Below, piece by piece: positions 1-56,478 of a DNA stretch of 56,478 nucleotides. Numbering within the stretch: the stretch's first letter is position 1; each line of letters starts with the position of its first letter. Source of the stretch: a virus (Duplodnaviria; Caudoviricetes); IMG/VR virus record IMGVR_UViG_3300037487_000664, positions 1-56,478 of that record. The stretch is one strand, 5' to 3'. Both the position numbers and the translations under genes were made by a program. The notes under the pieces were generated by a model that saw nothing but the letters and a program-made list of their open reading frames with translations, did not search any database and had not been told where the DNA came from.

Positions 1-94
1 CGGGCAGCGTCTGCTCAAGGAGCAGGGACGCCGGGCAGCGCATCCAGCGGTGCGCGCCGGAGGGGCTCATCTTAGCATGATTGGCCTCAGACAT
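1..94 (-). CDS. DUF2800/Cas4-like PD-(D/E)XK exonuclease, N-terminal part (runs off window)
   Basis: Manual translation MSEANHAKMSPSGAHRWMRCPASLLLEQTLP matches the HA.LSPS.A.RW..CP.S start of DUF2800; usual neighbour of DUF2815 and PolA. Confidence 0.8.
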   Translation of the reverse strand, partial: MSEANHAKMSPSGAHRWMRCPASLLLEQTLP

Positions 95-356
95 TGGTCG
101 CCCTCCCGTATCGGCCCGTCTTCGGGTCTCGGACAGAGGCCCCCGCCAGCGTGGCCTTCAACCTGTCGATCTCGCGCCGCTGCATTTCCGTCTGCAACAC
201 GAGAACGTCGCGCTTGACGGTCACCATCGCCAGCGCGGAGCGGGCGTCGGCCAGCCGTTCCTCAAGGTGGCGCGCTGCCGCCTGCTGCGCCTCCCGGTAG
301 GTCCGATGCTCGGCCAGCTCACGCTGCAGCATCTTTGCGTCTTTGAAGGGCCACAT
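87..356 (-). CDS. hypothetical coiled-coil protein
   Basis: 89 aa ORF coupled to neighbours; C-terminal RDPKTGRY motif. Confidence 0.6.
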   Translation of the reverse strand: MWPFKDAKMLQRELAEHRTYREAQQAAARHLEERLADARSALAMVTVKRDVLVLQTEMQRREIDRLKATLAGASVRDPKTGRYGRATNV

Positions 357-358
357 CG

Positions 359-739
359 TCAGCCCTCCAGCGTCTTCTTGGCCATCGCCAGCACTTCGGG
401 ATAGCGGGAGGGGTCGATCTCCTGCGCGTTCCGGGTCGCGCCAAAGTGCTGCAGGATGGTGCCGACGGCCTCGCGGCCCACGCCGACCGACACCTGCAAG
501 ATCGCGGTGCGAACCTGCTCATAAGTGATCGCCTCGTCGGCCACCGGCTCAGGCACAACGGCCACCGGCTCAGGCACAACGGCCACGGGCTCAGGCTCAG
601 GCACAGCGGCCACAGGCACAGGCACAACGGCGACCGGCCTCGGAGACGCGGGCTTACTGGGCGACAGTTCAGCGGCAAGGGCAATGACGCGGCCCCGCAG
701 TTCGCCGATACTCTCAGCCGTAATCTTAATTTCATACAT
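359..739 (-). CDS. phage replication-module protein with Pro/Val/Glu-rich linker and C-terminal helical domain
   Basis: 126 aa; GGAGACCTGAC RBS; family typically upstream of DUF2800; tandem EPVAVVP repeats at about 540-630. Confidence 0.7.
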   Translation of the reverse strand: MYEIKITAESIGELRGRVIALAAELSPSKPASPRPVAVVPVPVAAVPEPEPVAVVPEPVAVVPEPVADEAITYEQVRTAILQVSVGVGREAVGTILQHFGATRNAQEIDPSRYPEVLAMAKKTLEG

Positions 740-741
740 GG

Positions 742-1017
742 TCAGGTCTCCTGCTCTTTGATTTGCGCCGCCATAGCGACGACCTCCTGCTCAAGGTCCG
801 CGATGCGGCACTCAAGGTCTTCAATCTGCCCGTCGAGGTCTTCGACGCGATCTTGCAGTGTGTCCTCGCGGTAGGCCGACGACGCCGCCAACTCCACCAT
901 GTCCTCAAACCGCTCGATCAGCGCCACGACGAACTCGTCGGTGTAGGTCCGGGCCTCCTTGCCGTGGAGCAGCAGCTCCTCGTCGGACAGCATCCGGTAA
1001 TAATCTGGGCTTCTCAC
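742..1017 (-). CDS. hypothetical acidic coiled-coil protein
   Basis: GTG at 1017 follows GGAGACCTGA RBS; heptad pattern LQDRVEDLDGQIEDLECRIADLEQ. Confidence 0.65.
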   Translation of the reverse strand: MRSPDYYRMLSDEELLLHGKEARTYTDEFVVALIERFEDMVELAASSAYREDTLQDRVEDLDGQIEDLECRIADLEQEVVAMAAQIKEQET

Positions 1018-1065
1018 ATCAGGTCTCCTTGTTGAAAATACCATGCACCCATTACGTTGAAGGGG

Positions 1066-3147
1066 TCAATCGGGAAAGAGCAGCTCTCCAAAAGAAACGT
1101 AGCCGTTCTCAAGGAGCAGGGGCGCGTTCAGCCCTTTGGCGAGGGACTTGATGGCGTTTAGAGTGTTCCGCCCGCGCTGGTCAGAGTGTCCCTCCTCCGG
1201 CCCCGGCACGCCTGCAGACACGCCGTCGATCAGCTCCTGCAGCGGCGCGCCCGTGAACCCAACACCCAGCGTCTGGATGTAGTCCATGACGGCCCGCTCC
1301 CAGCCGCCCATCTTGCGCACGCCCTTGGGCTCCTTCGGCGCGGCCACCGGCACCTCGGCCTCAGTCACGACCAGCGACGTAATCTCCTCGCCGTCACTGT
1401 CCAGACCGATGAGCACGCTCTCTAGTTTGAAGCCCCACGACAGGTCGTCGCGCCCGTCCTTCTGCTTGGTCACCTTCAACAGGCGCGCGTCACTGTCCTC
1501 GGGCCGGAACACCTCAATGGACGTGTCCGACGCAGCGTTTAAACCAGACCAGCCGCGTATGCCCTTGGCTTGGTCCTTGCCCGTGTGGGCGACCAACATG
1601 ATCACCGCGCCGGTGGCCTTGCGGATGGCGCGGGTGTGCTTCAGCGCCAGTCCCATGTCCTCGCCGCTGTTCTCGTTGGCCCCCGGCGTGGCCTGCGCCA
1701 GCGTGTCGATGATGATCAGGTCCGCGCCGCCTGCGTCAATGATTGCCTGCACCAACGCCGTCACATCGTCCTCGACCATGAGGTTGGGCGCGTCGTGGAT
1801 GACCCCCAGCGGGATGTCCTTGAGACTGACCCCGTGGTGCTGACTGTAGGCCCGCAGCCGCTGGGCGACGCCGCCGCCGCCCTCGGCGGCTATGTAAAGC
1901 ACCCTTTTACGTCGGACCTTCCGCTCGCGCCACGGCACGTCTCGGACGAGGGCCATGGCCATGTCCAGCACCATGAACGATTTGCCGGAGCCGCTGGCCC
2001 CGTAGACGACGATCAGGTCGGCCTGCTCGGGCAGGACGCCCTTGATCATAAACTCGACCGGCGGACGCTGTGAGAACTCGTCACCGGAGTAGACGTGAAA
2101 GCGGCCCGCCCAGTCAGTGGATGAGGCGAAGCGGTCGGGGTCGTGTTCTCGGCCCTGCGTCTCGGCCCGCGCTTCTTCAGCGGCGCGGTTGATCTGGTCA
2201 AAAGACCTTGGCTGTTCCCCCCGTTGCGCTCTGACGTCGGCGCTCATCTTCTTGACCGTCCGCATCGTGATGCGACGCCCGTTCGGGTCTCGCCGGTCGA
2301 AGCTGTCCCACTGCGCGCGCAGGCCGTCGGAGCCGGGGTACTGCGCCCCGCCGCTCGACCAGTCGTCCCACACGTCCAGACCCTCGGAGCCCAGCTCGTG
2401 GTGGAGGGCCATGCCGACCTGTATCCAGCCCTCGCGGCCCATGCCGGGGTCGAGGTCCGAGAGCAGGGCCTCGATGTCAGCCGCCCGCAGGCCGAGGGGC
2501 GGCTCGTAGTTGTCAAGGAAGTCGTCGGAACCGGTGGGCGCGGCGTGCGTCGGCCCAAAGCGCTGCTGCGAGAGGTTGATGACGCGCTCGTCAACCGGCG
2601 CGACGAAGTCCTCCAGCCCCAGAGCCTCGGTGTAGGGCAGGATGTTGCCCGTAAAGGTCACAAAACCTGAGCTACTGAACAATTCAAAACCGTAGTCGTT
2701 GTTGGCGTCCTTGTGGCTCTTGTGGTTGCCCAGCACGCCGCGAACGAAGGCCCGCACCCCGTTGCCGCTGGGGCTGTACTCGGCATAGGTCCGACTGACG
2801 ATGTCCTCGACCTCGGGAGGTAGTCTGCCGTCACTGTCTACGCAGTGGTCAAAGTCCAGCGCGGTGATGCCCCATTCGGGCATGAGCGCCAGCCCAACGC
2901 CGTCAAAGCCGAGGCGCGCTGCCGCGTCTCGCGCTGCCGCGAAGGTGGTCATCTTGGCCCGGTCCTCGGGCGCACCCTGCTTGCCATAGCGACGTTGGCC
3001 GGTGACGTAGTACGGCACCTTGCGGGCCTTGGCCTCGCCGGGGTGGTGTTCATTGCGCCAGCATAGCCAGCCCTGCAGCTCCCGCAGCTCTGAGGGGGCC
3101 TCGACGCGGCGGACGTGGGGCGAGATGGGGGACACGTTGCTGGCCAT
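1066..3147 (-). CDS. primase-polymerase / PriCT-2 / AAA_25 (RepA-like) helicase fusion
   Basis: KVPY, ALDFDHC, YAEYSPSGNG (Prim-Pol); WIQVGMALHH..WDDWS (PriCT-2); GASGSGKS Walker A, IIIDTL Walker B, HTGKD..RGWS. Confidence 0.92.
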   Translation of the reverse strand: MASNVSPISPHVRRVEAPSELRELQGWLCWRNEHHPGEAKARKVPYYVTGQRRYGKQGAPEDRAKMTTFAAARDAAARLGFDGVGLALMPEWGITALDFDHCVDSDGRLPPEVEDIVSRTYAEYSPSGNGVRAFVRGVLGNHKSHKDANNDYGFELFSSSGFVTFTGNILPYTEALGLEDFVAPVDERVINLSQQRFGPTHAAPTGSDDFLDNYEPPLGLRAADIEALLSDLDPGMGREGWIQVGMALHHELGSEGLDVWDDWSSGGAQYPGSDGLRAQWDSFDRRDPNGRRITMRTVKKMSADVRAQRGEQPRSFDQINRAAEEARAETQGREHDPDRFASSTDWAGRFHVYSGDEFSQRPPVEFMIKGVLPEQADLIVVYGASGSGKSFMVLDMAMALVRDVPWRERKVRRKRVLYIAAEGGGGVAQRLRAYSQHHGVSLKDIPLGVIHDAPNLMVEDDVTALVQAIIDAGGADLIIIDTLAQATPGANENSGEDMGLALKHTRAIRKATGAVIMLVAHTGKDQAKGIRGWSGLNAASDTSIEVFRPEDSDARLLKVTKQKDGRDDLSWGFKLESVLIGLDSDGEEITSLVVTEAEVPVAAPKEPKGVRKMGGWERAVMDYIQTLGVGFTGAPLQELIDGVSAGVPGPEEGHSDQRGRNTLNAIKSLAKGLNAPLLLENGYVSFGELLFPD

Positions 3148-3155
3148 GACCTAAG

Positions 3156-3377
3156 TCACGAAGTCAGGAGCGAGGCGATGTGCAGCAGCGAGGGCTCGAC
3201 CAGATCGCGGGCGGGGACGCCGTAGTGCAGCTCGATCTCCAGCGCCCGCTTGGCGGGGACATGGCCGCGCTTGTGCCAGCGGTTCACGACCTGATGGCTG
3301 ATATTTAGTTTACGGGCGAGGGCCGAGATGGACCCCGCCTGTTTAATGGCGAGGTCGATGCCGGACAGTTTGGTCAT
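3156..3377 (-). CDS. Cro/YdaS-like HTH transcriptional regulator
   Basis: AIKQAGSISALARKLNISHQVVNRW..RGHVP..RALEIE pattern; upstream of primase. Confidence 0.85.
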   Translation of the reverse strand: MTKLSGIDLAIKQAGSISALARKLNISHQVVNRWHKRGHVPAKRALEIELHYGVPARDLVEPSLLHIASLLTS

Positions 3378-3448
3378 GTGGGGGTGCTCCTAATCGGGTG
3401 ACGGTAGTGCAACGGCGGGGGTGAAGTCAACGGCCTACCTCGCGTGGG

Positions 3449-4309
3449 TCATGCGCCCACCCAACGGCGTAAACCTTCGGCCTCAAGCCGCGCTTTCACT
3501 ATCCCCTCGTTGGTCGTTTCCGCATCGTACTGAGACGGCAGGACTGACACCGACAGGCCCGCCCAAGTACAACGGTGCTCGCCGCGTAGATGTGCCGTAA
3601 CGCGCGACACTTTCTTGCGTCGCCGCGCGTGCCGTCTCACAAGATGAACCAGAGCTTTTCTCCGCCCCTCGTTTGTAATTGACCGAGTCCGCAGCAAAAA
3701 ACGCACTGTGTCAGGGTAGGCGAATAGCCGGGCGGACAGGTTCTCTTCTTTGTCGGAGAGGACCGCGCTGTAGCAGTAGCGGGCGTTTAAAGCGATACTC
3801 ATCGTCACGCGTATGCGCTCGTCGTCTTCTGCGGGGTTGTTGCCAACGCGCCCGAAGACGGCACCGTTGTGTCCCTTCATAACGACAGCGCCTATGGCGT
3901 CGATCCATCGACCACCAATGAAACTACAAAGACGAGTTTCCATCTCCATCCACGTACCGTTCAGGATACCTGCGTGGGTGATGAGGACCATGTGTTTTGA
4001 GTGGAAGCGCGCCTGCCTCCGCTGTTTTGTGCTGGCAGTTCGGACCCAGTTGAACACCAGCAGGCCGGGTTGGATGTCGTCGCGACGAGTAGCTATTGCG
4101 AAGTTAAATTCCGTAAACAAGTCTGGTGGGATTTCTTCTGGTGCCCAGAACTCGTCAGCACCGTCCACCATCAGACCACCCAGTAGGGTGACTGGGGGTA
4201 TGAGAACACGGGCAGCGACGCCATGGGGACCCGCCGTCTTCGGGCGCGGGACCGCCATGATGGTTTCCAGATCATCGGCCACCAAGTCGTACTCAGATAT
4301 CCGGCTCAT
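3449..4309 (-). CDS. hypothetical protein, appears lower GC than flanks (likely insertion)
   Basis: ATG 4309 with AAGGAG RBS; C-terminal HLVRRHAR..V..HLRG motif. Confidence 0.65.
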   Translation of the reverse strand: MSRISEYDLVADDLETIMAVPRPKTAGPHGVAARVLIPPVTLLGGLMVDGADEFWAPEEIPPDLFTEFNFAIATRRDDIQPGLLVFNWVRTASTKQRRQARFHSKHMVLITHAGILNGTWMEMETRLCSFIGGRWIDAIGAVVMKGHNGAVFGRVGNNPAEDDERIRVTMSIALNARYCYSAVLSDKEENLSARLFAYPDTVRFLLRTRSITNEGRRKALVHLVRRHARRRKKVSRVTAHLRGEHRCTWAGLSVSVLPSQYDAETTNEGIVKARLEAEGLRRWVGA

Positions 4310-4445
4310 AGTCTGCTCCTTCAAAAACGGCCTCGGCACACTCCGTGCAGACCAACTCATCAAACACCTTGAGTAGGTCAGCGGAGACGTCATTTTGTGC
4401 TACGGGCACATGACACCGGGCGCATAGGTCTAGGAGGAGGCTCAT
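4293..4445 (-). CDS. small Zn-ribbon protein (50 aa, not in ORF track)
   Basis: MSLLLDLCARCHVPVAQNDVSADLLKVFDELVCTECAEAVFEGADYEPDI; two CxxC. Confidence 0.55.
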   Translation of the reverse strand: MSLLLDLCARCHVPVAQNDVSADLLKVFDELVCTECAEAVFEGADYEPDI

Positions 4446-4490
4446 TGGTCTACCCCGGGCTGGGTGTACCGGCGCTGCCGCTCGGTCATG

Positions 4491-4745
4491 TCAGGTCGTC
4501 CTCTCTAAGTGGCGTTTACACGCATGGATGATGGTGGCGTGGTCGCGTTTAAAAAACTGGCCGATCTGCTGCAGCGCGTAGCGGTGCCTGCCGTCGTCCT
4601 GCCGGACTTCCCGGCAGCGCCAGATGGCCTCCTGCCGAGCCCGCACGTCTTGCTTGTACCGGCTGCGGCCCATCAGGACGGAGACCGGCAGACGGTGCGC
4701 TGCGGCCACGTCGGCCACGATGGAGGCCATGCTGGGCGCGCTCAC
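4491..4745 (-). CDS. stand-alone DnaA C-terminal (domain IV) HTH protein
   Basis: IVADVAAAH..VLMGRSR..VRARQEAIW..LQQIGQFFKRDHATIIHA matches the Bac_DnaA_C signature. Confidence 0.85.
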   Translation of the reverse strand: MSAPSMASIVADVAAAHRLPVSVLMGRSRYKQDVRARQEAIWRCREVRQDDGRHRYALQQIGQFFKRDHATIIHACKRHLERTT

Positions 4746-4951
4746 GGCTTATCCTCTGACTTCAAGATATGATCCACCATCGCCTGCCAACGCGGAAGCA
4801 TCTTGGCGTCGAACAGTTCGCGCGAAGATGCGCCGGATGCCTTCAGGCGCTTCCACTCGCCCGACGGTGTGGCGTGCATGGCGGACCATGCGGCTTTAAG
4901 CATGGCGGGGGTTGGGTCGCGAAAGCGGCGAAGATCAACCGGGTTCATCAC
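4742..4951 (-). CDS. hypothetical protein (PTxAM motif)
   Basis: 69 aa, coupled overlaps; RDPTPAMLKA..WQAMVD. Confidence 0.55.
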   Translation of the reverse strand: MMNPVDLRRFRDPTPAMLKAAWSAMHATPSGEWKRLKASGASSRELFDAKMLPRWQAMVDHILKSEDKP

Positions 4952-5124
4952 TTATCCTCACCGGCTGGCAGGGGAGCAATTTGCACTTTCTGCAAAGTGC
5001 TCGGCGGTGAGGCTGCGAGCATGGCGCGGTAGATCGTGGCGTACATGCTTTCCTCACCGGGGTCTTCGCGGGCGATGGCGCGCATCTCGTCGGCCTGCGC
5101 CTCGTCCAGTTCTTCGTTGGTCAT
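4948..5124 (-). CDS. hypothetical protein
   Basis: Likely start MTNEEL after GGAG; ATIYRAMLAASP motif. Confidence 0.45.
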   Translation of the reverse strand: MTNEELDEAQADEMRAIAREDPGEESMYATIYRAMLAASPPSTLQKVQIAPLPAGEDK

Positions 5125-5209
5125 GACGTGACACTCCATATGAAAGCGAGGATGGGTGCCCAGCAGAGCAGGGCTAGGCCGAAAGCTATCAATAATGCTG
5201 ATAGTCTGG

Positions 5210-5620
5210 TCATTGGTCTGCCCCCGTCGCTTCGATGTGGGCCGCGCGCCACGTCTCAATGACCTCCCGTTGCCTAGCGATCTCGCGCAGGGCGCACTCG
5301 TAGTGCGTCGGCCCCCAAGACCAGCAGCTATCGGCGTGGGTGGTATTTTCAGCCGACCTGAGCAGGTCGGCCCCGCGCAGGTTGGCAGCGCGCAGGTCGG
5401 TCCCGCTCAGGTCGGCCCCGCTCAGGTCGGCCCAGCGCAGGTCGGCCCCGCGCAGGTTGGCCCCGAGCATGGCCGACCTGCTCAGGTCGGCCCCGCGTAG
5501 GTCGGCCCAGCACAGGTCGGCCATGCTCAGGTCGGCCCCGCGCAGGTCGGCCCCGCGCAGGTCGGCAGCGTCAACGGTATGCAGGACCGCGCCGGTATCT
5601 TTGTGTTTGATCTCAATCAT
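5210..5620 (-). CDS. pentapeptide-repeat protein
   Basis: [15 protein letters not shown] tandem repeats; ATG 5620 after GGAGACCTGA. Confidence 0.85.
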
Positions 5621-5740
5621 GGTCTTCAGGTCTCCTTCAAGGCGCACCGTACTAGGTCGGTGCAGGTTGTCAACAATCGTCAAGTTTGACGAGGGCGGCG
5701 AAAATAACGAGCAGCAGCAGGGCGAAGATAGCCAAGGCCC

Positions 5741-6088
5741 CTACTCCTCCAGACTGCTGGCGAGCGCGTTGACGGGCTCCAGCAGGGCCTCAAGGCTGAC
5801 GTTGTAGTCACAGATGACGTCCCAGCCGCTGTTGCCGTAGACGAGGAAGACCCACGCGGTGTGGCCGTCCTTGCGGAGGTAGAGCCGGTCCTCGTCGGCC
5901 TCCATGATGTTGTCAGTCACCTCGGCCCGGTTGGTCGTCCACGGGTGCTGGCTGTCGCCGTCATCGACGCTCAGTTCGTAGCCCTCGGCCAGCGCGCGGT
6001 CGATCAGGGCGGTGACGATCCGGCGCTCGACCGCGATGCGGCGGCGGGTCTCGGGGTCGGTGATGTCGCTCAGGTTCTTGGGGTACAT
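5741..6088 (-). CDS. conserved phage hypothetical protein
   Basis: 115 aa; strong RBS; WVFLVYGNSGWDVICDY motif. Confidence 0.75.
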   Translation of the reverse strand: MYPKNLSDITDPETRRRIAVERRIVTALIDRALAEGYELSVDDGDSQHPWTTNRAEVTDNIMEADEDRLYLRKDGHTAWVFLVYGNSGWDVICDYNVSLEALLEPVNALASSLEE

Positions 6089-6097
6089 GGTCTCAGG

Positions 6098-6458
6098 TCT
6101 CCGTGGGACAGGGGGATCAGAACTCGTTCAGGCAGGCCTGCGAGATGAGGCGATATTGCCCGGTGTCAAACTTATTTTTGACGCTCCCGCCACAGGCAGT
6201 ACTGGGCGACCTTCGTGCCCAGCCAGTAGGCGAGGCCGAAGGGGAAGACCGCCAGCAGCAGGACGGGCCAGACCACGGCGAGCATCCACAGCGCGTCGCT
6301 GCCCTCGTCCACCATGTCTGCGCCCTGCAGGAAGGCGAGGCCCAACCCCCAGATCAGGATGCCCCCGAAGTAGGTGGCGGCGATCAGGGTGCCCCACTGG
6401 TCGTAGGTCATTGGCGTGGTTCTCCGTGGGACAGGGGGATCAGAACTCGTTCAGGCAG
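6098..6458. repeat. 38-bp perfect direct repeat (6098-6135 and 6421-6458) flanking a membrane-protein gene
   Basis: TCTCCGTGGGACAGGGGGATCAGAACTCGTTCAGGCAG read at both positions. Confidence 0.95.
6172..6411 (-). CDS. small two-TM membrane protein
   Basis: Two hydrophobic stretches; GGAG RBS. Confidence 0.7.
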   Translation of the reverse strand: MTYDQWGTLIAATYFGGILIWGLGLAFLQGADMVDEGSDALWMLAVVWPVLLLAVFPFGLAYWLGTKVAQYCLWRERQK

Positions 6459-6676
6459 ATCAGCGAGACGAAGTCGTTGAGGGCCGTGGTGATGCCGTCG
6501 CGCGTCGGGCGCACATCCCACGTGGAAATCTCGGGGAGGGCGCTCGACCCCCGGTCGCCGAACGGCTCGTGTTGAGCCAGCCGGTCGGCGACGTAGGCCT
6601 CGGCCATCTTCCGCGTCGCTCGGAACTCCCACGTCATGCCCCGCTGCAGCATGTCGGTGATCAGGTAGATTTTCAT
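6440..6676 (-). CDS. hypothetical protein
   Basis: 78 aa; AAGGAA RBS; ends CLNEF. Confidence 0.65.
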   Translation of the reverse strand: MKIYLITDMLQRGMTWEFRATRKMAEAYVADRLAQHEPFGDRGSSALPEISTWDVRPTRDGITTALNDFVSLICLNEF

Positions 6677-6688
6677 GGCGTGGGTTCC

Positions 6689-6901
6689 TTACGGTGCGAT
6701 TTCAATGATCGAGACGACAAACATTGCGGCGAAGGCCAGAACGAACAGGGCGAGGCAGGCACCGCACAGGCCCACCGCTATCGCAACAGCCACGTTCTCG
6801 TAGCCGCTGCCGAACCCGCTGCGGTACTCCTTGATCGCGATGGCAATCCACAGGACGCCAAACAGAATGACAAGATACGACGTGGCGTCTTCGGGGGTCA
6901 T
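6689..6901 (-). CDS. small two-TM membrane protein
   Basis: ATG 6901 after GGAGACCTGACT; hydrophobic. Confidence 0.7.
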   Translation of the reverse strand: MTPEDATSYLVILFGVLWIAIAIKEYRSGFGSGYENVAVAIAVGLCGACLALFVLAFAAMFVVSIIEIAP

Positions 6902-6951
6902 AGTCAGGTCTCCTAGGTGGCGGCGGGGGCGGTGCGCCCCGGCCTGTTGAT

Positions 6952-6980
6952 CTTCTAGCACTGCACCATTATGGGTGCAA
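6952..6980 (-). promoter_or_regulatory. sigma70-type promoter TTGCAC-N17-TAGAAG overlapped by CACC-N6-GGTG operator
   Basis: Read on minus strand; near-identical layout to the plus-strand promoter at 50173-50201. Confidence 0.65.
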
Positions 6981-6985
6981 GGGGT

Positions 6986-7117
6986 TTATTTGCGGGGGCG
7001 ACAGGCGACGCAGTCGTACCAGCCGCGCGCATCTCTGGAGGCGGTTGACCCTTGTGGGAGCCAGCAGCCGCACCGACAGCGGATCAATGTCGGCGTGTGA
7101 AGGAGGGGCCGCTCCAT
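6986..7117 (-). CDS. small Cys-rich protein
   Basis: MERPLLHTPTLIRCRCGC..DCVACRPRK; TGATG coupling to upstream ORF. Confidence 0.45.
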   Translation of the reverse strand: MERPLLHTPTLIRCRCGCWLPQGSTASRDARGWYDCVACRPRK

Positions 7118-7248
7118 CACGCGCCCTCGCTGCAGTGGTCGTCGGCCTCTTGGGCCTCGCCCTCGGCGCGGTCGGCGTCGGCCTCGACGTCGCCGTAAAA
7201 GTCGTCGGCGCAGGCATAGTTGGCCGGGTTGCGGTAACGGTAGGACAT
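7117..7248 (-). CDS. small acidic protein (43 aa, not in ORF track)
   Basis: MSYRYRNPANYACADDFYGDVEADADRAEGEAQEADDHCSEGA; AGGAG RBS. Confidence 0.6.
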   Translation of the reverse strand: MSYRYRNPANYACADDFYGDVEADADRAEGEAQEADDHCSEGA

Positions 7249-7302
7249 GGTCGGTGCTCCTGTGAGGGGTGGCCGGGGCACGAGGCCCCGGCCCGGTGAG
7301 GG

Positions 7303-7611
7303 TCACGCCTTGCGGGCGCTGACCTTGACGGTGACGTAGGCCACGGTGGCCTTCTGGTGGCGGTTAAACCAGCGCCCGTCGACGCCCAGCTCGACCAGCT
7401 TGGCCTCCATGGCCTTGGGGTCGGGTGCCGAGCGGGCGGCGACCTCGGAGACGCTGGCGCGGTAGGCCGCGCCGTCATAGGCCCCGGCGCCCATCGCCTT
7501 GACCTCGTCGATCAGGAAAGCCTCGACGGCCTTGAGGTCGGCGATCTGCGCCTTGATGTCGCCCAGACGGTCGACGGGCGAGATGTTCGAGATGGTGGCG
7601 GCTATTGTCAT
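7303..7611 (-). CDS. conserved phage hypothetical protein
   Basis: VDRLGDIKAQIADLK..GAAYRASVS; own promoter module and RBS. Confidence 0.75.
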   Translation of the reverse strand: MTIAATISNISPVDRLGDIKAQIADLKAVEAFLIDEVKAMGAGAYDGAAYRASVSEVAARSAPDPKAMEAKLVELGVDGRWFNRHQKATVAYVTVKVSARKA

Positions 7612-7627
7612 GTTCAGGTCTCCAGTT

Positions 7628-7683
7628 TGCTGGGCCGTCCGGCCCCGATGTCTTCACCCTACAGGGTGCAGCATGGGGGTCAA
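7628..7683 (-). promoter_or_regulatory. repeated early promoter module, copy 1 (TTGACC-N16-TAGGGT, operator, 5' hairpin)
   Basis: GGGCCGTCCGGCCCCGATGTCTTCACCCTACAGGGTG shared with the 9288 and 9824 copies. Confidence 0.8.
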
Positions 7684-7711
7684 CAACTATTTTGCTGCCC
7701 CCTGTATTATT

Positions 7712-7945
7712 TTACAGGTCGGTGGGCGGCAGGCGCTGGCGCAGGCGGATGGCGGGCGCGCACCAGTCGGCAAGCTGCCGCTCGACCTCAACCAGCTCGC
7801 TCATTTGAGCCGTCAGATCGTCCTCATACTCTCCCGCCTCCTCTGGCGCGGCGAGGCGGTCGATGGCGCGGGCGATGTGGCCCATGGCCTCCTCGACGTG
7901 CTCCAGCGCGGCGCGCATGTCGGAGCGGGTCAGGATCGTGGTCAT
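7712..7945 (-). CDS. hypothetical protein
   Basis: 77 aa; GAGGTG RBS; coupled. Confidence 0.6.
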   Translation of the reverse strand: MTTILTRSDMRAALEHVEEAMGHIARAIDRLAAPEEAGEYEDDLTAQMSELVEVERQLADWCAPAIRLRQRLPPTDL

Positions 7946-8154
7946 TGGGTCACCTCGTTAATTTCGAAGGCGTACAGCTCGTCGGCGGTCAGGGGCCGAT
8001 CTGTGCTGTAGACGCCGTAGCGGCGGGTGCTGATCGGCAGGTCGCTGTTGTTCGGCCTGAAGGCCGTCAAGGCGGGCTGCTCGACCCAAGCCCAGCCGAC
8101 CTTGGGGATGGTCCCGAGGCCCACCGGGCGCAGGCGGTTGTAGTAGCGGCTCAT
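7942..8154 (-). CDS. DarA C-terminal-like domain protein (putative anti-restriction)
   Basis: Y..LRPVGLGTIP..YGVYSTDRPLTADELYAFEI resembles the DarA_C pattern; near ArdC. Confidence 0.6.
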   Translation of the reverse strand: MSRYYNRLRPVGLGTIPKVGWAWVEQPALTAFRPNNSDLPISTRRYGVYSTDRPLTADELYAFEINEVTQ

Positions 8155-8336
8155 CAGAGCGCCGCCATAGCGTCGTCGGCCATGATCAGGGCGCGCTCTT
8201 GCGCCGCCGCGATCTGGACGGCGTTGAGGCCGAGGGCGAAGTGGTCCGCCAAGAGGCTGGCGCTGTGGGCCTTCGCGTCGTCCGGCGCGGTCAGCGCGAG
8301 GAACAGGGCGTTGGTGAGGGCGTAGACGGGGGTCAT
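8154..8336 (-). CDS. hypothetical protein
   Basis: 60 aa; AGGAGACC RBS. Confidence 0.6.
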   Translation of the reverse strand: MTPVYALTNALFLALTAPDDAKAHSASLLADHFALGLNAVQIAAAQERALIMADDAMAAL

Positions 8337-8392
8337 AGTGGTCTCCTGTGGGTGGTGGGCCGGGGGCGGGATTGCCCCCGGCTCGTTGGTAG

Positions 8393-9259
8393 TTAGGCGG
8401 CCAGAGCCGCCTCCTCGACCTGCGAGGCGAGGATCAGGTCCGCCGCCTTCTGGGCCTTACCGGCGGCGGTGATGAGCGCCTTGGGGTCGGAGCGCAGGAC
8501 TTTGGCCCAGCCCTGCAGGTACGCGGCGTGGTCGTCGCGGGCGGGGTTGTCGAAGCCCAGAGCGCCGCAGACAAAGGCGGCGGTCAGCTCGGCGACCAGT
8601 TCCTCGAAGGCGTAGGCGGGGTCGCCAAAGAGCTTGCCCTTTGTGCGGTCCAGACGGCTCGCGGCACCGGTCCAGTGGGCGATCTCGTGGAAGGCCGTCG
8701 CGTAGTAGGCGTCGGACTGGTTGAACGCCTCCTTGTGGGGGAGGCAGATCACGTCGCTGCTGGGGATGTAGCAGGCGCGGTCACCGCCGTGCTTGATGAC
8801 GGCCCCCGTGGCCGCGATCAGGTCATCGGCGGCGATGTTCCGCTCGAACAGCGAGGGCTGGGCCAGAGGGTCGGCGGCCTTGTGCTCGACGCCCTCGGTC
8901 TGGTCGATGTTGAAGACGGTATAGGTCTTGGCCCAGACCAGCTTCTCGGCTTTGCCGGTGGCCTCATTCTTTTTGTCGGTGAATGACCAGAAGAACACGG
9001 CGGTGCCCTTCTCGCCCTTCTTGACGCCGCCACCGGCGGCCTTGGCCTGATTGAAGGTCAACCAGACGGGAGCGCTGTAGCCCTTGGCGTCCTGCAAGAG
9101 CGACAGCCAGAAGCTGTTCGCGCCGCGATATGTGCGGCCCGAGAGGTTGTGGGGGAGGGCCGAGGCGGCGGTCCAAGGCTTGTGCCAAGGGGCGACACCG
9201 GCCTCTATCTTGGTGGCGAGGGCGTCGGCGATCTGGGCGAAGAGTTCGTCGGTCTTCAT
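8393..9259 (-). CDS. ardC: ArdC-family anti-restriction protein (ssDNA-binding plus zincin-like domain)
   Basis: PWHKPW, YRGAN, WLTFNQA..VKKGEKG, VFNIDQTEG, HEIAHWTG..RLDR, YAFEELVAEL, HAAYLQGW. Confidence 0.93.
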   Translation of the reverse strand: MKTDELFAQIADALATKIEAGVAPWHKPWTAASALPHNLSGRTYRGANSFWLSLLQDAKGYSAPVWLTFNQAKAAGGGVKKGEKGTAVFFWSFTDKKNEATGKAEKLVWAKTYTVFNIDQTEGVEHKAADPLAQPSLFERNIAADDLIAATGAVIKHGGDRACYIPSSDVICLPHKEAFNQSDAYYATAFHEIAHWTGAASRLDRTKGKLFGDPAYAFEELVAELTAAFVCGALGFDNPARDDHAAYLQGWAKVLRSDPKALITAAGKAQKAADLILASQVEEAALAA

Positions 9260-9264
9260 GTTCT

Positions 9265-9368
9265 TAGTCCTTCCGGTCTGGTCTGCTGGGCCGTCCGGCC
9301 CCGATGTCTTCACCCTACAGGGTGTAGGGCAGGGGTCAATGCACAAAATGCACTGCCCCTGCATTATT
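9265..9368 (-). promoter_or_regulatory. repeated early promoter module, copy 2
   Basis: About 100 bp nearly identical to 9801-9904. Confidence 0.85.
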
Positions 9369-9374
9369 TTCGGG

Positions 9375-9581
9375 TCAGTCCTCTTCGGGCTCGTCCTCGG
9401 CCAGTTCGCCCCTCTCGGCCAGCTCGGCCAGATCGGCGGCGTGCAGGGCGGCGGTGCGGGCGTTGCGCTCGGCCTCGGTGGCCCGGCGCGCCACGCGCTG
9501 GGCGCGGTAGGCGGCGTCGGCCTCTTCGCGCTCTGCCTCTTCGCGGAGGCGCTGGGCCTCTGCCTCGAATAGCTCGTCCAT
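9375..9581 (-). CDS. hypothetical charged helical protein
   Basis: 68 aa; AGGAGACC RBS. Confidence 0.6.
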   Translation of the reverse strand: MDELFEAEAQRLREEAEREEADAAYRAQRVARRATEAERNARTAALHAADLAELAERGELAEDEPEED

Positions 9582-9605
9582 AGCGGTCTCCTGTACGTGA
9601 GGGGG

Positions 9606-9794
9606 TTAGGCGGCTTTCGCCAGCAAGCCGTCGTAAACGTCGCTCATCATTGTGTGCCACGCCTGCATTTTGGCGATCAGCGCGAAGTGGTCAGCCTGCG
9701 GCAAGCGGCGCGCTGTGATGCTCTCGCCCCATGCGCGGGCTTCGGCGTTGATGCGGCTGATGTCCTGCTTGTACGCTGCGAGGCTGTAGGTCAT
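9606..9794 (-). CDS. hypothetical protein
   Basis: 62 aa downstream of promoter copy 3. Confidence 0.6.
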   Translation of the reverse strand: MTYSLAAYKQDISRINAEARAWGESITARRLPQADHFALIAKMQAWHTMMSDVYDGLLAKAA

Positions 9795-9800
9795 GTGGTC

Positions 9801-9904
9801 TAGTCCTTCCGGTCTGGGTGGCGGGGCCGTCCGGCCCCGATGTCTTCACCCTACAGGGTGTAGGGCAGGGGTCAAGCACAAAATGCATTGACCCCTGCAT
9901 TATT
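9801..9904 (-). promoter_or_regulatory. repeated early promoter module, copy 3
   Basis: TTGACC-N16-TAGGGT, then ACATCGGGGCCGGACGGCCCCG hairpin, then CAGACCGGAAGGACT RBS. Confidence 0.85.
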
Positions 9905-10133
9905 AATTAGCCATCGGGCGGTACAGCCGCCCGACCTGCGCCAGATCGAACAGGCGCGAGGAGGCGTTGTCCCAAGAGGTCTGGTTGGCGCAGCCCGGGA
10001 CGCACTCGGCGGCGTTGTCGCTGGCGATCAGGGCGAGGGCCTCGATCACCTCGGCAAAGGAGGCGTGGGGGTTGGCCCCCATCGCGCGGCGCAGGTCGTC
10101 AGACAGGCGCTGGAGGGCTACGGCTTCGATCAT
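9903..10133 (-). CDS. hypothetical protein
   Basis: 76 aa; AGGAGACCTGAC RBS. Confidence 0.65.
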   Translation of the reverse strand: MIEAVALQRLSDDLRRAMGANPHASFAEVIEALALIASDNAAECVPGCANQTSWDNASSRLFDLAQVGRLYRPMAN

Positions 10134-10185
10134 GTCAGGTCTCCTTGGGTGAGGGGCCGGGGGCGCTGCCCCCGGCAGTTGGTGA

Positions 10186-10416
10186 CTAGCGGGCGGCGAC
10201 GATGGCGAGGCGGGCGGCCTGCACTCCGGCGACGTAGGCGGCGTCGATGGCCGCCTTCTCGGCGGCGTAGGACGCCTCGACGGCGGCGAGCAGCACGTCG
10301 TGGCGGCGAGAGGCGGCAGTGCGGGCGAGGTCGTTGGCCTGCGCCAGCATTAGCTCTTGGGCGACCAGCTCGACCTGCTCGGCTTGGGTGAGGGTGCTGA
10401 TGTAAGAGGTGGTCAT
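10186..10416 (-). CDS. hypothetical Ala-rich protein
   Basis: 76 aa; first gene after the leftward promoter. Confidence 0.65.
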   Translation of the reverse strand: MTTSYISTLTQAEQVELVAQELMLAQANDLARTAASRRHDVLLAAVEASYAAEKAAIDAAYVAGVQAARLAIVAAR

Positions 10417-10419
10417 GTC

Positions 10420-10495
10420 AGTCTCTCCGGTCTGTGTGGCGGGGCCGTCCGGCCCCGATGTCCATAGCTATAGAGGCGGGTTTTAAGGACGTCAA
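10420..10495 (-). promoter_or_regulatory. early promoter module, copy 4 (TTGACG -35; same 5' hairpin; no operator)
   Basis: CCGGTCTGTGTGGCGGGGCCGTCCGGCCCCGATGTCC is the reverse complement of the 11359-11395 copy. Confidence 0.75.
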
Positions 10496-10499
10496 CAGC

Positions 10500-10720
10500 C
10501 TTTATGCAAAAAAATGCAAAGGTATCCAAGGGGTGGATACCAACGGCTGGGCCACCAAAAGGATGGTTGCTTTGGTTCTGGTCTTTGGTTATGACGGCAG
10601 GGCGGTGGATACCATAGACCACCAAACCAACGACCCCCGTACCACTTTAGTGGTGGGGGGTTGGTTTTGGTTATGGTATCCTACAGCCGTTTGGTTTTTG
10701 GTTATGGTTTTTTGGGAAGG
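10500..10720. other. putative replication origin at the strand switch (A-tracts, TTGGTT repeats, inverted repeats)
   Basis: Non-coding; GGTATCCA-N5-TGGATACC at 10521-10541; imperfect IR 10607-10681 centred on ACCACTTTAGTGGT. Confidence 0.55.
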
Positions 10721-10728
10721 ACACCCTC

Positions 10729-11301
10729 GTGCCTAGAGTTACGGACAATCCGGGTGCAGCTTGGAACGAGCAGCGACAGAAGTGGTTTGCGAGGATCACC
10801 GTGGAGGGGGTCAGGAAGCACCTCGGATACTTTGACAGCGCGGAAGCCGCGAGCGAGGCGTACATTGAGGCGAGGGGCGAGAAGGCTCGGACGCGGGTCG
10901 CCCTGCCCCCGGCGCGAGTTCCGGTGGTCCGGTCCCGCAGCTCTGGCCCGATCCCGCCCGAGATGATGGCGGCTCTGTTCTCACCGTCGTTCCTGTCGTG
11001 CTGGGTCGACGACTACGGACAGGACGAGGCCTTCCGGGAGGTGGCGGAGATCGTGGCCGAGGTCAGCCGCTCCGAGGGGGTGTCGTCGTGGGTCGCCTCG
11101 GAGGTCGTCGCTGCGGACCCGTTTGACATGATGACGTTGGAGCTCCTGCCGGTCGAGACCTTCCGGGAGCGGGTCCGGCTGCTGCGTCGGCTGGGGCTGG
11201 AGGACCGGCTGGACGAGGTCATGGCCCGAGTGTTCAAGCTGAACGACAACACGACGTTTGAGATGGCGGCGGCGGAGGTGGCCTTCGGCGATCTGGTATG
11301 A
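10729..11301 (+). CDS. AP2-domain DNA-binding protein
   Basis: W..KWFARITVEGVRKHLGYFDSAEAASEAY..A matches the AP2 domain. Confidence 0.8.
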   Translation: MPRVTDNPGAAWNEQRQKWFARITVEGVRKHLGYFDSAEAASEAYIEARGEKARTRVALPPARVPVVRSRSSGPIPPEMMAALFSPSFLSCWVDDYGQDEAFREVAEIVAEVSRSEGVSSWVASEVVAADPFDMMTLELLPVETFRERVRLLRRLGLEDRLDEVMARVFKLNDNTTFEMAAAEVAFGDLV

Positions 11302-11326
11302 TGTGCAAAAAATTACAAGATAGGGA

Positions 11327-11402
11327 TTGACCCTCGGAACGGCGGTCTCTAAGGGTACGGACATCGGGGCCGGACGGCCCCGCCACACAGACCGGAAGGA
11401 CT
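11327..11402 (+). promoter_or_regulatory. early promoter module, copy 5 (rightward)
   Basis: TTGACC...TAAGGGT, then ACATCGGGGCCGGACGGCCCCGCCACACAGACCGGAAGGACT before ATG 11409. Confidence 0.75.
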
Positions 11403-11408
11403 GCCGCC

Positions 11409-11711
11409 ATGACCACCGACTGGGACGACCTCACAGAAGACCAAAAGGACGCGATCAACGAGGCGGCCTACGCTAACTGCGCCGACCGTCTGCGCCGCGC
11501 CGATGCCGCGTTCCCCGGCTGCGAGCTTGAGGACATCCGCCGCTACTGCGCGGAGATCATCGCCGCCGACATCGCCGAGAACAACCGCATCATTCGCCGC
11601 GCCGCCCGTTCGCGCGCCACCAAGAGCGACACGGCGTGGGCCGCGTCGGCCAAGGTGCGCAACGCGGACTTGGACTACGAAGCTCACTTCATCTGGGAAG
11701 CGGAGTTCTAG
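11409..11711 (+). CDS. hypothetical protein
   Basis: 100 aa between promoter copy 5 and a hairpin. Confidence 0.7.
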   Translation: MTTDWDDLTEDQKDAINEAAYANCADRLRRADAAFPGCELEDIRRYCAEIIAADIAENNRIIRRAARSRATKSDTAWAASAKVRNADLDYEAHFIWEAEF

Positions 11712-11735
11712 CCCCAGACCACGATGCCCCACAGA

Positions 11736-11772
11736 GCCCCTAGGCTGCCCGCCTAGGGGCCTCTTGGCGTTT
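11736..11772 (+). terminator. probable intrinsic terminator
   Basis: GCCCCTAGGC-TGCCC-GCCTAGGGGC 10-bp stem; weak U-tract. Confidence 0.55.
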
Positions 11773-11846
11773 GGCGTACCTCTGAGGTATCCTGCCCTCC
11801 AGTGAGGCGTGCGGCGGATCGCGCGCGGTTGGCGGGAGCACGGGGC

Positions 11847-12371
11847 ATGGACATGGCGCAGGGTGAGCTGGAGCCGGAGGCCAAGCGTGGGCTTGGCGGG
11901 CGGCCCAGCACGTACAACCCCGAGATGGCGGAGCTGATCTGCGAGCTGGTGGCGGTGTCCGATGTCGGCCTGCACCACGTGCTGGCGGCGCGCGACGACC
12001 TCCCGGCGGAGAGCACGATCTACAAATGGCTGCGCCGCGAGCCGTCGTTCGCGGAGCAATATGCTCACGCGCGAGAACGCCAAGGCTTGAGGCAGGGCGA
12101 CAAGGCCGTCGAGGAGGCGCTGCTGGCCACCGACCCGGCGCTGGGCCGCCTGAAGTACGACGCGCGCCGGTGGCAGGCCAGCAAGCTGGCGGCCAAGGTC
12201 TACGGCGACACGGCCTCCATGCGCCTGCTTAATGCCACAGGCGACGGTGACGCACGCATCGAGGTGGTGACCCTTGCGGGCGAGCTGGCCGACCTGATCA
12301 ACATCACGCCCCGCGACGTGCTGGAAGTACTGCCCTCGCCCACGCAGGGGCCGAGCGGCACCGAGGGGTAG
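11847..12371 (+). CDS. terS: terminase small subunit (Sf6 gp1-like)
   Basis: GRPSTYNPEMAELICE..PAESTIYKWL..FAEQYAHARE..DARRWQASKLAAKVYGD. Confidence 0.85.
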   Translation: MDMAQGELEPEAKRGLGGRPSTYNPEMAELICELVAVSDVGLHHVLAARDDLPAESTIYKWLRREPSFAEQYAHARERQGLRQGDKAVEEALLATDPALGRLKYDARRWQASKLAAKVYGDTASMRLLNATGDGDARIEVVTLAGELADLINITPRDVLEVLPSPTQGPSGTEG

Positions 12372-12424
12372 GCCTTTGCCCCGCGCCTTGGCAACGCCAA
12401 GCAGCGCCTAGCTGCGCGCATCGG

Positions 12425-12535
12425 GGCCTTGCCTTGCGTTGCTCAACGTCTACTTGGACGTTGCTTGGCGTCTGCTTGGGCAGGGCGCACGTTGCTTTGC
12501 GGTTGCTTGGACGTTGCTTGAGGGCGACTTGAGGG
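12425..12535. repeat. 11-bp-phased CTTG repeats between terS and terL (candidate pac/terminus region)
   Basis: CTTG at 12453, 12464, 12475, 12506, 12517, 12528; CTTGGACGTTGCTTG twice. Confidence 0.6.
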
Positions 12536-12729
12536 GCACCCTACCCCCAGCGCTGGCAGCGCGCTGTAACTGTGGCATGCCCATACACTAAATTTTTGCA
12601 GTTTTGCCCTTTAGGATGCACCGCGCAGGGTGCAGGGCTGACGCGCGTCGGCTTAATCGCCTATTTGCACTTCCCAGCAAACGGCTCTACACCACGCCGT
12701 CGAAATTGACGCCGAGCCTACGGTGACTG

Positions 12730-14211
12730 TTGCACGTGACACTGACCCACGACGACCTGCTCAGACTGCCGCCACACCAGTTGCGCTACCTCATCTGGCG
12801 CAAGAAGTGGCTCAACACGGCGCGTGACAAGCAGTTGCCGCCCGCCACGTCGTGGACCGAGCTGGGCGTGCTCGCCGGGCGTGGCTTCGGCAAGACCCTC
12901 ATGGGCGCGCAGTGGATTACGGACTTGGCGTACTGCGACGCCGCCAAGCACCCGTATGGCGTCATCGCGCCGACGCTGAACGACGTGAGGCATACGTGCT
13001 TCGAGGGACCGGCGGGGATACTGTCCGTCGTCCCTCCCGAGCTGATCTACGATTACAACAAGACCAACCTGATCATTACGCTCGTCGATCAGCGCAACCC
13101 GACCAAGGCGGGGGCGATCATTCGCGGGTTCAGCGCCGAGGAGCCGGAGCGCCTGCGGGGTCCACAGGTCGCGGCGTGGTGGATGGACGAGTTGGCCGCA
13201 TGGAACCGCGACGAAGACACCTTCGACATGGCCATGATGGGCCTGCGGCTGGGCCAGCACCCGAAGGTGATGTGGACGACGACGCCCAAGCCCAAGGACT
13301 TGGTGCGCAAGTTGGTCAACCCCAAGGAGGGGCGTCTGATCGTCAAGGGCTCCACCTACGAGAACAAGGCCCACCTGCCCGCGTCGTTCTTTGACCAGCT
13401 CAAGCAGTACGAGGGGACGCAGTTAGGGCGTCAGGAGCTGGAGGGGGAGCTGATTGACAGCGAGGAGGGCGGGATTATTGCGCGAAACTGGTTCAAGCTG
13501 TGGCCGAGCGCCAAGGCCCTGCCGTCCTTCGACTGGATTATCATGTCGCTGGACACGGCCTTCACCGAAAAGACCCTGAACAAGCGGACATTTGACGCGG
13601 ACAGCTCCGCCTGCACGGTCTGGGGCGTATTCTGGCACGACGACAAGCGGCAGGTGCTGCTGCTGGACTGTTGGGCGGAGCAATATGGCCTGCCGGACCT
13701 AATGAAGCGGGTCAAGAAGGAGCTGACCGTCGCGTATGGTGACGATCAGGACAATGCGCTCATAAAACCCATGATCGGCTCGGCCAAAATGGCGGCGAGT
13801 GGCCGAAAACCGGACATTTTGCTGATTGAGGACAAGGGCAGCGGCATTTCGCTGCGGCAGATGCTGGATCGCGAGGGGATCACGGCCTACGCCTACAATC
13901 CGGGCCGGGCGGACAAGCTGACGCGGCTGCATATGGTGTCGCACATCTTTGCGCGGGGTCAGGTGTGGCTGCCAGAGAGCGAGAAAAACGCCGGGAAGCC
14001 AAAAACGTGGATCGAGCCGGTGCTGGCGCAGCTTTGTTCGTTCACGGGGAGCGGGTCCATCCGGCATGACGACTACGTGGACAGCACCACGCAGGCCATG
14101 CGGCTGATGATGGACAAGAACTTGTTGCATAATACGCCGATGCCAAAACGAGGGGCGCAGGAGGACGAGCGCGAAGAGCGACGGCCCCGCGTTAATCCCT
14201 ATGCGGCGTGA
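12730..14211 (+). CDS. terL: terminase large subunit (Terminase_6-like)
   Basis: AGRGFGKT Walker A, LRGPQ..WMDE Walker B, TTTPKP, SLDTAF, HDDYVDSTTQA nuclease. Confidence 0.95.
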   Translation: MHVTLTHDDLLRLPPHQLRYLIWRKKWLNTARDKQLPPATSWTELGVLAGRGFGKTLMGAQWITDLAYCDAAKHPYGVIAPTLNDVRHTCFEGPAGILSVVPPELIYDYNKTNLIITLVDQRNPTKAGAIIRGFSAEEPERLRGPQVAAWWMDELAAWNRDEDTFDMAMMGLRLGQHPKVMWTTTPKPKDLVRKLVNPKEGRLIVKGSTYENKAHLPASFFDQLKQYEGTQLGRQELEGELIDSEEGGIIARNWFKLWPSAKALPSFDWIIMSLDTAFTEKTLNKRTFDADSSACTVWGVFWHDDKRQVLLLDCWAEQYGLPDLMKRVKKELTVAYGDDQDNALIKPMIGSAKMAASGRKPDILLIEDKGSGISLRQMLDREGITAYAYNPGRADKLTRLHMVSHIFARGQVWLPESEKNAGKPKTWIEPVLAQLCSFTGSGSIRHDDYVDSTTQAMRLMMDKNLLHNTPMPKRGAQEDEREERRPRVNPYAA

Positions 14212-14277
14212 ATTTGCCCGTTTACACGACGAGTGTTAGAACTTGTACCCCGCCTTGCTCCGTAGGATGCGCGCCTG

Positions 14278-16989
14278 ATGGAAGACGAAGAGCTGCCCGA
14301 AGGCGAATACGTCGAAATGGACGACGAAGAGACGCCGGATGTCATCGACACTGAAGACGGCGGCGCGATAGTCACGCTGGACGACGACGAGCGCGCCTCA
14401 GACAGCGAGTTTCTGGCTAATCTTGCCGAGACGCTGCCCGAGAGCGACTTAAAAGCGCTGGCGTCGACCTATCTGGACCTGATTGGCCGCGACCGCGAGG
14501 CGCGCAAGAAGCGCGACGAGCAGTACGAGGAGGGCATCCGTCGGACGGGGCTAGGGGACGACGCGCCGGGCGGCGCGCAGTTCCAAGGCGCGTCGCGGGT
14601 CGTGCATCCGATGCTGACGGAAGTCTGCGTGGACTTCTCGTCTCGGGCGATCAAGGAGCTGTTCCCGGCAGACGGGCCGGTCAAGAGCAAGATCGTCGGA
14701 GAGCTGACGAAAGAGCGCGCCGCCAAGGCGATGCGCAAGACCGACTACATGAACTGGCAGCTCACGACCCAGTCGCAGGAGTTCCGCTCCGAGCTGGAGC
14801 AGTTGCTGACGCAGGTGCCGCTGGGCGGCGCGCAATACATGAAGGTGACGTGGAACGAGAGCCGCAATCGGCCCAACTTCCTGTTCGTGGCGATAGACGA
14901 CATCTACCTGCCGTATGCGGCGACCAATTTCTACACCGCGCAACGCAAGACCCACGTCCAGTACCTGACGGCGCTGGACTATGCCGAGCGCGTCGCCAGC
15001 GGCATGTACCGCGACGTGGACCTGACGTCGCCGGGCGAGGCACCAGAGGGGTCGAGCGCCGAGCAGGCGAACAACAAGATCGAGGGGCGCGACAGCACGT
15101 CCTACAATGAGGACGGCCTGCGGACAGTGTTCGAGATTTACGCTACGGCGGAGGTCGAGGACGACGTCGGGGCCGCGCCGTACATCATCACGGTGGACAA
15201 GTCGTCCTCGCAGGTGCTGGCGATCTATCGGAACTGGGACGAGGACGACGAGAGCCGCGAAGAGCTACAGTGGCTGGTAGAGTTCCCGTTTGTGCCGTGG
15301 CGCGGCGCGTATCCCATCGGCATTATCCACATGTTGGGCGGCATCTCTGCCGCCGCGACCGGGTCACTGCGGGCGTTGCTGGACGCGGCGCATATCTCTA
15401 ACTCGCAGACCATGCTCAAGCTGAAAGGCGGCTCTCGCGGCGGGCAGTCGCTGGATATCCAGCCGACGCAGGTAATGGAGATCGAGGGCGGTCTGAATGT
15501 CGACGACATCCGCAAGATCGCCATGCCGCTGCCGTTCAATCAGCCGTCGGCGGTGTTGTTCCAGTTGCTAGGGTTCTTGGTCGACGCCGGTAAGGGCGTC
15601 GTCCGCACGACCATGGACAGCATGTCGGACGGGAACCAGAACGTACCCGTCGGCACGACACTGGCCAAGATCGAGCAGGGCATGGTGGTGTTCTCTGCCA
15701 TCCACGCCCGACTGCACGCCGCCATGGGCCGGATGCTGCGCATCCTGCACCGCCTGAACGGCATGTATCTGGACGACGAGGACGTCGAGGCCGAGATCGG
15801 GACCGAGATTGCGTCCCGCAAAGACTTTGACGGGCCGATGGACGTCGTGCCGGTCTCCGACCCGAACATCTTCAGTGAGGCGCAGCGCTTTGCGCAGGTG
15901 CAGGCCGTGGCGCAACGGGCGTCGTTGCTGCCGCAACTGTACGACCTGCGAAAGGTCGAAGAGCGCATCTTGGCCACCTTGAAAATTCCTGATCCAACGT
16001 CGCTGCTTCAACCGGCTATGACGCCGGTTGAAGAGGACGCCGTGCAGGAGAACGTCAAGGCGGTCATGGGGCGCGCCGTGTTGGCGTTCCCGAAGCAGGA
16101 CCACATCGCGCACCTGAAGACGCACTTGGCGTTCATGTTGTCGCCCGCCTTGGGCATGAGCCAGCTACTGGCCCCCACGACGCTGCCCGTTCTGTTGACG
16201 CATCTCAAGGAGCACATCGCCTTCTGGTACGCCGAAGAGGTCTACAAGACGACGAACGAGGCGGCGGACGGCAGGCTGGACGAGCAGCTACGCGAGACCA
16301 AGACCGACGAAGAGAAGCAGGCTCTGGATCGGGTCTCGGCGGAGGCGTCTCTGAACGTCGTCCTGATGGCAGACACGGCGCTGGCGTCGCTGCCGCCGGT
16401 TATCAAGCAGATCATCGAGATGGTGCAGCAACTGACGCCGCCGCCTCCGATGGACCCCGCCGCACAGGCCGCCATGGCCGACATCCAGATGCGGGGGCAG
16501 GTCGAGCAGCAGAAGGCGCAGCTCGCCACGCAGCGCCTGCAACTGGAGGCGCAGACGGGGCAGGCCGACGCGCAAATCCGCGCGCAGACGGCGTCTCAGG
16601 CGGCGCAACTCGACGCGCAGCGCCTACAGCTCCAGATGCAGACCGAGCAGGCCAAGCTGCAGATGCAGCAGGTCGATAGTCAGACCAAGGCCCAGCTAGA
16701 GCAGGCCAAGCTGCAACTGCAGCAGACGCAGTACCAGACCTCGGCGCAACAGGCGCAGGTCGCGCAGGCGACGTCGGCGCAGACGGAGCAGGCCAAGCTG
16801 CAGATGGAGCAGCTCAAGGTGCAGGCGGACGCCGAGGCCGCGCGTCTTGCGCAGCAGGCGGAGATGATGCGGACGCTGGCCGATCTTCAGGCCCGCGTCG
16901 CCATGAACAACGCCGACAACCAGACGGCCAAGGAGTTGGCGCTCATGGAATTGCAAAACGCCAACGTCTCTACGGATACCAACCCCTAA
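14278..16989 (+). CDS. portal protein with long Gln-rich C-terminal barrel
   Basis: Follows terL; HPMLTE..F..RAIKELFP..GPVK, PVGTTLA, VVPVSDPNIFS; Q-rich coiled coil. Confidence 0.88.
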   Translation: MEDEELPEGEYVEMDDEETPDVIDTEDGGAIVTLDDDERASDSEFLANLAETLPESDLKALASTYLDLIGRDREARKKRDEQYEEGIRRTGLGDDAPGGAQFQGASRVVHPMLTEVCVDFSSRAIKELFPADGPVKSKIVGELTKERAAKAMRKTDYMNWQLTTQSQEFRSELEQLLTQVPLGGAQYMKVTWNESRNRPNFLFVAIDDIYLPYAATNFYTAQRKTHVQYLTALDYAERVASGMYRDVDLTSPGEAPEGSSAEQANNKIEGRDSTSYNEDGLRTVFEIYATAEVEDDVGAAPYIITVDKSSSQVLAIYRNWDEDDESREELQWLVEFPFVPWRGAYPIGIIHMLGGISAAATGSLRALLDAAHISNSQTMLKLKGGSRGGQSLDIQPTQVMEIEGGLNVDDIRKIAMPLPFNQPSAVLFQLLGFLVDAGKGVVRTTMDSMSDGNQNVPVGTTLAKIEQGMVVFSAIHARLHAAMGRMLRILHRLNGMYLDDEDVEAEIGTEIASRKDFDGPMDVVPVSDPNIFSEAQRFAQVQAVAQRASLLPQLYDLRKVEERILATLKIPDPTSLLQPAMTPVEEDAVQENVKAVMGRAVLAFPKQDHIAHLKTHLAFMLSPALGMSQLLAPTTLPVLLTHLKEHIAFWYAEEVYKTTNEAADGRLDEQLRETKTDEEKQALDRVSAEASLNVVLMADTALASLPPVIKQIIEMVQQLTPPPPMDPAAQAAMADIQMRGQVEQQKAQLATQRLQLEAQTGQADAQIRAQTASQAAQLDAQRLQLQMQTEQAKLQMQQVDSQTKAQLEQAKLQLQQTQYQTSAQQAQVAQATSAQTEQAKLQMEQLKVQADAEAARLAQQAEMMRTLADLQARVAMNNADNQTAKELALMELQNANVSTDTNP

Positions 16990-17001
16990 AGGAGAACGAT
17001 T

Positions 17002-17148
17002 ATGCACGGAAAGACCAAACTGCCCCCGCAAGCCGTACCGCTGCACCACCAGATGGCGTCGCCCGCTACGTATGAGGCCACGCGCAAGATGCTGATGTCT
17101 AGCAACATGTCGTCACTGGGCAAACGTGGTTCCAAAGCCTGCGCATGA
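17002..17148 (+). CDS. small basic protein (48 aa, not in ORF track)
   Basis: AAAGGAG RBS; MHGKTKLPPQAVPLHHQMAS...; ATGA coupling to next gene. Confidence 0.6.
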   Translation: MHGKTKLPPQAVPLHHQMASPATYEATRKMLMSSNMSSLGKRGSKACA

Positions 17149-17339
17149 CGATTGATCAAATCTTGCGGCTGCTGGAGGAGGCGCAGGCCTCTCTTGCAAA
17201 AAATGCGCTCCAGCAGCCCCAAGACCGCGATGCCTTCGAGTATGGCCGCACTGTCGGGATGTACGCGGGGCTGGAGCACGCCAAAGACGTCATCGTAAAC
17301 ATGGTGGCTGACAGGGAGCGGAAAGAATACGACTTCTGA
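17145..17339 (+). CDS. conserved small head-module protein
   Basis: 64 aa; FEYGRTVGMYAGLE motif. Confidence 0.7.
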   Translation: MTIDQILRLLEEAQASLAKNALQQPQDRDAFEYGRTVGMYAGLEHAKDVIVNMVADRERKEYDF

Positions 17340-17348
17340 GGAGCACAA

Positions 17349-17774
17349 ATGAACGAGTTTGCTAACAACGTAACCTTTAAATACGAGAGTTTGGACGAGG
17401 CGTTCCCCTCGTGCGATCCGGGGGTCATGCCCTTCGGCTCGCGCATTTTGATCCAGCTCAAGACGCCCAAGAAAGTGACCAAGGGCGGCATCCTGCTCAC
17501 GGACGACGTCCGCGAGACGGAGAAGTACAACACCCAAGTCGCCAAGGTGGTCGCCGTCGGGGAGCTAGCCTTTAAGAACCGCAACACCATGACCTCGTGG
17601 CCGGAAGGCTCGTGGGCCGTGGAGGGCGACTACGTGCGCGTACCGAAATACGGCGGGGATCGCTGGACCGTCTTGGCGGATACCGGCGACGAAGCCCTTT
17701 TCGTAATTTTCAATGATCTCGACCTAGTGGGCAAGGTGACCGGCGATCCGCTGGCCATCAAAGCCTTCCTATAA
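17349..17774 (+). CDS. groES: GroES-like co-chaperonin
   Basis: PFGSRILI..TKGGILL..AKVVAVG..W..GDYV..KYGG..NDLDLVG. Confidence 0.88.
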   Translation: MNEFANNVTFKYESLDEAFPSCDPGVMPFGSRILIQLKTPKKVTKGGILLTDDVRETEKYNTQVAKVVAVGELAFKNRNTMTSWPEGSWAVEGDYVRVPKYGGDRWTVLADTGDEALFVIFNDLDLVGKVTGDPLAIKAFL

Positions 17775-17792
17775 GGCTGAAAGGAGCCGGTC

Positions 17793-18722
17793 ATGGCAGC
17801 AGACACACTTTCTGAGACGGACGACGACGAACTCATCATCGTAGAAACGGATACAATCCCGCCCCCGGAGCAGATCAATGCTGAAGATGATACTGATGTC
17901 GACGACAGCGCTGACGCGGATGACGAGGATGAACGCCTCGTCTCCGGCGATGAAGAGGACGAAGACGACGGCAACCCAAACCGCAAAAAGCGGATCAAGC
18001 GCCGACAGGTCGTAAAGCAGGCCAAAGAGAAGACGCTGCAGGAACTGCAGTTCCTGCGCCAGCTGAACGAGGACATGGCGCGGCGTCTTGCGGCGGTCGA
18101 GGGCAACGCCCTTAGCTACAACAATGCCCAGCTTGACCAGCGTCTGTCTGACACCCAGCGTGAGGTGCAACAAGCCGAGACCATCATTGCCCGCGCCGTT
18201 GAGGCGGGGAACGGTGACGACGTCGCCGTCGCCATGCGGATGCGCGACGAGGCCATGGCTCGGGAGGCGCAGCTCTATTCTGCCAAGACGCAGATTGAGC
18301 AGGCGCGCACTCAACCCGCGCCCGTGGACCCCCGCGTCACGTCCCTCGGCCAGCAGTGGATGGAGGCCAACCCTTGGTACGACCCTCGCGGGTCAAACGA
18401 GGACAGCGCCGTCACTAACGCCATCGACACCCGGCTGGTGGCGGAGGGTTACAACCCCGCCTCAGTAGCGTACTGGGAGGAGCTTACTCGGCGCGTCTCG
18501 GCCCGCATCAACACGGACGATACGCCGCCATCAAGAGATCGGAAACGGGCTCCGCCCATGGGAACTTCTCGCGAACATGTGCCCCCAAGCACTAAAAAAG
18601 CAGTGTTCGTGACACCCGATAGAAAACAGGCTATGATCGAAGCTGGTGTTTGGGATGATCCGGTTCGCCGGGCTCAAATGCTTAAGGCGTATCAAGCCTA
18701 CGACCGTAACCCGCCGCGCTGA
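17793..18722 (+). CDS. putative scaffolding protein
   Basis: Acidic N-terminus, coiled coil, W..NPWY motif; position before capsid genes. Confidence 0.7.
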   Translation: MAADTLSETDDDELIIVETDTIPPPEQINAEDDTDVDDSADADDEDERLVSGDEEDEDDGNPNRKKRIKRRQVVKQAKEKTLQELQFLRQLNEDMARRLAAVEGNALSYNNAQLDQRLSDTQREVQQAETIIARAVEAGNGDDVAVAMRMRDEAMAREAQLYSAKTQIEQARTQPAPVDPRVTSLGQQWMEANPWYDPRGSNEDSAVTNAIDTRLVAEGYNPASVAYWEELTRRVSARINTDDTPPSRDRKRAPPMGTSREHVPPSTKKAVFVTPDRKQAMIEAGVWDDPVRRAQMLKAYQAYDRNPPR

Positions 18723-18736
18723 AAGGAGTGCAGCTT

Positions 18737-19273
18737 ATGGACATGGACGAACGTCTTAAAAAGGAACTGGGTGCCGGTCGAGGCTCCCGTGCGATGAGTG
18801 ACCGCGCTGTCACGGAACGCCGGGATATAAGCGATGACGATAGGCTGCAGATGTTCCAACAAGCCTTGTTTAACGACGCACTACCCGATCTGCCAAATCT
18901 ACCCGGCTATCACTTATGTTGGTTGACGACGACGAACACGCGAGACCCCATCCACCGTCGGATGCAGCTTGGCTACGAACCTGTAAAACCGGAAGAAGTT
19001 CCGGGCATGCAGTACGCCACGCTGAAAACGGGTGAATGGAGCGGGTTTATTGCCGTCAATGAGATGCTCGCGTTTAAGCTGCCCATGAGCCTCTATCAGC
19101 GGTTCATGCAGGAGGCTCACCACGATGCACCCCTCCGCGAGGAGCAATCTCTCGCAGATCAGTCAGATGCTATTCGTGAGCAACTGATGCGATCAGGAAG
19201 CAATGTGACCGAGGGCGATGGACTGTCGGAACTGCGTCAATCCAACCCCGCGCGTGGCGTCTTCACGGACTAG
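18737..19273 (+). CDS. conserved head-module protein
   Basis: PGYHLCW..RMQLGYEPV pattern; start uncertain (18728-18743). Confidence 0.65.
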   Translation: MDMDERLKKELGAGRGSRAMSDRAVTERRDISDDDRLQMFQQALFNDALPDLPNLPGYHLCWLTTTNTRDPIHRRMQLGYEPVKPEEVPGMQYATLKTGEWSGFIAVNEMLAFKLPMSLYQRFMQEAHHDAPLREEQSLADQSDAIREQLMRSGSNVTEGDGLSELRQSNPARGVFTD

Positions 19274-19304
19274 CGCGCATCCTTTAGCTTTTCGAGGTGA
19301 GACA

Positions 19305-19859
19305 ATGTCTGCGTCTTCAGCCCCGTTCGGCCTGCGTCCCGACTACAGCCCAAGCGGTGTGGTGCGCCCTACCGCCTACACCTGCCTTACGGGATACGCG
19401 TCGAACATTTTCCAGAACCAGCCGGTCAAGATCGGCACCAACGGCACGCTTGAGGCTGCCGCTGTCGGCAATCGGTTTATCGGCACCTTCCAAGGCGTCG
19501 AGTTCACCGATACCGATGGTCGTCGTCGGGTGTCCAACAAGTGGACGGCGTCTACGTCGGCTACGGACATCGTGGCCTACGCCACGCTGGACCCCTCTAT
19601 CGTTTACGAAATCCAAGCAGATGCTACCTTGGCCGTGACCGATATTGGTTCGCAGTATGACTTCACGACCATCACTGCCGGAAACTCCACCACGGGCCTT
19701 AGCGCCATGATGTTGGGTGTCTCCACCACCGCCGCAAATGCCAGTATGCGCCTGATCGGGCTCACCCCCGGTCCAGATAACGCTTTTGGCGATGCATTCC
19801 CAATCGTTCAGGTCCAGATCAGCGAACACCAAAATGTCGCCGATGTGGCCGGTTACTAG
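19305..19859 (+). CDS. putative capsid decoration/minor capsid protein
   Basis: APFGLRP start, GTFQGVEF, DPSIVYEIQAD; immediately upstream of MCP. Confidence 0.7.
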   Translation: MSASSAPFGLRPDYSPSGVVRPTAYTCLTGYASNIFQNQPVKIGTNGTLEAAAVGNRFIGTFQGVEFTDTDGRRRVSNKWTASTSATDIVAYATLDPSIVYEIQADATLAVTDIGSQYDFTTITAGNSTTGLSAMMLGVSTTAANASMRLIGLTPGPDNAFGDAFPIVQVQISEHQNVADVAGY

Positions 19860-19873
19860 GGAGGGTTTGAACC

Positions 19874-20788
19874 ATGGCTTCTCCTATGCGTTCAACGGAC
19901 TTCAGGTCCATTGTCGAACCGATCTTGAACGAAGAGTTCAACGGTATCTATGACCAGCGTGCAGACGAGTGGTCGCAGGTCTTCAAAGAGTTCACGGGTA
20001 TCCCGCGCAACTACCACGAAGAGCCTGTGCTGTTCGGCTTCGGCGCTGCTCCCGAGCTGCCCGACGGCATGCCCGTCACCTACAACTCAGGTGGCGTGCT
20101 GTTCATCCAGCGTTACATCTACCGCGTCTACGGTCTGGCTTTCGCCCTGACCAAAGTGCTGGTGGAAGACGGCGATCACATTCGGATTGGTCAGACCTAT
20201 TCGCGTCACCTCGCCCAGTCGCTGATTGAGACCAAGGAAACCCTTGGTGCCAACGTCATCAATCGCGCGTTCAACTCCGCCTATCCGGGCGGCGACGGCG
20301 TGCAACTGGTGGTCAGTACGCACCCGGTTGTCAGTGGTACGCAGTCCAACGTGCTGGCTACCGCCGCCAACCTCTCGCAGACCTCGCTTGAGCAACTGCT
20401 CATTCAGGTCCGCAATGCGGCGGACAACAACGGCAAGCGCATCCGCCTGACCCCGAAGAAGTTGGTTCTGGGTCCGTCAAATGTGTTCCAAGGTGAAGTG
20501 CTGCTCAAGTCCGTCCTGCGGGCTGGCACGGCAAATAACGATATTAATCCTGTAAATTCAATGGGATTGCTCGGAGATGGCCAAGCCAACCTGTCGCGTA
20601 TCACCTCGACCACCGCTTGGTGGATACAGACTGATGCGCCAGAGGGCCTCAAGCTCGCCAAGCGTCGTGGGCTTGAAAAGTCCATGGAAGGCGATTTTGA
20701 GACGGACAGCATGCGTTACAAGGCCACCGAGCGTTATGCGTTCGGCTGGACCGACTGGCGCAGCCTTTACGGCACCCCCGGTATCTAA
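19874..20788 (+). CDS. major capsid protein
   Basis: GFGAAP..G, YGLAFALT, KET..AN, GGDG, DFET..RYKATERYAFGWTDWR..GTPG. Confidence 0.9.
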   Translation: MASPMRSTDFRSIVEPILNEEFNGIYDQRADEWSQVFKEFTGIPRNYHEEPVLFGFGAAPELPDGMPVTYNSGGVLFIQRYIYRVYGLAFALTKVLVEDGDHIRIGQTYSRHLAQSLIETKETLGANVINRAFNSAYPGGDGVQLVVSTHPVVSGTQSNVLATAANLSQTSLEQLLIQVRNAADNNGKRIRLTPKKLVLGPSNVFQGEVLLKSVLRAGTANNDINPVNSMGLLGDGQANLSRITSTTAWWIQTDAPEGLKLAKRRGLEKSMEGDFETDSMRYKATERYAFGWTDWRSLYGTPGI

Positions 20789-20791
20789 CGT

Positions 20792-20824
20792 GGTTGGGGG
20801 CATTATGCCCCCAACCCTCTCTTG
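20792..20824 (+). terminator. hairpin after MCP
   Basis: GGTTGGGGGCA-TTA-TGCCCCCAACC followed by CTCTCTT. Confidence 0.6.
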
Positions 20825-20839
20825 AAAGGGGAACCTCAA

Positions 20840-21292
20840 ATGGCACAAACCACTTGGAGCGGCCCACTAGCCTCCGGCGACAAGAACGCCGGGGTTACGG
20901 GAGGCCCAAATATCGGTCAGGCAATTCTCTCGCAGACCGTGCTGCTTACGTTCGATGCCACGCTTGTTCAGAACGCCACCGTATATCTGCCGCTTAGTTC
21001 GCAGATTACCGACATTCTGGTCGACGTGCTCACGGCGTATAACAGCGCCACTAGCGCCACACTTTCGGTTGGAACGTCTACGGGCGCGACGACCTACATG
21101 AGCGGCGTCAACGTCAAGGTGGCGGGTCGAATTGCTCCCACACTAACAGCGGCCCAACTGCTGGCTATGGCCAACATTGGTACGACAAGCGTATCGGGTA
21201 CTGCCGTGGCAACCGTAACCTCCGTCGGTACACCGACTGCGGGCTCGGTTCGGGTAACTTTCCGCTACGTTCAGACCACTTCTCAAGACTAA
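20840..21292 (+). CDS. virion structural protein
   Basis: MAQTTWSGP start; Thr-rich beta protein. Confidence 0.7.
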   Translation: MAQTTWSGPLASGDKNAGVTGGPNIGQAILSQTVLLTFDATLVQNATVYLPLSSQITDILVDVLTAYNSATSATLSVGTSTGATTYMSGVNVKVAGRIAPTLTAAQLLAMANIGTTSVSGTAVATVTSVGTPTAGSVRVTFRYVQTTSQD

Positions 21293-21297
21293 TGTTA

Positions 21298-21328
21298 TGG
21301 GGACGGTCTTCGGATCGTCCCCACTTTC
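21298..21328 (+). terminator. cUUCGg-tetraloop hairpin terminator
   Basis: TGGGGACGGTC-TTCG-GATCGTCCCCA-CTTT. Confidence 0.7.
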
Positions 21329-21340
21329 AGAGGAAGTATC

Positions 21341-21745
21341 ATGGCCGACGCAGTTGCTTCTCAAACGCTTTTTGATGGCGAGCGTTTGGCCATCATGAAG
21401 TTCACCAATATTTCTGATGGCACGGGTGAAACCAAAGTCAGCAAAGTAACGCCATCCAGCCTAACGGCTAACAGCCGTGGCAAGGCGTGCTCCGCTGTCA
21501 CCATTACAAAAATCTGGGTTACCACGCACGGCATGCAGGTGCTGCTGTACTGGGACGCCACCACCGACGTGCTGATAATGGCAATACCGCAAAACACCAA
21601 TCAGACTTTAGATTATCGCGATATAAGCGGGCTGTGGAATAACGGCGGGGCCGGTGTCACGGGTATCATTCAGTTTTCAACTGCCGACGCCAGCGCAGGC
21701 GACAGCTACACCGTGACCCTTGAGATGGTTAAGACCTACGCCTGA
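21341..21745 (+). CDS. virion structural protein
   Basis: MADAVASQTLFDG..KFTNISDGTGE; RBS. Confidence 0.7.
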   Translation: MADAVASQTLFDGERLAIMKFTNISDGTGETKVSKVTPSSLTANSRGKACSAVTITKIWVTTHGMQVLLYWDATTDVLIMAIPQNTNQTLDYRDISGLWNNGGAGVTGIIQFSTADASAGDSYTVTLEMVKTYA

Positions 21746-21770
21746 GACCGTTAAGTTAGGAGACACGTAA

Positions 21771-22193
21771 GTGGCTGACGTAAAAATCTCGGGGATGACG
21801 CCGGGAACTGCGCTGACAGGCGCAGAGCTTTTTGAAAGCGTCCAGACCGCCGCCACGGTGTCGCTAACTGCGCCTCAAATCAAGGCGTACAGCAACCAGT
21901 CCGGCTACACGTACAACGTCCCCATTACCGGTTTCAGCCTGACCATCGGCGCAGCCATTCAAGTGTTGGTGCTAAACCCGGCGGGCGTTTTGGCCACCGG
22001 AACGGTCATCCTTCCCGTTGCGCCGCTGGACGGCGATCAAGTGCGTATCAGCACCACGCAGACCATCACGACCCTCACCCTTACGCCTAGCGGCACGCAG
22101 ACCATTGCCAACGCCGTGACCACGCTGGCGGGCAACGGCTTTGTCGCGTACCTGTACTCGACGGCGCAGAACAAGTGGTTCCGGGTGGGCTGA
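21771..22193 (+). CDS. virion fibre/decoration protein
   Basis: MADVKIS start; LNPAGVLATGTVILP..DG..WFRVG. Confidence 0.65.
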   Translation: MADVKISGMTPGTALTGAELFESVQTAATVSLTAPQIKAYSNQSGYTYNVPITGFSLTIGAAIQVLVLNPAGVLATGTVILPVAPLDGDQVRISTTQTITTLTLTPSGTQTIANAVTTLAGNGFVAYLYSTAQNKWFRVG

Positions 22194-22861
22194 TGTTGGG
22201 CTTCTCGCTATCCAGCAGGATTAAAGACGCCGCCGAGCAGCTCTCTGAGGCGACCGCTCCGTTTGCCCCTCCGGCAGGCGCACCGCCCATGGGCGGAGCC
22301 CCTCCAATGGGTATGCCGCCGATGGGTATGCCGCCGATGGGTATGCCGCCGATGGGCGGACCCCCAATGGGTATGCCCCCTCCAATGGGTATGCCGCGCC
22401 CGCCCGGATTGCCGCCGGGTATGCCCCCGCCGGGCATGCCGCGCTCGCCGACCATGCCGCCGCAAGGCCCGGCCCCCTCGCCCCTGCAGGGTCTGCCCTC
22501 GTTCAAGTCGCCGCCACTGGCGGCGTTCTTGCAGGGGCCGAAAGGCCAACTCGCGCAAACCTCAAAGCCCGTCGGCTTTGCCCGAGGCGGGCTCGCCATG
22601 GCCAAGGGCGGCGCGTGGACGCGCAAGGAAGGCCAGAACCCCGAAGGCGGTTTAAACGCCAAGGGCCGTGCGTCATTGAAGGCGCAGGGCCAAAACATAA
22701 AGCCGCCCGTGACGGCCAAGCAGGCGGCGAAGTCGCCAACTTCGGCTGCGCGTCGCAAGAGCTTTTGTGCTAGATCAGCAGGTCAAGCAGCAATGTTCCC
22801 TGATGCTGCGCGCGATCCCAATAGCCGTCTTAACAAGGCAAGGCGCAAATGGGAGTGCTGA
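22193..22861 (+). CDS. Pro/Met/Gly-rich protein with C-terminal DUF6321-like domain
   Basis: PPMGM repeats, then AWTRKEGQNPEGGLNAKGRAS..RRKSFCAR..WEC; TGATG coupling. Confidence 0.75.
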   Translation: MLGFSLSSRIKDAAEQLSEATAPFAPPAGAPPMGGAPPMGMPPMGMPPMGMPPMGGPPMGMPPPMGMPRPPGLPPGMPPPGMPRSPTMPPQGPAPSPLQGLPSFKSPPLAAFLQGPKGQLAQTSKPVGFARGGLAMAKGGAWTRKEGQNPEGGLNAKGRASLKAQGQNIKPPVTAKQAAKSPTSAARRKSFCARSAGQAAMFPDAARDPNSRLNKARRKWEC

Positions 22862-23283
22862 CCTTTTGCTGCCGTAAGTGCAAAACAGAAAAACTGCTTG
22901 ATGCAGAGAATTTCCCTCCGCACAAACATACGACATCGGGGTTTGATAGCTGGTGTCGCCCGTGTCGCCGCGCTTACCGTAAAAAATACCGCAAGTTGGC
23001 GGGCGTGCGACCTGATCAGGAACACCTTGTAGAGGTCGCTCGAAAAAGCGTTGCGTGCGTAATTTGTGGTGACACTTACGGGCTAGTAGTTGATCACGAT
23101 CACCGAACGGGTCGTGTGCGCGGCGCGCTTTGCCTACGATGCAATATGGGTTTAGGGCATTTCAGAGATGACCCAGAGCTGTTAGAATTAGCGGCATTGT
23201 ATATCCGGGGTGAGTGCGCTTGCGGAGAGTGCGTTCCGATTTGGGGAGGTCGCCCCGATGAAGCGGCGTATATAAGTCAATGA
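22849..23283 (+). mobile_element. free-standing Endonuclease VII-family (His-Me) putative homing endonuclease
   Basis: CVICG..LVVDHDHRTGRVRGALCLRCNMGLGHFRDD; AT-richer; flanked by 16-bp repeat. Confidence 0.88.
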
Positions 23284-23348
23284 TGCAGGACGAAAAGGGC
23301 CGTCCAACTCGCAAAGCCCTCTCTTTGCGCAAATGGGAGTGCAGGTAA
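23280..23348 (+). pseudogene. orphaned alternative 3' end of the DUF6321-like gene
   Basis: MMQDEKGRPTRKALSLRKWECR*; shares GCGCAAATGGGAGTGC with 22843-22858. Confidence 0.75.
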
Positions 23349-23349
23349 C

Positions 23350-25179
23350 ATGGACGGGTTCAAGAACACCACGAAGACCCAGTACTCCATGGGCGGCTAC
23401 GCGACAGGCGGATCGGCCAAGTTCGGCAAGGTCATGCGCGAGTTCAAAGCAGGCACGCTGCACAGCGGCTCGAAGAAAGGCCCCGCAGTAACCAACCCCA
23501 AGCAAGCCTTTGCCATCGCGGCGTCGGAGGCGCGCAAGGCCCCGATGAAGAAGCAGGCGGGTGGCCCCGTTGCCAACAAGACGGGCACCCGGACTGATCC
23601 CGAATACGGCGACTTTGTGGCGGCTGGCGCTGCCAAGCCCTCCGCCATGGCGGTTAAGAAGCCCGCTCCGATGGCCAAGAAGGCCGTTCCGGTGGCGTCG
23701 CGCACGCCGATGGTCCCCGCAAAGAAGCCGATGCCCCGCGCCATGTTTGGCGATGAAGCCGCCGCTGCAATGGACCGCTCTGGCAAGGCGGGCATGACCG
23801 CCGCCGAAAAGCGCGAAGGCTACAACATGGGCGGCTCTGCCATGCGCATGGCTGAAGGCGATTACGGCTATAAAAAAGGTGGCCGTACCAAAGGCCCCAA
23901 AGTCATGGCGGAGAAAACGGTCGCTACCAAGCGCACGGCGACGCCAACCATGAACGCGCAAGAGATGCGCACCATGGAGCGCTATCAAACCGCCATGGCC
24001 TCGCGGCCTAACCGTCAACCTATTGTGGCCGAAGGCAAGCGCACTGCCGCAGCCCTCACGCCAATCCTCCGCCGCGCTATGGCCGCTGCGCCTCCCGCCA
24101 TGAATGAGGGTGCCCTCCCAATGACCCCTCCCGCCATGAAGAAGGGTGGGAAAGCCCGATTTCAAGTAATGCGTAAGGCCGAGGGCGGTGCCGTTACCCT
24201 GTCGTTCACGCCTCCGAGCGCCCCTCCCGCCGGGCAGCGTTGGATACAACGCGACGACGGGCAACTGCTGCTTGTCAGCACCGACCCCAACGCCACTTAC
24301 GTTGGGCGCTCCGGCACTGTCAAAAAGGTCAGCGACCTGTCTGTCTACCAAGGCGGTGAGGCGGGTAGGCCTGCGGCTAACTTTGTAGCTAACACCGCCC
24401 CCGACGTGCTTGCCAACCTGCGTCGTGTAGGTGGCCTAGATGCCAGCTACGATGTTCCCGATGCCGGGGAGATCGGCAACCGTCAAAACGCCAAGCTCTC
24501 CTTTACCCCTCCCGGCGTCGCCCCCGCCGGGCAGCGTTACGTGCAGCGCGACGACGGGGCTCTTGTGCTTGTCAGCACCGCCCCCAACGCCACTTACACT
24601 GGGCGCTCGGGCACTGTTAAAAATGTTAGCGACCTGTCCATTTACCAAGGCGGTAACGCTTACATCCCGGCTGCTAACTTTGCGGCTAACAGCGCGCCCG
24701 AGGTTATTGCTAACTTGCAGCGGGTCGGCGGCCTTCCTGACGCGTATAAAGCGCCTGCGGCGGGGACGCTCGCGCCTCCCCCACCGAGACCTATGCCCCC
24801 CGCAACGAGGTCTGTGCCACCCCCCGGATCAAAAACTACGCTTCCTACAAGCAGCGTTGCCGGTGGGCAAATGGGTTCCGTGTCGAACCCCGCTTTCCAA
24901 AGCACGGGGAACGTCGACCCCCGCAATTTGGCCGAGACTTACCGCGCCAGCGTGCCGGGCTACAGCTACGGCGAAGACCCCGCTGGCGAGAGGCAGTTCT
25001 TCAGATACGCCGTGGCTCCCGGCGCTCCGCCGCCCTACAAGACAGGCGGCGCGGTCTCCGTGCCCAAGACGGCCCTCGCCGCTCGCACCGCGCAGAAGCA
25101 CACCGCTGCCATGGCCTCGCGGCCCAACCGCAAACCCGTGGTCGGCGGGGATATGCGCAAGGGTGGCACGTCCCGCTAG
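23350..25179 (+). CDS. low-complexity multi-module protein: DUF6496-like domain, duplicated ~99-aa domain, many xxxGG motifs
   Basis: KVMREFKAGTLHSGSKKGP.VT..KQA.AIA.SEA; LSFTPP repeats at 24199 and 24496. Confidence 0.75.
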   Translation: MDGFKNTTKTQYSMGGYATGGSAKFGKVMREFKAGTLHSGSKKGPAVTNPKQAFAIAASEARKAPMKKQAGGPVANKTGTRTDPEYGDFVAAGAAKPSAMAVKKPAPMAKKAVPVASRTPMVPAKKPMPRAMFGDEAAAAMDRSGKAGMTAAEKREGYNMGGSAMRMAEGDYGYKKGGRTKGPKVMAEKTVATKRTATPTMNAQEMRTMERYQTAMASRPNRQPIVAEGKRTAAALTPILRRAMAAAPPAMNEGALPMTPPAMKKGGKARFQVMRKAEGGAVTLSFTPPSAPPAGQRWIQRDDGQLLLVSTDPNATYVGRSGTVKKVSDLSVYQGGEAGRPAANFVANTAPDVLANLRRVGGLDASYDVPDAGEIGNRQNAKLSFTPPGVAPAGQRYVQRDDGALVLVSTAPNATYTGRSGTVKNVSDLSIYQGGNAYIPAANFAANSAPEVIANLQRVGGLPDAYKAPAAGTLAPPPPRPMPPATRSVPPPGSKTTLPTSSVAGGQMGSVSNPAFQSTGNVDPRNLAETYRASVPGYSYGEDPAGERQFFRYAVAPGAPPPYKTGGAVSVPKTALAARTAQKHTAAMASRPNRKPVVGGDMRKGGTSR

Positions 25180-25253
25180 TCTGAGCTATAATGCGACAAA
25201 GACAGGTCCGCTCCAGCTAGTGGGCTGCTGACTAATCCCAGCGGGCAGGTCTA

Positions 25254-26240
25254 ATGGCTTATTCTAACACCGTTTCGCAGACCGTCTTCAACACCCGTAG
25301 GGTGATTGATAACGCTGTTCGACGTTGTAAACTGACGTCTCAACAAATTACGGCTGAATACGTCAGCATTGCCAACGACGCGCTTTACCTGCTGCTATCT
25401 GATCTGGCCAATCAGGGCGTGCCCCTGTGGTGCATCGAAAAGCTGATTATGCCGCTGTACGACGGGGTGGGCACGGTGGCTCTGCCCGCCCGCATCGTGG
25501 ACGTGCTTAACTCCAACCTGCGCTATCTGCAGGAGGTCACCGGCACAAATACCGACACCTCCACGTCTCGGACAGTGGCTTTCGGGGATGCCGTGTTCGT
25601 CTCTACGGTGGGCATCCGGTGGTCGGCGGCTTCGGTTCCGATCATCTTTGAGCGGTCTGATGACAACATAACGTACACGACCATCCAGACCGAGACGCCC
25701 AGTGCCGTGAGCGGAGAGTGGACGTGGTACGATCTGGATAGCAGCGTCGCGGCAGAATACTTTCGCGTCAGTGCCAGCTCCGGCACGCTCGGCTTTTCCC
25801 AGATATATCTAGGCAATACGCCCACGGAAATCCCGCTGGCGCGTTTAAACAGGGACGACTACACCAATCTGCCCAACAAGGCGTTTCAGTCCAACAGGCC
25901 CCTGCAGTTCTGGTTTGACCGATCCCTGACGCAGCCGGTTATGAACCTGTGGCCCGTGCCAAACGCGGCGGCGACAGAGTACCAACTTACGCTGTGGTGC
26001 CACCGCTACATCATGGATGTCGGCACCCTTACGCAAGAGATCGAGGTTCCGCAGCGCTGGTACGAGGCTATCGTAGCGCTGCTGGCTGCTAAACTGGCGT
26101 TAGAGCTGGTGGAGGCCGATCCGCAGCTCATTCCTCTGCTTGACGGAAAAGCCGCTCAGGCGTTGGCGACGGCGCAGGCGGAAGAGCGCGACAACAGCCC
26201 GATCATGTGGTCGCCAAACATCAGTATGTATACAAGGTAA
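25254..26240 (+). CDS. putative head-tail adaptor with inserted beta domain
   Basis: LL.DLANQG.PLW, RLNRDDY.NLPNK..RP.QFW.DR, WPVP, PQRWYEAI. Confidence 0.7.
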   Translation: MAYSNTVSQTVFNTRRVIDNAVRRCKLTSQQITAEYVSIANDALYLLLSDLANQGVPLWCIEKLIMPLYDGVGTVALPARIVDVLNSNLRYLQEVTGTNTDTSTSRTVAFGDAVFVSTVGIRWSAASVPIIFERSDDNITYTTIQTETPSAVSGEWTWYDLDSSVAAEYFRVSASSGTLGFSQIYLGNTPTEIPLARLNRDDYTNLPNKAFQSNRPLQFWFDRSLTQPVMNLWPVPNAAATEYQLTLWCHRYIMDVGTLTQEIEVPQRWYEAIVALLAAKLALELVEADPQLIPLLDGKAAQALATAQAEERDNSPIMWSPNISMYTR

Positions 26241-26542
26241 TGGGCGTCTACCTAAACACTCTCGGGCGCGCGACCCTAGGCATCGGCATCTGCGGGCGCT
26301 GCAGCCGTAAGTTCTCGCTTGACGATCTGTGGTCCGATCCCAACTCGCCGGGCCTTCGCGTGTGCGCGGTTGATCGGGACGATTTTGACCCCTACCGGTT
26401 ACCGGCCCGTCAACCCGAGACCCTCGCCCTGCGCTACCCCCGGCCAGATACGCCGATTGGGACCGACCCGGCGGGTCTGCCCACTGAAGATGACAACTAT
26501 TTCCTGATTACCGAAGACGGAGAGGATTACCTCCTGCCATGA
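26240..26542 (+). CDS. small Zn-finger virion-module protein
   Basis: GICGRC..LRVC..D.DP..RPD; C-terminal LITEDG motif. Confidence 0.7.
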   Translation: MGVYLNTLGRATLGIGICGRCSRKFSLDDLWSDPNSPGLRVCAVDRDDFDPYRLPARQPETLALRYPRPDTPIGTDPAGLPTEDDNYFLITEDGEDYLLP

Positions 26543-27630
26543 GCGTTCCGTCAAATCTTGTACCCACCCGCATTACGCAGCTTCCCGAGTACATGGGCAC
26601 CAGCGACTTGGGGTACGTGCCCTACGTCCTGAGCGGCGTCACGTACAAGGTCTCCCTAAATGCCATTCTCGCTGCGGGTTATGTTCCGACGACCCGCACC
26701 GTCACGGCGGGTGCCGGACTAACGGGCGGCGGCGCGCTATCCAGCGACATTACCCTGTCGGCGAGTTTCTCGGCTACCAATCCCGCCGCCGGGAACACCA
26801 CGGCGTCTCCCGGCTCGGCCTCGACGCTTGCCCGCAGCGATCACGTACACCCGGCGGTTAACTTAGCATCCGCCACACAAACTCAAGGTGTGCTCCCCTT
26901 GAGTAGCGGTGGCACCAACGGCGCGCTGACGGCGGTCGCTGGGGCCATTGTCTACTCTTCCGGGAGCGCGATGGCGTTCAGCGCTGTAGGCACCATCGGG
27001 GAAGTGCTTACGTCCAACGGGGCAGGCACGCCGACTTGGGCGGTGCCCGCCGCTGGCGGAGTAACCAGCGTCGCCGCCAGCGGCGGCACGACGGGGATGA
27101 CGTTCAGTGGCAGTCCCATTACGACCTCGGGCACCTTGACGTTGGCGGGGACGCTTGTCGTAGCCAACGGCGGCACAGGCGCAACGACCCTTGCGGCCAA
27201 CAATGTCCTGCTGGGCAACGGCACAGGCGCACTTCAGGTCGTGGCCCCCGGCACTTCGGGGAACGTCCTCACCTCGGATGGCACGACGTGGGCCTCGACG
27301 ACCCCTACTGCTGGCGGCGTAACCAGCGTCGCCGCCAGTGGTGGCACGACGGGTATGACGTTCAGTGGCAGCCCGATTACGACCTCGGGCACGTTGACCT
27401 TGGCGGGGACGCTTGTCGTAGCCAACGGCGGCACGGGCGCAACGACCCTCACGGCGAACAACGTCTTGTTGGGCAACGGCACGAGCGCACTGCAGGTCGT
27501 GGCCCCCAGCACCTCGGGAAATGTGCTAACGTCCAACGGAACAACGTGGGCCTCGACGACCCCCGCCGCCATCCCTACAGTACCTGCTGGTGCCAGTATC
27601 TACACAGCTAACAACTTTGGAGGCTTCTGA
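26539..27630 (+). CDS. tail fibre protein with 258-bp tandem duplication (27052-27309 / 27310-27567)
   Basis: GLTGGG, ARSDHVH, VANGGTGAT, GNVLTSNG repeats. Confidence 0.82.
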   Translation: MSVPSNLVPTRITQLPEYMGTSDLGYVPYVLSGVTYKVSLNAILAAGYVPTTRTVTAGAGLTGGGALSSDITLSASFSATNPAAGNTTASPGSASTLARSDHVHPAVNLASATQTQGVLPLSSGGTNGALTAVAGAIVYSSGSAMAFSAVGTIGEVLTSNGAGTPTWAVPAAGGVTSVAASGGTTGMTFSGSPITTSGTLTLAGTLVVANGGTGATTLAANNVLLGNGTGALQVVAPGTSGNVLTSDGTTWASTTPTAGGVTSVAASGGTTGMTFSGSPITTSGTLTLAGTLVVANGGTGATTLTANNVLLGNGTSALQVVAPSTSGNVLTSNGTTWASTTPAAIPTVPAGASIYTANNFGGF

Positions 27631-28076
27631 TGCCCGTTACATCCACCCCGATCTTCGCGCAGACGCCATATGCTAAGTCGCTGACGCTGGCCGCGCAGAC
27701 TGCGTGTACCACTCGCGCTCCAACCGCTACGGCAAGTTTGGCGGGGGCTAACATCACGGCCTTCGTGCCCGTCTCGACCAACGGACTGCGGATTGACAGT
27801 ATCCAAGTCAACAACTGCGGCACTGGCATCTCGACCGCCAACGCTGCCCAGCTTGTTGACATCTGGATGTGGGACGGCACGACGGCGTTTCTGATTGCTG
27901 AAATCCCGGTTCTTGCCACGACGCCCAGCACGACCGCTGCGGCGTTCAACACGACCTTCACCTTCCCGCAGCCGCTGAACCTGCCTGCTGCGTTTGCTCT
28001 GTATGCCAGCACAACGGTTACGACCACGGCGGCTGGTACGGCGCTGCAAGTGACGGCCTACGGCGGGGCTTACTAA
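27630..28076 (+). CDS. tail fibre-associated protein
   Basis: Coupled to fibre gene; PIFAQTP start; GGAY end. Confidence 0.65.
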   Translation: MPVTSTPIFAQTPYAKSLTLAAQTACTTRAPTATASLAGANITAFVPVSTNGLRIDSIQVNNCGTGISTANAAQLVDIWMWDGTTAFLIAEIPVLATTPSTTAAAFNTTFTFPQPLNLPAAFALYASTTVTTTAAGTALQVTAYGGAY

Positions 28077-28531
28077 TGACAACGGCGACGGCGGCTTTTG
28101 ATTATCACACGATTGCCAGCCCCAGCCTTGTTGGGGCTACGCTAAGAAATGCCGTTGAGCCGACTACGGTGACCACTGTGGCGGCGACCGGGACCATCAT
28201 CTACGAAATTAACAACCAGTCGGTGGTGTACTCGACGGCCAGTGCCACGGCCAACTGGACCCTGAACATCGTCTATTCCAAGGCGATGCCGCTCAATGCG
28301 TACTTGGCTATCGGCCAGAGCGTGACGGTTGCCAACATGGTGACGCAGGGCGCGACGGCCTACTACAACAACGTGTTGCAAATTGACGGTGTGACGGTTA
28401 CGCCAAAATACCAAGGTGGGACGGCCTACGCCGCAGGTAATGCCAGCAGCATCGACGTTTACACCTACACGGTAACCAAGACGGCAGATCGGACGTACAC
28501 GGTCTTCACGTCGCAGACAAAGTTTGCTTGA
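28076..28531 (+). CDS. tail adaptor domain, paralogous to the C-terminus of 35240-37174
   Basis: AATGTI.Y....QSV.Y..ANWT.N..VTQGATAYYN...Q.DG..AGNAS.IDVYTYTV.KTA. Confidence 0.75.
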   Translation: MTTATAAFDYHTIASPSLVGATLRNAVEPTTVTTVAATGTIIYEINNQSVVYSTASATANWTLNIVYSKAMPLNAYLAIGQSVTVANMVTQGATAYYNNVLQIDGVTVTPKYQGGTAYAAGNASSIDVYTYTVTKTADRTYTVFTSQTKFA

Positions 28532-30297
28532 GCCGCATGGAACTGCACTTTCTCGCTGGATTGCCCCGCTCGGGGTCCACCCTACTTGCCGCCATTCTCA
28601 ACCAGAACCCGGCGGCAAAGGTCAGTTCCACCAGCGAGTTAGTCAATATCCTCGATGTCTTAGCCAACCTCTGGGCGAAGGCACACACCCTCAGCATCCG
28701 TGACCCAGAGCGCACCCGGCTGATTGAGGTCATGCGCGGCGTCATCAATGCCGAGTACAAAGACGCTCCGGCAGTCGCCATCGACAAGAGCCGGGAATGG
28801 CCGCGACCGGACATCATGCAGTCTATGCCCCTAGTGCTGGGCCGTCCCATGAAGATCATCGCCACGGTGCGAGACGTGCCGGATTGCGCCGCCTCGTTTG
28901 CACGCATTGCCAAGCCGGAAGACCTGAACTCGTTCCTAGTGGACAGCAGCTTCATTCAGCACCTGCAAGGCTCGTATGTCAGCCTGCAAAACGGCTATAC
29001 GGCGTACCCAGAGGCGTTCCTGTTCGTGGAGTACGAAGACCTTCTGGCCGACCCGCAGGCGCAGCTTGATCGTGTTCACGCCTTTCTAGACCTGCCGCCC
29101 TTTGCCTACGATTTCGAGAACATCGACGGCAGCACGGTGGCGGAAGACGACGCGGCATTGTGGAACGCACCGGGTCTACATGACGTGCAGCCCAAGCTCG
29201 AACGGCAACATAACCAGAGCGCCCGCGACGTGCTGGGTAAGCGTTATGCCCAGTTTGCACAGCCTGCGTTCTGGCGTGCCGATCCCGGTCAGCCAGAGAT
29301 ACACACCCTCGACCTACAACTGGCAGCGTCTCGGGTGGGCAACTTCGCCGAAGCGTGGCAGCTCTCGGAGCAGCTTGCGGCGGAAGAGCCTGAGAACGAC
29401 CGTGCCGCCTATAACCGAGGCTGGTACTTGCTGCGGCAGGGCAAGCTGCAACAGGGCTTCGCACTGCTGGATCGGGGACGCAAAGAAGGCGTATTTGGTA
29501 ATCGTAACCCCGGCACGCCGCAACCGCTGTGGGATGGCAAGTCTCAGGGCACCGTGCTGCTGTACCTCGAAGGCGGTCTAGGCGACCAAATCCACCAAGT
29601 TCGCTACGCCAAGAACATCGCGGCGCGGGGCTGCAAGGTCGTCGTCGCCTGCTCGGATGCGCTGGTGTTTATGCTCAATCAGGTCAAGGGCTTGTCGGCC
29701 ATCGTGACCCATGACTCGGTTCTGGGGGTCTACCATGACTTCTGGACACCGGGGATGAGCGCGCTCGTGCCGCTGGGCTACGAGTACAGGAACGTGTGCG
29801 GCAGCGCGTACATCCCCAAGCCCTTTGTCGAGCGTGGTCCGCGCAAAAAGATCGGCCTGCGCTGGTCCGGTAATCCTAGGTTCGAGCATGAGCAGCACCG
29901 CGTGTTTCCGCCGGAGCTTATGTTCGAGGCCGTGAAGGGCGTGGACGCTGATTTCATATGCCTCCAGCGCGACAATGACATGGAGGTCTGCCCCGACTGG
30001 GTGCGTCAAGTGCCGCTTGACGACTGGCTTAAGACACAAGAAGCCGTTGCCTCCTGTGATCTGGTGATCACCTCTTGCACGTCGGTGTCGCACTTGGCTG
30101 CCGCAATGGGTATTGAGACGTGGGTCGCCCAGCCGATCATGCCGTACTACCTGTACGCAAGGCCGGGAGACAAGACTGCATTTTATGATACAATGCGGCT
30201 ATATAGGCAGGAGGTCTTCGCTGACTGGATTGCCCCGTTCGAAGCTATGCGTCGTGATTTGAAGCAAGAGGAAGTTTCCCATGCCAATGTGGGTTAA
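28528..30297 (+). CDS. sulfotransferase - TPR - glycosyltransferase (GT9-like) fusion
   Basis: GLPRSGSTLL..ILNQNP PAPS loop, DKSR.W, VEYEDL; EGGLGDQI..RY, IGLRWSGNP, DLVITSCTSVSHLAAAMG; start uncertain (TTG 28528 or ATG 28537). Confidence 0.85.
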   Translation: MSRMELHFLAGLPRSGSTLLAAILNQNPAAKVSSTSELVNILDVLANLWAKAHTLSIRDPERTRLIEVMRGVINAEYKDAPAVAIDKSREWPRPDIMQSMPLVLGRPMKIIATVRDVPDCAASFARIAKPEDLNSFLVDSSFIQHLQGSYVSLQNGYTAYPEAFLFVEYEDLLADPQAQLDRVHAFLDLPPFAYDFENIDGSTVAEDDAALWNAPGLHDVQPKLERQHNQSARDVLGKRYAQFAQPAFWRADPGQPEIHTLDLQLAASRVGNFAEAWQLSEQLAAEEPENDRAAYNRGWYLLRQGKLQQGFALLDRGRKEGVFGNRNPGTPQPLWDGKSQGTVLLYLEGGLGDQIHQVRYAKNIAARGCKVVVACSDALVFMLNQVKGLSAIVTHDSVLGVYHDFWTPGMSALVPLGYEYRNVCGSAYIPKPFVERGPRKKIGLRWSGNPRFEHEQHRVFPPELMFEAVKGVDADFICLQRDNDMEVCPDWVRQVPLDDWLKTQEAVASCDLVITSCTSVSHLAAAMGIETWVAQPIMPYYLYARPGDKTAFYDTMRLYRQEVFADWIAPFEAMRRDLKQEEVSHANVG

Positions 30298-30652
30298 GGT
30301 TTCTAACGATGTCGTCGTTCAGTGCTGGGACACGCCGCCCCCTACCGGTGAAGACGGCTGGCGCGACGCCATTGAGGTTCGCCCTGCCGTTACGCAATAT
30401 CGCGAGGTCTACGGCCAGCACTATTTCGACCTGACGAAAACGCCCGTCGAGATCGTCTGGCCGGTCGAGGCCGTCTCGGTTGAGGACCGCAAAGCCAGTA
30501 TGCTGTCTCACGCCGAGTTCTTGTCCAAGAAGGGCGAACCCGGCACCAACGAGGCGGACTTCGATCCGGTTGCGGCACAGGCACTCTATCTTACCCGCGT
30601 CGCCGCCATCGAAGCCGCAGAGACGCACGACGACCTAGACGCAGTCCCGTAA
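30281..30652 (+). CDS. putative tail-fibre assembly/chaperone protein
   Basis: 123 aa directly upstream of RCC1 genes; AAIEAAETHDDLDA end. Confidence 0.55.
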   Translation: MPMWVKVSNDVVVQCWDTPPPTGEDGWRDAIEVRPAVTQYREVYGQHYFDLTKTPVEIVWPVEAVSVEDRKASMLSHAEFLSKKGEPGTNEADFDPVAAQALYLTRVAAIEAAETHDDLDAVP

Positions 30653-30653
30653 G

Positions 30654-31799
30654 ATGCCCGCGCTCAGCAGACGGGGCGTAGCGTCGGCCAGAGGCTTTGG
30701 GCTGTTCCGTGCCGCTGCTGCTGGACCACCTCCCGTCCCCGGACCCGGTCTGTGGACGTGGGGAAACAACGGCGGTGGTCAACTCGGCATCGGCAATACA
30801 ACTCAATACTCGTCGCCCAAGCATGTTGGCGCACTGACGACGTGGGCTACGGTGTCGGCAGGCTCATCTTCTGGACTTGCCATTAAGACCGACGGCACGC
30901 TCTGGTCGTGGGGGTACAACGCTTTTGGTCAACTTGGTCTTGGCGATGTCACCAACCGTTCGTCGCCCGTGCAGGTTGGCGCACTGACCGCGTGGTCTAA
31001 GGTGACGGCGGGGTCAAATTTTGGAGTAGCTATCAAAACCGATGGCACGCTGTGGTCGTGGGGAAGCAATGCCTACGGAAAACTTGGTCTCGGCAATACG
31101 ACCTCCTACTCATCACCCAAGCAAGTTGGCGCACTGACAAATTGGGCTACAGTGGAAGACACGGGTGGTGCTGTGTTAGCCGTCAAGACGGACGGCACAC
31201 TGTGGTCGTGGGGGCAGGGCGCTTACGGCAAACTCGGCCTCGGCAACACGACTACTTATTCATCACCCAAACAAATTGGCGCACTGACGACGTGGTCTAC
31301 GGTGTCGGGCGGAAATTTCCACGCACTAGCCGTCAAGACGAATGGCACTCTCTGGTCGTGGGGAGCAAACTTCTCGGGCTCGTGCGGCCTCGGCAACACC
31401 ACGCAATACTCCTCGCCCGTGCAAGTTGGCGCACTGACAGCGTGGTCTAAGGTGTCTGGAGGAAACGCTTACGCCTCGTTTGCCATCAAGACAGACGGCA
31501 CAATGTGGGCGTGGGGGCAGGGCAGCTACGGCAGGCTTGGCCTCGGCAACACGACCGACTACTCCTCACCCAAGCAGATTGGCGCACTGACGACGTGGTC
31601 TAAGATAGTGGGAAGCGGATACAAATTTGGGTTAGCTATCAAGACCGATGGCACGTTGTGGTCGTGGGGAAAGAACACTCAAGGCCAGCTTGGCCTCGGT
31701 AACCTGACCAGTTATAGTTCGCCAAAGCAGGTCGGCGCGCTGACCACGTGGTCTGTGGCGTCGGGGGGCGACTTCTTTTCGCTAGGCATCTACACGTAA
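30654..31799 (+). CDS. RCC1/BLIP-II repeat beta-propeller (putative receptor-binding protein 1)
   Basis: ~50-aa repeats AIKTDGTLWSWG.N..GQLGLGN...SSPKQVGALTTW. Confidence 0.9.
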   Translation: MPALSRRGVASARGFGLFRAAAAGPPPVPGPGLWTWGNNGGGQLGIGNTTQYSSPKHVGALTTWATVSAGSSSGLAIKTDGTLWSWGYNAFGQLGLGDVTNRSSPVQVGALTAWSKVTAGSNFGVAIKTDGTLWSWGSNAYGKLGLGNTTSYSSPKQVGALTNWATVEDTGGAVLAVKTDGTLWSWGQGAYGKLGLGNTTTYSSPKQIGALTTWSTVSGGNFHALAVKTNGTLWSWGANFSGSCGLGNTTQYSSPVQVGALTAWSKVSGGNAYASFAIKTDGTMWAWGQGSYGRLGLGNTTDYSSPKQIGALTTWSKIVGSGYKFGLAIKTDGTLWSWGKNTQGQLGLGNLTSYSSPKQVGALTTWSVASGGDFFSLGIYT

Positions 31800-31867
31800 G
31801 GGCTGCTCCATGATCACCGCCACCCAAGCTGTAGCGGCCCACCGCAACCTAGACGCGGTGCCGTAAG

Positions 31868-33001
31868 ATGCCCACGATTTTCACCAGAGGCGCAGCGTCT
31901 GCCAGAGGCTTTGGGCTGTTTGGTGCGGCGGCTGGCGGGCCTGCGTTGTGGTCGTGGGGATATGGCAACGCTGGCAGACTTGGCCTCGGCAACGTAACCA
32001 ACTACTCATCACCTAAGCAAGTGGGCACTCTGGTAACGTGGTCTAAATTGCCAACGGGAGCGGGTGGAGCGCCTAATGCGTTTGCTATCAAGACAGACGG
32101 CACGCTCTGGGCGTGGGGAAACAACGCCGCTGGTCAGCTTGGCCTTGGCAATGTAACCTCTTACTCCTCGCCCAAGCAAGTCGGCGCATTGACAACGTGG
32201 GCTACGGTAACGGCGTCACGGTACTGTACATTCGCTATCAAAACGGACGGCACCCTCTGGTCGTGGGGAGGGAGCAACTTTGGCCAACTTGGCCTTGGCA
32301 ATGTAACCTCTTACTCCTCACCCAAACAAATCGGTGCACTGACAACATGGTCTAAGGTGGCAGGGGGAAGCACCCACGCGGTTGCCCTCAAAACAAACGG
32401 CACGCTGTGGTCGTGGGGGCGAAATCAAGCTGGTCAGCTTGGCCTTAGCAACACGACCTATTACTCCTCACCCAAGCAAGTCGGCGCACTGACAACGTGG
32501 TCTACCTTAGGGGATGGATATAGACAGGCTTCGTCAGCCATTAAGACGGACGGCACCATGTGGTCATGGGGATCAAACCAACGCGGACAGCTTGGCCTTG
32601 GAAACACGACCGATTATTCTTCCCCCAAGCAGATCGGCGCACTGACGACGTGGTCTAAGGTGACGGCGGGGCGTATATTTGGATTAGCTATTAAAACAGA
32701 TGGTACGTTATGGTCGTGGGGATACAATTATCGCGGCCAACTTGGTCTTGGTAACATAACTGACTACTCCTCACCCAAACAGGTCGGCGCTTTGACAACG
32801 TGGTCTAAGGTGTCGGGGGGTTTTCAAAGTACGGTAGCCATCAAGACGGATGGCACGCTTTGGGCGTGGGGAAACAACTACGCTGGCGCACTCGGCCTCG
32901 GCAACACGACCAGCTACTCCTCACCCATGCAAGTTGGCGCACTGACAACGTGGTCTGCGGCGGTAGCGGGTACAGCTTTTATGGTAGCCATTACAACCTA
33001 A
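31868..33001 (+). CDS. RCC1/BLIP-II repeat beta-propeller (putative receptor-binding protein 2)
   Basis: Same repeat framework; shared N-terminal RG.ASARGFGLF. Confidence 0.9.
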   Translation: MPTIFTRGAASARGFGLFGAAAGGPALWSWGYGNAGRLGLGNVTNYSSPKQVGTLVTWSKLPTGAGGAPNAFAIKTDGTLWAWGNNAAGQLGLGNVTSYSSPKQVGALTTWATVTASRYCTFAIKTDGTLWSWGGSNFGQLGLGNVTSYSSPKQIGALTTWSKVAGGSTHAVALKTNGTLWSWGRNQAGQLGLSNTTYYSSPKQVGALTTWSTLGDGYRQASSAIKTDGTMWSWGSNQRGQLGLGNTTDYSSPKQIGALTTWSKVTAGRIFGLAIKTDGTLWSWGYNYRGQLGLGNITDYSSPKQVGALTTWSKVSGGFQSTVAIKTDGTLWAWGNNYAGALGLGNTTSYSSPMQVGALTTWSAAVAGTAFMVAITT

Positions 33002-33009
33002 GTGACCCC

Positions 33010-33183
33010 ATGACCACAGCAAACGAAGTCGGCAGTAAGCTATCCACGCACGAGGCGGTGTGTGCCGAACGCTACGCCAGCATTAACGCTCGCCTCAGAC
33101 GGTTGGAGAGTATTCTGCTGGCTGCGGCTGGGTCCATCATCGTCGCGCTGGGGGCTATAGCGTGGCAGGTGGCGCAGTCATGA
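33010..33183 (+). CDS. putative holin/antiholin (XhlA-like, single TM)
   Basis: HEAVCAERY..I..RL.RLE plus C-terminal TM; precedes endolysin. Confidence 0.65.
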   Translation: MTTANEVGSKLSTHEAVCAERYASINARLRRLESILLAAAGSIIVALGAIAWQVAQS

Positions 33184-33599
33184 GCCGGAAGATTGAAGAC
33201 CTGCATTCGACCCTACAGGCCAAGTGCCGTGCGCATATGGCGGCGTGTGAGGAGGCGGGCATTTCTTTGATCATCACCTCGACCTACCGCAGTCCCGAAG
33301 AGCAGGCTGTGCTGTACGCCCAAGGCCGCACGACCCCCGGCAAGGTCGTCACCAAGGCTAGGCCGGGTAAGTCGATGCACAACTACCGTCTCGCTTACGA
33401 TGTCGTGCCACTTCGCAACGGTAAGCCCGTTTGGGGTACGACGGGCGAAGATGCTACACTCTGGCAGAAGGTGGGCGCTCTAGGCGTGGCGCAGGGGCTT
33501 GAATGGGCGGGCAACTGGCGCACTATGAGGGAGTACCCACACTTCCAATGGACGGGCGGCTTGACGCTGGCAGAACTACAGGCGGGTAAAACACCATGA
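33180..33599 (+). CDS. endolysin, M15-family L-Ala-D-Glu peptidase
   Basis: TYRS.EEQ..LYAQGRT.PG.VVT.A..G.SMHNY.LAYD..GLEWAGNW..EYPHFQ. Confidence 0.92.
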   Translation: MSRKIEDLHSTLQAKCRAHMAACEEAGISLIITSTYRSPEEQAVLYAQGRTTPGKVVTKARPGKSMHNYRLAYDVVPLRNGKPVWGTTGEDATLWQKVGALGVAQGLEWAGNWRTMREYPHFQWTGGLTLAELQAGKTP

Positions 33600-34165
33600 A
33601 CCGTATCTCCATCCTTGCCGCTCTCGCGGTTTCCGTGTCGGCTCCGGCCCCGGCTCACGCCAGCAGCTACCAAATCTGCCATCAGGACTTCGCACTCTGC
33701 GCCGCCTCACCGGCTACGCTGACAGGCAAGATGATCACCGTGAACGTCCAAAGCGGCGGCACGGCTAGGTACGCTGAAGCGGTTGCGGTCTGTCCTGTCC
33801 TGCGTGGCCCAGCCATTGCCGATGTGGCCGGTGGCAACATGAAGGGCTCCTGCGATCAACCCGGCCCCAATCAAGTCTGGAGCCTCTACCAGTACCGGGA
33901 TAAGTTTCCGCAGGCCCCTAACTGGTCACGCAATGACAAGGCCGTCATCCGCACGTTTGTCACCAGCCCCGGCAACGGCCTAAGCAACATGTTCAGCTTC
34001 GCCTGCACCCTTGAGCCGAAGCGTGTAAACGGTGTCCGCCTCGCCAAGTGCTATGGCCCCGTGCATGAGAACGTCGCCGGAGGCCCAGTGCCTGCCGGTA
34101 CAAAAGTTGTAACCCAAGCCCCTGTCGGCGTAACCTATCCGGTGGGTGGTCCTATTCCCCAATAA
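33596..34165 (+). CDS. secreted 6-Cys protein in the lysis cassette
   Basis: Signal peptide ending PAHA; six Cys. Confidence 0.7.
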   Translation: MNRISILAALAVSVSAPAPAHASSYQICHQDFALCAASPATLTGKMITVNVQSGGTARYAEAVAVCPVLRGPAIADVAGGNMKGSCDQPGPNQVWSLYQYRDKFPQAPNWSRNDKAVIRTFVTSPGNGLSNMFSFACTLEPKRVNGVRLAKCYGPVHENVAGGPVPAGTKVVTQAPVGVTYPVGGPIPQ

Positions 34166-34175
34166 GGAGACGACT

Positions 34176-34337
34176 ATGTTTGGTATTTTACGCGGTAAGA
34201 AGACCTACGTTGTGGCGGCTATGTCGATCCTCGGCGCAGGCGCAAGTTATACTACGGGTGACGCTACTGCCATGCAGGCAGTGCAACTGGCTGTCACGGC
34301 GCTTCTGGGTGCGACCCTGCGCAGCGGTATGAGGTAA
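34176..34337 (+). CDS. small holin-like membrane protein
   Basis: LRGKKTYVVAA..ALLGATLRSG; AAGGAG RBS. Confidence 0.65.
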   Translation: MFGILRGKKTYVVAAMSILGAGASYTTGDATAMQAVQLAVTALLGATLRSGMR

Positions 34338-34585
34338 CAACGCGCTATGGCCGAGAACGAAAAATCGTCCCGCACAGACGAGGGCAAGCGGGAGGGCACC
34401 GCTCGCGGAGAACAGTTCGTTCGCCAGCCCTCCTTCGTCGTTAAGAAAACCGCCCAGTTTCGTTGAGTGCGCGTTGACGGCCCTAGCAGGTGACACCCTG
34501 CGTTAATTGCGCTACAAAATCGCGTTTGACGGTCGAGGCTTAGACCAGAGCTGCGGCGTCCAAATAGCCCTCTAAAAGGTGCTGT

Positions 34586-35239
34586 ATGGCCACCACTACG
34601 ACTTTTACAACGCTGAAAGACGACGTGCAGCGCTACTTGGAGCGCGGCGATAGCTTTGCGGCAGACCCCGTGTTCTTTGAGCAGCTCCCGCGCCTCATTA
34701 ATTTGGCCGAGCGCCGCATCGCGCGCGAGCTTAAAATCCAAGGCTTTATCAACGTCGTCACCGGCACCATGGCGGCGGGGCAGTCGGTCTACCCGAAGCC
34801 GGATCGCTGGCGCGATACCGTCAGTTTCAACATCGGTACGGGTGCCACCAACGACACTCGCACCTTCCTGTTCATCCGCGACTACGAGTACATGCGCACG
34901 TACTGGCCGGACGCTACGCAAGAAGAGCAGCCGGTGTTCTACGGGGACTACAACTACGGAAACTGGTTGGTCGTGCCGACGCCGGACGACGCCTACCCCT
35001 TCGAAGTGCTGTTCTACGAGCTGCCCGTCCTACTGGACGAGGAGAACCAGACGAACTGGCTCACCGAGTACGCGCCGCAGATACTGCTGTACGCCACGCT
35101 GCTGGAGGCCACCCCATTTCTCAAGAACGACGAGCGCATCCCGGTGTGGCAGCAGATGTATGACCGCGCGGCAGCTATGCTGAACGGCGAAGACCTCGCC
35201 AAAATTCTTGACCGCTCCGCCGTTCGTAAGGAGGCATAG
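34586..35239 (+). CDS. tail adaptor / tubular protein A-like
   Basis: TF..LK..V..YL.R, I.LAE.RI.R.L, PTPD..Y, TNWL...AP..LLY..L.EA.PFLKNDERI..W. Confidence 0.78.
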   Translation: MATTTTFTTLKDDVQRYLERGDSFAADPVFFEQLPRLINLAERRIARELKIQGFINVVTGTMAAGQSVYPKPDRWRDTVSFNIGTGATNDTRTFLFIRDYEYMRTYWPDATQEEQPVFYGDYNYGNWLVVPTPDDAYPFEVLFYELPVLLDEENQTNWLTEYAPQILLYATLLEATPFLKNDERIPVWQQMYDRAAAMLNGEDLAKILDRSAVRKEA

Positions 35240-37174
35240 ATGCCTAATTCCTACACTCAGGTTTTTGGCGGAAACACCATCTACCCGTCCGACGTCTCGT
35301 ATCTCGCGCTTACGCTGACCGCCAACATCACGCTGGAGTGGCCCCTTGAGGCCAGCACGGGCAACAATGTCGTCGCCCGCATCCTCGATGTTACCTCCAA
35401 CGGCGCGTTTTCTATCAGCATGCCGAACGCCACGCAGACGGGCGTCGGCCAGACCATCCTGTTTAATAACGTCGCGGCCACCACCTTCACGGTGAAGAGC
35501 TACACCGGCACCACGCTCATCAGCATCCCCAGCGGCACGCAGTGGGAGCTGTATCTGACAGATAACACCACCACGACGGGAACGTGGCGCGCGTTCCAAT
35601 TCGGAGCCGCTACGACAAGCGCGCAAGCCGCCGCGCTGGCCGGATACGGTCTCGTAGCGCAGGGCGCTACGTTGGCGCAGTCGGAACCGGTCACGGTGTT
35701 CAACACCAGCTACACGTTTGGCGCGGCAGACCGGGCGGGCGCGTATGTGTGGGACGGGGGCTTGGGTGCGGTCACGCTGCCTGCCGCGTCGACGGCGGGC
35801 AATAACTGGTTCGTCTCCCTGCGCAACGACGGCACGGGAAACCTGACCCTCACCGCCGCAGGCAGCGACCTGATCAACGGCGCGGCCACCCTCGTCCTGC
35901 GCCCCGCCGACAGTGCCACCGTGGTCACCGACGGCGTCTCATTCTGGACAATCGGACTGGGACAAGACCCGGTATTTGCCTTCGACTACACGTCGATCAG
36001 CATAACCAGCCAAACGTCGCCGTACACGCTCAGCGGCGCAGAACTCAACCGCATCGCGTACCAGTTTGTCGGCGTCCTCACCGCCAACATGATCGTCTAC
36101 GTGCCTGCGACAACGCAGCAGTACTGGGTTGCAAACGACACGACCGGCGGCTCCTTCACGCTGAGCGTCGCGACCTCTACGCAGGCCGCGCCGCTCACCG
36201 TCACGCGGGGGTCGCGCGGCATCTACTACTGCGACGGGACGAGCGTCCTCAAGGCCGACACCGCCTCCATCGCCGTGCCCATCTCCATCTCTGATGGCGG
36301 CACTGGGTCTACGACCGCGTCAGGGGCACGTGTAAACCTCGGCGGCACATCCGTAGGCATCGCGGTCTTCACGGCGGCGAGTGCGGCGGCGGCGCGTACT
36401 GCCATCGGCGGTGCTGCTGACGGTGCCAATAGTGACATCACCTCTTTGACGGGTCTGACGACGGCGTTGTCTGTGGCGCAGGGCGGCAGTGGTCAGTCCT
36501 CCTTCACGAACGGCCAACTGTTAATCGGCAACACCACCGGCAACACGCTCACCAAAACGTCTCTGACGGCAGGCAGCGGCATAACAATCACGCCCGGCGC
36601 TGGTTCTATTACCATTGCGGCTCCGGGGTCTGGCGGTACGGTTACGAGCATCACGGCGGGCACCGGCCTGACGGGCGGCGCGATCACCACCTCCGGCACC
36701 ATCGCGCTGGACTACACTGCGGCCAGCCCGTGGACGGGCAAGCAGACGTTTACCGGCTCGACCAGCGTCTTGGCGGCTAAATTCGTCAACGCCCTAGAGA
36801 CGGCCACGATCAGTGCCATAGCGGCGACGGGCACCATCAACTACGACATCACAACCCAGAGCGTCCTCTACTACACGACCAACGCCTCGGCTAACTGGAC
36901 GACGAACCTGCGCGCCTCCTCCGGCACGACGCTGAACACGGCGATGGCGACGGGTGAGAGTATCACGGCGGCCTTCCTCGTTACCCAAGGGGCTACCGCG
37001 TACTACAACAGCGCCGTGCAGGTGGACGGCACAACGGTCGGTGTCACGATAAAGTGGCAGAGCGCGGTGCCTACGGCGGGCAATGCCTCCGGTATCGACG
37101 TCTACACCTACACCGTCATTAAAACCGCAGCCTCCACGTTCACCGTCCTCGCCTCTGTCACCCCCTTCGTGTAA
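35240..37174 (+). CDS. tail fibre / tail protein
   Basis: TLPAAS..GN.W, GGTG.TTA..AR.NLG, GANSDITSL, GTVTSITAGTGLTGG; C-terminal adaptor domain. Confidence 0.8.
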   Translation: MPNSYTQVFGGNTIYPSDVSYLALTLTANITLEWPLEASTGNNVVARILDVTSNGAFSISMPNATQTGVGQTILFNNVAATTFTVKSYTGTTLISIPSGTQWELYLTDNTTTTGTWRAFQFGAATTSAQAAALAGYGLVAQGATLAQSEPVTVFNTSYTFGAADRAGAYVWDGGLGAVTLPAASTAGNNWFVSLRNDGTGNLTLTAAGSDLINGAATLVLRPADSATVVTDGVSFWTIGLGQDPVFAFDYTSISITSQTSPYTLSGAELNRIAYQFVGVLTANMIVYVPATTQQYWVANDTTGGSFTLSVATSTQAAPLTVTRGSRGIYYCDGTSVLKADTASIAVPISISDGGTGSTTASGARVNLGGTSVGIAVFTAASAAAARTAIGGAADGANSDITSLTGLTTALSVAQGGSGQSSFTNGQLLIGNTTGNTLTKTSLTAGSGITITPGAGSITIAAPGSGGTVTSITAGTGLTGGAITTSGTIALDYTAASPWTGKQTFTGSTSVLAAKFVNALETATISAIAATGTINYDITTQSVLYYTTNASANWTTNLRASSGTTLNTAMATGESITAAFLVTQGATAYYNSAVQVDGTTVGVTIKWQSAVPTAGNASGIDVYTYTVIKTAASTFTVLASVTPFV

Positions 37175-38796
37175 TGGCCTCCAAACTTATCCAGATAAAG
37201 TCGGAACCGGGTATCAAGCGCGACGGTACGCGCCTCGAGGGGACGGGCTATACCGATGGGCAGTGGGTCCGCTGGCAACGGGGCTTGCCGCGCAAGATCG
37301 GCGGCTATCGCTCCATTAACAAGTATCTTCAGGGCCTCGTGCGCGAGCTTAATGCGTACACGCAGGACAACCTGACCTACGTCCACGCCGGGTCATCCAG
37401 CTTGGTCGAGCGCTTCTACATAGACAACACGAACAACACGAGCATCATCGTCGACCGCACGCCTGCCGGGCTCACTGTTGACGACGGCAACATGTGGCAG
37501 TTCGACGTGGCCACCCTGCTGTCCGGCGGCATCCCATCGCCCCTCCTTATTGCGCAGGTCGCGCCCAATCTGGACTGCATCTGCAACAGCACCGGCGGGG
37601 AGCTGTACTACGGGGACTTGTTCGCCACGACGCCGCTGGTGCCCATAGCGCTGCCGACCGGCGGCAGTGCCACTGGCGGCATTGTAGCCGTCCAGCCATA
37701 CACCTTCTTCTACGGAGACAACGGGTACATCGCGTTCTCCGTGGCGGGCGACCCTACGGACTTTGTTGGCGCGGGCTCGGGCTCTGTAAACGCCGCCTCG
37801 CAGAAAGTCGTGCGGGGCTATGCGGTGCGCGGCGGCGCGGGGAACTCCCCCTCCGCGCTGTTCTGGACGGCGGATGCGCTGATCCGCGCCACCTTTGTCG
37901 GCGGCGCAGAAGTGTTCCAGTTCGACACCATATCGGCTCAAACCTCCATCCTCGGCGCGAACACGGTCATTGAGTACGACGGCGTGTTCTATTGGTGCGG
38001 CGTGGACCGCTTCCTGATGTTCAACGGCGTCGTTCGCGAAGTGCCTAACCTGTTCAATTTAAACTTCTTCTTTGACAATCTTAACTACTCCTGCCGCCAA
38101 AAGGTGTTTGTCCTAAAGGTTCCCAAGTACGGGGAAATCTGGTGGTGCTTCCCGAAGGGGTCTGCGACCGAGCCTGATCACGCCGTGATATACAACGTGC
38201 GCGAAAACTCGTGGTACGACACCGCACTGGCCAACGGGGGCCGCTCTGCGGCCCAGTTCCCTACGGTGTTCCGCCGCCCCCTGATGACGGGCTCGGTGCC
38301 GTCCATAACCGCCACCTCCTACCGCATAACGGAGGCGGATGACGCGCGGATCACCGAGGAGGGCAACCTTCGCGTGACGGAGGACAGCAACGTCTCCCGG
38401 TACAAGCTGTGGGTCCACGAGATCGGTATGGACGAGGTAGACGGCCAAGCCGTGCAGCCTATCCAGTCGTATTTTGAGACGGGCGACATCGCGCTGCCGC
38501 TCTTGGACGGCACAAACCGGTCTCTGCAGGTGGTGATGGTCGAGCCGGATTTTGTGCAGACCGGCGACATGACCCTGCAAATCCAAGGGAACGCGAACGC
38601 CCGCGCCGACACGGTAAGCGGGGACGCGGTGACCTTTGCGGACACCGCGTCAACGGCCACAGAACAGGTGCTCTATTTCAAAACGCAGCGCAGGCAGTTG
38701 CGCTTCCGGTTCGAGAGCAATGTCGTCGGGGGCAACTACGAGATGGGCCACATTTTTGCGCACGTCCAGCCCGGCGACGGGACGACCCTCGGATGA
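37174..38796 (+). CDS. tail nozzle / stabilisation protein (P22 gp10-like position)
   Basis: PGIKRDGT..WVRWQRGLPRKIGG, EIWWCFP..AVIYNVRENSWY; position before ejection genes. Confidence 0.72.
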   Translation: MASKLIQIKSEPGIKRDGTRLEGTGYTDGQWVRWQRGLPRKIGGYRSINKYLQGLVRELNAYTQDNLTYVHAGSSSLVERFYIDNTNNTSIIVDRTPAGLTVDDGNMWQFDVATLLSGGIPSPLLIAQVAPNLDCICNSTGGELYYGDLFATTPLVPIALPTGGSATGGIVAVQPYTFFYGDNGYIAFSVAGDPTDFVGAGSGSVNAASQKVVRGYAVRGGAGNSPSALFWTADALIRATFVGGAEVFQFDTISAQTSILGANTVIEYDGVFYWCGVDRFLMFNGVVREVPNLFNLNFFFDNLNYSCRQKVFVLKVPKYGEIWWCFPKGSATEPDHAVIYNVRENSWYDTALANGGRSAAQFPTVFRRPLMTGSVPSITATSYRITEADDARITEEGNLRVTEDSNVSRYKLWVHEIGMDEVDGQAVQPIQSYFETGDIALPLLDGTNRSLQVVMVEPDFVQTGDMTLQIQGNANARADTVSGDAVTFADTASTATEQVLYFKTQRRQLRFRFESNVVGGNYEMGHIFAHVQPGDGTTLG

Positions 38797-39023
38797 TCAA
38801 CCCAGTCAATATGACCTTACGCGATTGGGCAGATAGCGTTATATTAGCTATCGGTGATGCTCGGTCCTTCGGGAAACTGATGGACGAAGAGCGTTGGCAA
38901 GACTGGGCCATGAGTTTCGTTCGCACGACGAACTTTACGCAACAGCTTGTACCCGATCCATACCAGTTCTCTGATTGGCGCGAGTGGGCACAGCGGGCGT
39001 ACCCGATGCTAGAGGCAGGCTAA
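38793..39023 (+). CDS. small Trp-rich virion-module protein
   Basis: WQDWA..PDPYQFSDWREWA. Confidence 0.7.
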   Translation: MINPVNMTLRDWADSVILAIGDARSFGKLMDEERWQDWAMSFVRTTNFTQQLVPDPYQFSDWREWAQRAYPMLEAG

Positions 39024-39024
39024 C

Positions 39025-41949
39025 ATGGACGGCTTTTCAGTAGGGGACATCCAACTCCCCGCCGACTTCGACCAGCGGATCGCGGCGCAACTTGCGGCGC
39101 AGGGCTACAACTTTGCTGTCCAGCCTTCCGCTCCGGCCACTGCGGCAACTGCCGCTCCGAACTTCGCTGTTCAACAGGCCGAGACCGTCGCGCCTGCCAT
39201 TTCCAACTTGACGCTGATCCCCGCAAAGCCGCCGACGCCGCCGCAGCCGATCTACGTCGGTTTTCCAGACACGCCAGACTTCGCTGTTCAGCAGGGCTCG
39301 CCGTTTGGCGCAACCGCCGGATTACCGAATTTTTCTGTTCCGTCTAATCCCCCGTCTTTTGATCCCAATGTCATGGCCGTAGATGACTTTATACCGAGGG
39401 GACCGCCACGCACGTCTACGGCTTCGCCTGCCGACCTCTTCAACGTCAACAAGACGGGCATGGTCGACGAGCGGGGCATGGGTGAAAACCTACCCACCTT
39501 TGCCGTGGCTGGCGCGACGGGCACGGCAGCGCCAACAGACCTAACCGTGGCTAATGCGACGGGCACTGCAGCGCCGACAGGCACGGCAGCGCCGACGGGC
39601 ACGGCAGCGCCGACAAACCTGACTGTGGCTGGCGCAACGGGGGCCGTGCCCCTCGGTCCCGGCGTCACCCTCAATCCGCAGGGCCTGACGACCCCGGAAG
39701 TGCCGACGATCACGGCGACACCGGCAGCGGCGTTTGATTACAGCAAGTTGTCCACAGGCGAGCCGCAGCTCGTGGCCGCTGGTGCGTCGTACAAGAACAA
39801 CGCCACCGGGCAGATGGTCCCGGCGGGCACAGATCACTACGTCACCTACACCAACGACGGCGACTTTGCGGGCACGGTCATGGTCGCCCCCGGCCAGAAA
39901 ATCCGCATGATCGACCGGGCTAACAACAACAGCGTGGTGTTTGAAGGCACCGGGCCGGAGGGTGCCAAGCAGGCCGTGGCCCTTGCCAACGCCGTGTCGG
40001 CGGACAAAGGCCGCAAGGCCGCGTGGGCCATCGAAGCGGACCAGACGAATAACGGCGACTGGAAGATACAGGCATACGAGCGGTACGACCCAAAGAAGCC
40101 CAACTTAATCGGTGGAATATTCACTTACGCCTTTCCCAAATTAGCCGACATCGTGCTGCCGATCCTCGGGGCCATGATAGGTGGTCCGTTAGGTGCCGCT
40201 GCCGGATCGGCTGTCTCCAGCGTCGCTCAGGGCCGCAGTCTCGAAGCGACGGCGCTGCGTGCCGGGCTGGCCGGGGCCACATCCTTCGGCGCGGATAAAC
40301 TCGCCCCGTTCGTGACTCAGGCAATTGCGAATGTCGCCGGACCTGCCGTAACAAACACTCTTACTAATGTCGCCACTGACGCTGTCGTAAACACCGCCGT
40401 GAACACCGGCGTGAAGGCCGCTGTCGACGTTGCTGCTGGTAGCGTTTCAGAAATAGTGGTTACCGCCGCCGCCAAGAGCATCGTGGGCCAACTTATCGCA
40501 CAAGGTGCGTCGCAAGCGGTTATCAACACTGCCGTCAATCAAATTGCGCAAAACATAAAAGCCGGTCGCCCCCCGACTGAGGGTGTGGAGACATCGCCGC
40601 CGCCGGGGGCCGACACCTTTTCGGGCAGCAGCGGCACCCCCAGCCTTGCAGGCGGTACGGGTCCCAACCTTGTTTCGGAAGAACTAATTGTAACGGCGAC
40701 GAAGGACGCGGCCAACAAAGTATCGTTTGCCGATCTCGTCCTGAAATATGGCGAAGATATCGCAAAAGTGGCTTTCAACGCAGCGGCGAGCGCAATACTC
40801 CCCTCGGACAAACCGCCCACTACGGAGCCGCCATTAAAGCCCGGCGAGGTACGGCTACAAGAACTTGCACTTGAACGAACGGCAACCGAGGGCGCGGCGC
40901 GCGGCCTTAATGTCGACCAATTAGTTGCCTTGGGTATCCCTGCGGCGATGGCTTTTGCCGCAGTACGCGGGGTTACTGGGACGGAGGCTTTACAGAGTGT
41001 AAACCCCGTTTCTACCACCAACGTCGCGGCCAACCCGCCCCCCGGAAACGTCACGGGCCTCACGCCGACAAACGTCGTTGGACCGCCTCAAGGCTTGCTC
41101 GCCGCCATTACTGGGGGCACGCTCCCGGCTTGGATTGCGGCTAACCCCCTCCTCGCCGCGCAACTTGGACTGGTGGCGGCGGGCGCGGTGTCCAGTCTGG
41201 TTGGTGGCGGTGGCGGCGGTGGCTCCGGCGGCGCGGGTGGGACTAGCTCCCTCCAGCAACAACGCGCCAACCTGTCGCCTATTTTCAGGGCTCAACTCGG
41301 CGCACCCCGTGGCCTGTTCAGCGTCTTGGGATCAACACCCACGCTCCCCAACTCGCGTCCGGGCAACAACTTCAGCGTAACGCCCTCTGGCGGGACCACC
41401 CCCACAACCGCAACCCTCCCCACAACCACGGCCACCCCTACGACCACGGCCACTCCCACGACTGCTGGCGTTCCCAGCACGCCCTCCCTCTCCGCCTACC
41501 TAGCCCTGTATCCCGACGTGGCTGCCGCTGCGGCAAAAGACCCTAACGGCTACGGCGACGCCGACGGCGACGGCACCATAACGGCCAGAGACTTTGCCCT
41601 CGGCCACTATCTTAGGTACGGCGTTAAAGAGGGCCGCAAGATGGGGGCCAAGGCCGGTGGCGCAGTCCACGGCTACGCCACCGGCTCCTCCCCTAGGCGC
41701 GAGTTTGCGGTTCAGGGCAGAGGCACAGGCCGCAGCGACAGCATCCCCGCCGTCCTAAGCGACGGCGAGTACGTCATGGACGCGGAGACAGTGGCGCTGC
41801 TGGGTGACGGCTCAAGCAAGGCTGGGGCCGCGAAACTTGATAAGTTCCGTGTTAGTGTGCGCAAGCACAAGGGCCGCGACTTGGCGCGGGGCAAGTTCAG
41901 CGTTAACGCTAAATCACCAGAAGCCTACTTGTCTGGAGGACGTACTTAA
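39025..41949 (+). CDS. internal virion/ejection protein with C-terminal GTGRSDSIPAVLSDGEYV domain
   Basis: 974 aa, low complexity, Gly-zipper segment; YLALYPDV..HYLRYG.KEGR motif. Confidence 0.72.
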   Translation: MDGFSVGDIQLPADFDQRIAAQLAAQGYNFAVQPSAPATAATAAPNFAVQQAETVAPAISNLTLIPAKPPTPPQPIYVGFPDTPDFAVQQGSPFGATAGLPNFSVPSNPPSFDPNVMAVDDFIPRGPPRTSTASPADLFNVNKTGMVDERGMGENLPTFAVAGATGTAAPTDLTVANATGTAAPTGTAAPTGTAAPTNLTVAGATGAVPLGPGVTLNPQGLTTPEVPTITATPAAAFDYSKLSTGEPQLVAAGASYKNNATGQMVPAGTDHYVTYTNDGDFAGTVMVAPGQKIRMIDRANNNSVVFEGTGPEGAKQAVALANAVSADKGRKAAWAIEADQTNNGDWKIQAYERYDPKKPNLIGGIFTYAFPKLADIVLPILGAMIGGPLGAAAGSAVSSVAQGRSLEATALRAGLAGATSFGADKLAPFVTQAIANVAGPAVTNTLTNVATDAVVNTAVNTGVKAAVDVAAGSVSEIVVTAAAKSIVGQLIAQGASQAVINTAVNQIAQNIKAGRPPTEGVETSPPPGADTFSGSSGTPSLAGGTGPNLVSEELIVTATKDAANKVSFADLVLKYGEDIAKVAFNAAASAILPSDKPPTTEPPLKPGEVRLQELALERTATEGAARGLNVDQLVALGIPAAMAFAAVRGVTGTEALQSVNPVSTTNVAANPPPGNVTGLTPTNVVGPPQGLLAAITGGTLPAWIAANPLLAAQLGLVAAGAVSSLVGGGGGGGSGGAGGTSSLQQQRANLSPIFRAQLGAPRGLFSVLGSTPTLPNSRPGNNFSVTPSGGTTPTTATLPTTTATPTTTATPTTAGVPSTPSLSAYLALYPDVAAAAAKDPNGYGDADGDGTITARDFALGHYLRYGVKEGRKMGAKAGGAVHGYATGSSPRREFAVQGRGTGRSDSIPAVLSDGEYVMDAETVALLGDGSSKAGAAKLDKFRVSVRKHKGRDLARGKFSVNAKSPEAYLSGGRT

Positions 41950-42926
41950 TGGCCGATTTTTTTAGCAGCCCCACGCCGAGCACGCAGAACGTCTACTCGA
42001 CGTCAGAAACCGTCCTGCCGGATTGGTACACCAACTATGCGATGGACATTCTGTCCAATCAGCAGGCGATCTCCAATCAGCCCTACACGCAGTACAACCA
42101 GCCGCGTATCGCCAGCTTCGCACCGCAGCAGCAGCAAGCCTTCCAGCAGGCGGGCCAAGCGGCCACGAGTTACCAGCCGGGCCTCCAGCAGGCGATGCAG
42201 ACCACGCAGGCCACCGACCCCTATCTCGGCCTCTACGCCGCGCAGCCCTACATGGGCGCGTCGGCGCAGACCTCTGCCTCGCAGGTCGGTCAGTACATGA
42301 ACCCCTACACCGAGCAGGTCGTGAACCGCGTCGGTGAGTTGGGCGCGCGGACCCTGCGCGAGCAACTCCTGCCGCAGATCAGCGACCAGTTCGTCAGGGC
42401 GGGCGGCTACGGCGGATCGCGGCAGGCGGAGGCCATTGGCCGGTCATTGCGCGACGTGGCCGAGAGCACGCAGGCCAAGCAGGCCGAACTGCTGGCGGGC
42501 GGCTACAACAGCTCTCTGGGCGCGGCGGAAAACGACCTGACGCGCCTCGGCACCCTTGGCCAGAACATCGCCTCCGGCTACAGCACGGCGGGACAGCAGC
42601 AACTGGTCCAAGGCGCTCAGCAGGCGAACCTTGCGGGGCTGGCGCAGTCGATGGGCATCACTGGCGCAGGCGCTCTTCAGGCGGCGGGCGCGCAACAGCA
42701 GAACCAAGCCCAGAAGAACCTCGACCTGCAATATCAGGACTTCCTGCGGCAGCAGGCGTACCCGCAAATGCAGAACAACGCGCTTCAGGGCGCGCTGGCG
42801 GGCGTCCAGCCTGCGGTGCCGACAGCTAAAATCTCGGAGGGTACGCAGCCTACTACCGACTTCGCGCCTTCTGCGGGTGGTACGACGGCGCAAGTTCTCG
42901 CCGCCCTTGCCAAGTTGTTTGGGTAA
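41949..42926 (+). CDS. DNA ejection / pilot protein
   Basis: Q-rich; QYMNPYTEQV, GGYGGSRQA, QQQ.QAQ..LD..YQDF. Confidence 0.72.
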   Translation: MADFFSSPTPSTQNVYSTSETVLPDWYTNYAMDILSNQQAISNQPYTQYNQPRIASFAPQQQQAFQQAGQAATSYQPGLQQAMQTTQATDPYLGLYAAQPYMGASAQTSASQVGQYMNPYTEQVVNRVGELGARTLREQLLPQISDQFVRAGGYGGSRQAEAIGRSLRDVAESTQAKQAELLAGGYNSSLGAAENDLTRLGTLGQNIASGYSTAGQQQLVQGAQQANLAGLAQSMGITGAGALQAAGAQQQNQAQKNLDLQYQDFLRQQAYPQMQNNALQGALAGVQPAVPTAKISEGTQPTTDFAPSAGGTTAQVLAALAKLFG

Positions 42927-42937
42927 GAGATACGCAC

Positions 42938-44359
42938 ATGGCTATTGGCAACAAGATCACAGGCGCACTGACCAGCCTCTTTGGTGGCAACGAGGAAGAG
43001 GACACCCTCCCCGCTGCCCCGCTGAGTGTTAAGCCCACCTCTCCGAGCACCACGCCGGAAGGCGTGGTTGACTACGGGCAGATGAAGCTGCTGCTGCAGC
43101 AGCAGATCGAGCGCCTGCGCAACGAGCGTCCCAACCGGGCGGACGAGTTCCTCGCCTTCGCCTCGGGCTTGGGGCGTCCCACCAAGACGGGGAGCTTCGG
43201 CGAGAGCCTCGGCTACGCCAACGAGGCGCTCGCTAAACAAAGCGCCGAGAGCGCCAAAGCCCGTGCGGCGCGGCAGGAGATGATGCTGAAGTATGGCATC
43301 GACCTAGCCACCCTCGGCGTCGAGGAGCAGAAGAACATTCTTGCCGTGAAAGCGAAGTCGGCGGCGGAGCTCGCTAAGTACGGGCAACCTATCGAAAGAA
43401 GTATCAATACCCGCGTGAACAGCGCCGGGCAAACCATCGTCACTTACCTAACGACCGACGGCTACAGCGTAACCTACAACATGCAAAACCCGTTGCAGAC
43501 CACGGTGGCTAAATCACCGCTGACACCGGGCCGTCCCTCACCGTCCCCCCTTCCAACGAGCGGCGAGTTGCCAGCTACGCAAGCAGTTACGCCGCCACTT
43601 ACGCAACCGAGTGCGGCGGCGAAACCGACGTTCCTCGGAATGGATCGCAAAAAGCACCCCGTCGGCGAGACTTACGAAGGGCCGGACGGGTACATCTACC
43701 GAATGGCAGAAGGTGGCGAAGAGAATAAAATATCTCAGCAACCGTCAGAAGCCTTCAACGCGCGTCAGGGCAGAACCACGGCACAGATTGCCGTCGCAAC
43801 CGCAACCGAAAAGCCGACCACAGCCGAACGCAGTGATTTTCTTGACTACAAAAAATCGACGCGCGGCCTTGGGGAGGGTCTTGCCTCTATGAACAGGGCA
43901 CTTGCTGCCAACGCCCTCTCGTTCGAGGGAACCTTTGCCAGTCTGGCGTCGGGAGCCGCGCGTTTGACGGGCCTGAACAAAGAGGAACTCGCGGCGACAT
44001 CCGTGCTTAGAACGGCGCTGGGAGAAGCCGCGCTCGGTGCCCTCAAGGCTACGTTCCCGGGCGCTATCAGCAACGATGAGCGCAAGGCTCTAGACGAACT
44101 CTATGCGCGGGCCAGAACCGCCACCCGCGATGAGCGTATCGCCATAATAGGCGAGATACAGCAATGGATGACTAATAAACTCGCTGAGAGTAATGATGTC
44201 GTACAATCTTACCAGCAACAGTACCCGGCGTTTTTTGATACAAAATACATCGACGCGATTACACAGGCTCGCATAGCGATTAACCGCGACAAAAAGCCGC
44301 GCGAGGCAGTCATTCAGCGTTTAAAAGAACTCGGTTACACTATTCCGGGGGATCTATAA
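42938..44359 (+). CDS. internal virion/ejection protein
   Basis: PTKTGSFGESLG; LKATFPGAISNDE motif. Confidence 0.65.
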   Translation: MAIGNKITGALTSLFGGNEEEDTLPAAPLSVKPTSPSTTPEGVVDYGQMKLLLQQQIERLRNERPNRADEFLAFASGLGRPTKTGSFGESLGYANEALAKQSAESAKARAARQEMMLKYGIDLATLGVEEQKNILAVKAKSAAELAKYGQPIERSINTRVNSAGQTIVTYLTTDGYSVTYNMQNPLQTTVAKSPLTPGRPSPSPLPTSGELPATQAVTPPLTQPSAAAKPTFLGMDRKKHPVGETYEGPDGYIYRMAEGGEENKISQQPSEAFNARQGRTTAQIAVATATEKPTTAERSDFLDYKKSTRGLGEGLASMNRALAANALSFEGTFASLASGAARLTGLNKEELAATSVLRTALGEAALGALKATFPGAISNDERKALDELYARARTATRDERIAIIGEIQQWMTNKLAESNDVVQSYQQQYPAFFDTKYIDAITQARIAINRDKKPREAVIQRLKELGYTIPGDL

Positions 44360-47300
44360 ATGGCTGGGCTGTTTGACGACATCGAACCTGTCGGGGGCGC
44401 TACACCCAAGGCCGCTACACCCAAGACCCCTACGCTCAAGACCCCTACGCTCAAGACCCCTATACCCGCGTCTAAGACAGGCACGGAGTGGAAAGGCGTC
44501 CCGTACCGCCTACCGCCAAAACCGAACGCGCCTCGCGCAAAACCTGCTCCACAGCCGCAATACGAGACCAACCCGCTCGGCATTGCCGCACGCGGCGCGA
44601 TGCGTGCGGTGCTCCCCACCCTTGTCGGCGTCGGCACGGGTGCCGCAACAGGGGTTGCTCTTGGACTGCCGACTGGTCCGGGCGCATTAATTAGCGGTCT
44701 GGGCGGCGCTGTCGTTGGCGGCGTAGCCGCGTACAAGGCGCAACAGAAGTTTTTGAAAGAGCATCCTGACGCCGCGCGTTTCATGGGGCAGTCGCCAGAG
44801 CAACTGGCCGCCGACCTCGCCGCGAATAAGAACGTCGCGTTGGCGAGCGAGTATGCCCCCGGCTTTTTGACCGGACGCCCGTTCACGAGCGGCGCTCCGT
44901 TAAAAGTGGGAGCCAACCTTGTACAACGCGGGCTGGCCTCTGCGCCGGGCCAGAACGTCTTATCGGGAACTATCGGCGGCGGATTTGAAACTGGCCGCGA
45001 GCTGGTCATGGGCGAAAAACTTGATCCTTACGCCATCGCTATTGCAGCCGGAGCCGGTGCCTCTCAAGGGCGCGGGTGGGGAGGGACAAACTTCGGTGCT
45101 TTCAGTATCCCCGAGGTTAAAGTGGATACTGCGCTGGAGCGCCTACTCCGACAAAAAGCGCCCTACCGGCGTACACAAGCGCCGCCCTCCCCGGATGCGG
45201 ACGTACTTCGGGCTGCGGGGATTGCGCCCACTCCGCTAGACATCTTGCCGGAGACACAACAACAGGGCGTGCGCGAGGCAGCCGTCGCAACTCCGGAAAG
45301 CCGCGACTTAGCAATTAAATACTCTGTCGACGTTCCCGGCGTGCTGCCCAAGGAGGGCGCTTCGATAGCGGAACAGCTCACGCCGGGAGACACCCGAACC
45401 CGCCTCCAAGTCGAGGAGGCCGTGGCCGCCGAACGTGCCGCTGCGCAGCAGGACGTATACGGCGCACCCGTTCGCCCCGGCGAAGCTACCGGTGACTTTG
45501 CCCGGCAGGCGACGCAAGCGCGCGAAGCGGACAGGCTTAAATTAGACGAAACTTTCGACACCGCTCGCGCAAAAGGCAACATCGATCTTGAAGTTCTAGA
45601 CCCCAACGACCCCAACAGCGGTTGGAGTGACCCGACGGACGCGCAGATAAAAGAGTTTGGCATAACAGAGCCCAGCGTCATCAACCTTCGGACTTCCGAG
45701 GTCCGCGCCACTAAGGACGCGGGGCCGTTGGGCGTCGCGGAAATTGCCGCGTCTATGCGTGAGGGGACTGGCAGTATCGCCAGATCGCGCCCGGCTGACG
45801 TTTCGGGAACGCTTAACGTCATCGACGCGGTGGCGAACAAACCGTACCCGACGGGTGAAGATTTTCTGGGTTGGAGAAAAGACCTCACTGACCTTTCGGA
45901 CAACTACCGGGGGCAACCCGAAGGCAACGCCGCGCGAAAGGCCCGTAATGCTCTCGACGCCCAGATCGACGCGCTTGACGCCGCAGGTCGGTTCCTTGGC
46001 GACCCTGAGTTCGTCAAGGCGTGGCGCGCGGGGTGGACCGCACGACGGGCCTTTGGCACGAAGTGGGAGGGGGGCAGCATCATGGAGACGGTCACTGAAC
46101 CCCGCTACGTGGACGGAAAGTGGACGACGGCGGTGGACCCGGAAGTCGCCGCCAACGCGATTGCCGGAACCGGCCAACAAAAAGGTAAGATCATCTCGAA
46201 CCTGAATACGGTTCGCGATTACGTCGGCGAGGGCAACCCGATGTGGGGCAGCATCCGCCGCGAGCTTTTGCAAAGGCAGATGGGGTTCAACCCCGACGAT
46301 CCGAACAACGTCAAAAAGTTGACGGACTGGGCGCGGAAGAACCCGGACGTGGCCGACATCTTAATGACCCCTGCGGATCGAGTAGACGTCAGTATTGCCG
46401 AAAGCACACTCACCGGGGCTACGGGTCGAGAAGGTGCGCTAAAACTCGGCAAGGGGCTGCTTTCTAAGGATACCGCGTTGGTGGACGTAACCGACGCCGT
46501 CAGCGGCATGTCGAGGGCGCAGTTGCGCGACGCTCGCGTGGCGGCTCGCCAAGCACTACGCGGTGCTTTCGACACGCCACAAGCCAGCGCCGACATCCTG
46601 TCGCGGGTAAACACCTCCTTCGACGTGCAAGACAAACTGCGGGCGCTGTTTGGCAACGAGGCGGATGAGCTGATCCGCACGGCGGGTGCCCTCGTGCGGC
46701 GCTACAAGCTGGCCGAGAGCATGATGCCGTCGGTGCCAAAGAACGAGGTGGCCGCTGTTGACGCGGCGGCGCAGGCTGCGGGCGTTGCTACGCGAGGCAC
46801 GCCGATAGGGATGGGGACGGCGGTAGCGCAGTGGCTCGCTAGAACGTATAAAGGTATCTCGGGCGAGCAAGCCGAAAGCCTCGTTCGAGACGCCCTCGAT
46901 CCCACTAAGACGGACGCCGTCGAGGCTTTCCTTCGTCAGCGGTACGGCGAGAACGCGGCGGCGTCGATTTTTGGCCGCATACGGTCGGGGATGCAGCAAG
47001 TCGAACCCGGCATGCGCGTCATCCGTCGTGGTGTCGTCCCCCTTGCCGGGCCTGACGTCTCCGTACCCGAAAAAGACGAAGAACAAAAAGCCCCCGCGCC
47101 TGAAAAAGCCAAACCTGCTTCCGAGCCCGTCAAAGGCATGTTCGACGACCTCGTGCCGTCGTCTGAGACGCCGACGGAAGGCGGTAACCAGACCCTGTCG
47201 CTCGGGGAGAGAAACAACAACCTCGGAAACCTAAAGGCAGTCGCCTACTACCGAGGCAGCAAGCCGGTGCTGAGCAAGTTCACCATAAATCAGCCCGGAT

Positions 47301-47566
47301 ACCAAGGATACGACGACCGGGGCTTTGCGATATTTGACACCGTGGAGAACGGCACTGCCGCGCAGGAGCGCCTGTTGGCGCGCAACTACAACGGCAAGAC
47401 GATTAGCCAGATCGTCCAGAGGTACACTAAAGGTGACCCGGAGAACACTCAGCGGGCGTACATGAAGTACCTCGCTGGCCAGTTGGGCTTGGGGGTCAAC
47501 GACATCCCGCGTGACATCGCTGCGCTCGCAGCGGCCATGCGTCGCTTCGAGACCGGAGGCACCTGA
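44360..47566 (+). CDS. large ejection protein with C-terminal lysozyme-like domain
   Basis: RNNNLGNL..GFAIFDT.E.G..A...LL..Y..TI.QIV.RY..ENT..Y. Confidence 0.7.
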   Translation: MAGLFDDIEPVGGATPKAATPKTPTLKTPTLKTPIPASKTGTEWKGVPYRLPPKPNAPRAKPAPQPQYETNPLGIAARGAMRAVLPTLVGVGTGAATGVALGLPTGPGALISGLGGAVVGGVAAYKAQQKFLKEHPDAARFMGQSPEQLAADLAANKNVALASEYAPGFLTGRPFTSGAPLKVGANLVQRGLASAPGQNVLSGTIGGGFETGRELVMGEKLDPYAIAIAAGAGASQGRGWGGTNFGAFSIPEVKVDTALERLLRQKAPYRRTQAPPSPDADVLRAAGIAPTPLDILPETQQQGVREAAVATPESRDLAIKYSVDVPGVLPKEGASIAEQLTPGDTRTRLQVEEAVAAERAAAQQDVYGAPVRPGEATGDFARQATQAREADRLKLDETFDTARAKGNIDLEVLDPNDPNSGWSDPTDAQIKEFGITEPSVINLRTSEVRATKDAGPLGVAEIAASMREGTGSIARSRPADVSGTLNVIDAVANKPYPTGEDFLGWRKDLTDLSDNYRGQPEGNAARKARNALDAQIDALDAAGRFLGDPEFVKAWRAGWTARRAFGTKWEGGSIMETVTEPRYVDGKWTTAVDPEVAANAIAGTGQQKGKIISNLNTVRDYVGEGNPMWGSIRRELLQRQMGFNPDDPNNVKKLTDWARKNPDVADILMTPADRVDVSIAESTLTGATGREGALKLGKGLLSKDTALVDVTDAVSGMSRAQLRDARVAARQALRGAFDTPQASADILSRVNTSFDVQDKLRALFGNEADELIRTAGALVRRYKLAESMMPSVPKNEVAAVDAAAQAAGVATRGTPIGMGTAVAQWLARTYKGISGEQAESLVRDALDPTKTDAVEAFLRQRYGENAAASIFGRIRSGMQQVEPGMRVIRRGVVPLAGPDVSVPEKDEEQKAPAPEKAKPASEPVKGMFDDLVPSSETPTEGGNQTLSLGERNNNLGNLKAVAYYRGSKPVLSKFTINQPGYQGYDDRGFAIFDTVENGTAAQERLLARNYNGKTISQIVQRYTKGDPENTQRAYMKYLAGQLGLGVNDIPRDIAALAAAMRRFETGGT

Positions 47567-49842
47567 TGGCTGAGCCGAGCACCGTCAAAAAACGAGCCGC
47601 CCTAAAAGCCTACAAGCCCTCTCTGCGCGAACGTGCGCAGATCGGCATGGAGGGCCTCTACACCCGCGCTACGGGCCGCGAGCCGGGTTACGCGCCCCGC
47701 CGCTTTATGGGGAAGGCCAGCGAGCTGCTGGACTTCATCCCCGGCGTCGGGGACGTGATCGGCGTCGATGAGACCAAGCGCGCCTTAGACCGCAGGCGGT
47801 ATCTTGAAGCCGGTCTGCTGGGAGCTGGCACGATGCTGGGCGTCGTCCCTGTTGTTGGCGACGTGGCGGGTAAGGTGCTCAAGGGAGCAGCCAAGCCCGC
47901 CCAGCAAGCGGTTGAGAAGCTGGCGGCAAAGTACGGCGTTGAAGTGCCCAAAGCACCCAAAGCACCCAAAGTGCCCAAAGCGCAGACGGGCATCCTCGCT
48001 ACGCCCAATCTCCGCGAAATGGATACGGCGTCCGCCATTAAGGCCGCGCGCAGCGAACCGCACTTGATCCTTGGCAACGATGGTTACGTTGGCGCTCCGG
48101 CTGGTGTCAGCACGCCCGAACAGGTCGGGGCGCTGCGCCAGAACTTTGATGCGGATGTCGCTAGAGGTGCTGGTGGTGCGGACTGGTACGAGCGCGCACG
48201 CGATTTTAACAAGGAGATTGCCGGGTCAAATCCAGCACGGCGCACTCTTGCTGCGCGTGAGCAGGCACTGTGGTCGGCGCAAGCCAACCCCGACACCAAC
48301 TTCAATTTTTCGCTTCAAGGGCACAACGCCTACGAGGCGGGCAAGCCCCTTACCAAGGTGCGCACGGGACAACAGGCGCGCACGTACACCGCTGCGCGCG
48401 ACGCGGACGTGCCCATCCCCTTGGGCAAGAAAACGGGCGTGTACGGCACCCACCTTGATCCGGGTGTACCTCCCGCCACAACGGGCACGAACGACATCTG
48501 GCACGCACGCGGTCTGGGTTACACCGGCGCAGACGGCAAGGCGTTCTCGCGGGCGCTGACGGCCCAAGAACACCGCTACATGGATTACGAGACGCTTCTG
48601 GCCGTAGAACGCGCCAACGCCGCGAAACTTGGCGGGCGCGAGAACTGGACGGCTGCCGAGATACAAGCCGCGCCTTGGGTAGCGGGTAAAGGCAAGCAGC
48701 TTGCGACCAAGCGTTTTGCAAAACAAAACATGCTGGGGCACAACGGCGGCCCGCCCATGGGTCTCAGCGACGAACAACTGCAATGGGGCTTGGACGAGGC
48801 GGGCAAGACCTACCCGGACTACGCGAATAAATATACCGCCTTTGGTACATACGAAGCCACGCCCGGAGCCGTTACGGGCCACCTCCCTGACCTCGTAAAG
48901 TCAGACATCCCTACCCGAGAAGCCTATGCTGCAGACCCCCGCTCGTCGTGGACGGACGAAGAGGGCCGAGACATCCTTCACGACGCTCTCGGTATGTATC
49001 AGCGCCCAAGCATAGGAGCGCAAGGTGTGTTTGAGCCAACGGGCGGCGGCCCCATAGAGTTTAACCCCGCAGGCGTTTCGCGTCCTCTGGTGGGCCTAAA
49101 ACCCGTTGATGGTGAGCACTTCGTGGACCCCGCCTCCCGCGCTTTAATGTCGTCGGCGGAAGCCTTGCGCGCAGGAATGGGCGCGCAAGAGGCAGGCGCT
49201 TGGCACAAGCCCATACCTAACACCAAGGCGGGCGCGATGGGCTCGGTGTTTACGCCTTTGTCTGGCAAGCGCACGCCGGAAGAACTTATGGGTTTGCGCG
49301 ATCTCGGCGCTAAGTACGGCATTGGCGATGTTGTAGATACCGGCCAAGGCGTGACAATGACCAACTTCTACCCGGGTCCGCCTTCGGGCGCGGCAACCGG
49401 GAAGGCGTTGAAAAAAGGTTTAACAACAAAACTAAGAGACCTATTGCCCGGCAGCGAACCTAAACGTGTGAAGGTAGACAGTGATTACATCGACTTTGCG
49501 GATGAGTGGAAAGCCCCTTCGGGATCGGGTTCCGTGACGGGAAAAATGCTTGAGTACCTCACGTCGCCGGAAGCGCCGGGGGCTTTGGCTAAACTGGACA
49601 CGCCTGAAATACGCAACGCCGCAAAAGCAATGATGGAACGCGATTACGAACTGGCCGCGCGCACTGGACAAGCCGTGCGTGAAGATGTTCAGAACCTGCG
49701 CCGCATCATTGCCGAGCGGGGTGTTGCAGCGTTAAAAGCCGCTCTTGATAACAAAGAGTTTCTGCCCGCACTGCTTATGGCTGTTGGAGCGGGGGGTCTA
49801 GGAGCGTCTCAGTTTTCGCTTTCCCCGAAAACGGGCGAGTAA
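47566..49842 (+). CDS. virion-delivered effector: PT-TG-like linker plus DUF7178/glycosylase-like helical domain
   Basis: LGVVPVVGDVAGKVLK; ADWYERA..WSAQ..TNDIWHARGLGY..IQAAPW. Confidence 0.6.
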   Translation: MAEPSTVKKRAALKAYKPSLRERAQIGMEGLYTRATGREPGYAPRRFMGKASELLDFIPGVGDVIGVDETKRALDRRRYLEAGLLGAGTMLGVVPVVGDVAGKVLKGAAKPAQQAVEKLAAKYGVEVPKAPKAPKVPKAQTGILATPNLREMDTASAIKAARSEPHLILGNDGYVGAPAGVSTPEQVGALRQNFDADVARGAGGADWYERARDFNKEIAGSNPARRTLAAREQALWSAQANPDTNFNFSLQGHNAYEAGKPLTKVRTGQQARTYTAARDADVPIPLGKKTGVYGTHLDPGVPPATTGTNDIWHARGLGYTGADGKAFSRALTAQEHRYMDYETLLAVERANAAKLGGRENWTAAEIQAAPWVAGKGKQLATKRFAKQNMLGHNGGPPMGLSDEQLQWGLDEAGKTYPDYANKYTAFGTYEATPGAVTGHLPDLVKSDIPTREAYAADPRSSWTDEEGRDILHDALGMYQRPSIGAQGVFEPTGGGPIEFNPAGVSRPLVGLKPVDGEHFVDPASRALMSSAEALRAGMGAQEAGAWHKPIPNTKAGAMGSVFTPLSGKRTPEELMGLRDLGAKYGIGDVVDTGQGVTMTNFYPGPPSGAATGKALKKGLTTKLRDLLPGSEPKRVKVDSDYIDFADEWKAPSGSGSVTGKMLEYLTSPEAPGALAKLDTPEIRNAAKAMMERDYELAARTGQAVREDVQNLRRIIAERGVAALKAALDNKEFLPALLMAVGAGGLGASQFSLSPKTGE

Positions 49843-49945
49843 AGGCCACTACGCCAGCCATCTGCCGGTACAACTCATGTTCTTCGGCGGCGGTGTAAGG
49901 CGGCTCATGGTAAGGGCTGCCGTAGTCGTCGTACTTACGTACCAT
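49775..49945 (-). CDS. small convergent protein (56 aa, not in ORF track)
   Basis: MVRKYDDYGSPYHEPPYTAAEEHELYRQMAG...; AAGGAGACTTGAC RBS; TAGACA-N17-TAGGGT promoter with operator. Confidence 0.65.
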   Translation of the reverse strand: MVRKYDDYGSPYHEPPYTAAEEHELYRQMAGVVAFTRPFSGKAKTETLLDPPLQQP

Positions 49946-50028
49946 GTCGTCAAGTCTCCTTTGTTGTTACGGATTTCACCCTAATAGGTGAAGGCTTTCG
50001 TGTCTAGCCCTTTTCGCTATCGGCATAG

Positions 50029-50154
50029 TCTTGCGCCAGCGCCGCCATCGACCTCGCTCAGCTCAAGTCCACCATGAACCGTGGCACCTTCGACCCCAAC
50101 GATCCGAACCTGAGCAAGGCGCGCGGTGGCCTCGTCGAGAAGTACGGCGCATAA
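50029..50154 (+). pseudogene. orphan 3' end of a former ejection/polyvalent protein gene
   Basis: ..AIDLAQLKSTMNRGTFDPNDPNLSKARGGLVEKYGA*. Confidence 0.6.
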
Positions 50155-50172
50155 ACAGGCTCAATTTAGCAC

Positions 50173-50201
50173 TTGCACCTTGTTGGGTGCTGTGCTATAA
50201 A
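50173..50201 (+). promoter_or_regulatory. promoter TTGCAC-N17-TATAAG with CACC-N6-GGTG operator
   Basis: Direct reading; parallels 6952-6980. Confidence 0.7.
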
Positions 50202-50256
50202 GGGTTGTTCCCGGCAATCGCGCCGAGAACAGCTCTTTGAAAAAGTGAGACCTGAA

Positions 50257-50472
50257 ATGCGCTACCTCCCTTATCCCGAGGCCGTTAAAACGACGGTTGG
50301 AAACAAGGTTAGCTGGAATGCCTACGCCGACCGCGAGACGGCTGAGCTTGCCGCCCAAACCGCAGAACACAACGCTCGGATTGCTGCAAGCGAAGGCTAT
50401 GACTTTGGGTATTGCTGCCCCGGCGATATTACCGTGACCAAAGACGGCTTGTTTGAAGTCTGTCTGCCGTAA
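50257..50472 (+). CDS. hypothetical protein (moron-like)
   Basis: Own promoter, GAGACCTGA leader and terminator; GYDFGYCCPG..FEVCLP. Confidence 0.7.
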   Translation: MRYLPYPEAVKTTVGNKVSWNAYADRETAELAAQTAEHNARIAASEGYDFGYCCPGDITVTKDGLFEVCLP

Positions 50473-50480
50473 GCGTACCA

Positions 50481-50510
50481 CCCCCGGCCTAACCGCCGGG
50501 GGTTTTCTTT
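50481..50510 (+). terminator. intrinsic terminator at the convergence point
   Basis: CCCCCGGC-CTAACC-GCCGGGGG-TTTTCTTT. Confidence 0.8.
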
Positions 50511-50512
50511 GC

Positions 50513-50758
50513 CTATTTCGAGGCTAACTTCCAGTCGTCCCCGTCGTCGCCACCGCAATCCAGATAATAGTCCCGCTCCCTGCCGGGGACGTTAGTGTCG
50601 CAATGAGAGACGCGGTGGCCCTCGCCCCACCCGTGGACGTGCTCCTCGCCGCAGTGGGGGCAGTCGATCAGTGCTTGATCGCCCTCTCTGCGAGCTACAA
50701 CCGTCGGCCACCTACGCTTATCCGGCGCAACCATTGCGTTGCTTACTTCTTTGGTCAT
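50513..50758 (-). CDS. small Zn-binding protein
   Basis: CPHCGEEHVHG..GHRVSHC. Confidence 0.65.
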   Translation of the reverse strand: MTKEVSNAMVAPDKRRWPTVVARREGDQALIDCPHCGEEHVHGWGEGHRVSHCDTNVPGRERDYYLDCGGDDGDDWKLASK

Positions 50759-52119
50759 TTCTTTCTCCGTTTCAGGTTCTCAAGCAGGATGTCCTGCACC
50801 GATCTCTTGGTCTTGAGCCGCTCTAGGATCATGGCGTCTACGGTGTCGCGCGCCACGATGTGATGCAGGAAGACGGGCCGGTCGAGCCCGGCCTGCTTCT
50901 GCCGCATTGGGCCGACGCGCTCGATGATCTGCATGTGCTCTTCGAGGTTCCAGTTGACGCTGAAGAAGCACAGGATGTTGCCGCCCTGCGCGAGGTTGAT
51001 GCCATGCCCAGCCGACGCAGGTTGCGCCAGCAGGATCGGTATCTTGCCCGCGTTCCAGTCGTGGATCGTCTGCGGCTTGGCGTCGAGCACGCGGGCCTTG
51101 GGGAACGCCTCCTGCAGCCGAACGAGGTCGCTCTTGAAGTGGTAGGCGACCAGCACCGGTGCGCCGTTGGCCTCCTCAATCACGCTCTCCAGCGCCTCGA
51201 TCTTGGCCTTGTGGACCTCGCGCCAGTTGTGGTTGTCATCGACGTAGGCCGCGCCGTTGGCCAACTGCAGCAGCTTCATGGTCTTGACCGCCGCATTGAC
51301 GGCCTCGACCCCGAACTCCTCGATCTCGGCGAACATCTCCTTCTCCATCTCGTCGTAGATGGCGCGGGCGTCGCGGGGCAGGTCGATCTGGATGTTGTTG
51401 ACGATGGGCGCGTCCACCGGCAGGCCGGTGACCGTCAGGCACACGTCGCGCAGCCTGCCCTCGATCTCCTGCTGCGCCAGCCTGTTGGGCTGCAGGCTGT
51501 AGCCGTCCCAGCCCTTGGTGAACCAGCGCGCCTCGAAGGCCCCGAACGTGTGGCCCAGCCGCTGGCCCTTGTCGAGGAACCACGTCTGGCCCCAGAGGTC
51601 GTTTAAACCATTCGGCGACGGCGTGCCGGTCAGGCCGATGAACCGGCTGACGTCGGTGTGCGCCACGCGCGACAGGGCCTTGGCGCGGGTCGAGCCTTTG
51701 CGCAGGCGGAAGCTCTTCAAGCGCGTAAACTCGTCGGCGACGACCGTCTTGAACGGCCAGTTGTCGAGGTGCTCGCTGACCAGCCACTGGAGCTGCTCGT
51801 AGTTGGCCGTGTACACGTCGGCGGGGACGCGCAGGGCGCGCTCGCGCTCCTTGACGTTGCCGGTGACGACGCTGACCCGCAGGTGCCGCAGGTTGGCCCA
51901 CTTGGCCACCTCGTCCGGCCACGTCGTGCGCGCCACCCGCAGCGGGGCCAGCACCAGCACGGGGAAGACGTCCTCGACCTGAGACAGGTGATCGAGCGCC
52001 AGCAGGGTCGAGGCGGTCTTGCCCGTCCCCATGCCCGCCCAGACCGCGCACCGGGGCGTGTCCTGAATGAACTTGATGATGTCGAGCTGGTAGGCGTGGG
52101 GTTTAAACATCTCGGTCAT
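50755..52119 (-). CDS. SNF2-family (SF2) helicase
   Basis: MGTGKT, VVADE, LTGTPSPNGL.DLW, SAGHGINL. Confidence 0.93.
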   Translation of the reverse strand: MTEMFKPHAYQLDIIKFIQDTPRCAVWAGMGTGKTASTLLALDHLSQVEDVFPVLVLAPLRVARTTWPDEVAKWANLRHLRVSVVTGNVKERERALRVPADVYTANYEQLQWLVSEHLDNWPFKTVVADEFTRLKSFRLRKGSTRAKALSRVAHTDVSRFIGLTGTPSPNGLNDLWGQTWFLDKGQRLGHTFGAFEARWFTKGWDGYSLQPNRLAQQEIEGRLRDVCLTVTGLPVDAPIVNNIQIDLPRDARAIYDEMEKEMFAEIEEFGVEAVNAAVKTMKLLQLANGAAYVDDNHNWREVHKAKIEALESVIEEANGAPVLVAYHFKSDLVRLQEAFPKARVLDAKPQTIHDWNAGKIPILLAQPASAGHGINLAQGGNILCFFSVNWNLEEHMQIIERVGPMRQKQAGLDRPVFLHHIVARDTVDAMILERLKTKRSVQDILLENLKRRKK

Positions 52120-52565
52120 TCGACCCGCCGCCTTCGCGACCCGAAAGACGGCGCGGATACGTGCATGACGTTGTGGTGCGTCTCACAGTACAACTTCTCA
52201 GGCATAACCGGCAGACAACAGGAGCAGGTTACGCCCCCGGCTGTCAGAGGAAAGGCGCACTCGCCAAAGACGCGGGTCTCCCACGGGCGCGGCGTACTGC
52301 CCTTCAGCACGCGCTCCTCGGCCACCTGACGCACGGGCGGGGGCGGGCGACGCGGCACGAGCGGCGGAGGCGCAGGCGGCACGGGCGCGCGCATGCCCTT
52401 CGCAATGACGCTGCGTTGCAGGCCCTGCCGATGCATCATGTTGAGGACGGCGGAGCGGCTCCTGCCAACCAACTTACCGATCTCGGTAGGGCTGGTGCCC
52501 GCCTTCCACATAGCCTTGGCCTTCTGCATCATCTCGGCGGGCCAGCCATTCTCACGCCGTCGCAT
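52116..52565 (-). CDS. gcrA: GcrA cell-cycle regulator homologue
   Basis: W..K.MW.AG.S..EIG..SRSAV...HR.GL HTH; C.FP..C..YC..H C-terminal domain. Confidence 0.8.
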   Translation of the reverse strand: MRRRENGWPAEMMQKAKAMWKAGTSPTEIGKLVGRSRSAVLNMMHRQGLQRSVIAKGMRAPVPPAPPPLVPRRPPPPVRQVAEERVLKGSTPRPWETRVFGECAFPLTAGGVTCSCCLPVMPEKLYCETHHNVMHVSAPSFGSRRRRVE

Positions 52566-52567
52566 GG

Positions 52568-52753
52568 TTACGCCGCCAGTGTGCGGAGCGTGCAGGAGGC
52601 CTGCTCCAGCTCTTGGGTCAGGCGCGCCACCTGCGTCAACATGTCCGCCGTCGTGTACGGGCCGTTGAAGATGGTACTCAGGGCCTGCGCGCGCGCCTTC
52701 ACCGTGTCGGCGGCGCGGTACATCTCGACAGAGGGTCTCCGATATTCAATCAT
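52568..52753 (-). CDS. hypothetical protein
   Basis: 61 aa in operon. Confidence 0.5.
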   Translation of the reverse strand: MIEYRRPSVEMYRAADTVKARAQALSTIFNGPYTTADMLTQVARLTQELEQASCTLRTLAA

Positions 52754-52964
52754 TGTTTTTCTTCTTTGCGTTTTGGAGGGCTTTGATGGCGAGCAGCATG
52801 TCTAGGCACTGATTTCCGAGCTTGGGGTTCCGTTCCCCGGCTCGCAGTCCTAGCGTCAACTCCTCCGCCATCAAGTCCAAGGCCAACACGGCGTCCTCTT
52901 CAGACAGGAGCAGCCAGCCCAACACGATCTTGTCCATGTGCGGATCGTAGGTCGCGACGGTCAT
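52746..52964 (-). CDS. hypothetical protein
   Basis: 72 aa in operon. Confidence 0.5.
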   Translation of the reverse strand: MTVATYDPHMDKIVLGWLLLSEEDAVLALDLMAEELTLGLRAGERNPKLGNQCLDMLLAIKALQNAKKKNND

Positions 52965-52986
52965 GCTGCACCCCCTTGGTTGACGA

Positions 52987-53286
52987 TTACTGTACGCACC
53001 CCACGGGTTGCGTCAACATGAAAACAAGCTCGTCGGCGTCTTCTTTTGACCAGATGACCGCGACCATAAAACCAGCAGCGGCCAAGCGCTCCAGCTCCCG
53101 CGTCTGCAGGGTACTCAGCCGCCCATTGGGGGCCTTGATCTCGACAAAGGCGAAGAACGGCCCCGTCCACCAGATCAGGCAATCGGGCGCACCCCGGCGA
53201 CCGGTCCACTCCATCTTGCGGAATTGCCCACCCAGCGCCTCGACGCGCTTCTTCAGGTAGGCTTGGATTTCACCTTCAGGTGTCAC
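52987..53286 (-). CDS. VRR-NUC nuclease
   Basis: EGEIQ..GAPD..FVEIKAPNGRLS.LQ. Confidence 0.9.
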   Translation of the reverse strand: MTPEGEIQAYLKKRVEALGGQFRKMEWTGRRGAPDCLIWWTGPFFAFVEIKAPNGRLSTLQTRELERLAAAGFMVAVIWSKEDADELVFMLTQPVGCVQ

Positions 53287-53287
53287 C

Positions 53288-53617
53288 TTACTTTCCGAAA
53301 CGCTTTTTGTTTTGATAGTCTGTTTCGGACATGACGCTCACAAAGGTCTTACCTTCGTGTTGGACTAGCGCGATCACTCGGTCGTATTCCAAGCCCTGTT
53401 CAGCCTCGAAATGCAAAACGACAGAAGTACTCCCCCGAGACAGATCGCCCCGCATATCTGCGTTGGTCAGCGTTGAACCGTCGGCGTTCACGCGCACGCA
53501 GGTTCCTTTGTCCGGCGTGTGGTTAAACATCTCAAGATATGAAAAGTGAGTATCGTTATCCAAAGAGTAATCGTATCCGTTGGAAAAATCGTGGTGGTAC
53601 TCGTTAATAAGTTTCAT
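53288..53617 (-). CDS. hypothetical protein, AT-richer insertion between polA and VRR-NUC
   Basis: Composition shift; probable ATG 53617. Confidence 0.55.
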   Translation of the reverse strand: MKLINEYHHDFSNGYDYSLDNDTHFSYLEMFNHTPDKGTCVRVNADGSTLTNADMRGDLSRGSTSVVLHFEAEQGLEYDRVIALVQHEGKTFVSVMSETDYQNKKRFGK

Positions 53618-53621
53618 CAGC

Positions 53622-55565
53622 TCAGCCTTTTCTGTAGCGTTTGGTTTCAAAGCCTGCCGCCGCGAGGGGCAGGCCCACGGCCCACTGTGGACCGGTAGAC
53701 ATCAGCTTGGCCAGACCCTCGTGCGTGTACTCGGGGCTGTCTGGCGTCTCGCACAGCAGTTCGTCGTGGACGTGCAGGACGATGGGGTAGCCCGCCGCCT
53801 CGGCGTGGCGCATGCCGCAGGTCAGGATGTCCCGCGCAGCGGCCTGCGTCGCGTTCTCGACCAACTTGCCGCCGTAGGTGTCCAACCGGGTCCACTTGCG
53901 GGTGTACTGGTCAGTGCCCTCGTAGGACAGCTTGCCTGCGTCGTCGATGGCGGCGTTGGGGTAGCAGAGGTAGCGGCTCGACGGCAGGCCCACCCGCAGC
54001 CACGTCCCGTCGACGCGGAAGACCAGCTTGCCCGCCGTGTACGCCTTGCCCGGCGTCGCGAGCGCAAGGCGCGCGGCCTCCTCCGTCAACTTCCAGAAGG
54101 TTTTCGTAGCGGAGTGCGCCTTGCGCCACGCCTCTACCAGCTCCTTGACGCGCCAATCGGGCAGCTCGATGCCGTAGAGCCCGGCCATCTTGGCAAATGC
54201 GCCGCTCCCGCCCTGATAGCCCAGCGCCAGCTCCATGACCTTGCCGATCTGGCGCTCGTCCGGGGTCACGTCCTCGGGCTTCTTGCTGAAGGAGCGGGCA
54301 TAGGCCAGCTTGTAGAGGTCGGGGCCGATGCCCCGGTCGAAGTCGGCGAAGGCGTCCAGCTTCCACTGCTCGCCCGCCAAGAACGCCAGCATGCGCCCCT
54401 CGATGTTGGACAGATCGGCAATGACCAGCTTCTTGCCGGGGGCCGCTACGAGACAGCCGCGCACGGCGGACGTGCAGAGTTCCACGACGTTGTCGAACAG
54501 CATGTCCTCAACGTCCGCCTTCATGGCGGCAATGCCCACCTCGATCTCGGCGTGCTTCATCGTCGGGCGCGGCAGGTTCTGGGGCTGGAATAAGCGCCCG
54601 CCCCAGCGGCCCGTCCTACTGGCACCGCAGAACTGCAGGGTGCCCCGGAGGCGTCCGTCACTTGACGCTGCGTTAGAAAGAGTGCGGTACTTAGCTGGGC
54701 TCGTCGCCGACGCCTGCGCCCGGTTCTCCAGCAGTGCGCGGATGTCGGAGGTTAGATCGTCCCGCAGTAGCAGCTTGTCGATTGTGCCTCCCCGAAGGTC
54801 ATCAGTCTCAAGCCCAAGTTGCCGCAGGTGGTCGAGGGTCTTGCCGCGCTGGCTGGTGTTGGTCACGGCCCCACCCGTCAGCGCGGCAGCTTCCTGCGCG
54901 AGGCGTTTAGACGCCCTCTGCGCGGCGCGCTGCGCCACCTCGGCCAGTTCGCGGTCGACGGCGATGCCCCGGTCGTTGATCGTCTGGTCGAGCCGCCACA
55001 TCTCCAGCTCTCGGCCCCGGTAGTTCCAGATAGGCAGGCGGCTGTAGACCTCGCGCATGGCCTCCACGTCGAGGCGCGCATATTCAATAAAATCCTGCCA
55101 CACCTCGGGATGAGTTTCGGTGGTGGCGCGGGCCAGTGTCCGGTTCCGGCCCAGAGGCTTTGTAAACAGGTGGATGAGCTTCTTGCCGTCCTTGTCCTTA
55201 GCCTTGTCAAACGGCACCTCTAGCACGTCGCAAAGCGCGCCCAGCGCGGCAGGCAGGCTGTGCGCCAGCGCCTGCACCATCGTGTCGTGAACCTTCTCCA
55301 CGGGCGCGTTTACACCCTGCCAGCGCAAGACCGTCCGGTCGAAGGCGCTGTTGTGGATGACGATCTTGTCGGCGGCGTCGATGGCCGTCTGCAGCCGGAC
55401 TAGGTAGGCCGCTCGGTTGCCGTCGGTGCAGTCCCACACCTCGACCGGCGCGTCGTCCACGGCCTGCGCAATCAGCAGCACCTCGGCCCGCTCGGCGTAG
55501 GCGTGCGTGCCGTGCGCAATAGGCACGGCACAGTACGTTTCGAGGTCGAGGAAGAGGGTGGTCAC
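53622..55565 (-). CDS. polA: family A DNA polymerase with 3'-5' exonuclease
   Basis: LDLET, HNSAFD, TGRWGGR..QPQNLPR, ADLSNIEGR, RQIGKVMELALGY, HVHDE. Confidence 0.95.
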   Translation of the reverse strand: MTTLFLDLETYCAVPIAHGTHAYAERAEVLLIAQAVDDAPVEVWDCTDGNRAAYLVRLQTAIDAADKIVIHNSAFDRTVLRWQGVNAPVEKVHDTMVQALAHSLPAALGALCDVLEVPFDKAKDKDGKKLIHLFTKPLGRNRTLARATTETHPEVWQDFIEYARLDVEAMREVYSRLPIWNYRGRELEMWRLDQTINDRGIAVDRELAEVAQRAAQRASKRLAQEAAALTGGAVTNTSQRGKTLDHLRQLGLETDDLRGGTIDKLLLRDDLTSDIRALLENRAQASATSPAKYRTLSNAASSDGRLRGTLQFCGASRTGRWGGRLFQPQNLPRPTMKHAEIEVGIAAMKADVEDMLFDNVVELCTSAVRGCLVAAPGKKLVIADLSNIEGRMLAFLAGEQWKLDAFADFDRGIGPDLYKLAYARSFSKKPEDVTPDERQIGKVMELALGYQGGSGAFAKMAGLYGIELPDWRVKELVEAWRKAHSATKTFWKLTEEAARLALATPGKAYTAGKLVFRVDGTWLRVGLPSSRYLCYPNAAIDDAGKLSYEGTDQYTRKWTRLDTYGGKLVENATQAAARDILTCGMRHAEAAGYPIVLHVHDELLCETPDSPEYTHEGLAKLMSTGPQWAVGLPLAAAGFETKRYRKG

Positions 55566-55837
55566 CCCCGCGTGCCGTAGAGGGCTTCGCTGACGCGCCC
55601 GATGTTGACGCCGAACTCGCGCGCAACCTCCATCTGGGGGGCCTTGGGGTGCGCGGCGCAGTATGCGCGGATCGCCTCCGCCCTCTCTGGCGTCAGGGCT
55701 AGAGCGCGCACGGGAGACTTGCGCCCATTGTACCGGCGAAAGGTGGCGTCGGCCAAGAAGTTAAGCTCGGGGCAATCCAGCTCGACGGCAAGTTCGCGCA
55801 TACGCGCCCGGATAGCGGGGATCGTGAGATCGTGCAT
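55562..55837 (-). CDS. HTH protein
   Basis: QMEVAREFGVNIGRVSEAL. Confidence 0.7.
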   Translation of the reverse strand: MHDLTIPAIRARMRELAVELDCPELNFLADATFRRYNGRKSPVRALALTPERAEAIRAYCAAHPKAPQMEVAREFGVNIGRVSEALYGTRG

Positions 55838-55859
55838 AACAATGTCCTTGAGGTTGCGT

Positions 55860-55898
55860 CGCCCCCCGCCCGGAGACCTGACTTCTAAGCGGGGGGCG
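55860..55898 (-). ncRNA. candidate anti-RBS stem-loop RNA (10-bp stem; 19-nt loop UUAGAAGUCAGGUCUCCGG)
   Basis: Intergenic hairpin CGCCCCCCGC/GCGGGGGGCG; loop complementary to GGAGACCUGA leaders. Confidence 0.5.
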
Positions 55899-55908
55899 CG
55901 CGGGCTAC

Positions 55909-56175
55909 CTAGACGAGGTCTAGACAGCCCATGGCGGCAGCGTATAGCTCCAACATCGCCTTGTCCTCCAGCAACTTGGTCCGGTCCTTCTTACGAAGGG
56001 AGACCAGTTTGCGAAGAGACTTGGTGTCGAAACCGCTGCCTTTGGCCTCCGCGTACACCTCATTGATGTACTCGGCGGCGACGGCCTTCTCGTCCTCCAG
56101 CGTCTCAACCCGCTCGATAATCGAGCGGAGCTGGTCGCTGGCGACGGGCGGGCCGTTGTGGCCAACGTCCGGCAT
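55909..56175 (-). CDS. gapR: GapR/DUF2312 nucleoid-associated protein
   Basis: DQLRSIIERVETLEDEK..EVYAEAKGSGFDTK..LELY..A.G. Confidence 0.92.
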   Translation of the reverse strand: MPDVGHNGPPVASDQLRSIIERVETLEDEKAVAAEYINEVYAEAKGSGFDTKSLRKLVSLRKKDRTKLLEDKAMLELYAAAMGCLDLV

Positions 56176-56478
56176 CAGACGAAGTCGTCTTCGAGGGCGG
56201 AAGGAGCCCCGAAGTCGTCCGCCGACGCGGCAGCGCCGCCACCGAAGCTCTCACCGTGACCGGCAAAGCGAACGCCCCGCAGACCGCAGTTGATGCGCCG
56301 ACCCCACTTGTTGTCTTGCGCGTAGAACTCGATAGCCGCGTCCACATACGCGCCGCTGTAGATCAGACCGTCTGCCTCGGTGACGGGGCGGTTGGCAAGA
56401 TCGAAGGCGGTCGGCTTGGTCTTGGCCGAGCGGCTGGAGATGTGAAACGTCCCCTCGAACCCGTCGTAGGGCTCGCCG
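56175..56478 (-). CDS. DUF2815 ssDNA-binding protein, C-terminal part
   Basis: Manual translation ..IYSGAYVDAAIEFYAQDNKWGRRINCGLRGVRFAGHGESFGGGAAASADDF..DDFV*. Confidence 0.85.
   Translation of the reverse strand, partial: GEPYDGFEGTFHISSRSAKTKPTAFDLANRPVTEADGLIYSGAYVDAAIEFYAQDNKWGRRINCGLRGVRFAGHGESFGGGAAASADDFGAPSALEDDFV

Follow-up and report, generated by a model that had tools for sequence, protein, structure and literature searches.

A hairpin loop following a phage gapR gene is complementary to a motif at early-gene ribosome-binding sites: a candidate antisense element

The window, by which we mean the whole stretch of 56,478 nucleotides analysed here, carries a hairpin within a run of minus-strand genes that includes a gapR-like gene and a DNA polymerase gene. 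The features at this locus are listed in the order of the gene-sense RNA.

55909..56175, minus strand: gapR-like gene from the ORF list, 88 aa; Pfam GapR_DNA-bd, E 8.4e-27
55856..55901, minus strand: hairpin in the gene-sense RNA, from sequence and predicted fold; core 55898-55889 paired with 55869-55860, 10 G/C pairs
55872..55886, minus strand: 15-nt loop AGAAGUCAGGUCUCC; 55872-55881 is the reverse complement of the ribosome-binding site (RBS) motif, such that the plus strand reads GGAGACCTGA
55562..55837, minus strand: small gene directly after the hairpin, 91 aa; no Pfam match, phrog_23243 (unknown function)
53622..55565, minus strand: Family A DNA polymerase gene; matches annotated polymerases of Caulobacter phage RW, Bordetella phage BPP-1, and others

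The gapR stop codon is located 10 nt upstream of the 10-bp core stem, and 22 nt separate the stem from the start codon of the next gene. An earlier note on this DNA, made from the letters alone, had placed the hairpin between gapR and “HTH/polA” genes. The Pfam match bears out the identity of gapR, and the polymerase matches do the same for polA. The HTH label for the small gene is not upheld, given that this gene has no Pfam match and belongs only to phrog_23243. A scan with its 91-aa product returned 26 distant loci, none of them in the clade of related phages described below; the gene that follows the hairpin is found in G001 and is missing in G002, G006, and G007.

On the plus strand, positions 55860-55898 read CGCCCCCCGC-CCGGAGACCTGACTTCTAA-GCGGGGGGCG. 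The minus (gene-sense) strand of the same interval forms a 10-bp G/C stem closed by the 19-nt loop UUAGAAGUCAGGUCUCCGG, and both the sequence and RNAfold agree with the earlier description of a perfect 10-bp stem, a 19-nt loop, and no U tract. Two additional U.G pairs (55888/55887 with 55870/55871) are possible, which would lengthen the stem to 12 bp and shorten the loop to the 15 nt of AGAAGUCAGGUCUCC, and three outer pairs beyond a 1-nt bulge extend the hairpin to 55856..55901. The hairpin is retained when the minus strand of 55830-55925 is folded with RNAfold (MFE -40.3 kcal/mol, z-score -2.09), and only 2 of 200 shuffled sequences fold as well as this region. Searches of the whole window with Rfam covariance models gave no match at the gathering score, including to the C4 model, and when E values up to 10 were allowed for positions 55700-56050, a single unrelated 14-bit match was returned and the hairpin itself was unmatched.

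The hairpin shares with intrinsic terminators a G/C-rich stem right after a stop codon, but it has a longer loop and lacks the U tract. We can rule out a canonical terminator: the stem exceeds the minimum of at least 5 pairs, but the loop is 15-19 nt in the window and 14-15 nt in relatives rather than 3-8 nt, and neither strand has a U tract after the stem in the flanks of 55860-55898, where the post-stem sequence is ACGCAACCUCAAGG. A terminator scan of 49700-56478 identified seven terminator-like sites, one of them a canonical terminator with a U tract at 50480-50503, and the hairpin was not among the seven. Two metatranscriptome runs (X19 and X20) provided contigs at this locus on gapR only, at 55992-56142 and 56026-56238, and such contigs show neither RNA ends nor strand. 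The DNA contigs of X1 and X2 are identical to the window within 55860-55898, an identity that is uninformative at a divergence of about 2%.

The 10-mer GGAGACCTGA, whose complement is displayed in the loop, occurs seven times on the minus strand (742, 1019, 5626, 6093, 6904, 7614, and 10135) and once on the plus strand (55872), which matches the earlier count of a single full-length antisense copy. Chance alone predicts about 0.05 copies per strand (56,478/4^10), and a control pattern consisting of the 10-mer written backwards is found 0 times on each of the two strands. When at most one mismatch is permitted, there are 13 matches compared to 3.07 expected, a number reached by none of 100 shuffles. 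The exact minus-strand copies and two variants that could also pair with the loop are listed here with their predicted pairing energies.

10135..10144, minus strand: motif GGAGACCTGA, 1 nt before ATG 10133 of a 76-aa ORF; -17.7 kcal/mol
7614..7623, minus strand: motif, 2 nt before ATG 7611, 102 aa; -14.3 kcal/mol
6904..6913, minus strand: motif with the longest loop match (12 nt), 2 nt before ATG 6901, 70 aa; -17.4 kcal/mol
6093..6102, minus strand: motif, 4 nt before ATG 6088, 115 aa; -13.3 kcal/mol
5626..5635, minus strand: motif, 5 nt before ATG 5620, 136-aa pentapeptide-repeat protein; -15.0 kcal/mol
1019..1028, minus strand: motif, 1 nt before GTG 1017, 91 aa; -15.1 kcal/mol
742..751, minus strand: motif before ATG 739 or 735, its TGA doubling as the stop codon of the upstream ORF; -17.7 kcal/mol
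49950..49959, minus strand: variant motif GGAGACTTGA, 4 nt before ATG 49945, 56 aa, one G.U pair with the loop; -15.9 kcal/mol
50246..50255, plus strand: variant motif TGAGACCTGA, 1 nt before ATG 50257 of a 71-aa gene; -10.9 kcal/mol

All seven exact minus-strand copies have a start codon 1-6 nt downstream, and all seven reside in the minus-strand early block (742-10144). The plus-strand block from about 12.7 to 49.8 kb has no copy of the motif apart from one-mismatch matches within genes, which are at chance level. The same placement is seen when the genomes G000, G007, G006, G001, and L197 are taken together, in which 29 of 29 forward exact copies are positioned 1-6 nt before the ATG or GTG of an ORF of at least 52 aa, and each of these copies opens with a Shine-Dalgarno (SD)-like GGAG at the usual RBS distance. 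Forward and reverse copies number 7 and 1 in G000, 10 and 1 in G007, and 7 and 1 in G008. The plus-strand copy in the hairpin can be ruled out as the RBS of a small ORF, in that no start codon follows it in the window (no ATG or GTG within 14 nt, in line with the earlier note, and no TTG seen) or in the relatives.

The loop is complementary over 12 nt to the RBS region of the gene starting at 6901, over 11 nt at 6088, 10133, and 739, over 10 nt at 7611, 5620, and 1017, and over 9 nt at the plus-strand gene starting at 50257. Our recount of these lengths reproduced those first reported, and the pairing through one G.U that had been proposed for the gene at 49945 fits the variant motif found there. 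Pairing energies were calculated as the sum of duplex energy and opening energy, because RNAcofold treats pairing between a loop and a linear strand as a pseudoknot and cannot model it. The loop is predicted to be unpaired and to cost 3.0 kcal/mol to open, and the eight motif or near-motif sites on the minus strand have predicted net energies of -13.3 to -17.7 kcal/mol, values that are corrected for accessibility and ignore loop strain. The next best energy among the 50 starts tested is -11.6 kcal/mol. A helix of 10-12 bp formed within a closed 15-nt loop is sterically strained, and it is this strain that the computed energies omit.

A hairpin at the same location is present in five related uncultured phage lineages. 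The 10-mer itself is found in G001, G006, G007, G008, and L197, and it is unchanged in every lineage found; the GapR proteins of these five share 60-72% identity with that of the window, and the flanking sequences differ. These relatives came to light through several searches. A scan of viral contigs for gapR yielded 49 loci, six of which (on six contigs) carry a G/C hairpin right after the gapR stop codon with the anti-motif in its loop. A scan of viral contigs for the hairpin pattern returned 18 stretches, of which 7 belong to the clade and the other 11 are palindromic hairpins with no relation to it, and added lineage L197. The same pattern matched at least 120 stretches in genome contigs, with one true relative among the matches listed; a metagenome-assembled genome contig (L251) carries the hairpin of the G007 lineage. 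A polymerase scan produced five loci. Two of these (L036 and L038) are informative, the sequence of L037 starts with the polymerase gene, and L039 and L040 carry no gapR. The polymerase ORF of L036 is 91% identical to that of the window. When 125 gapR loci were screened for a post-gapR loop whose complement is enriched at gene starts, the clade itself was the only group singled out. Among the 80 loci covered of 560 confirmed in a gapR-profile scan of metagenome contigs, none had more than one exact 10-mer or a cluster of copies on one strand, and the phage collection searched yielded no cultured representative of the clade.

The stem is preserved in these lineages through sequence change. In an alignment of six distinct sequences over 12 pairs, 66 of 66 cells are paired, two pairs have changed on both sides, and U.G pairs occupy three positions at which pairing is possible in the gene-sense strand only. 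Pairing falls to 54-57% in a control where the partner strand is slid by 1 to 3 columns. Loops in the relatives are 14-15 nt long. Their 5′ part varies by group (AGAAG versus UGGUU), and the core UCAGGUC[U/C]C is the only part common to all lineages; conservation within the loop thus coincides with complementarity to the motif. The reverse copy occupies an unpaired loop position in every lineage that carries the hairpin. The hairpin and its anti-motif core are kept at one position in five lineages while the stem and the remainder of the loop change. The loop/RBS covariation put forward earlier as a decisive check has no counterpart in the main motif, which does not vary among these lineages. 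The base that follows the motif does not track the loop, with the exception of G007. By eye, a YUNR U-turn motif can be recognized in the loops of some lineages and not in that of the G007 lineage.

Two relatives are of particular value for judging how closely the motif and the loop are coupled. In G006, the loop has changed to UCAGGUCCC, which matches the standard motif at 8 of 10 positions (7 contiguous), and the genome nevertheless retains six standard motif copies. This indicates that the motif can persist opposite an imperfect antisense partner. One gene, found only in G006, has an RBS, GGGACCTGAAACC, that is complementary to the altered loop over 13 nt, and this is the single case in which a changed loop is matched by an RBS. 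Caulobacter phage RW, the nearest cultured relative, has no copy of the motif on either strand. It does form a hairpin after its gapR-like gene, with a 6-nt loop that lacks the anti-motif, and the hairpin at the post-gapR position thus appears to be older than the anti-motif. Motif and anti-motif are either jointly present or jointly absent across the clade and RW. A chance origin of the loop/motif match is ruled out by the strand counts, the complementarity lengths, and the conservation, and a link between the loop and the RBS motif beyond chance is supported.

The structure, conservation, and complementarity of the hairpin are established, as are the consistent position of the forward motif copies just ahead of start codons and the joint presence or absence of motif and anti-motif. 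On this basis, we tentatively favor the interpretation that the hairpin is an antisense element, embedded in an operon, by which the start-associated RBS motif is occluded. The structured RNA element would ride on the minus-strand (gene-sense) transcript of the replication module, directly after gapR, and its 14-15 nt loop would display the complement of GGAGACCUGA, a start-associated extended SD motif that each genome places 1-6 nt ahead of 4-10 early-gene start codons. As soon as the replication module is transcribed, the loop could pair with the ribosome-binding sites that bear the motif, either while still within the mRNA or as a stable decay fragment shielded by its G/C stem. Such pairing would hide these sites from 30S subunits and would lower translation of the motif-bearing early genes, which would amount to delayed negative feedback with an effect resembling that of a protein translational repressor of early phage mRNAs. 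We infer that the pairing may occur in the cell, that its effect may be repressive, and that it may act in cis or in trans.

Other explanations for the hairpin deserve consideration. One that we judge unlikely, though not negligible, is that the hairpin serves mainly as an intercistronic mRNA element and sets the ratio of gapR to polymerase expression, whether by blocking 3′ exonucleases, by terminating transcription weakly or with the help of a factor, or by providing a site for processing. The loop would then be kept by a bound protein, and its match to the RBS motif would be without regulatory effect. The position of the hairpin in a same-strand gene run, 10 nt after the gapR stop codon and 22 nt before the next start, is as expected for such an element, as is the hairpin without an anti-motif that follows the gapR-like gene of RW. 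Other intergenic G/C hairpins without U tracts also precede the motif copies at 6904 and 10135, but their loops are only 3-4 nt long. This explanation does not account for the exact complementarity between the conserved loop segment and a 9-10 nt motif, nor for the 13 nt over which the variant G006 loop matches a G006 RBS. In addition, a Pfam search of 30 early-region proteins, most of which fall in no family, revealed neither a known RNA-binding protein nor a RegA-like family. A different possibility is that the pattern reflects descent. Because GGAGACCTGA is identical in all lineages, common descent with independent constraints on the motif and on the loop separately may also explain the conservation of both.

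It is also conceivable, though improbable in our estimation, that a phage or host protein recognizes the 10-mer specifically in double-stranded DNA and that the reverse copy is an extra site that happens to fall in an inverted repeat. Asymmetric “stoperator” DNA sites are known from Cluster A mycobacteriophages, and the window offers some reasons to consider a parallel: the motif shows a strong strand bias and does not occur outside the early and replication region, a Cro/CI-like HTH protein is encoded at 3156-3377, and another operator-like repeat, CACC-N6-GGTG, occurs 8 times compared to 1.56 expected. However, a DNA site would not need to lie 1-6 nt before a start codon with an SD-like GGAG, as do 29 of 29 forward copies, nor would it require that the reverse copy always reside in an unpaired loop or that stem pairing be kept through compensatory and U.G changes, the latter of which function in gene-sense RNA only. 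These same U.G pairs become C.A mismatches on the plus strand, which is one of several reasons to consider it highly improbable that the plus strand is transcribed across the hairpin to present GGAGACCUGA in the loop as a decoy for 30S subunits or for a repressor that binds the motif. The plus-strand loop does hold the motif in its sense orientation, and one plus-strand gene (50257-50472) exists within the minus-strand block, but the motif is followed by neither an ORF nor a start codon on the plus strand, and the neighboring genes are all on the minus strand. Moreover, a promoter consensus scan of 49700-56478 gave its only plus-strand match at 52725-52753 and none near the hairpin, a negative result that is weak evidence because the scan models promoters of the Escherichia coli type.

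The antisense element that we favor can be compared with several known regulators. The C4 RNA of phages P1 and P7 and the CI RNA of P4 are processed antisense RNAs internal to operons, and the sar RNA of P22 and the OOP RNA of lambda are cis-antisense RNAs. These RNAs pair at sites that overlap ribosome-binding sites, and either block translation or cause termination. The candidate described here would likewise originate from the same transcript or region as its putative targets. Whereas those RNAs each control a single immunity or antirepressor target, the putative target here is shared by 7-10 unlinked genes. One-to-many action is known for the staphylococcal Rsa RNAs, the alphaproteobacterial AbcR RNAs, and the CcsR or “cuckoo” RNAs, in which C-rich, anti-SD-like loops pair with the SD sequences of many mRNAs. 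The loop examined here is similarly pyrimidine rich and complementary to the SD region of several mRNAs, making it a candidate for one-to-many control. However, those RNAs are free-standing or derived from 3′ UTRs, have their own terminators, and use seeds of 5-8 nt against generic SD-like sequences, whereas the present element is an intercistronic hairpin without a U tract that is directed at a phage-private 10-nt motif. Finally, the RegA protein of phage T4 represses translation of early mRNAs at their ribosome-binding sites. The target class would be the same, but the candidate effector in the window is an RNA loop rather than a protein.

If the loop does repress genes that carry this RBS “barcode,” then the element would constitute a one-to-many RNA switch by which a lytic phage could shut off early genes without a protein repressor, and it would also offer a short part that could be moved between constructs for synthetic control of translation. 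Otherwise, the motif and hairpin together would still serve as a clean comparative marker of this uncultured freshwater phage clade.

The motif is similar to the start-associated sequences (SAS) known from Cluster K mycobacteriophages, described in 2011 by Pope et al. (PMC3203893), and SAS have also been reported in Cluster EF phages of Microbacterium (PMC7302621, 2020). According to the 2011 article, each K1 phage has one SAS copy in the opposite orientation and away from gene starts, and the partner of the SAS is left as “RNA or protein.” The role of the SAS is called unclear there and is still so described in the 2020 article (PMC7302621). The assertion in the earlier note that no description of such a system is known was therefore too strong, as the SAS and the unexplained reverse copy of K1 phages already appear in the 2011 article (PMC3203893). 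The papers listed for the 10-mer and its complement concerned unrelated primers and the like, and the listings and abstracts on SAS with non-coding RNA or with RNA-seq of ZoeJ, on GapR in phages, and on phage-encoded anti-SD small RNAs do not describe the present arrangement.

Like SAS, the motif in the window is asymmetric and unusually conserved, includes the SD core, lies a few nucleotides before the starts of some non-structural genes, is nearly always found in one orientation, and is kept across related phages ahead of different genes. Stated as three features, namely an SD core near starts, association with non-structural genes in one orientation, and conservation beyond that of a generic SD, the motif exhibits 3 of 3. 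Unlike SAS, it is 10 nt in length and unrelated in sequence, and its host is likely alphaproteobacterial rather than actinobacterial as for Cluster K. The antisense copy in the window also differs in location, being inside an operon directly after gapR, whereas that of Cluster K lies in noncoding DNA of its own close to the end of the genome.

In the Cluster K phage Anaya, the reverse SAS copy is positioned in the apical loop of a hairpin within a 385-bp noncoding gap between gp96 and gp97, around record positions 59,780-59,960. In nine K phages sampled, this hairpin is conserved and its stem shows covariation. Three of the four K genomes scanned (Ekdilam, Yuna, and Keshu) have 16-17 forward SAS copies and no reverse copy, and the reverse copy is thus dispensable in Cluster K. 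We consider it possible, but on balance doubtful, that unrelated phage groups, namely the present clade and the Cluster K mycobacteriophages, have each paired a private extended SD “barcode” on a class of early or non-structural genes with a single antisense-loop hairpin as an RNA-based, phage-autonomous circuit for the timing of translation. If this were true, the SAS partner left open in 2011 would be an RNA. The window supplies a compact and conserved candidate for a partner of this type, with its one antisense copy in a hairpin loop, and the same arrangement is found in Cluster K phages, for which the laboratory strain Mycobacterium smegmatis mc2 155 is a host.

The earlier note had described a hairpin between gapR and the HTH/polA genes, and this element is present at 55860-55898 as a 10-bp G/C stem whose loop reads UUAGAAGUCAGGUCUCCGG on the gene-sense minus strand. 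Within the plus-strand loop, GGAGACCTGA occupies positions 55872-55881. Neither strand has a U tract after the stem, and, as had been stated, the plus-strand copy of the motif has no start codon behind it. Of three features of an intrinsic terminator, the hairpin lacks two, a short loop and a U tract; a canonical U-tract terminator lies elsewhere in the window (50480-50503), and no Rfam family matches the hairpin.

The 10-mer that constitutes the RBS motif occurs seven times on the minus strand and once on the plus strand, in the hairpin loop and nowhere else, which bears out the claim of a single antisense copy. Every minus-strand copy lies 1-6 nt ahead of the start codon (ATG or GTG) of a 70-138 aa ORF. 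When one mismatch is allowed, there are 13 matches versus 3.07 expected, and none of 100 shuffled sequences reached 13. The loop/RBS match lengths reported earlier (12, 11, 10, and 9 nt) are correct, and the sequence observation is confirmed, far beyond chance.

The five most favorable minus-strand duplexes predicted for the loop all fall at RBS sites. With target opening energies included, the eight motif or near-motif minus-strand sites range from -13.3 to -17.7 kcal/mol, compared to -11.6 kcal/mol for the next site in rank among the 50 starts evaluated and a cost of 3.0 kcal/mol for opening the loop, where all of these energies leave out the strain of a long helix inside a closed loop. RNAcofold is unsuited to this loop-to-linear geometry.

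Two adjoining genes with starts at 6411 and 6088 share 14 nt, tccccctgtcccac, ahead of their RBSs (6411-6450 and 6088-6130, minus strand). The full 10-mer is present only at the RBS of gene 6088, and that of gene 6411 is GGAGAACC. This repeat resembles a duplicated intergenic cassette.

The 56,478-bp window is a whole IMG/VR record with an estimated completeness of 97% and a G+C content of 62%. Minus-strand genes extend from 1 to about 10,400 and from about 49,775 to 56,478, and plus-strand genes occupy most of the sequence between. Circular permutation of the record would join the minus-strand genes into a single early and replication block. The products of this block include ArdC-like, Cro/CI-like HTH, primase-helicase, GapR-like, family A DNA polymerase, VRR-NUC, and GcrA-like proteins. 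Two of these are as follows:

8393-9364, ArdC-like anti-restriction/metallopeptidase protein (ArdcN plus MPTase-PolyVal)
52116-52565, GcrA-like protein (Pfam GcrA, E 5e-6, just above the cut-off)

The GapR and GcrA homologues presumably point to an alphaproteobacterial host. Among cultured phages, the closest are RW, KcrB, RLK, and GB2A of Caulobacter, whose DNA is about 70% identical in the polymerase region. Metagenomes of lake water and sediment, from 14 studies in all, contain related DNA.

The gene upstream of the hairpin indeed encodes a GapR-family protein, while the "HTH" label previously given to the 91-aa gene downstream is unconfirmed, with no Pfam match. This 91-aa gene is present in the window and in the related phage G001. 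The relatives G002, G006, and G007 lack it and have the polymerase gene immediately next. Therefore, the hairpin travels with gapR and not with the downstream gene. The gene corresponds to an insertion or deletion between hairpin and polymerase (window 55562-55837; L036:2320-2395; L056:7233-7310) whose boundary lies just past the RBS that comes after the hairpin, and G002, which lacks it, has a 91% identical polymerase. The last gapR codons and stop codon form a small palindrome, CTAGAC-CTC-GTCTAG (55909-55925), that is kept in relatives with G.U variants; it may merely reflect conservation of the C-terminal residues LDLV.

Scanning viral contigs for GapR yielded 49 loci, and the 150 nt after gapR were folded in all of them. 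Six loci on six contigs (L053, L054, L055, L056, L057, and L058) have a G/C hairpin that immediately follows the gapR stop and bears the anti-motif in its loop, and the other 43 have no such hairpin. A hairpin pattern scan returned 18 stretches, seven from this clade, with L197 as a new lineage, and 11 unrelated hairpins of palindromic sequence. Among at least 120 pattern matches in genome contigs, the one true relative listed is L251, a 63-kb MAG contig of the G007 lineage. The hairpin was found in no cultured phage of the collection scanned. With the window and G002 counted as one, the distinct hairpin lineages number five, and their GapR proteins are 62-95% identical to that of the window.

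An alignment of six distinct sequences over 12 stem pairs has standard pairs in all 66 cells. Both sides have changed in two pairs (C-G to G-C and G-C to U-G), and U.G pairs occur at three positions. Pairing drops to 54-57% when the 3′ partner is shifted by 1-3 columns, and the observed pairing was matched by 5 of 500 shuffles, which is modest support from six related sequences. The loops fall into two groups, namely AGAAGUCAGGUCUCC (window, G002, G007, G008, and L197) and UGGUUUCAGGUC[U/C]C (G001 and G006). UCAGGUC[U/C]C, the complement of the RBS motif, is common to all loops, and the remaining loop and post-stem spacer vary. As an element of the gene-sense RNA, the hairpin is structured and conserved, and the kept portion of its loop is the exact antisense of the start-associated RBS motif.

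Exact forward and reverse copies of the 10-mer number 10 and 1 in G007 (63,419 bp, complete), 6 and 0 in G006, 7 and 1 in G008 (whose record is in reverse orientation), and 4 and 0 in G001. The G001 loop holds a reverse copy with one mismatch, and the opposite strand of the G006 loop reads CGGGACCTGA, an 8/10 match to the motif. In the window, G007, G006, G001, and L197, all 29 forward copies lie 1-6 nt ahead of a start codon. The flanks vary between sites, and thus the 10-mer itself is the part that is kept. Caulobacter phage RW lacks the 10-mer on both strands; its 52 annotated early-strand starts include eight with GGAGAC and none with the 10-mer, and the 6-nt loop of the hairpin after its gapR-like gene does not contain the anti-motif. 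Therefore, motif and anti-motif loop are jointly present or jointly absent wherever examined.

The main RBS motif is identical in all the lineages compared and so offers no change with which the loop could covary. Two positions set the G006 loop apart from the rest, and a 74-aa gene found only in G006 has GGGACCTGAAACC as its RBS, with C and ATG after it (L055:14264-14281). This RBS is complementary to G006's own variant loop over 13 contiguous nt, a match with a chance expectation of about 0.002 in that 20-kb locus. The match is suggestive, but because the gene has no orthologue elsewhere, it is not true covariation.

A comparable arrangement is found in unrelated phages. The start-associated sequences (SAS) of Cluster K mycobacteriophages are conserved 13-mers located 3-7 bp ahead of non-structural gene starts in one orientation, with a partner left open as "RNA or protein" (PMC3203893); each K1 phage has a single copy in the reverse orientation. 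The RBS motif of the window shares every feature described there, and a similar motif is mentioned for Microbacterium Cluster EF phages (PMC7302621). The abstracts searched contain no description of an antisense partner of SAS. Mycobacterium phage Anaya (JF704106) has 16 forward copies and one reverse copy (≤2 mismatches; 0.65 expected), the latter in a noncoding gap of 385 bp that comes after an intrinsic terminator. RNAfold places it in a 10-nt apical loop, with a z-score of only -0.68 for the fold alone. Across nine sampled K phages, RNAalifold yields 46 pairs, eight of them changed on both sides, again with the anti-SAS in an apical loop. Thus Cluster K has the same architecture as the window, a reverse copy in a hairpin loop. 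CCTCCTATCCC is kept in six of the nine; of the others, Ekdilam carries a variant, Yuna is without it, and the sequence of Keshu at this site is different. These three carry 16-17 forward copies and no reverse copy, and so the antisense loop is unnecessary for upkeep of the motif in Cluster K. The Anaya site (L201:39780-39960, record positions about 59,779-59,959) belongs to a multi-hairpin noncoding region of K1 phages that is conserved in 150 Mycobacterium phage records, in some of which a hypothetical protein is annotated over it.

The likeliest function of the hairpin, at a probability somewhat short of even, is antisense occlusion: its loop would pair with the motif sites and occlude these RBSs, resulting in a delayed shut-off of the early genes that bear them. 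This reading falls short of proof because the main motif does not vary between lineages, the loop has drifted in one lineage, and the Cluster K loop is dispensable. A hairpin that governs mRNA stability or processing, with a protein bound to its loop, is a distinctly less probable explanation. Among the 30 early-region proteins scanned, most of them without any family, Pfam identified no known RNA-binding protein, and metatranscriptome contigs from two runs cover gapR only; contigs cannot show RNA ends.

The U.G pairs of the stem can form in the gene-sense strand only and become C.A mismatches on the opposite strand. We consider it improbable that the element acts as a double-stranded DNA site, and more improbable still that it is a plus-strand decoy. 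If antisense occlusion is correct, it would be a new variant of known antisense control, and SAS would gain a testable RNA partner.

A second sequence element recurs in the window:

4177, 6964, 7655, 9311, 9847, 12619, 49977, and 50176, CACC-N6-GGTG palindrome

Eight copies are present versus 1.56 expected, and 0 of 100 shuffles reach eight. Seven are located in the minus-strand early/replication block or beside a divergent gene pair near 50 kb: the early-gene copies span 4177-9860, that at 49977 is upstream of minus-strand gene 49945, and that at 50176 is by the divergent pair. The copy at 12619 falls outside the block. The palindrome looks like the operator of a phage repressor. The divergent pair (49945-50503) comprises a minus-strand 56-aa gene (start 49945) and a plus-strand 71-aa gene (50257-50472), each preceded by a variant RBS motif and by a CACC-N6-GGTG site. 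The 71-aa gene ends in the U-tract terminator, and the region appears to have the layout of a small regulatory switch.
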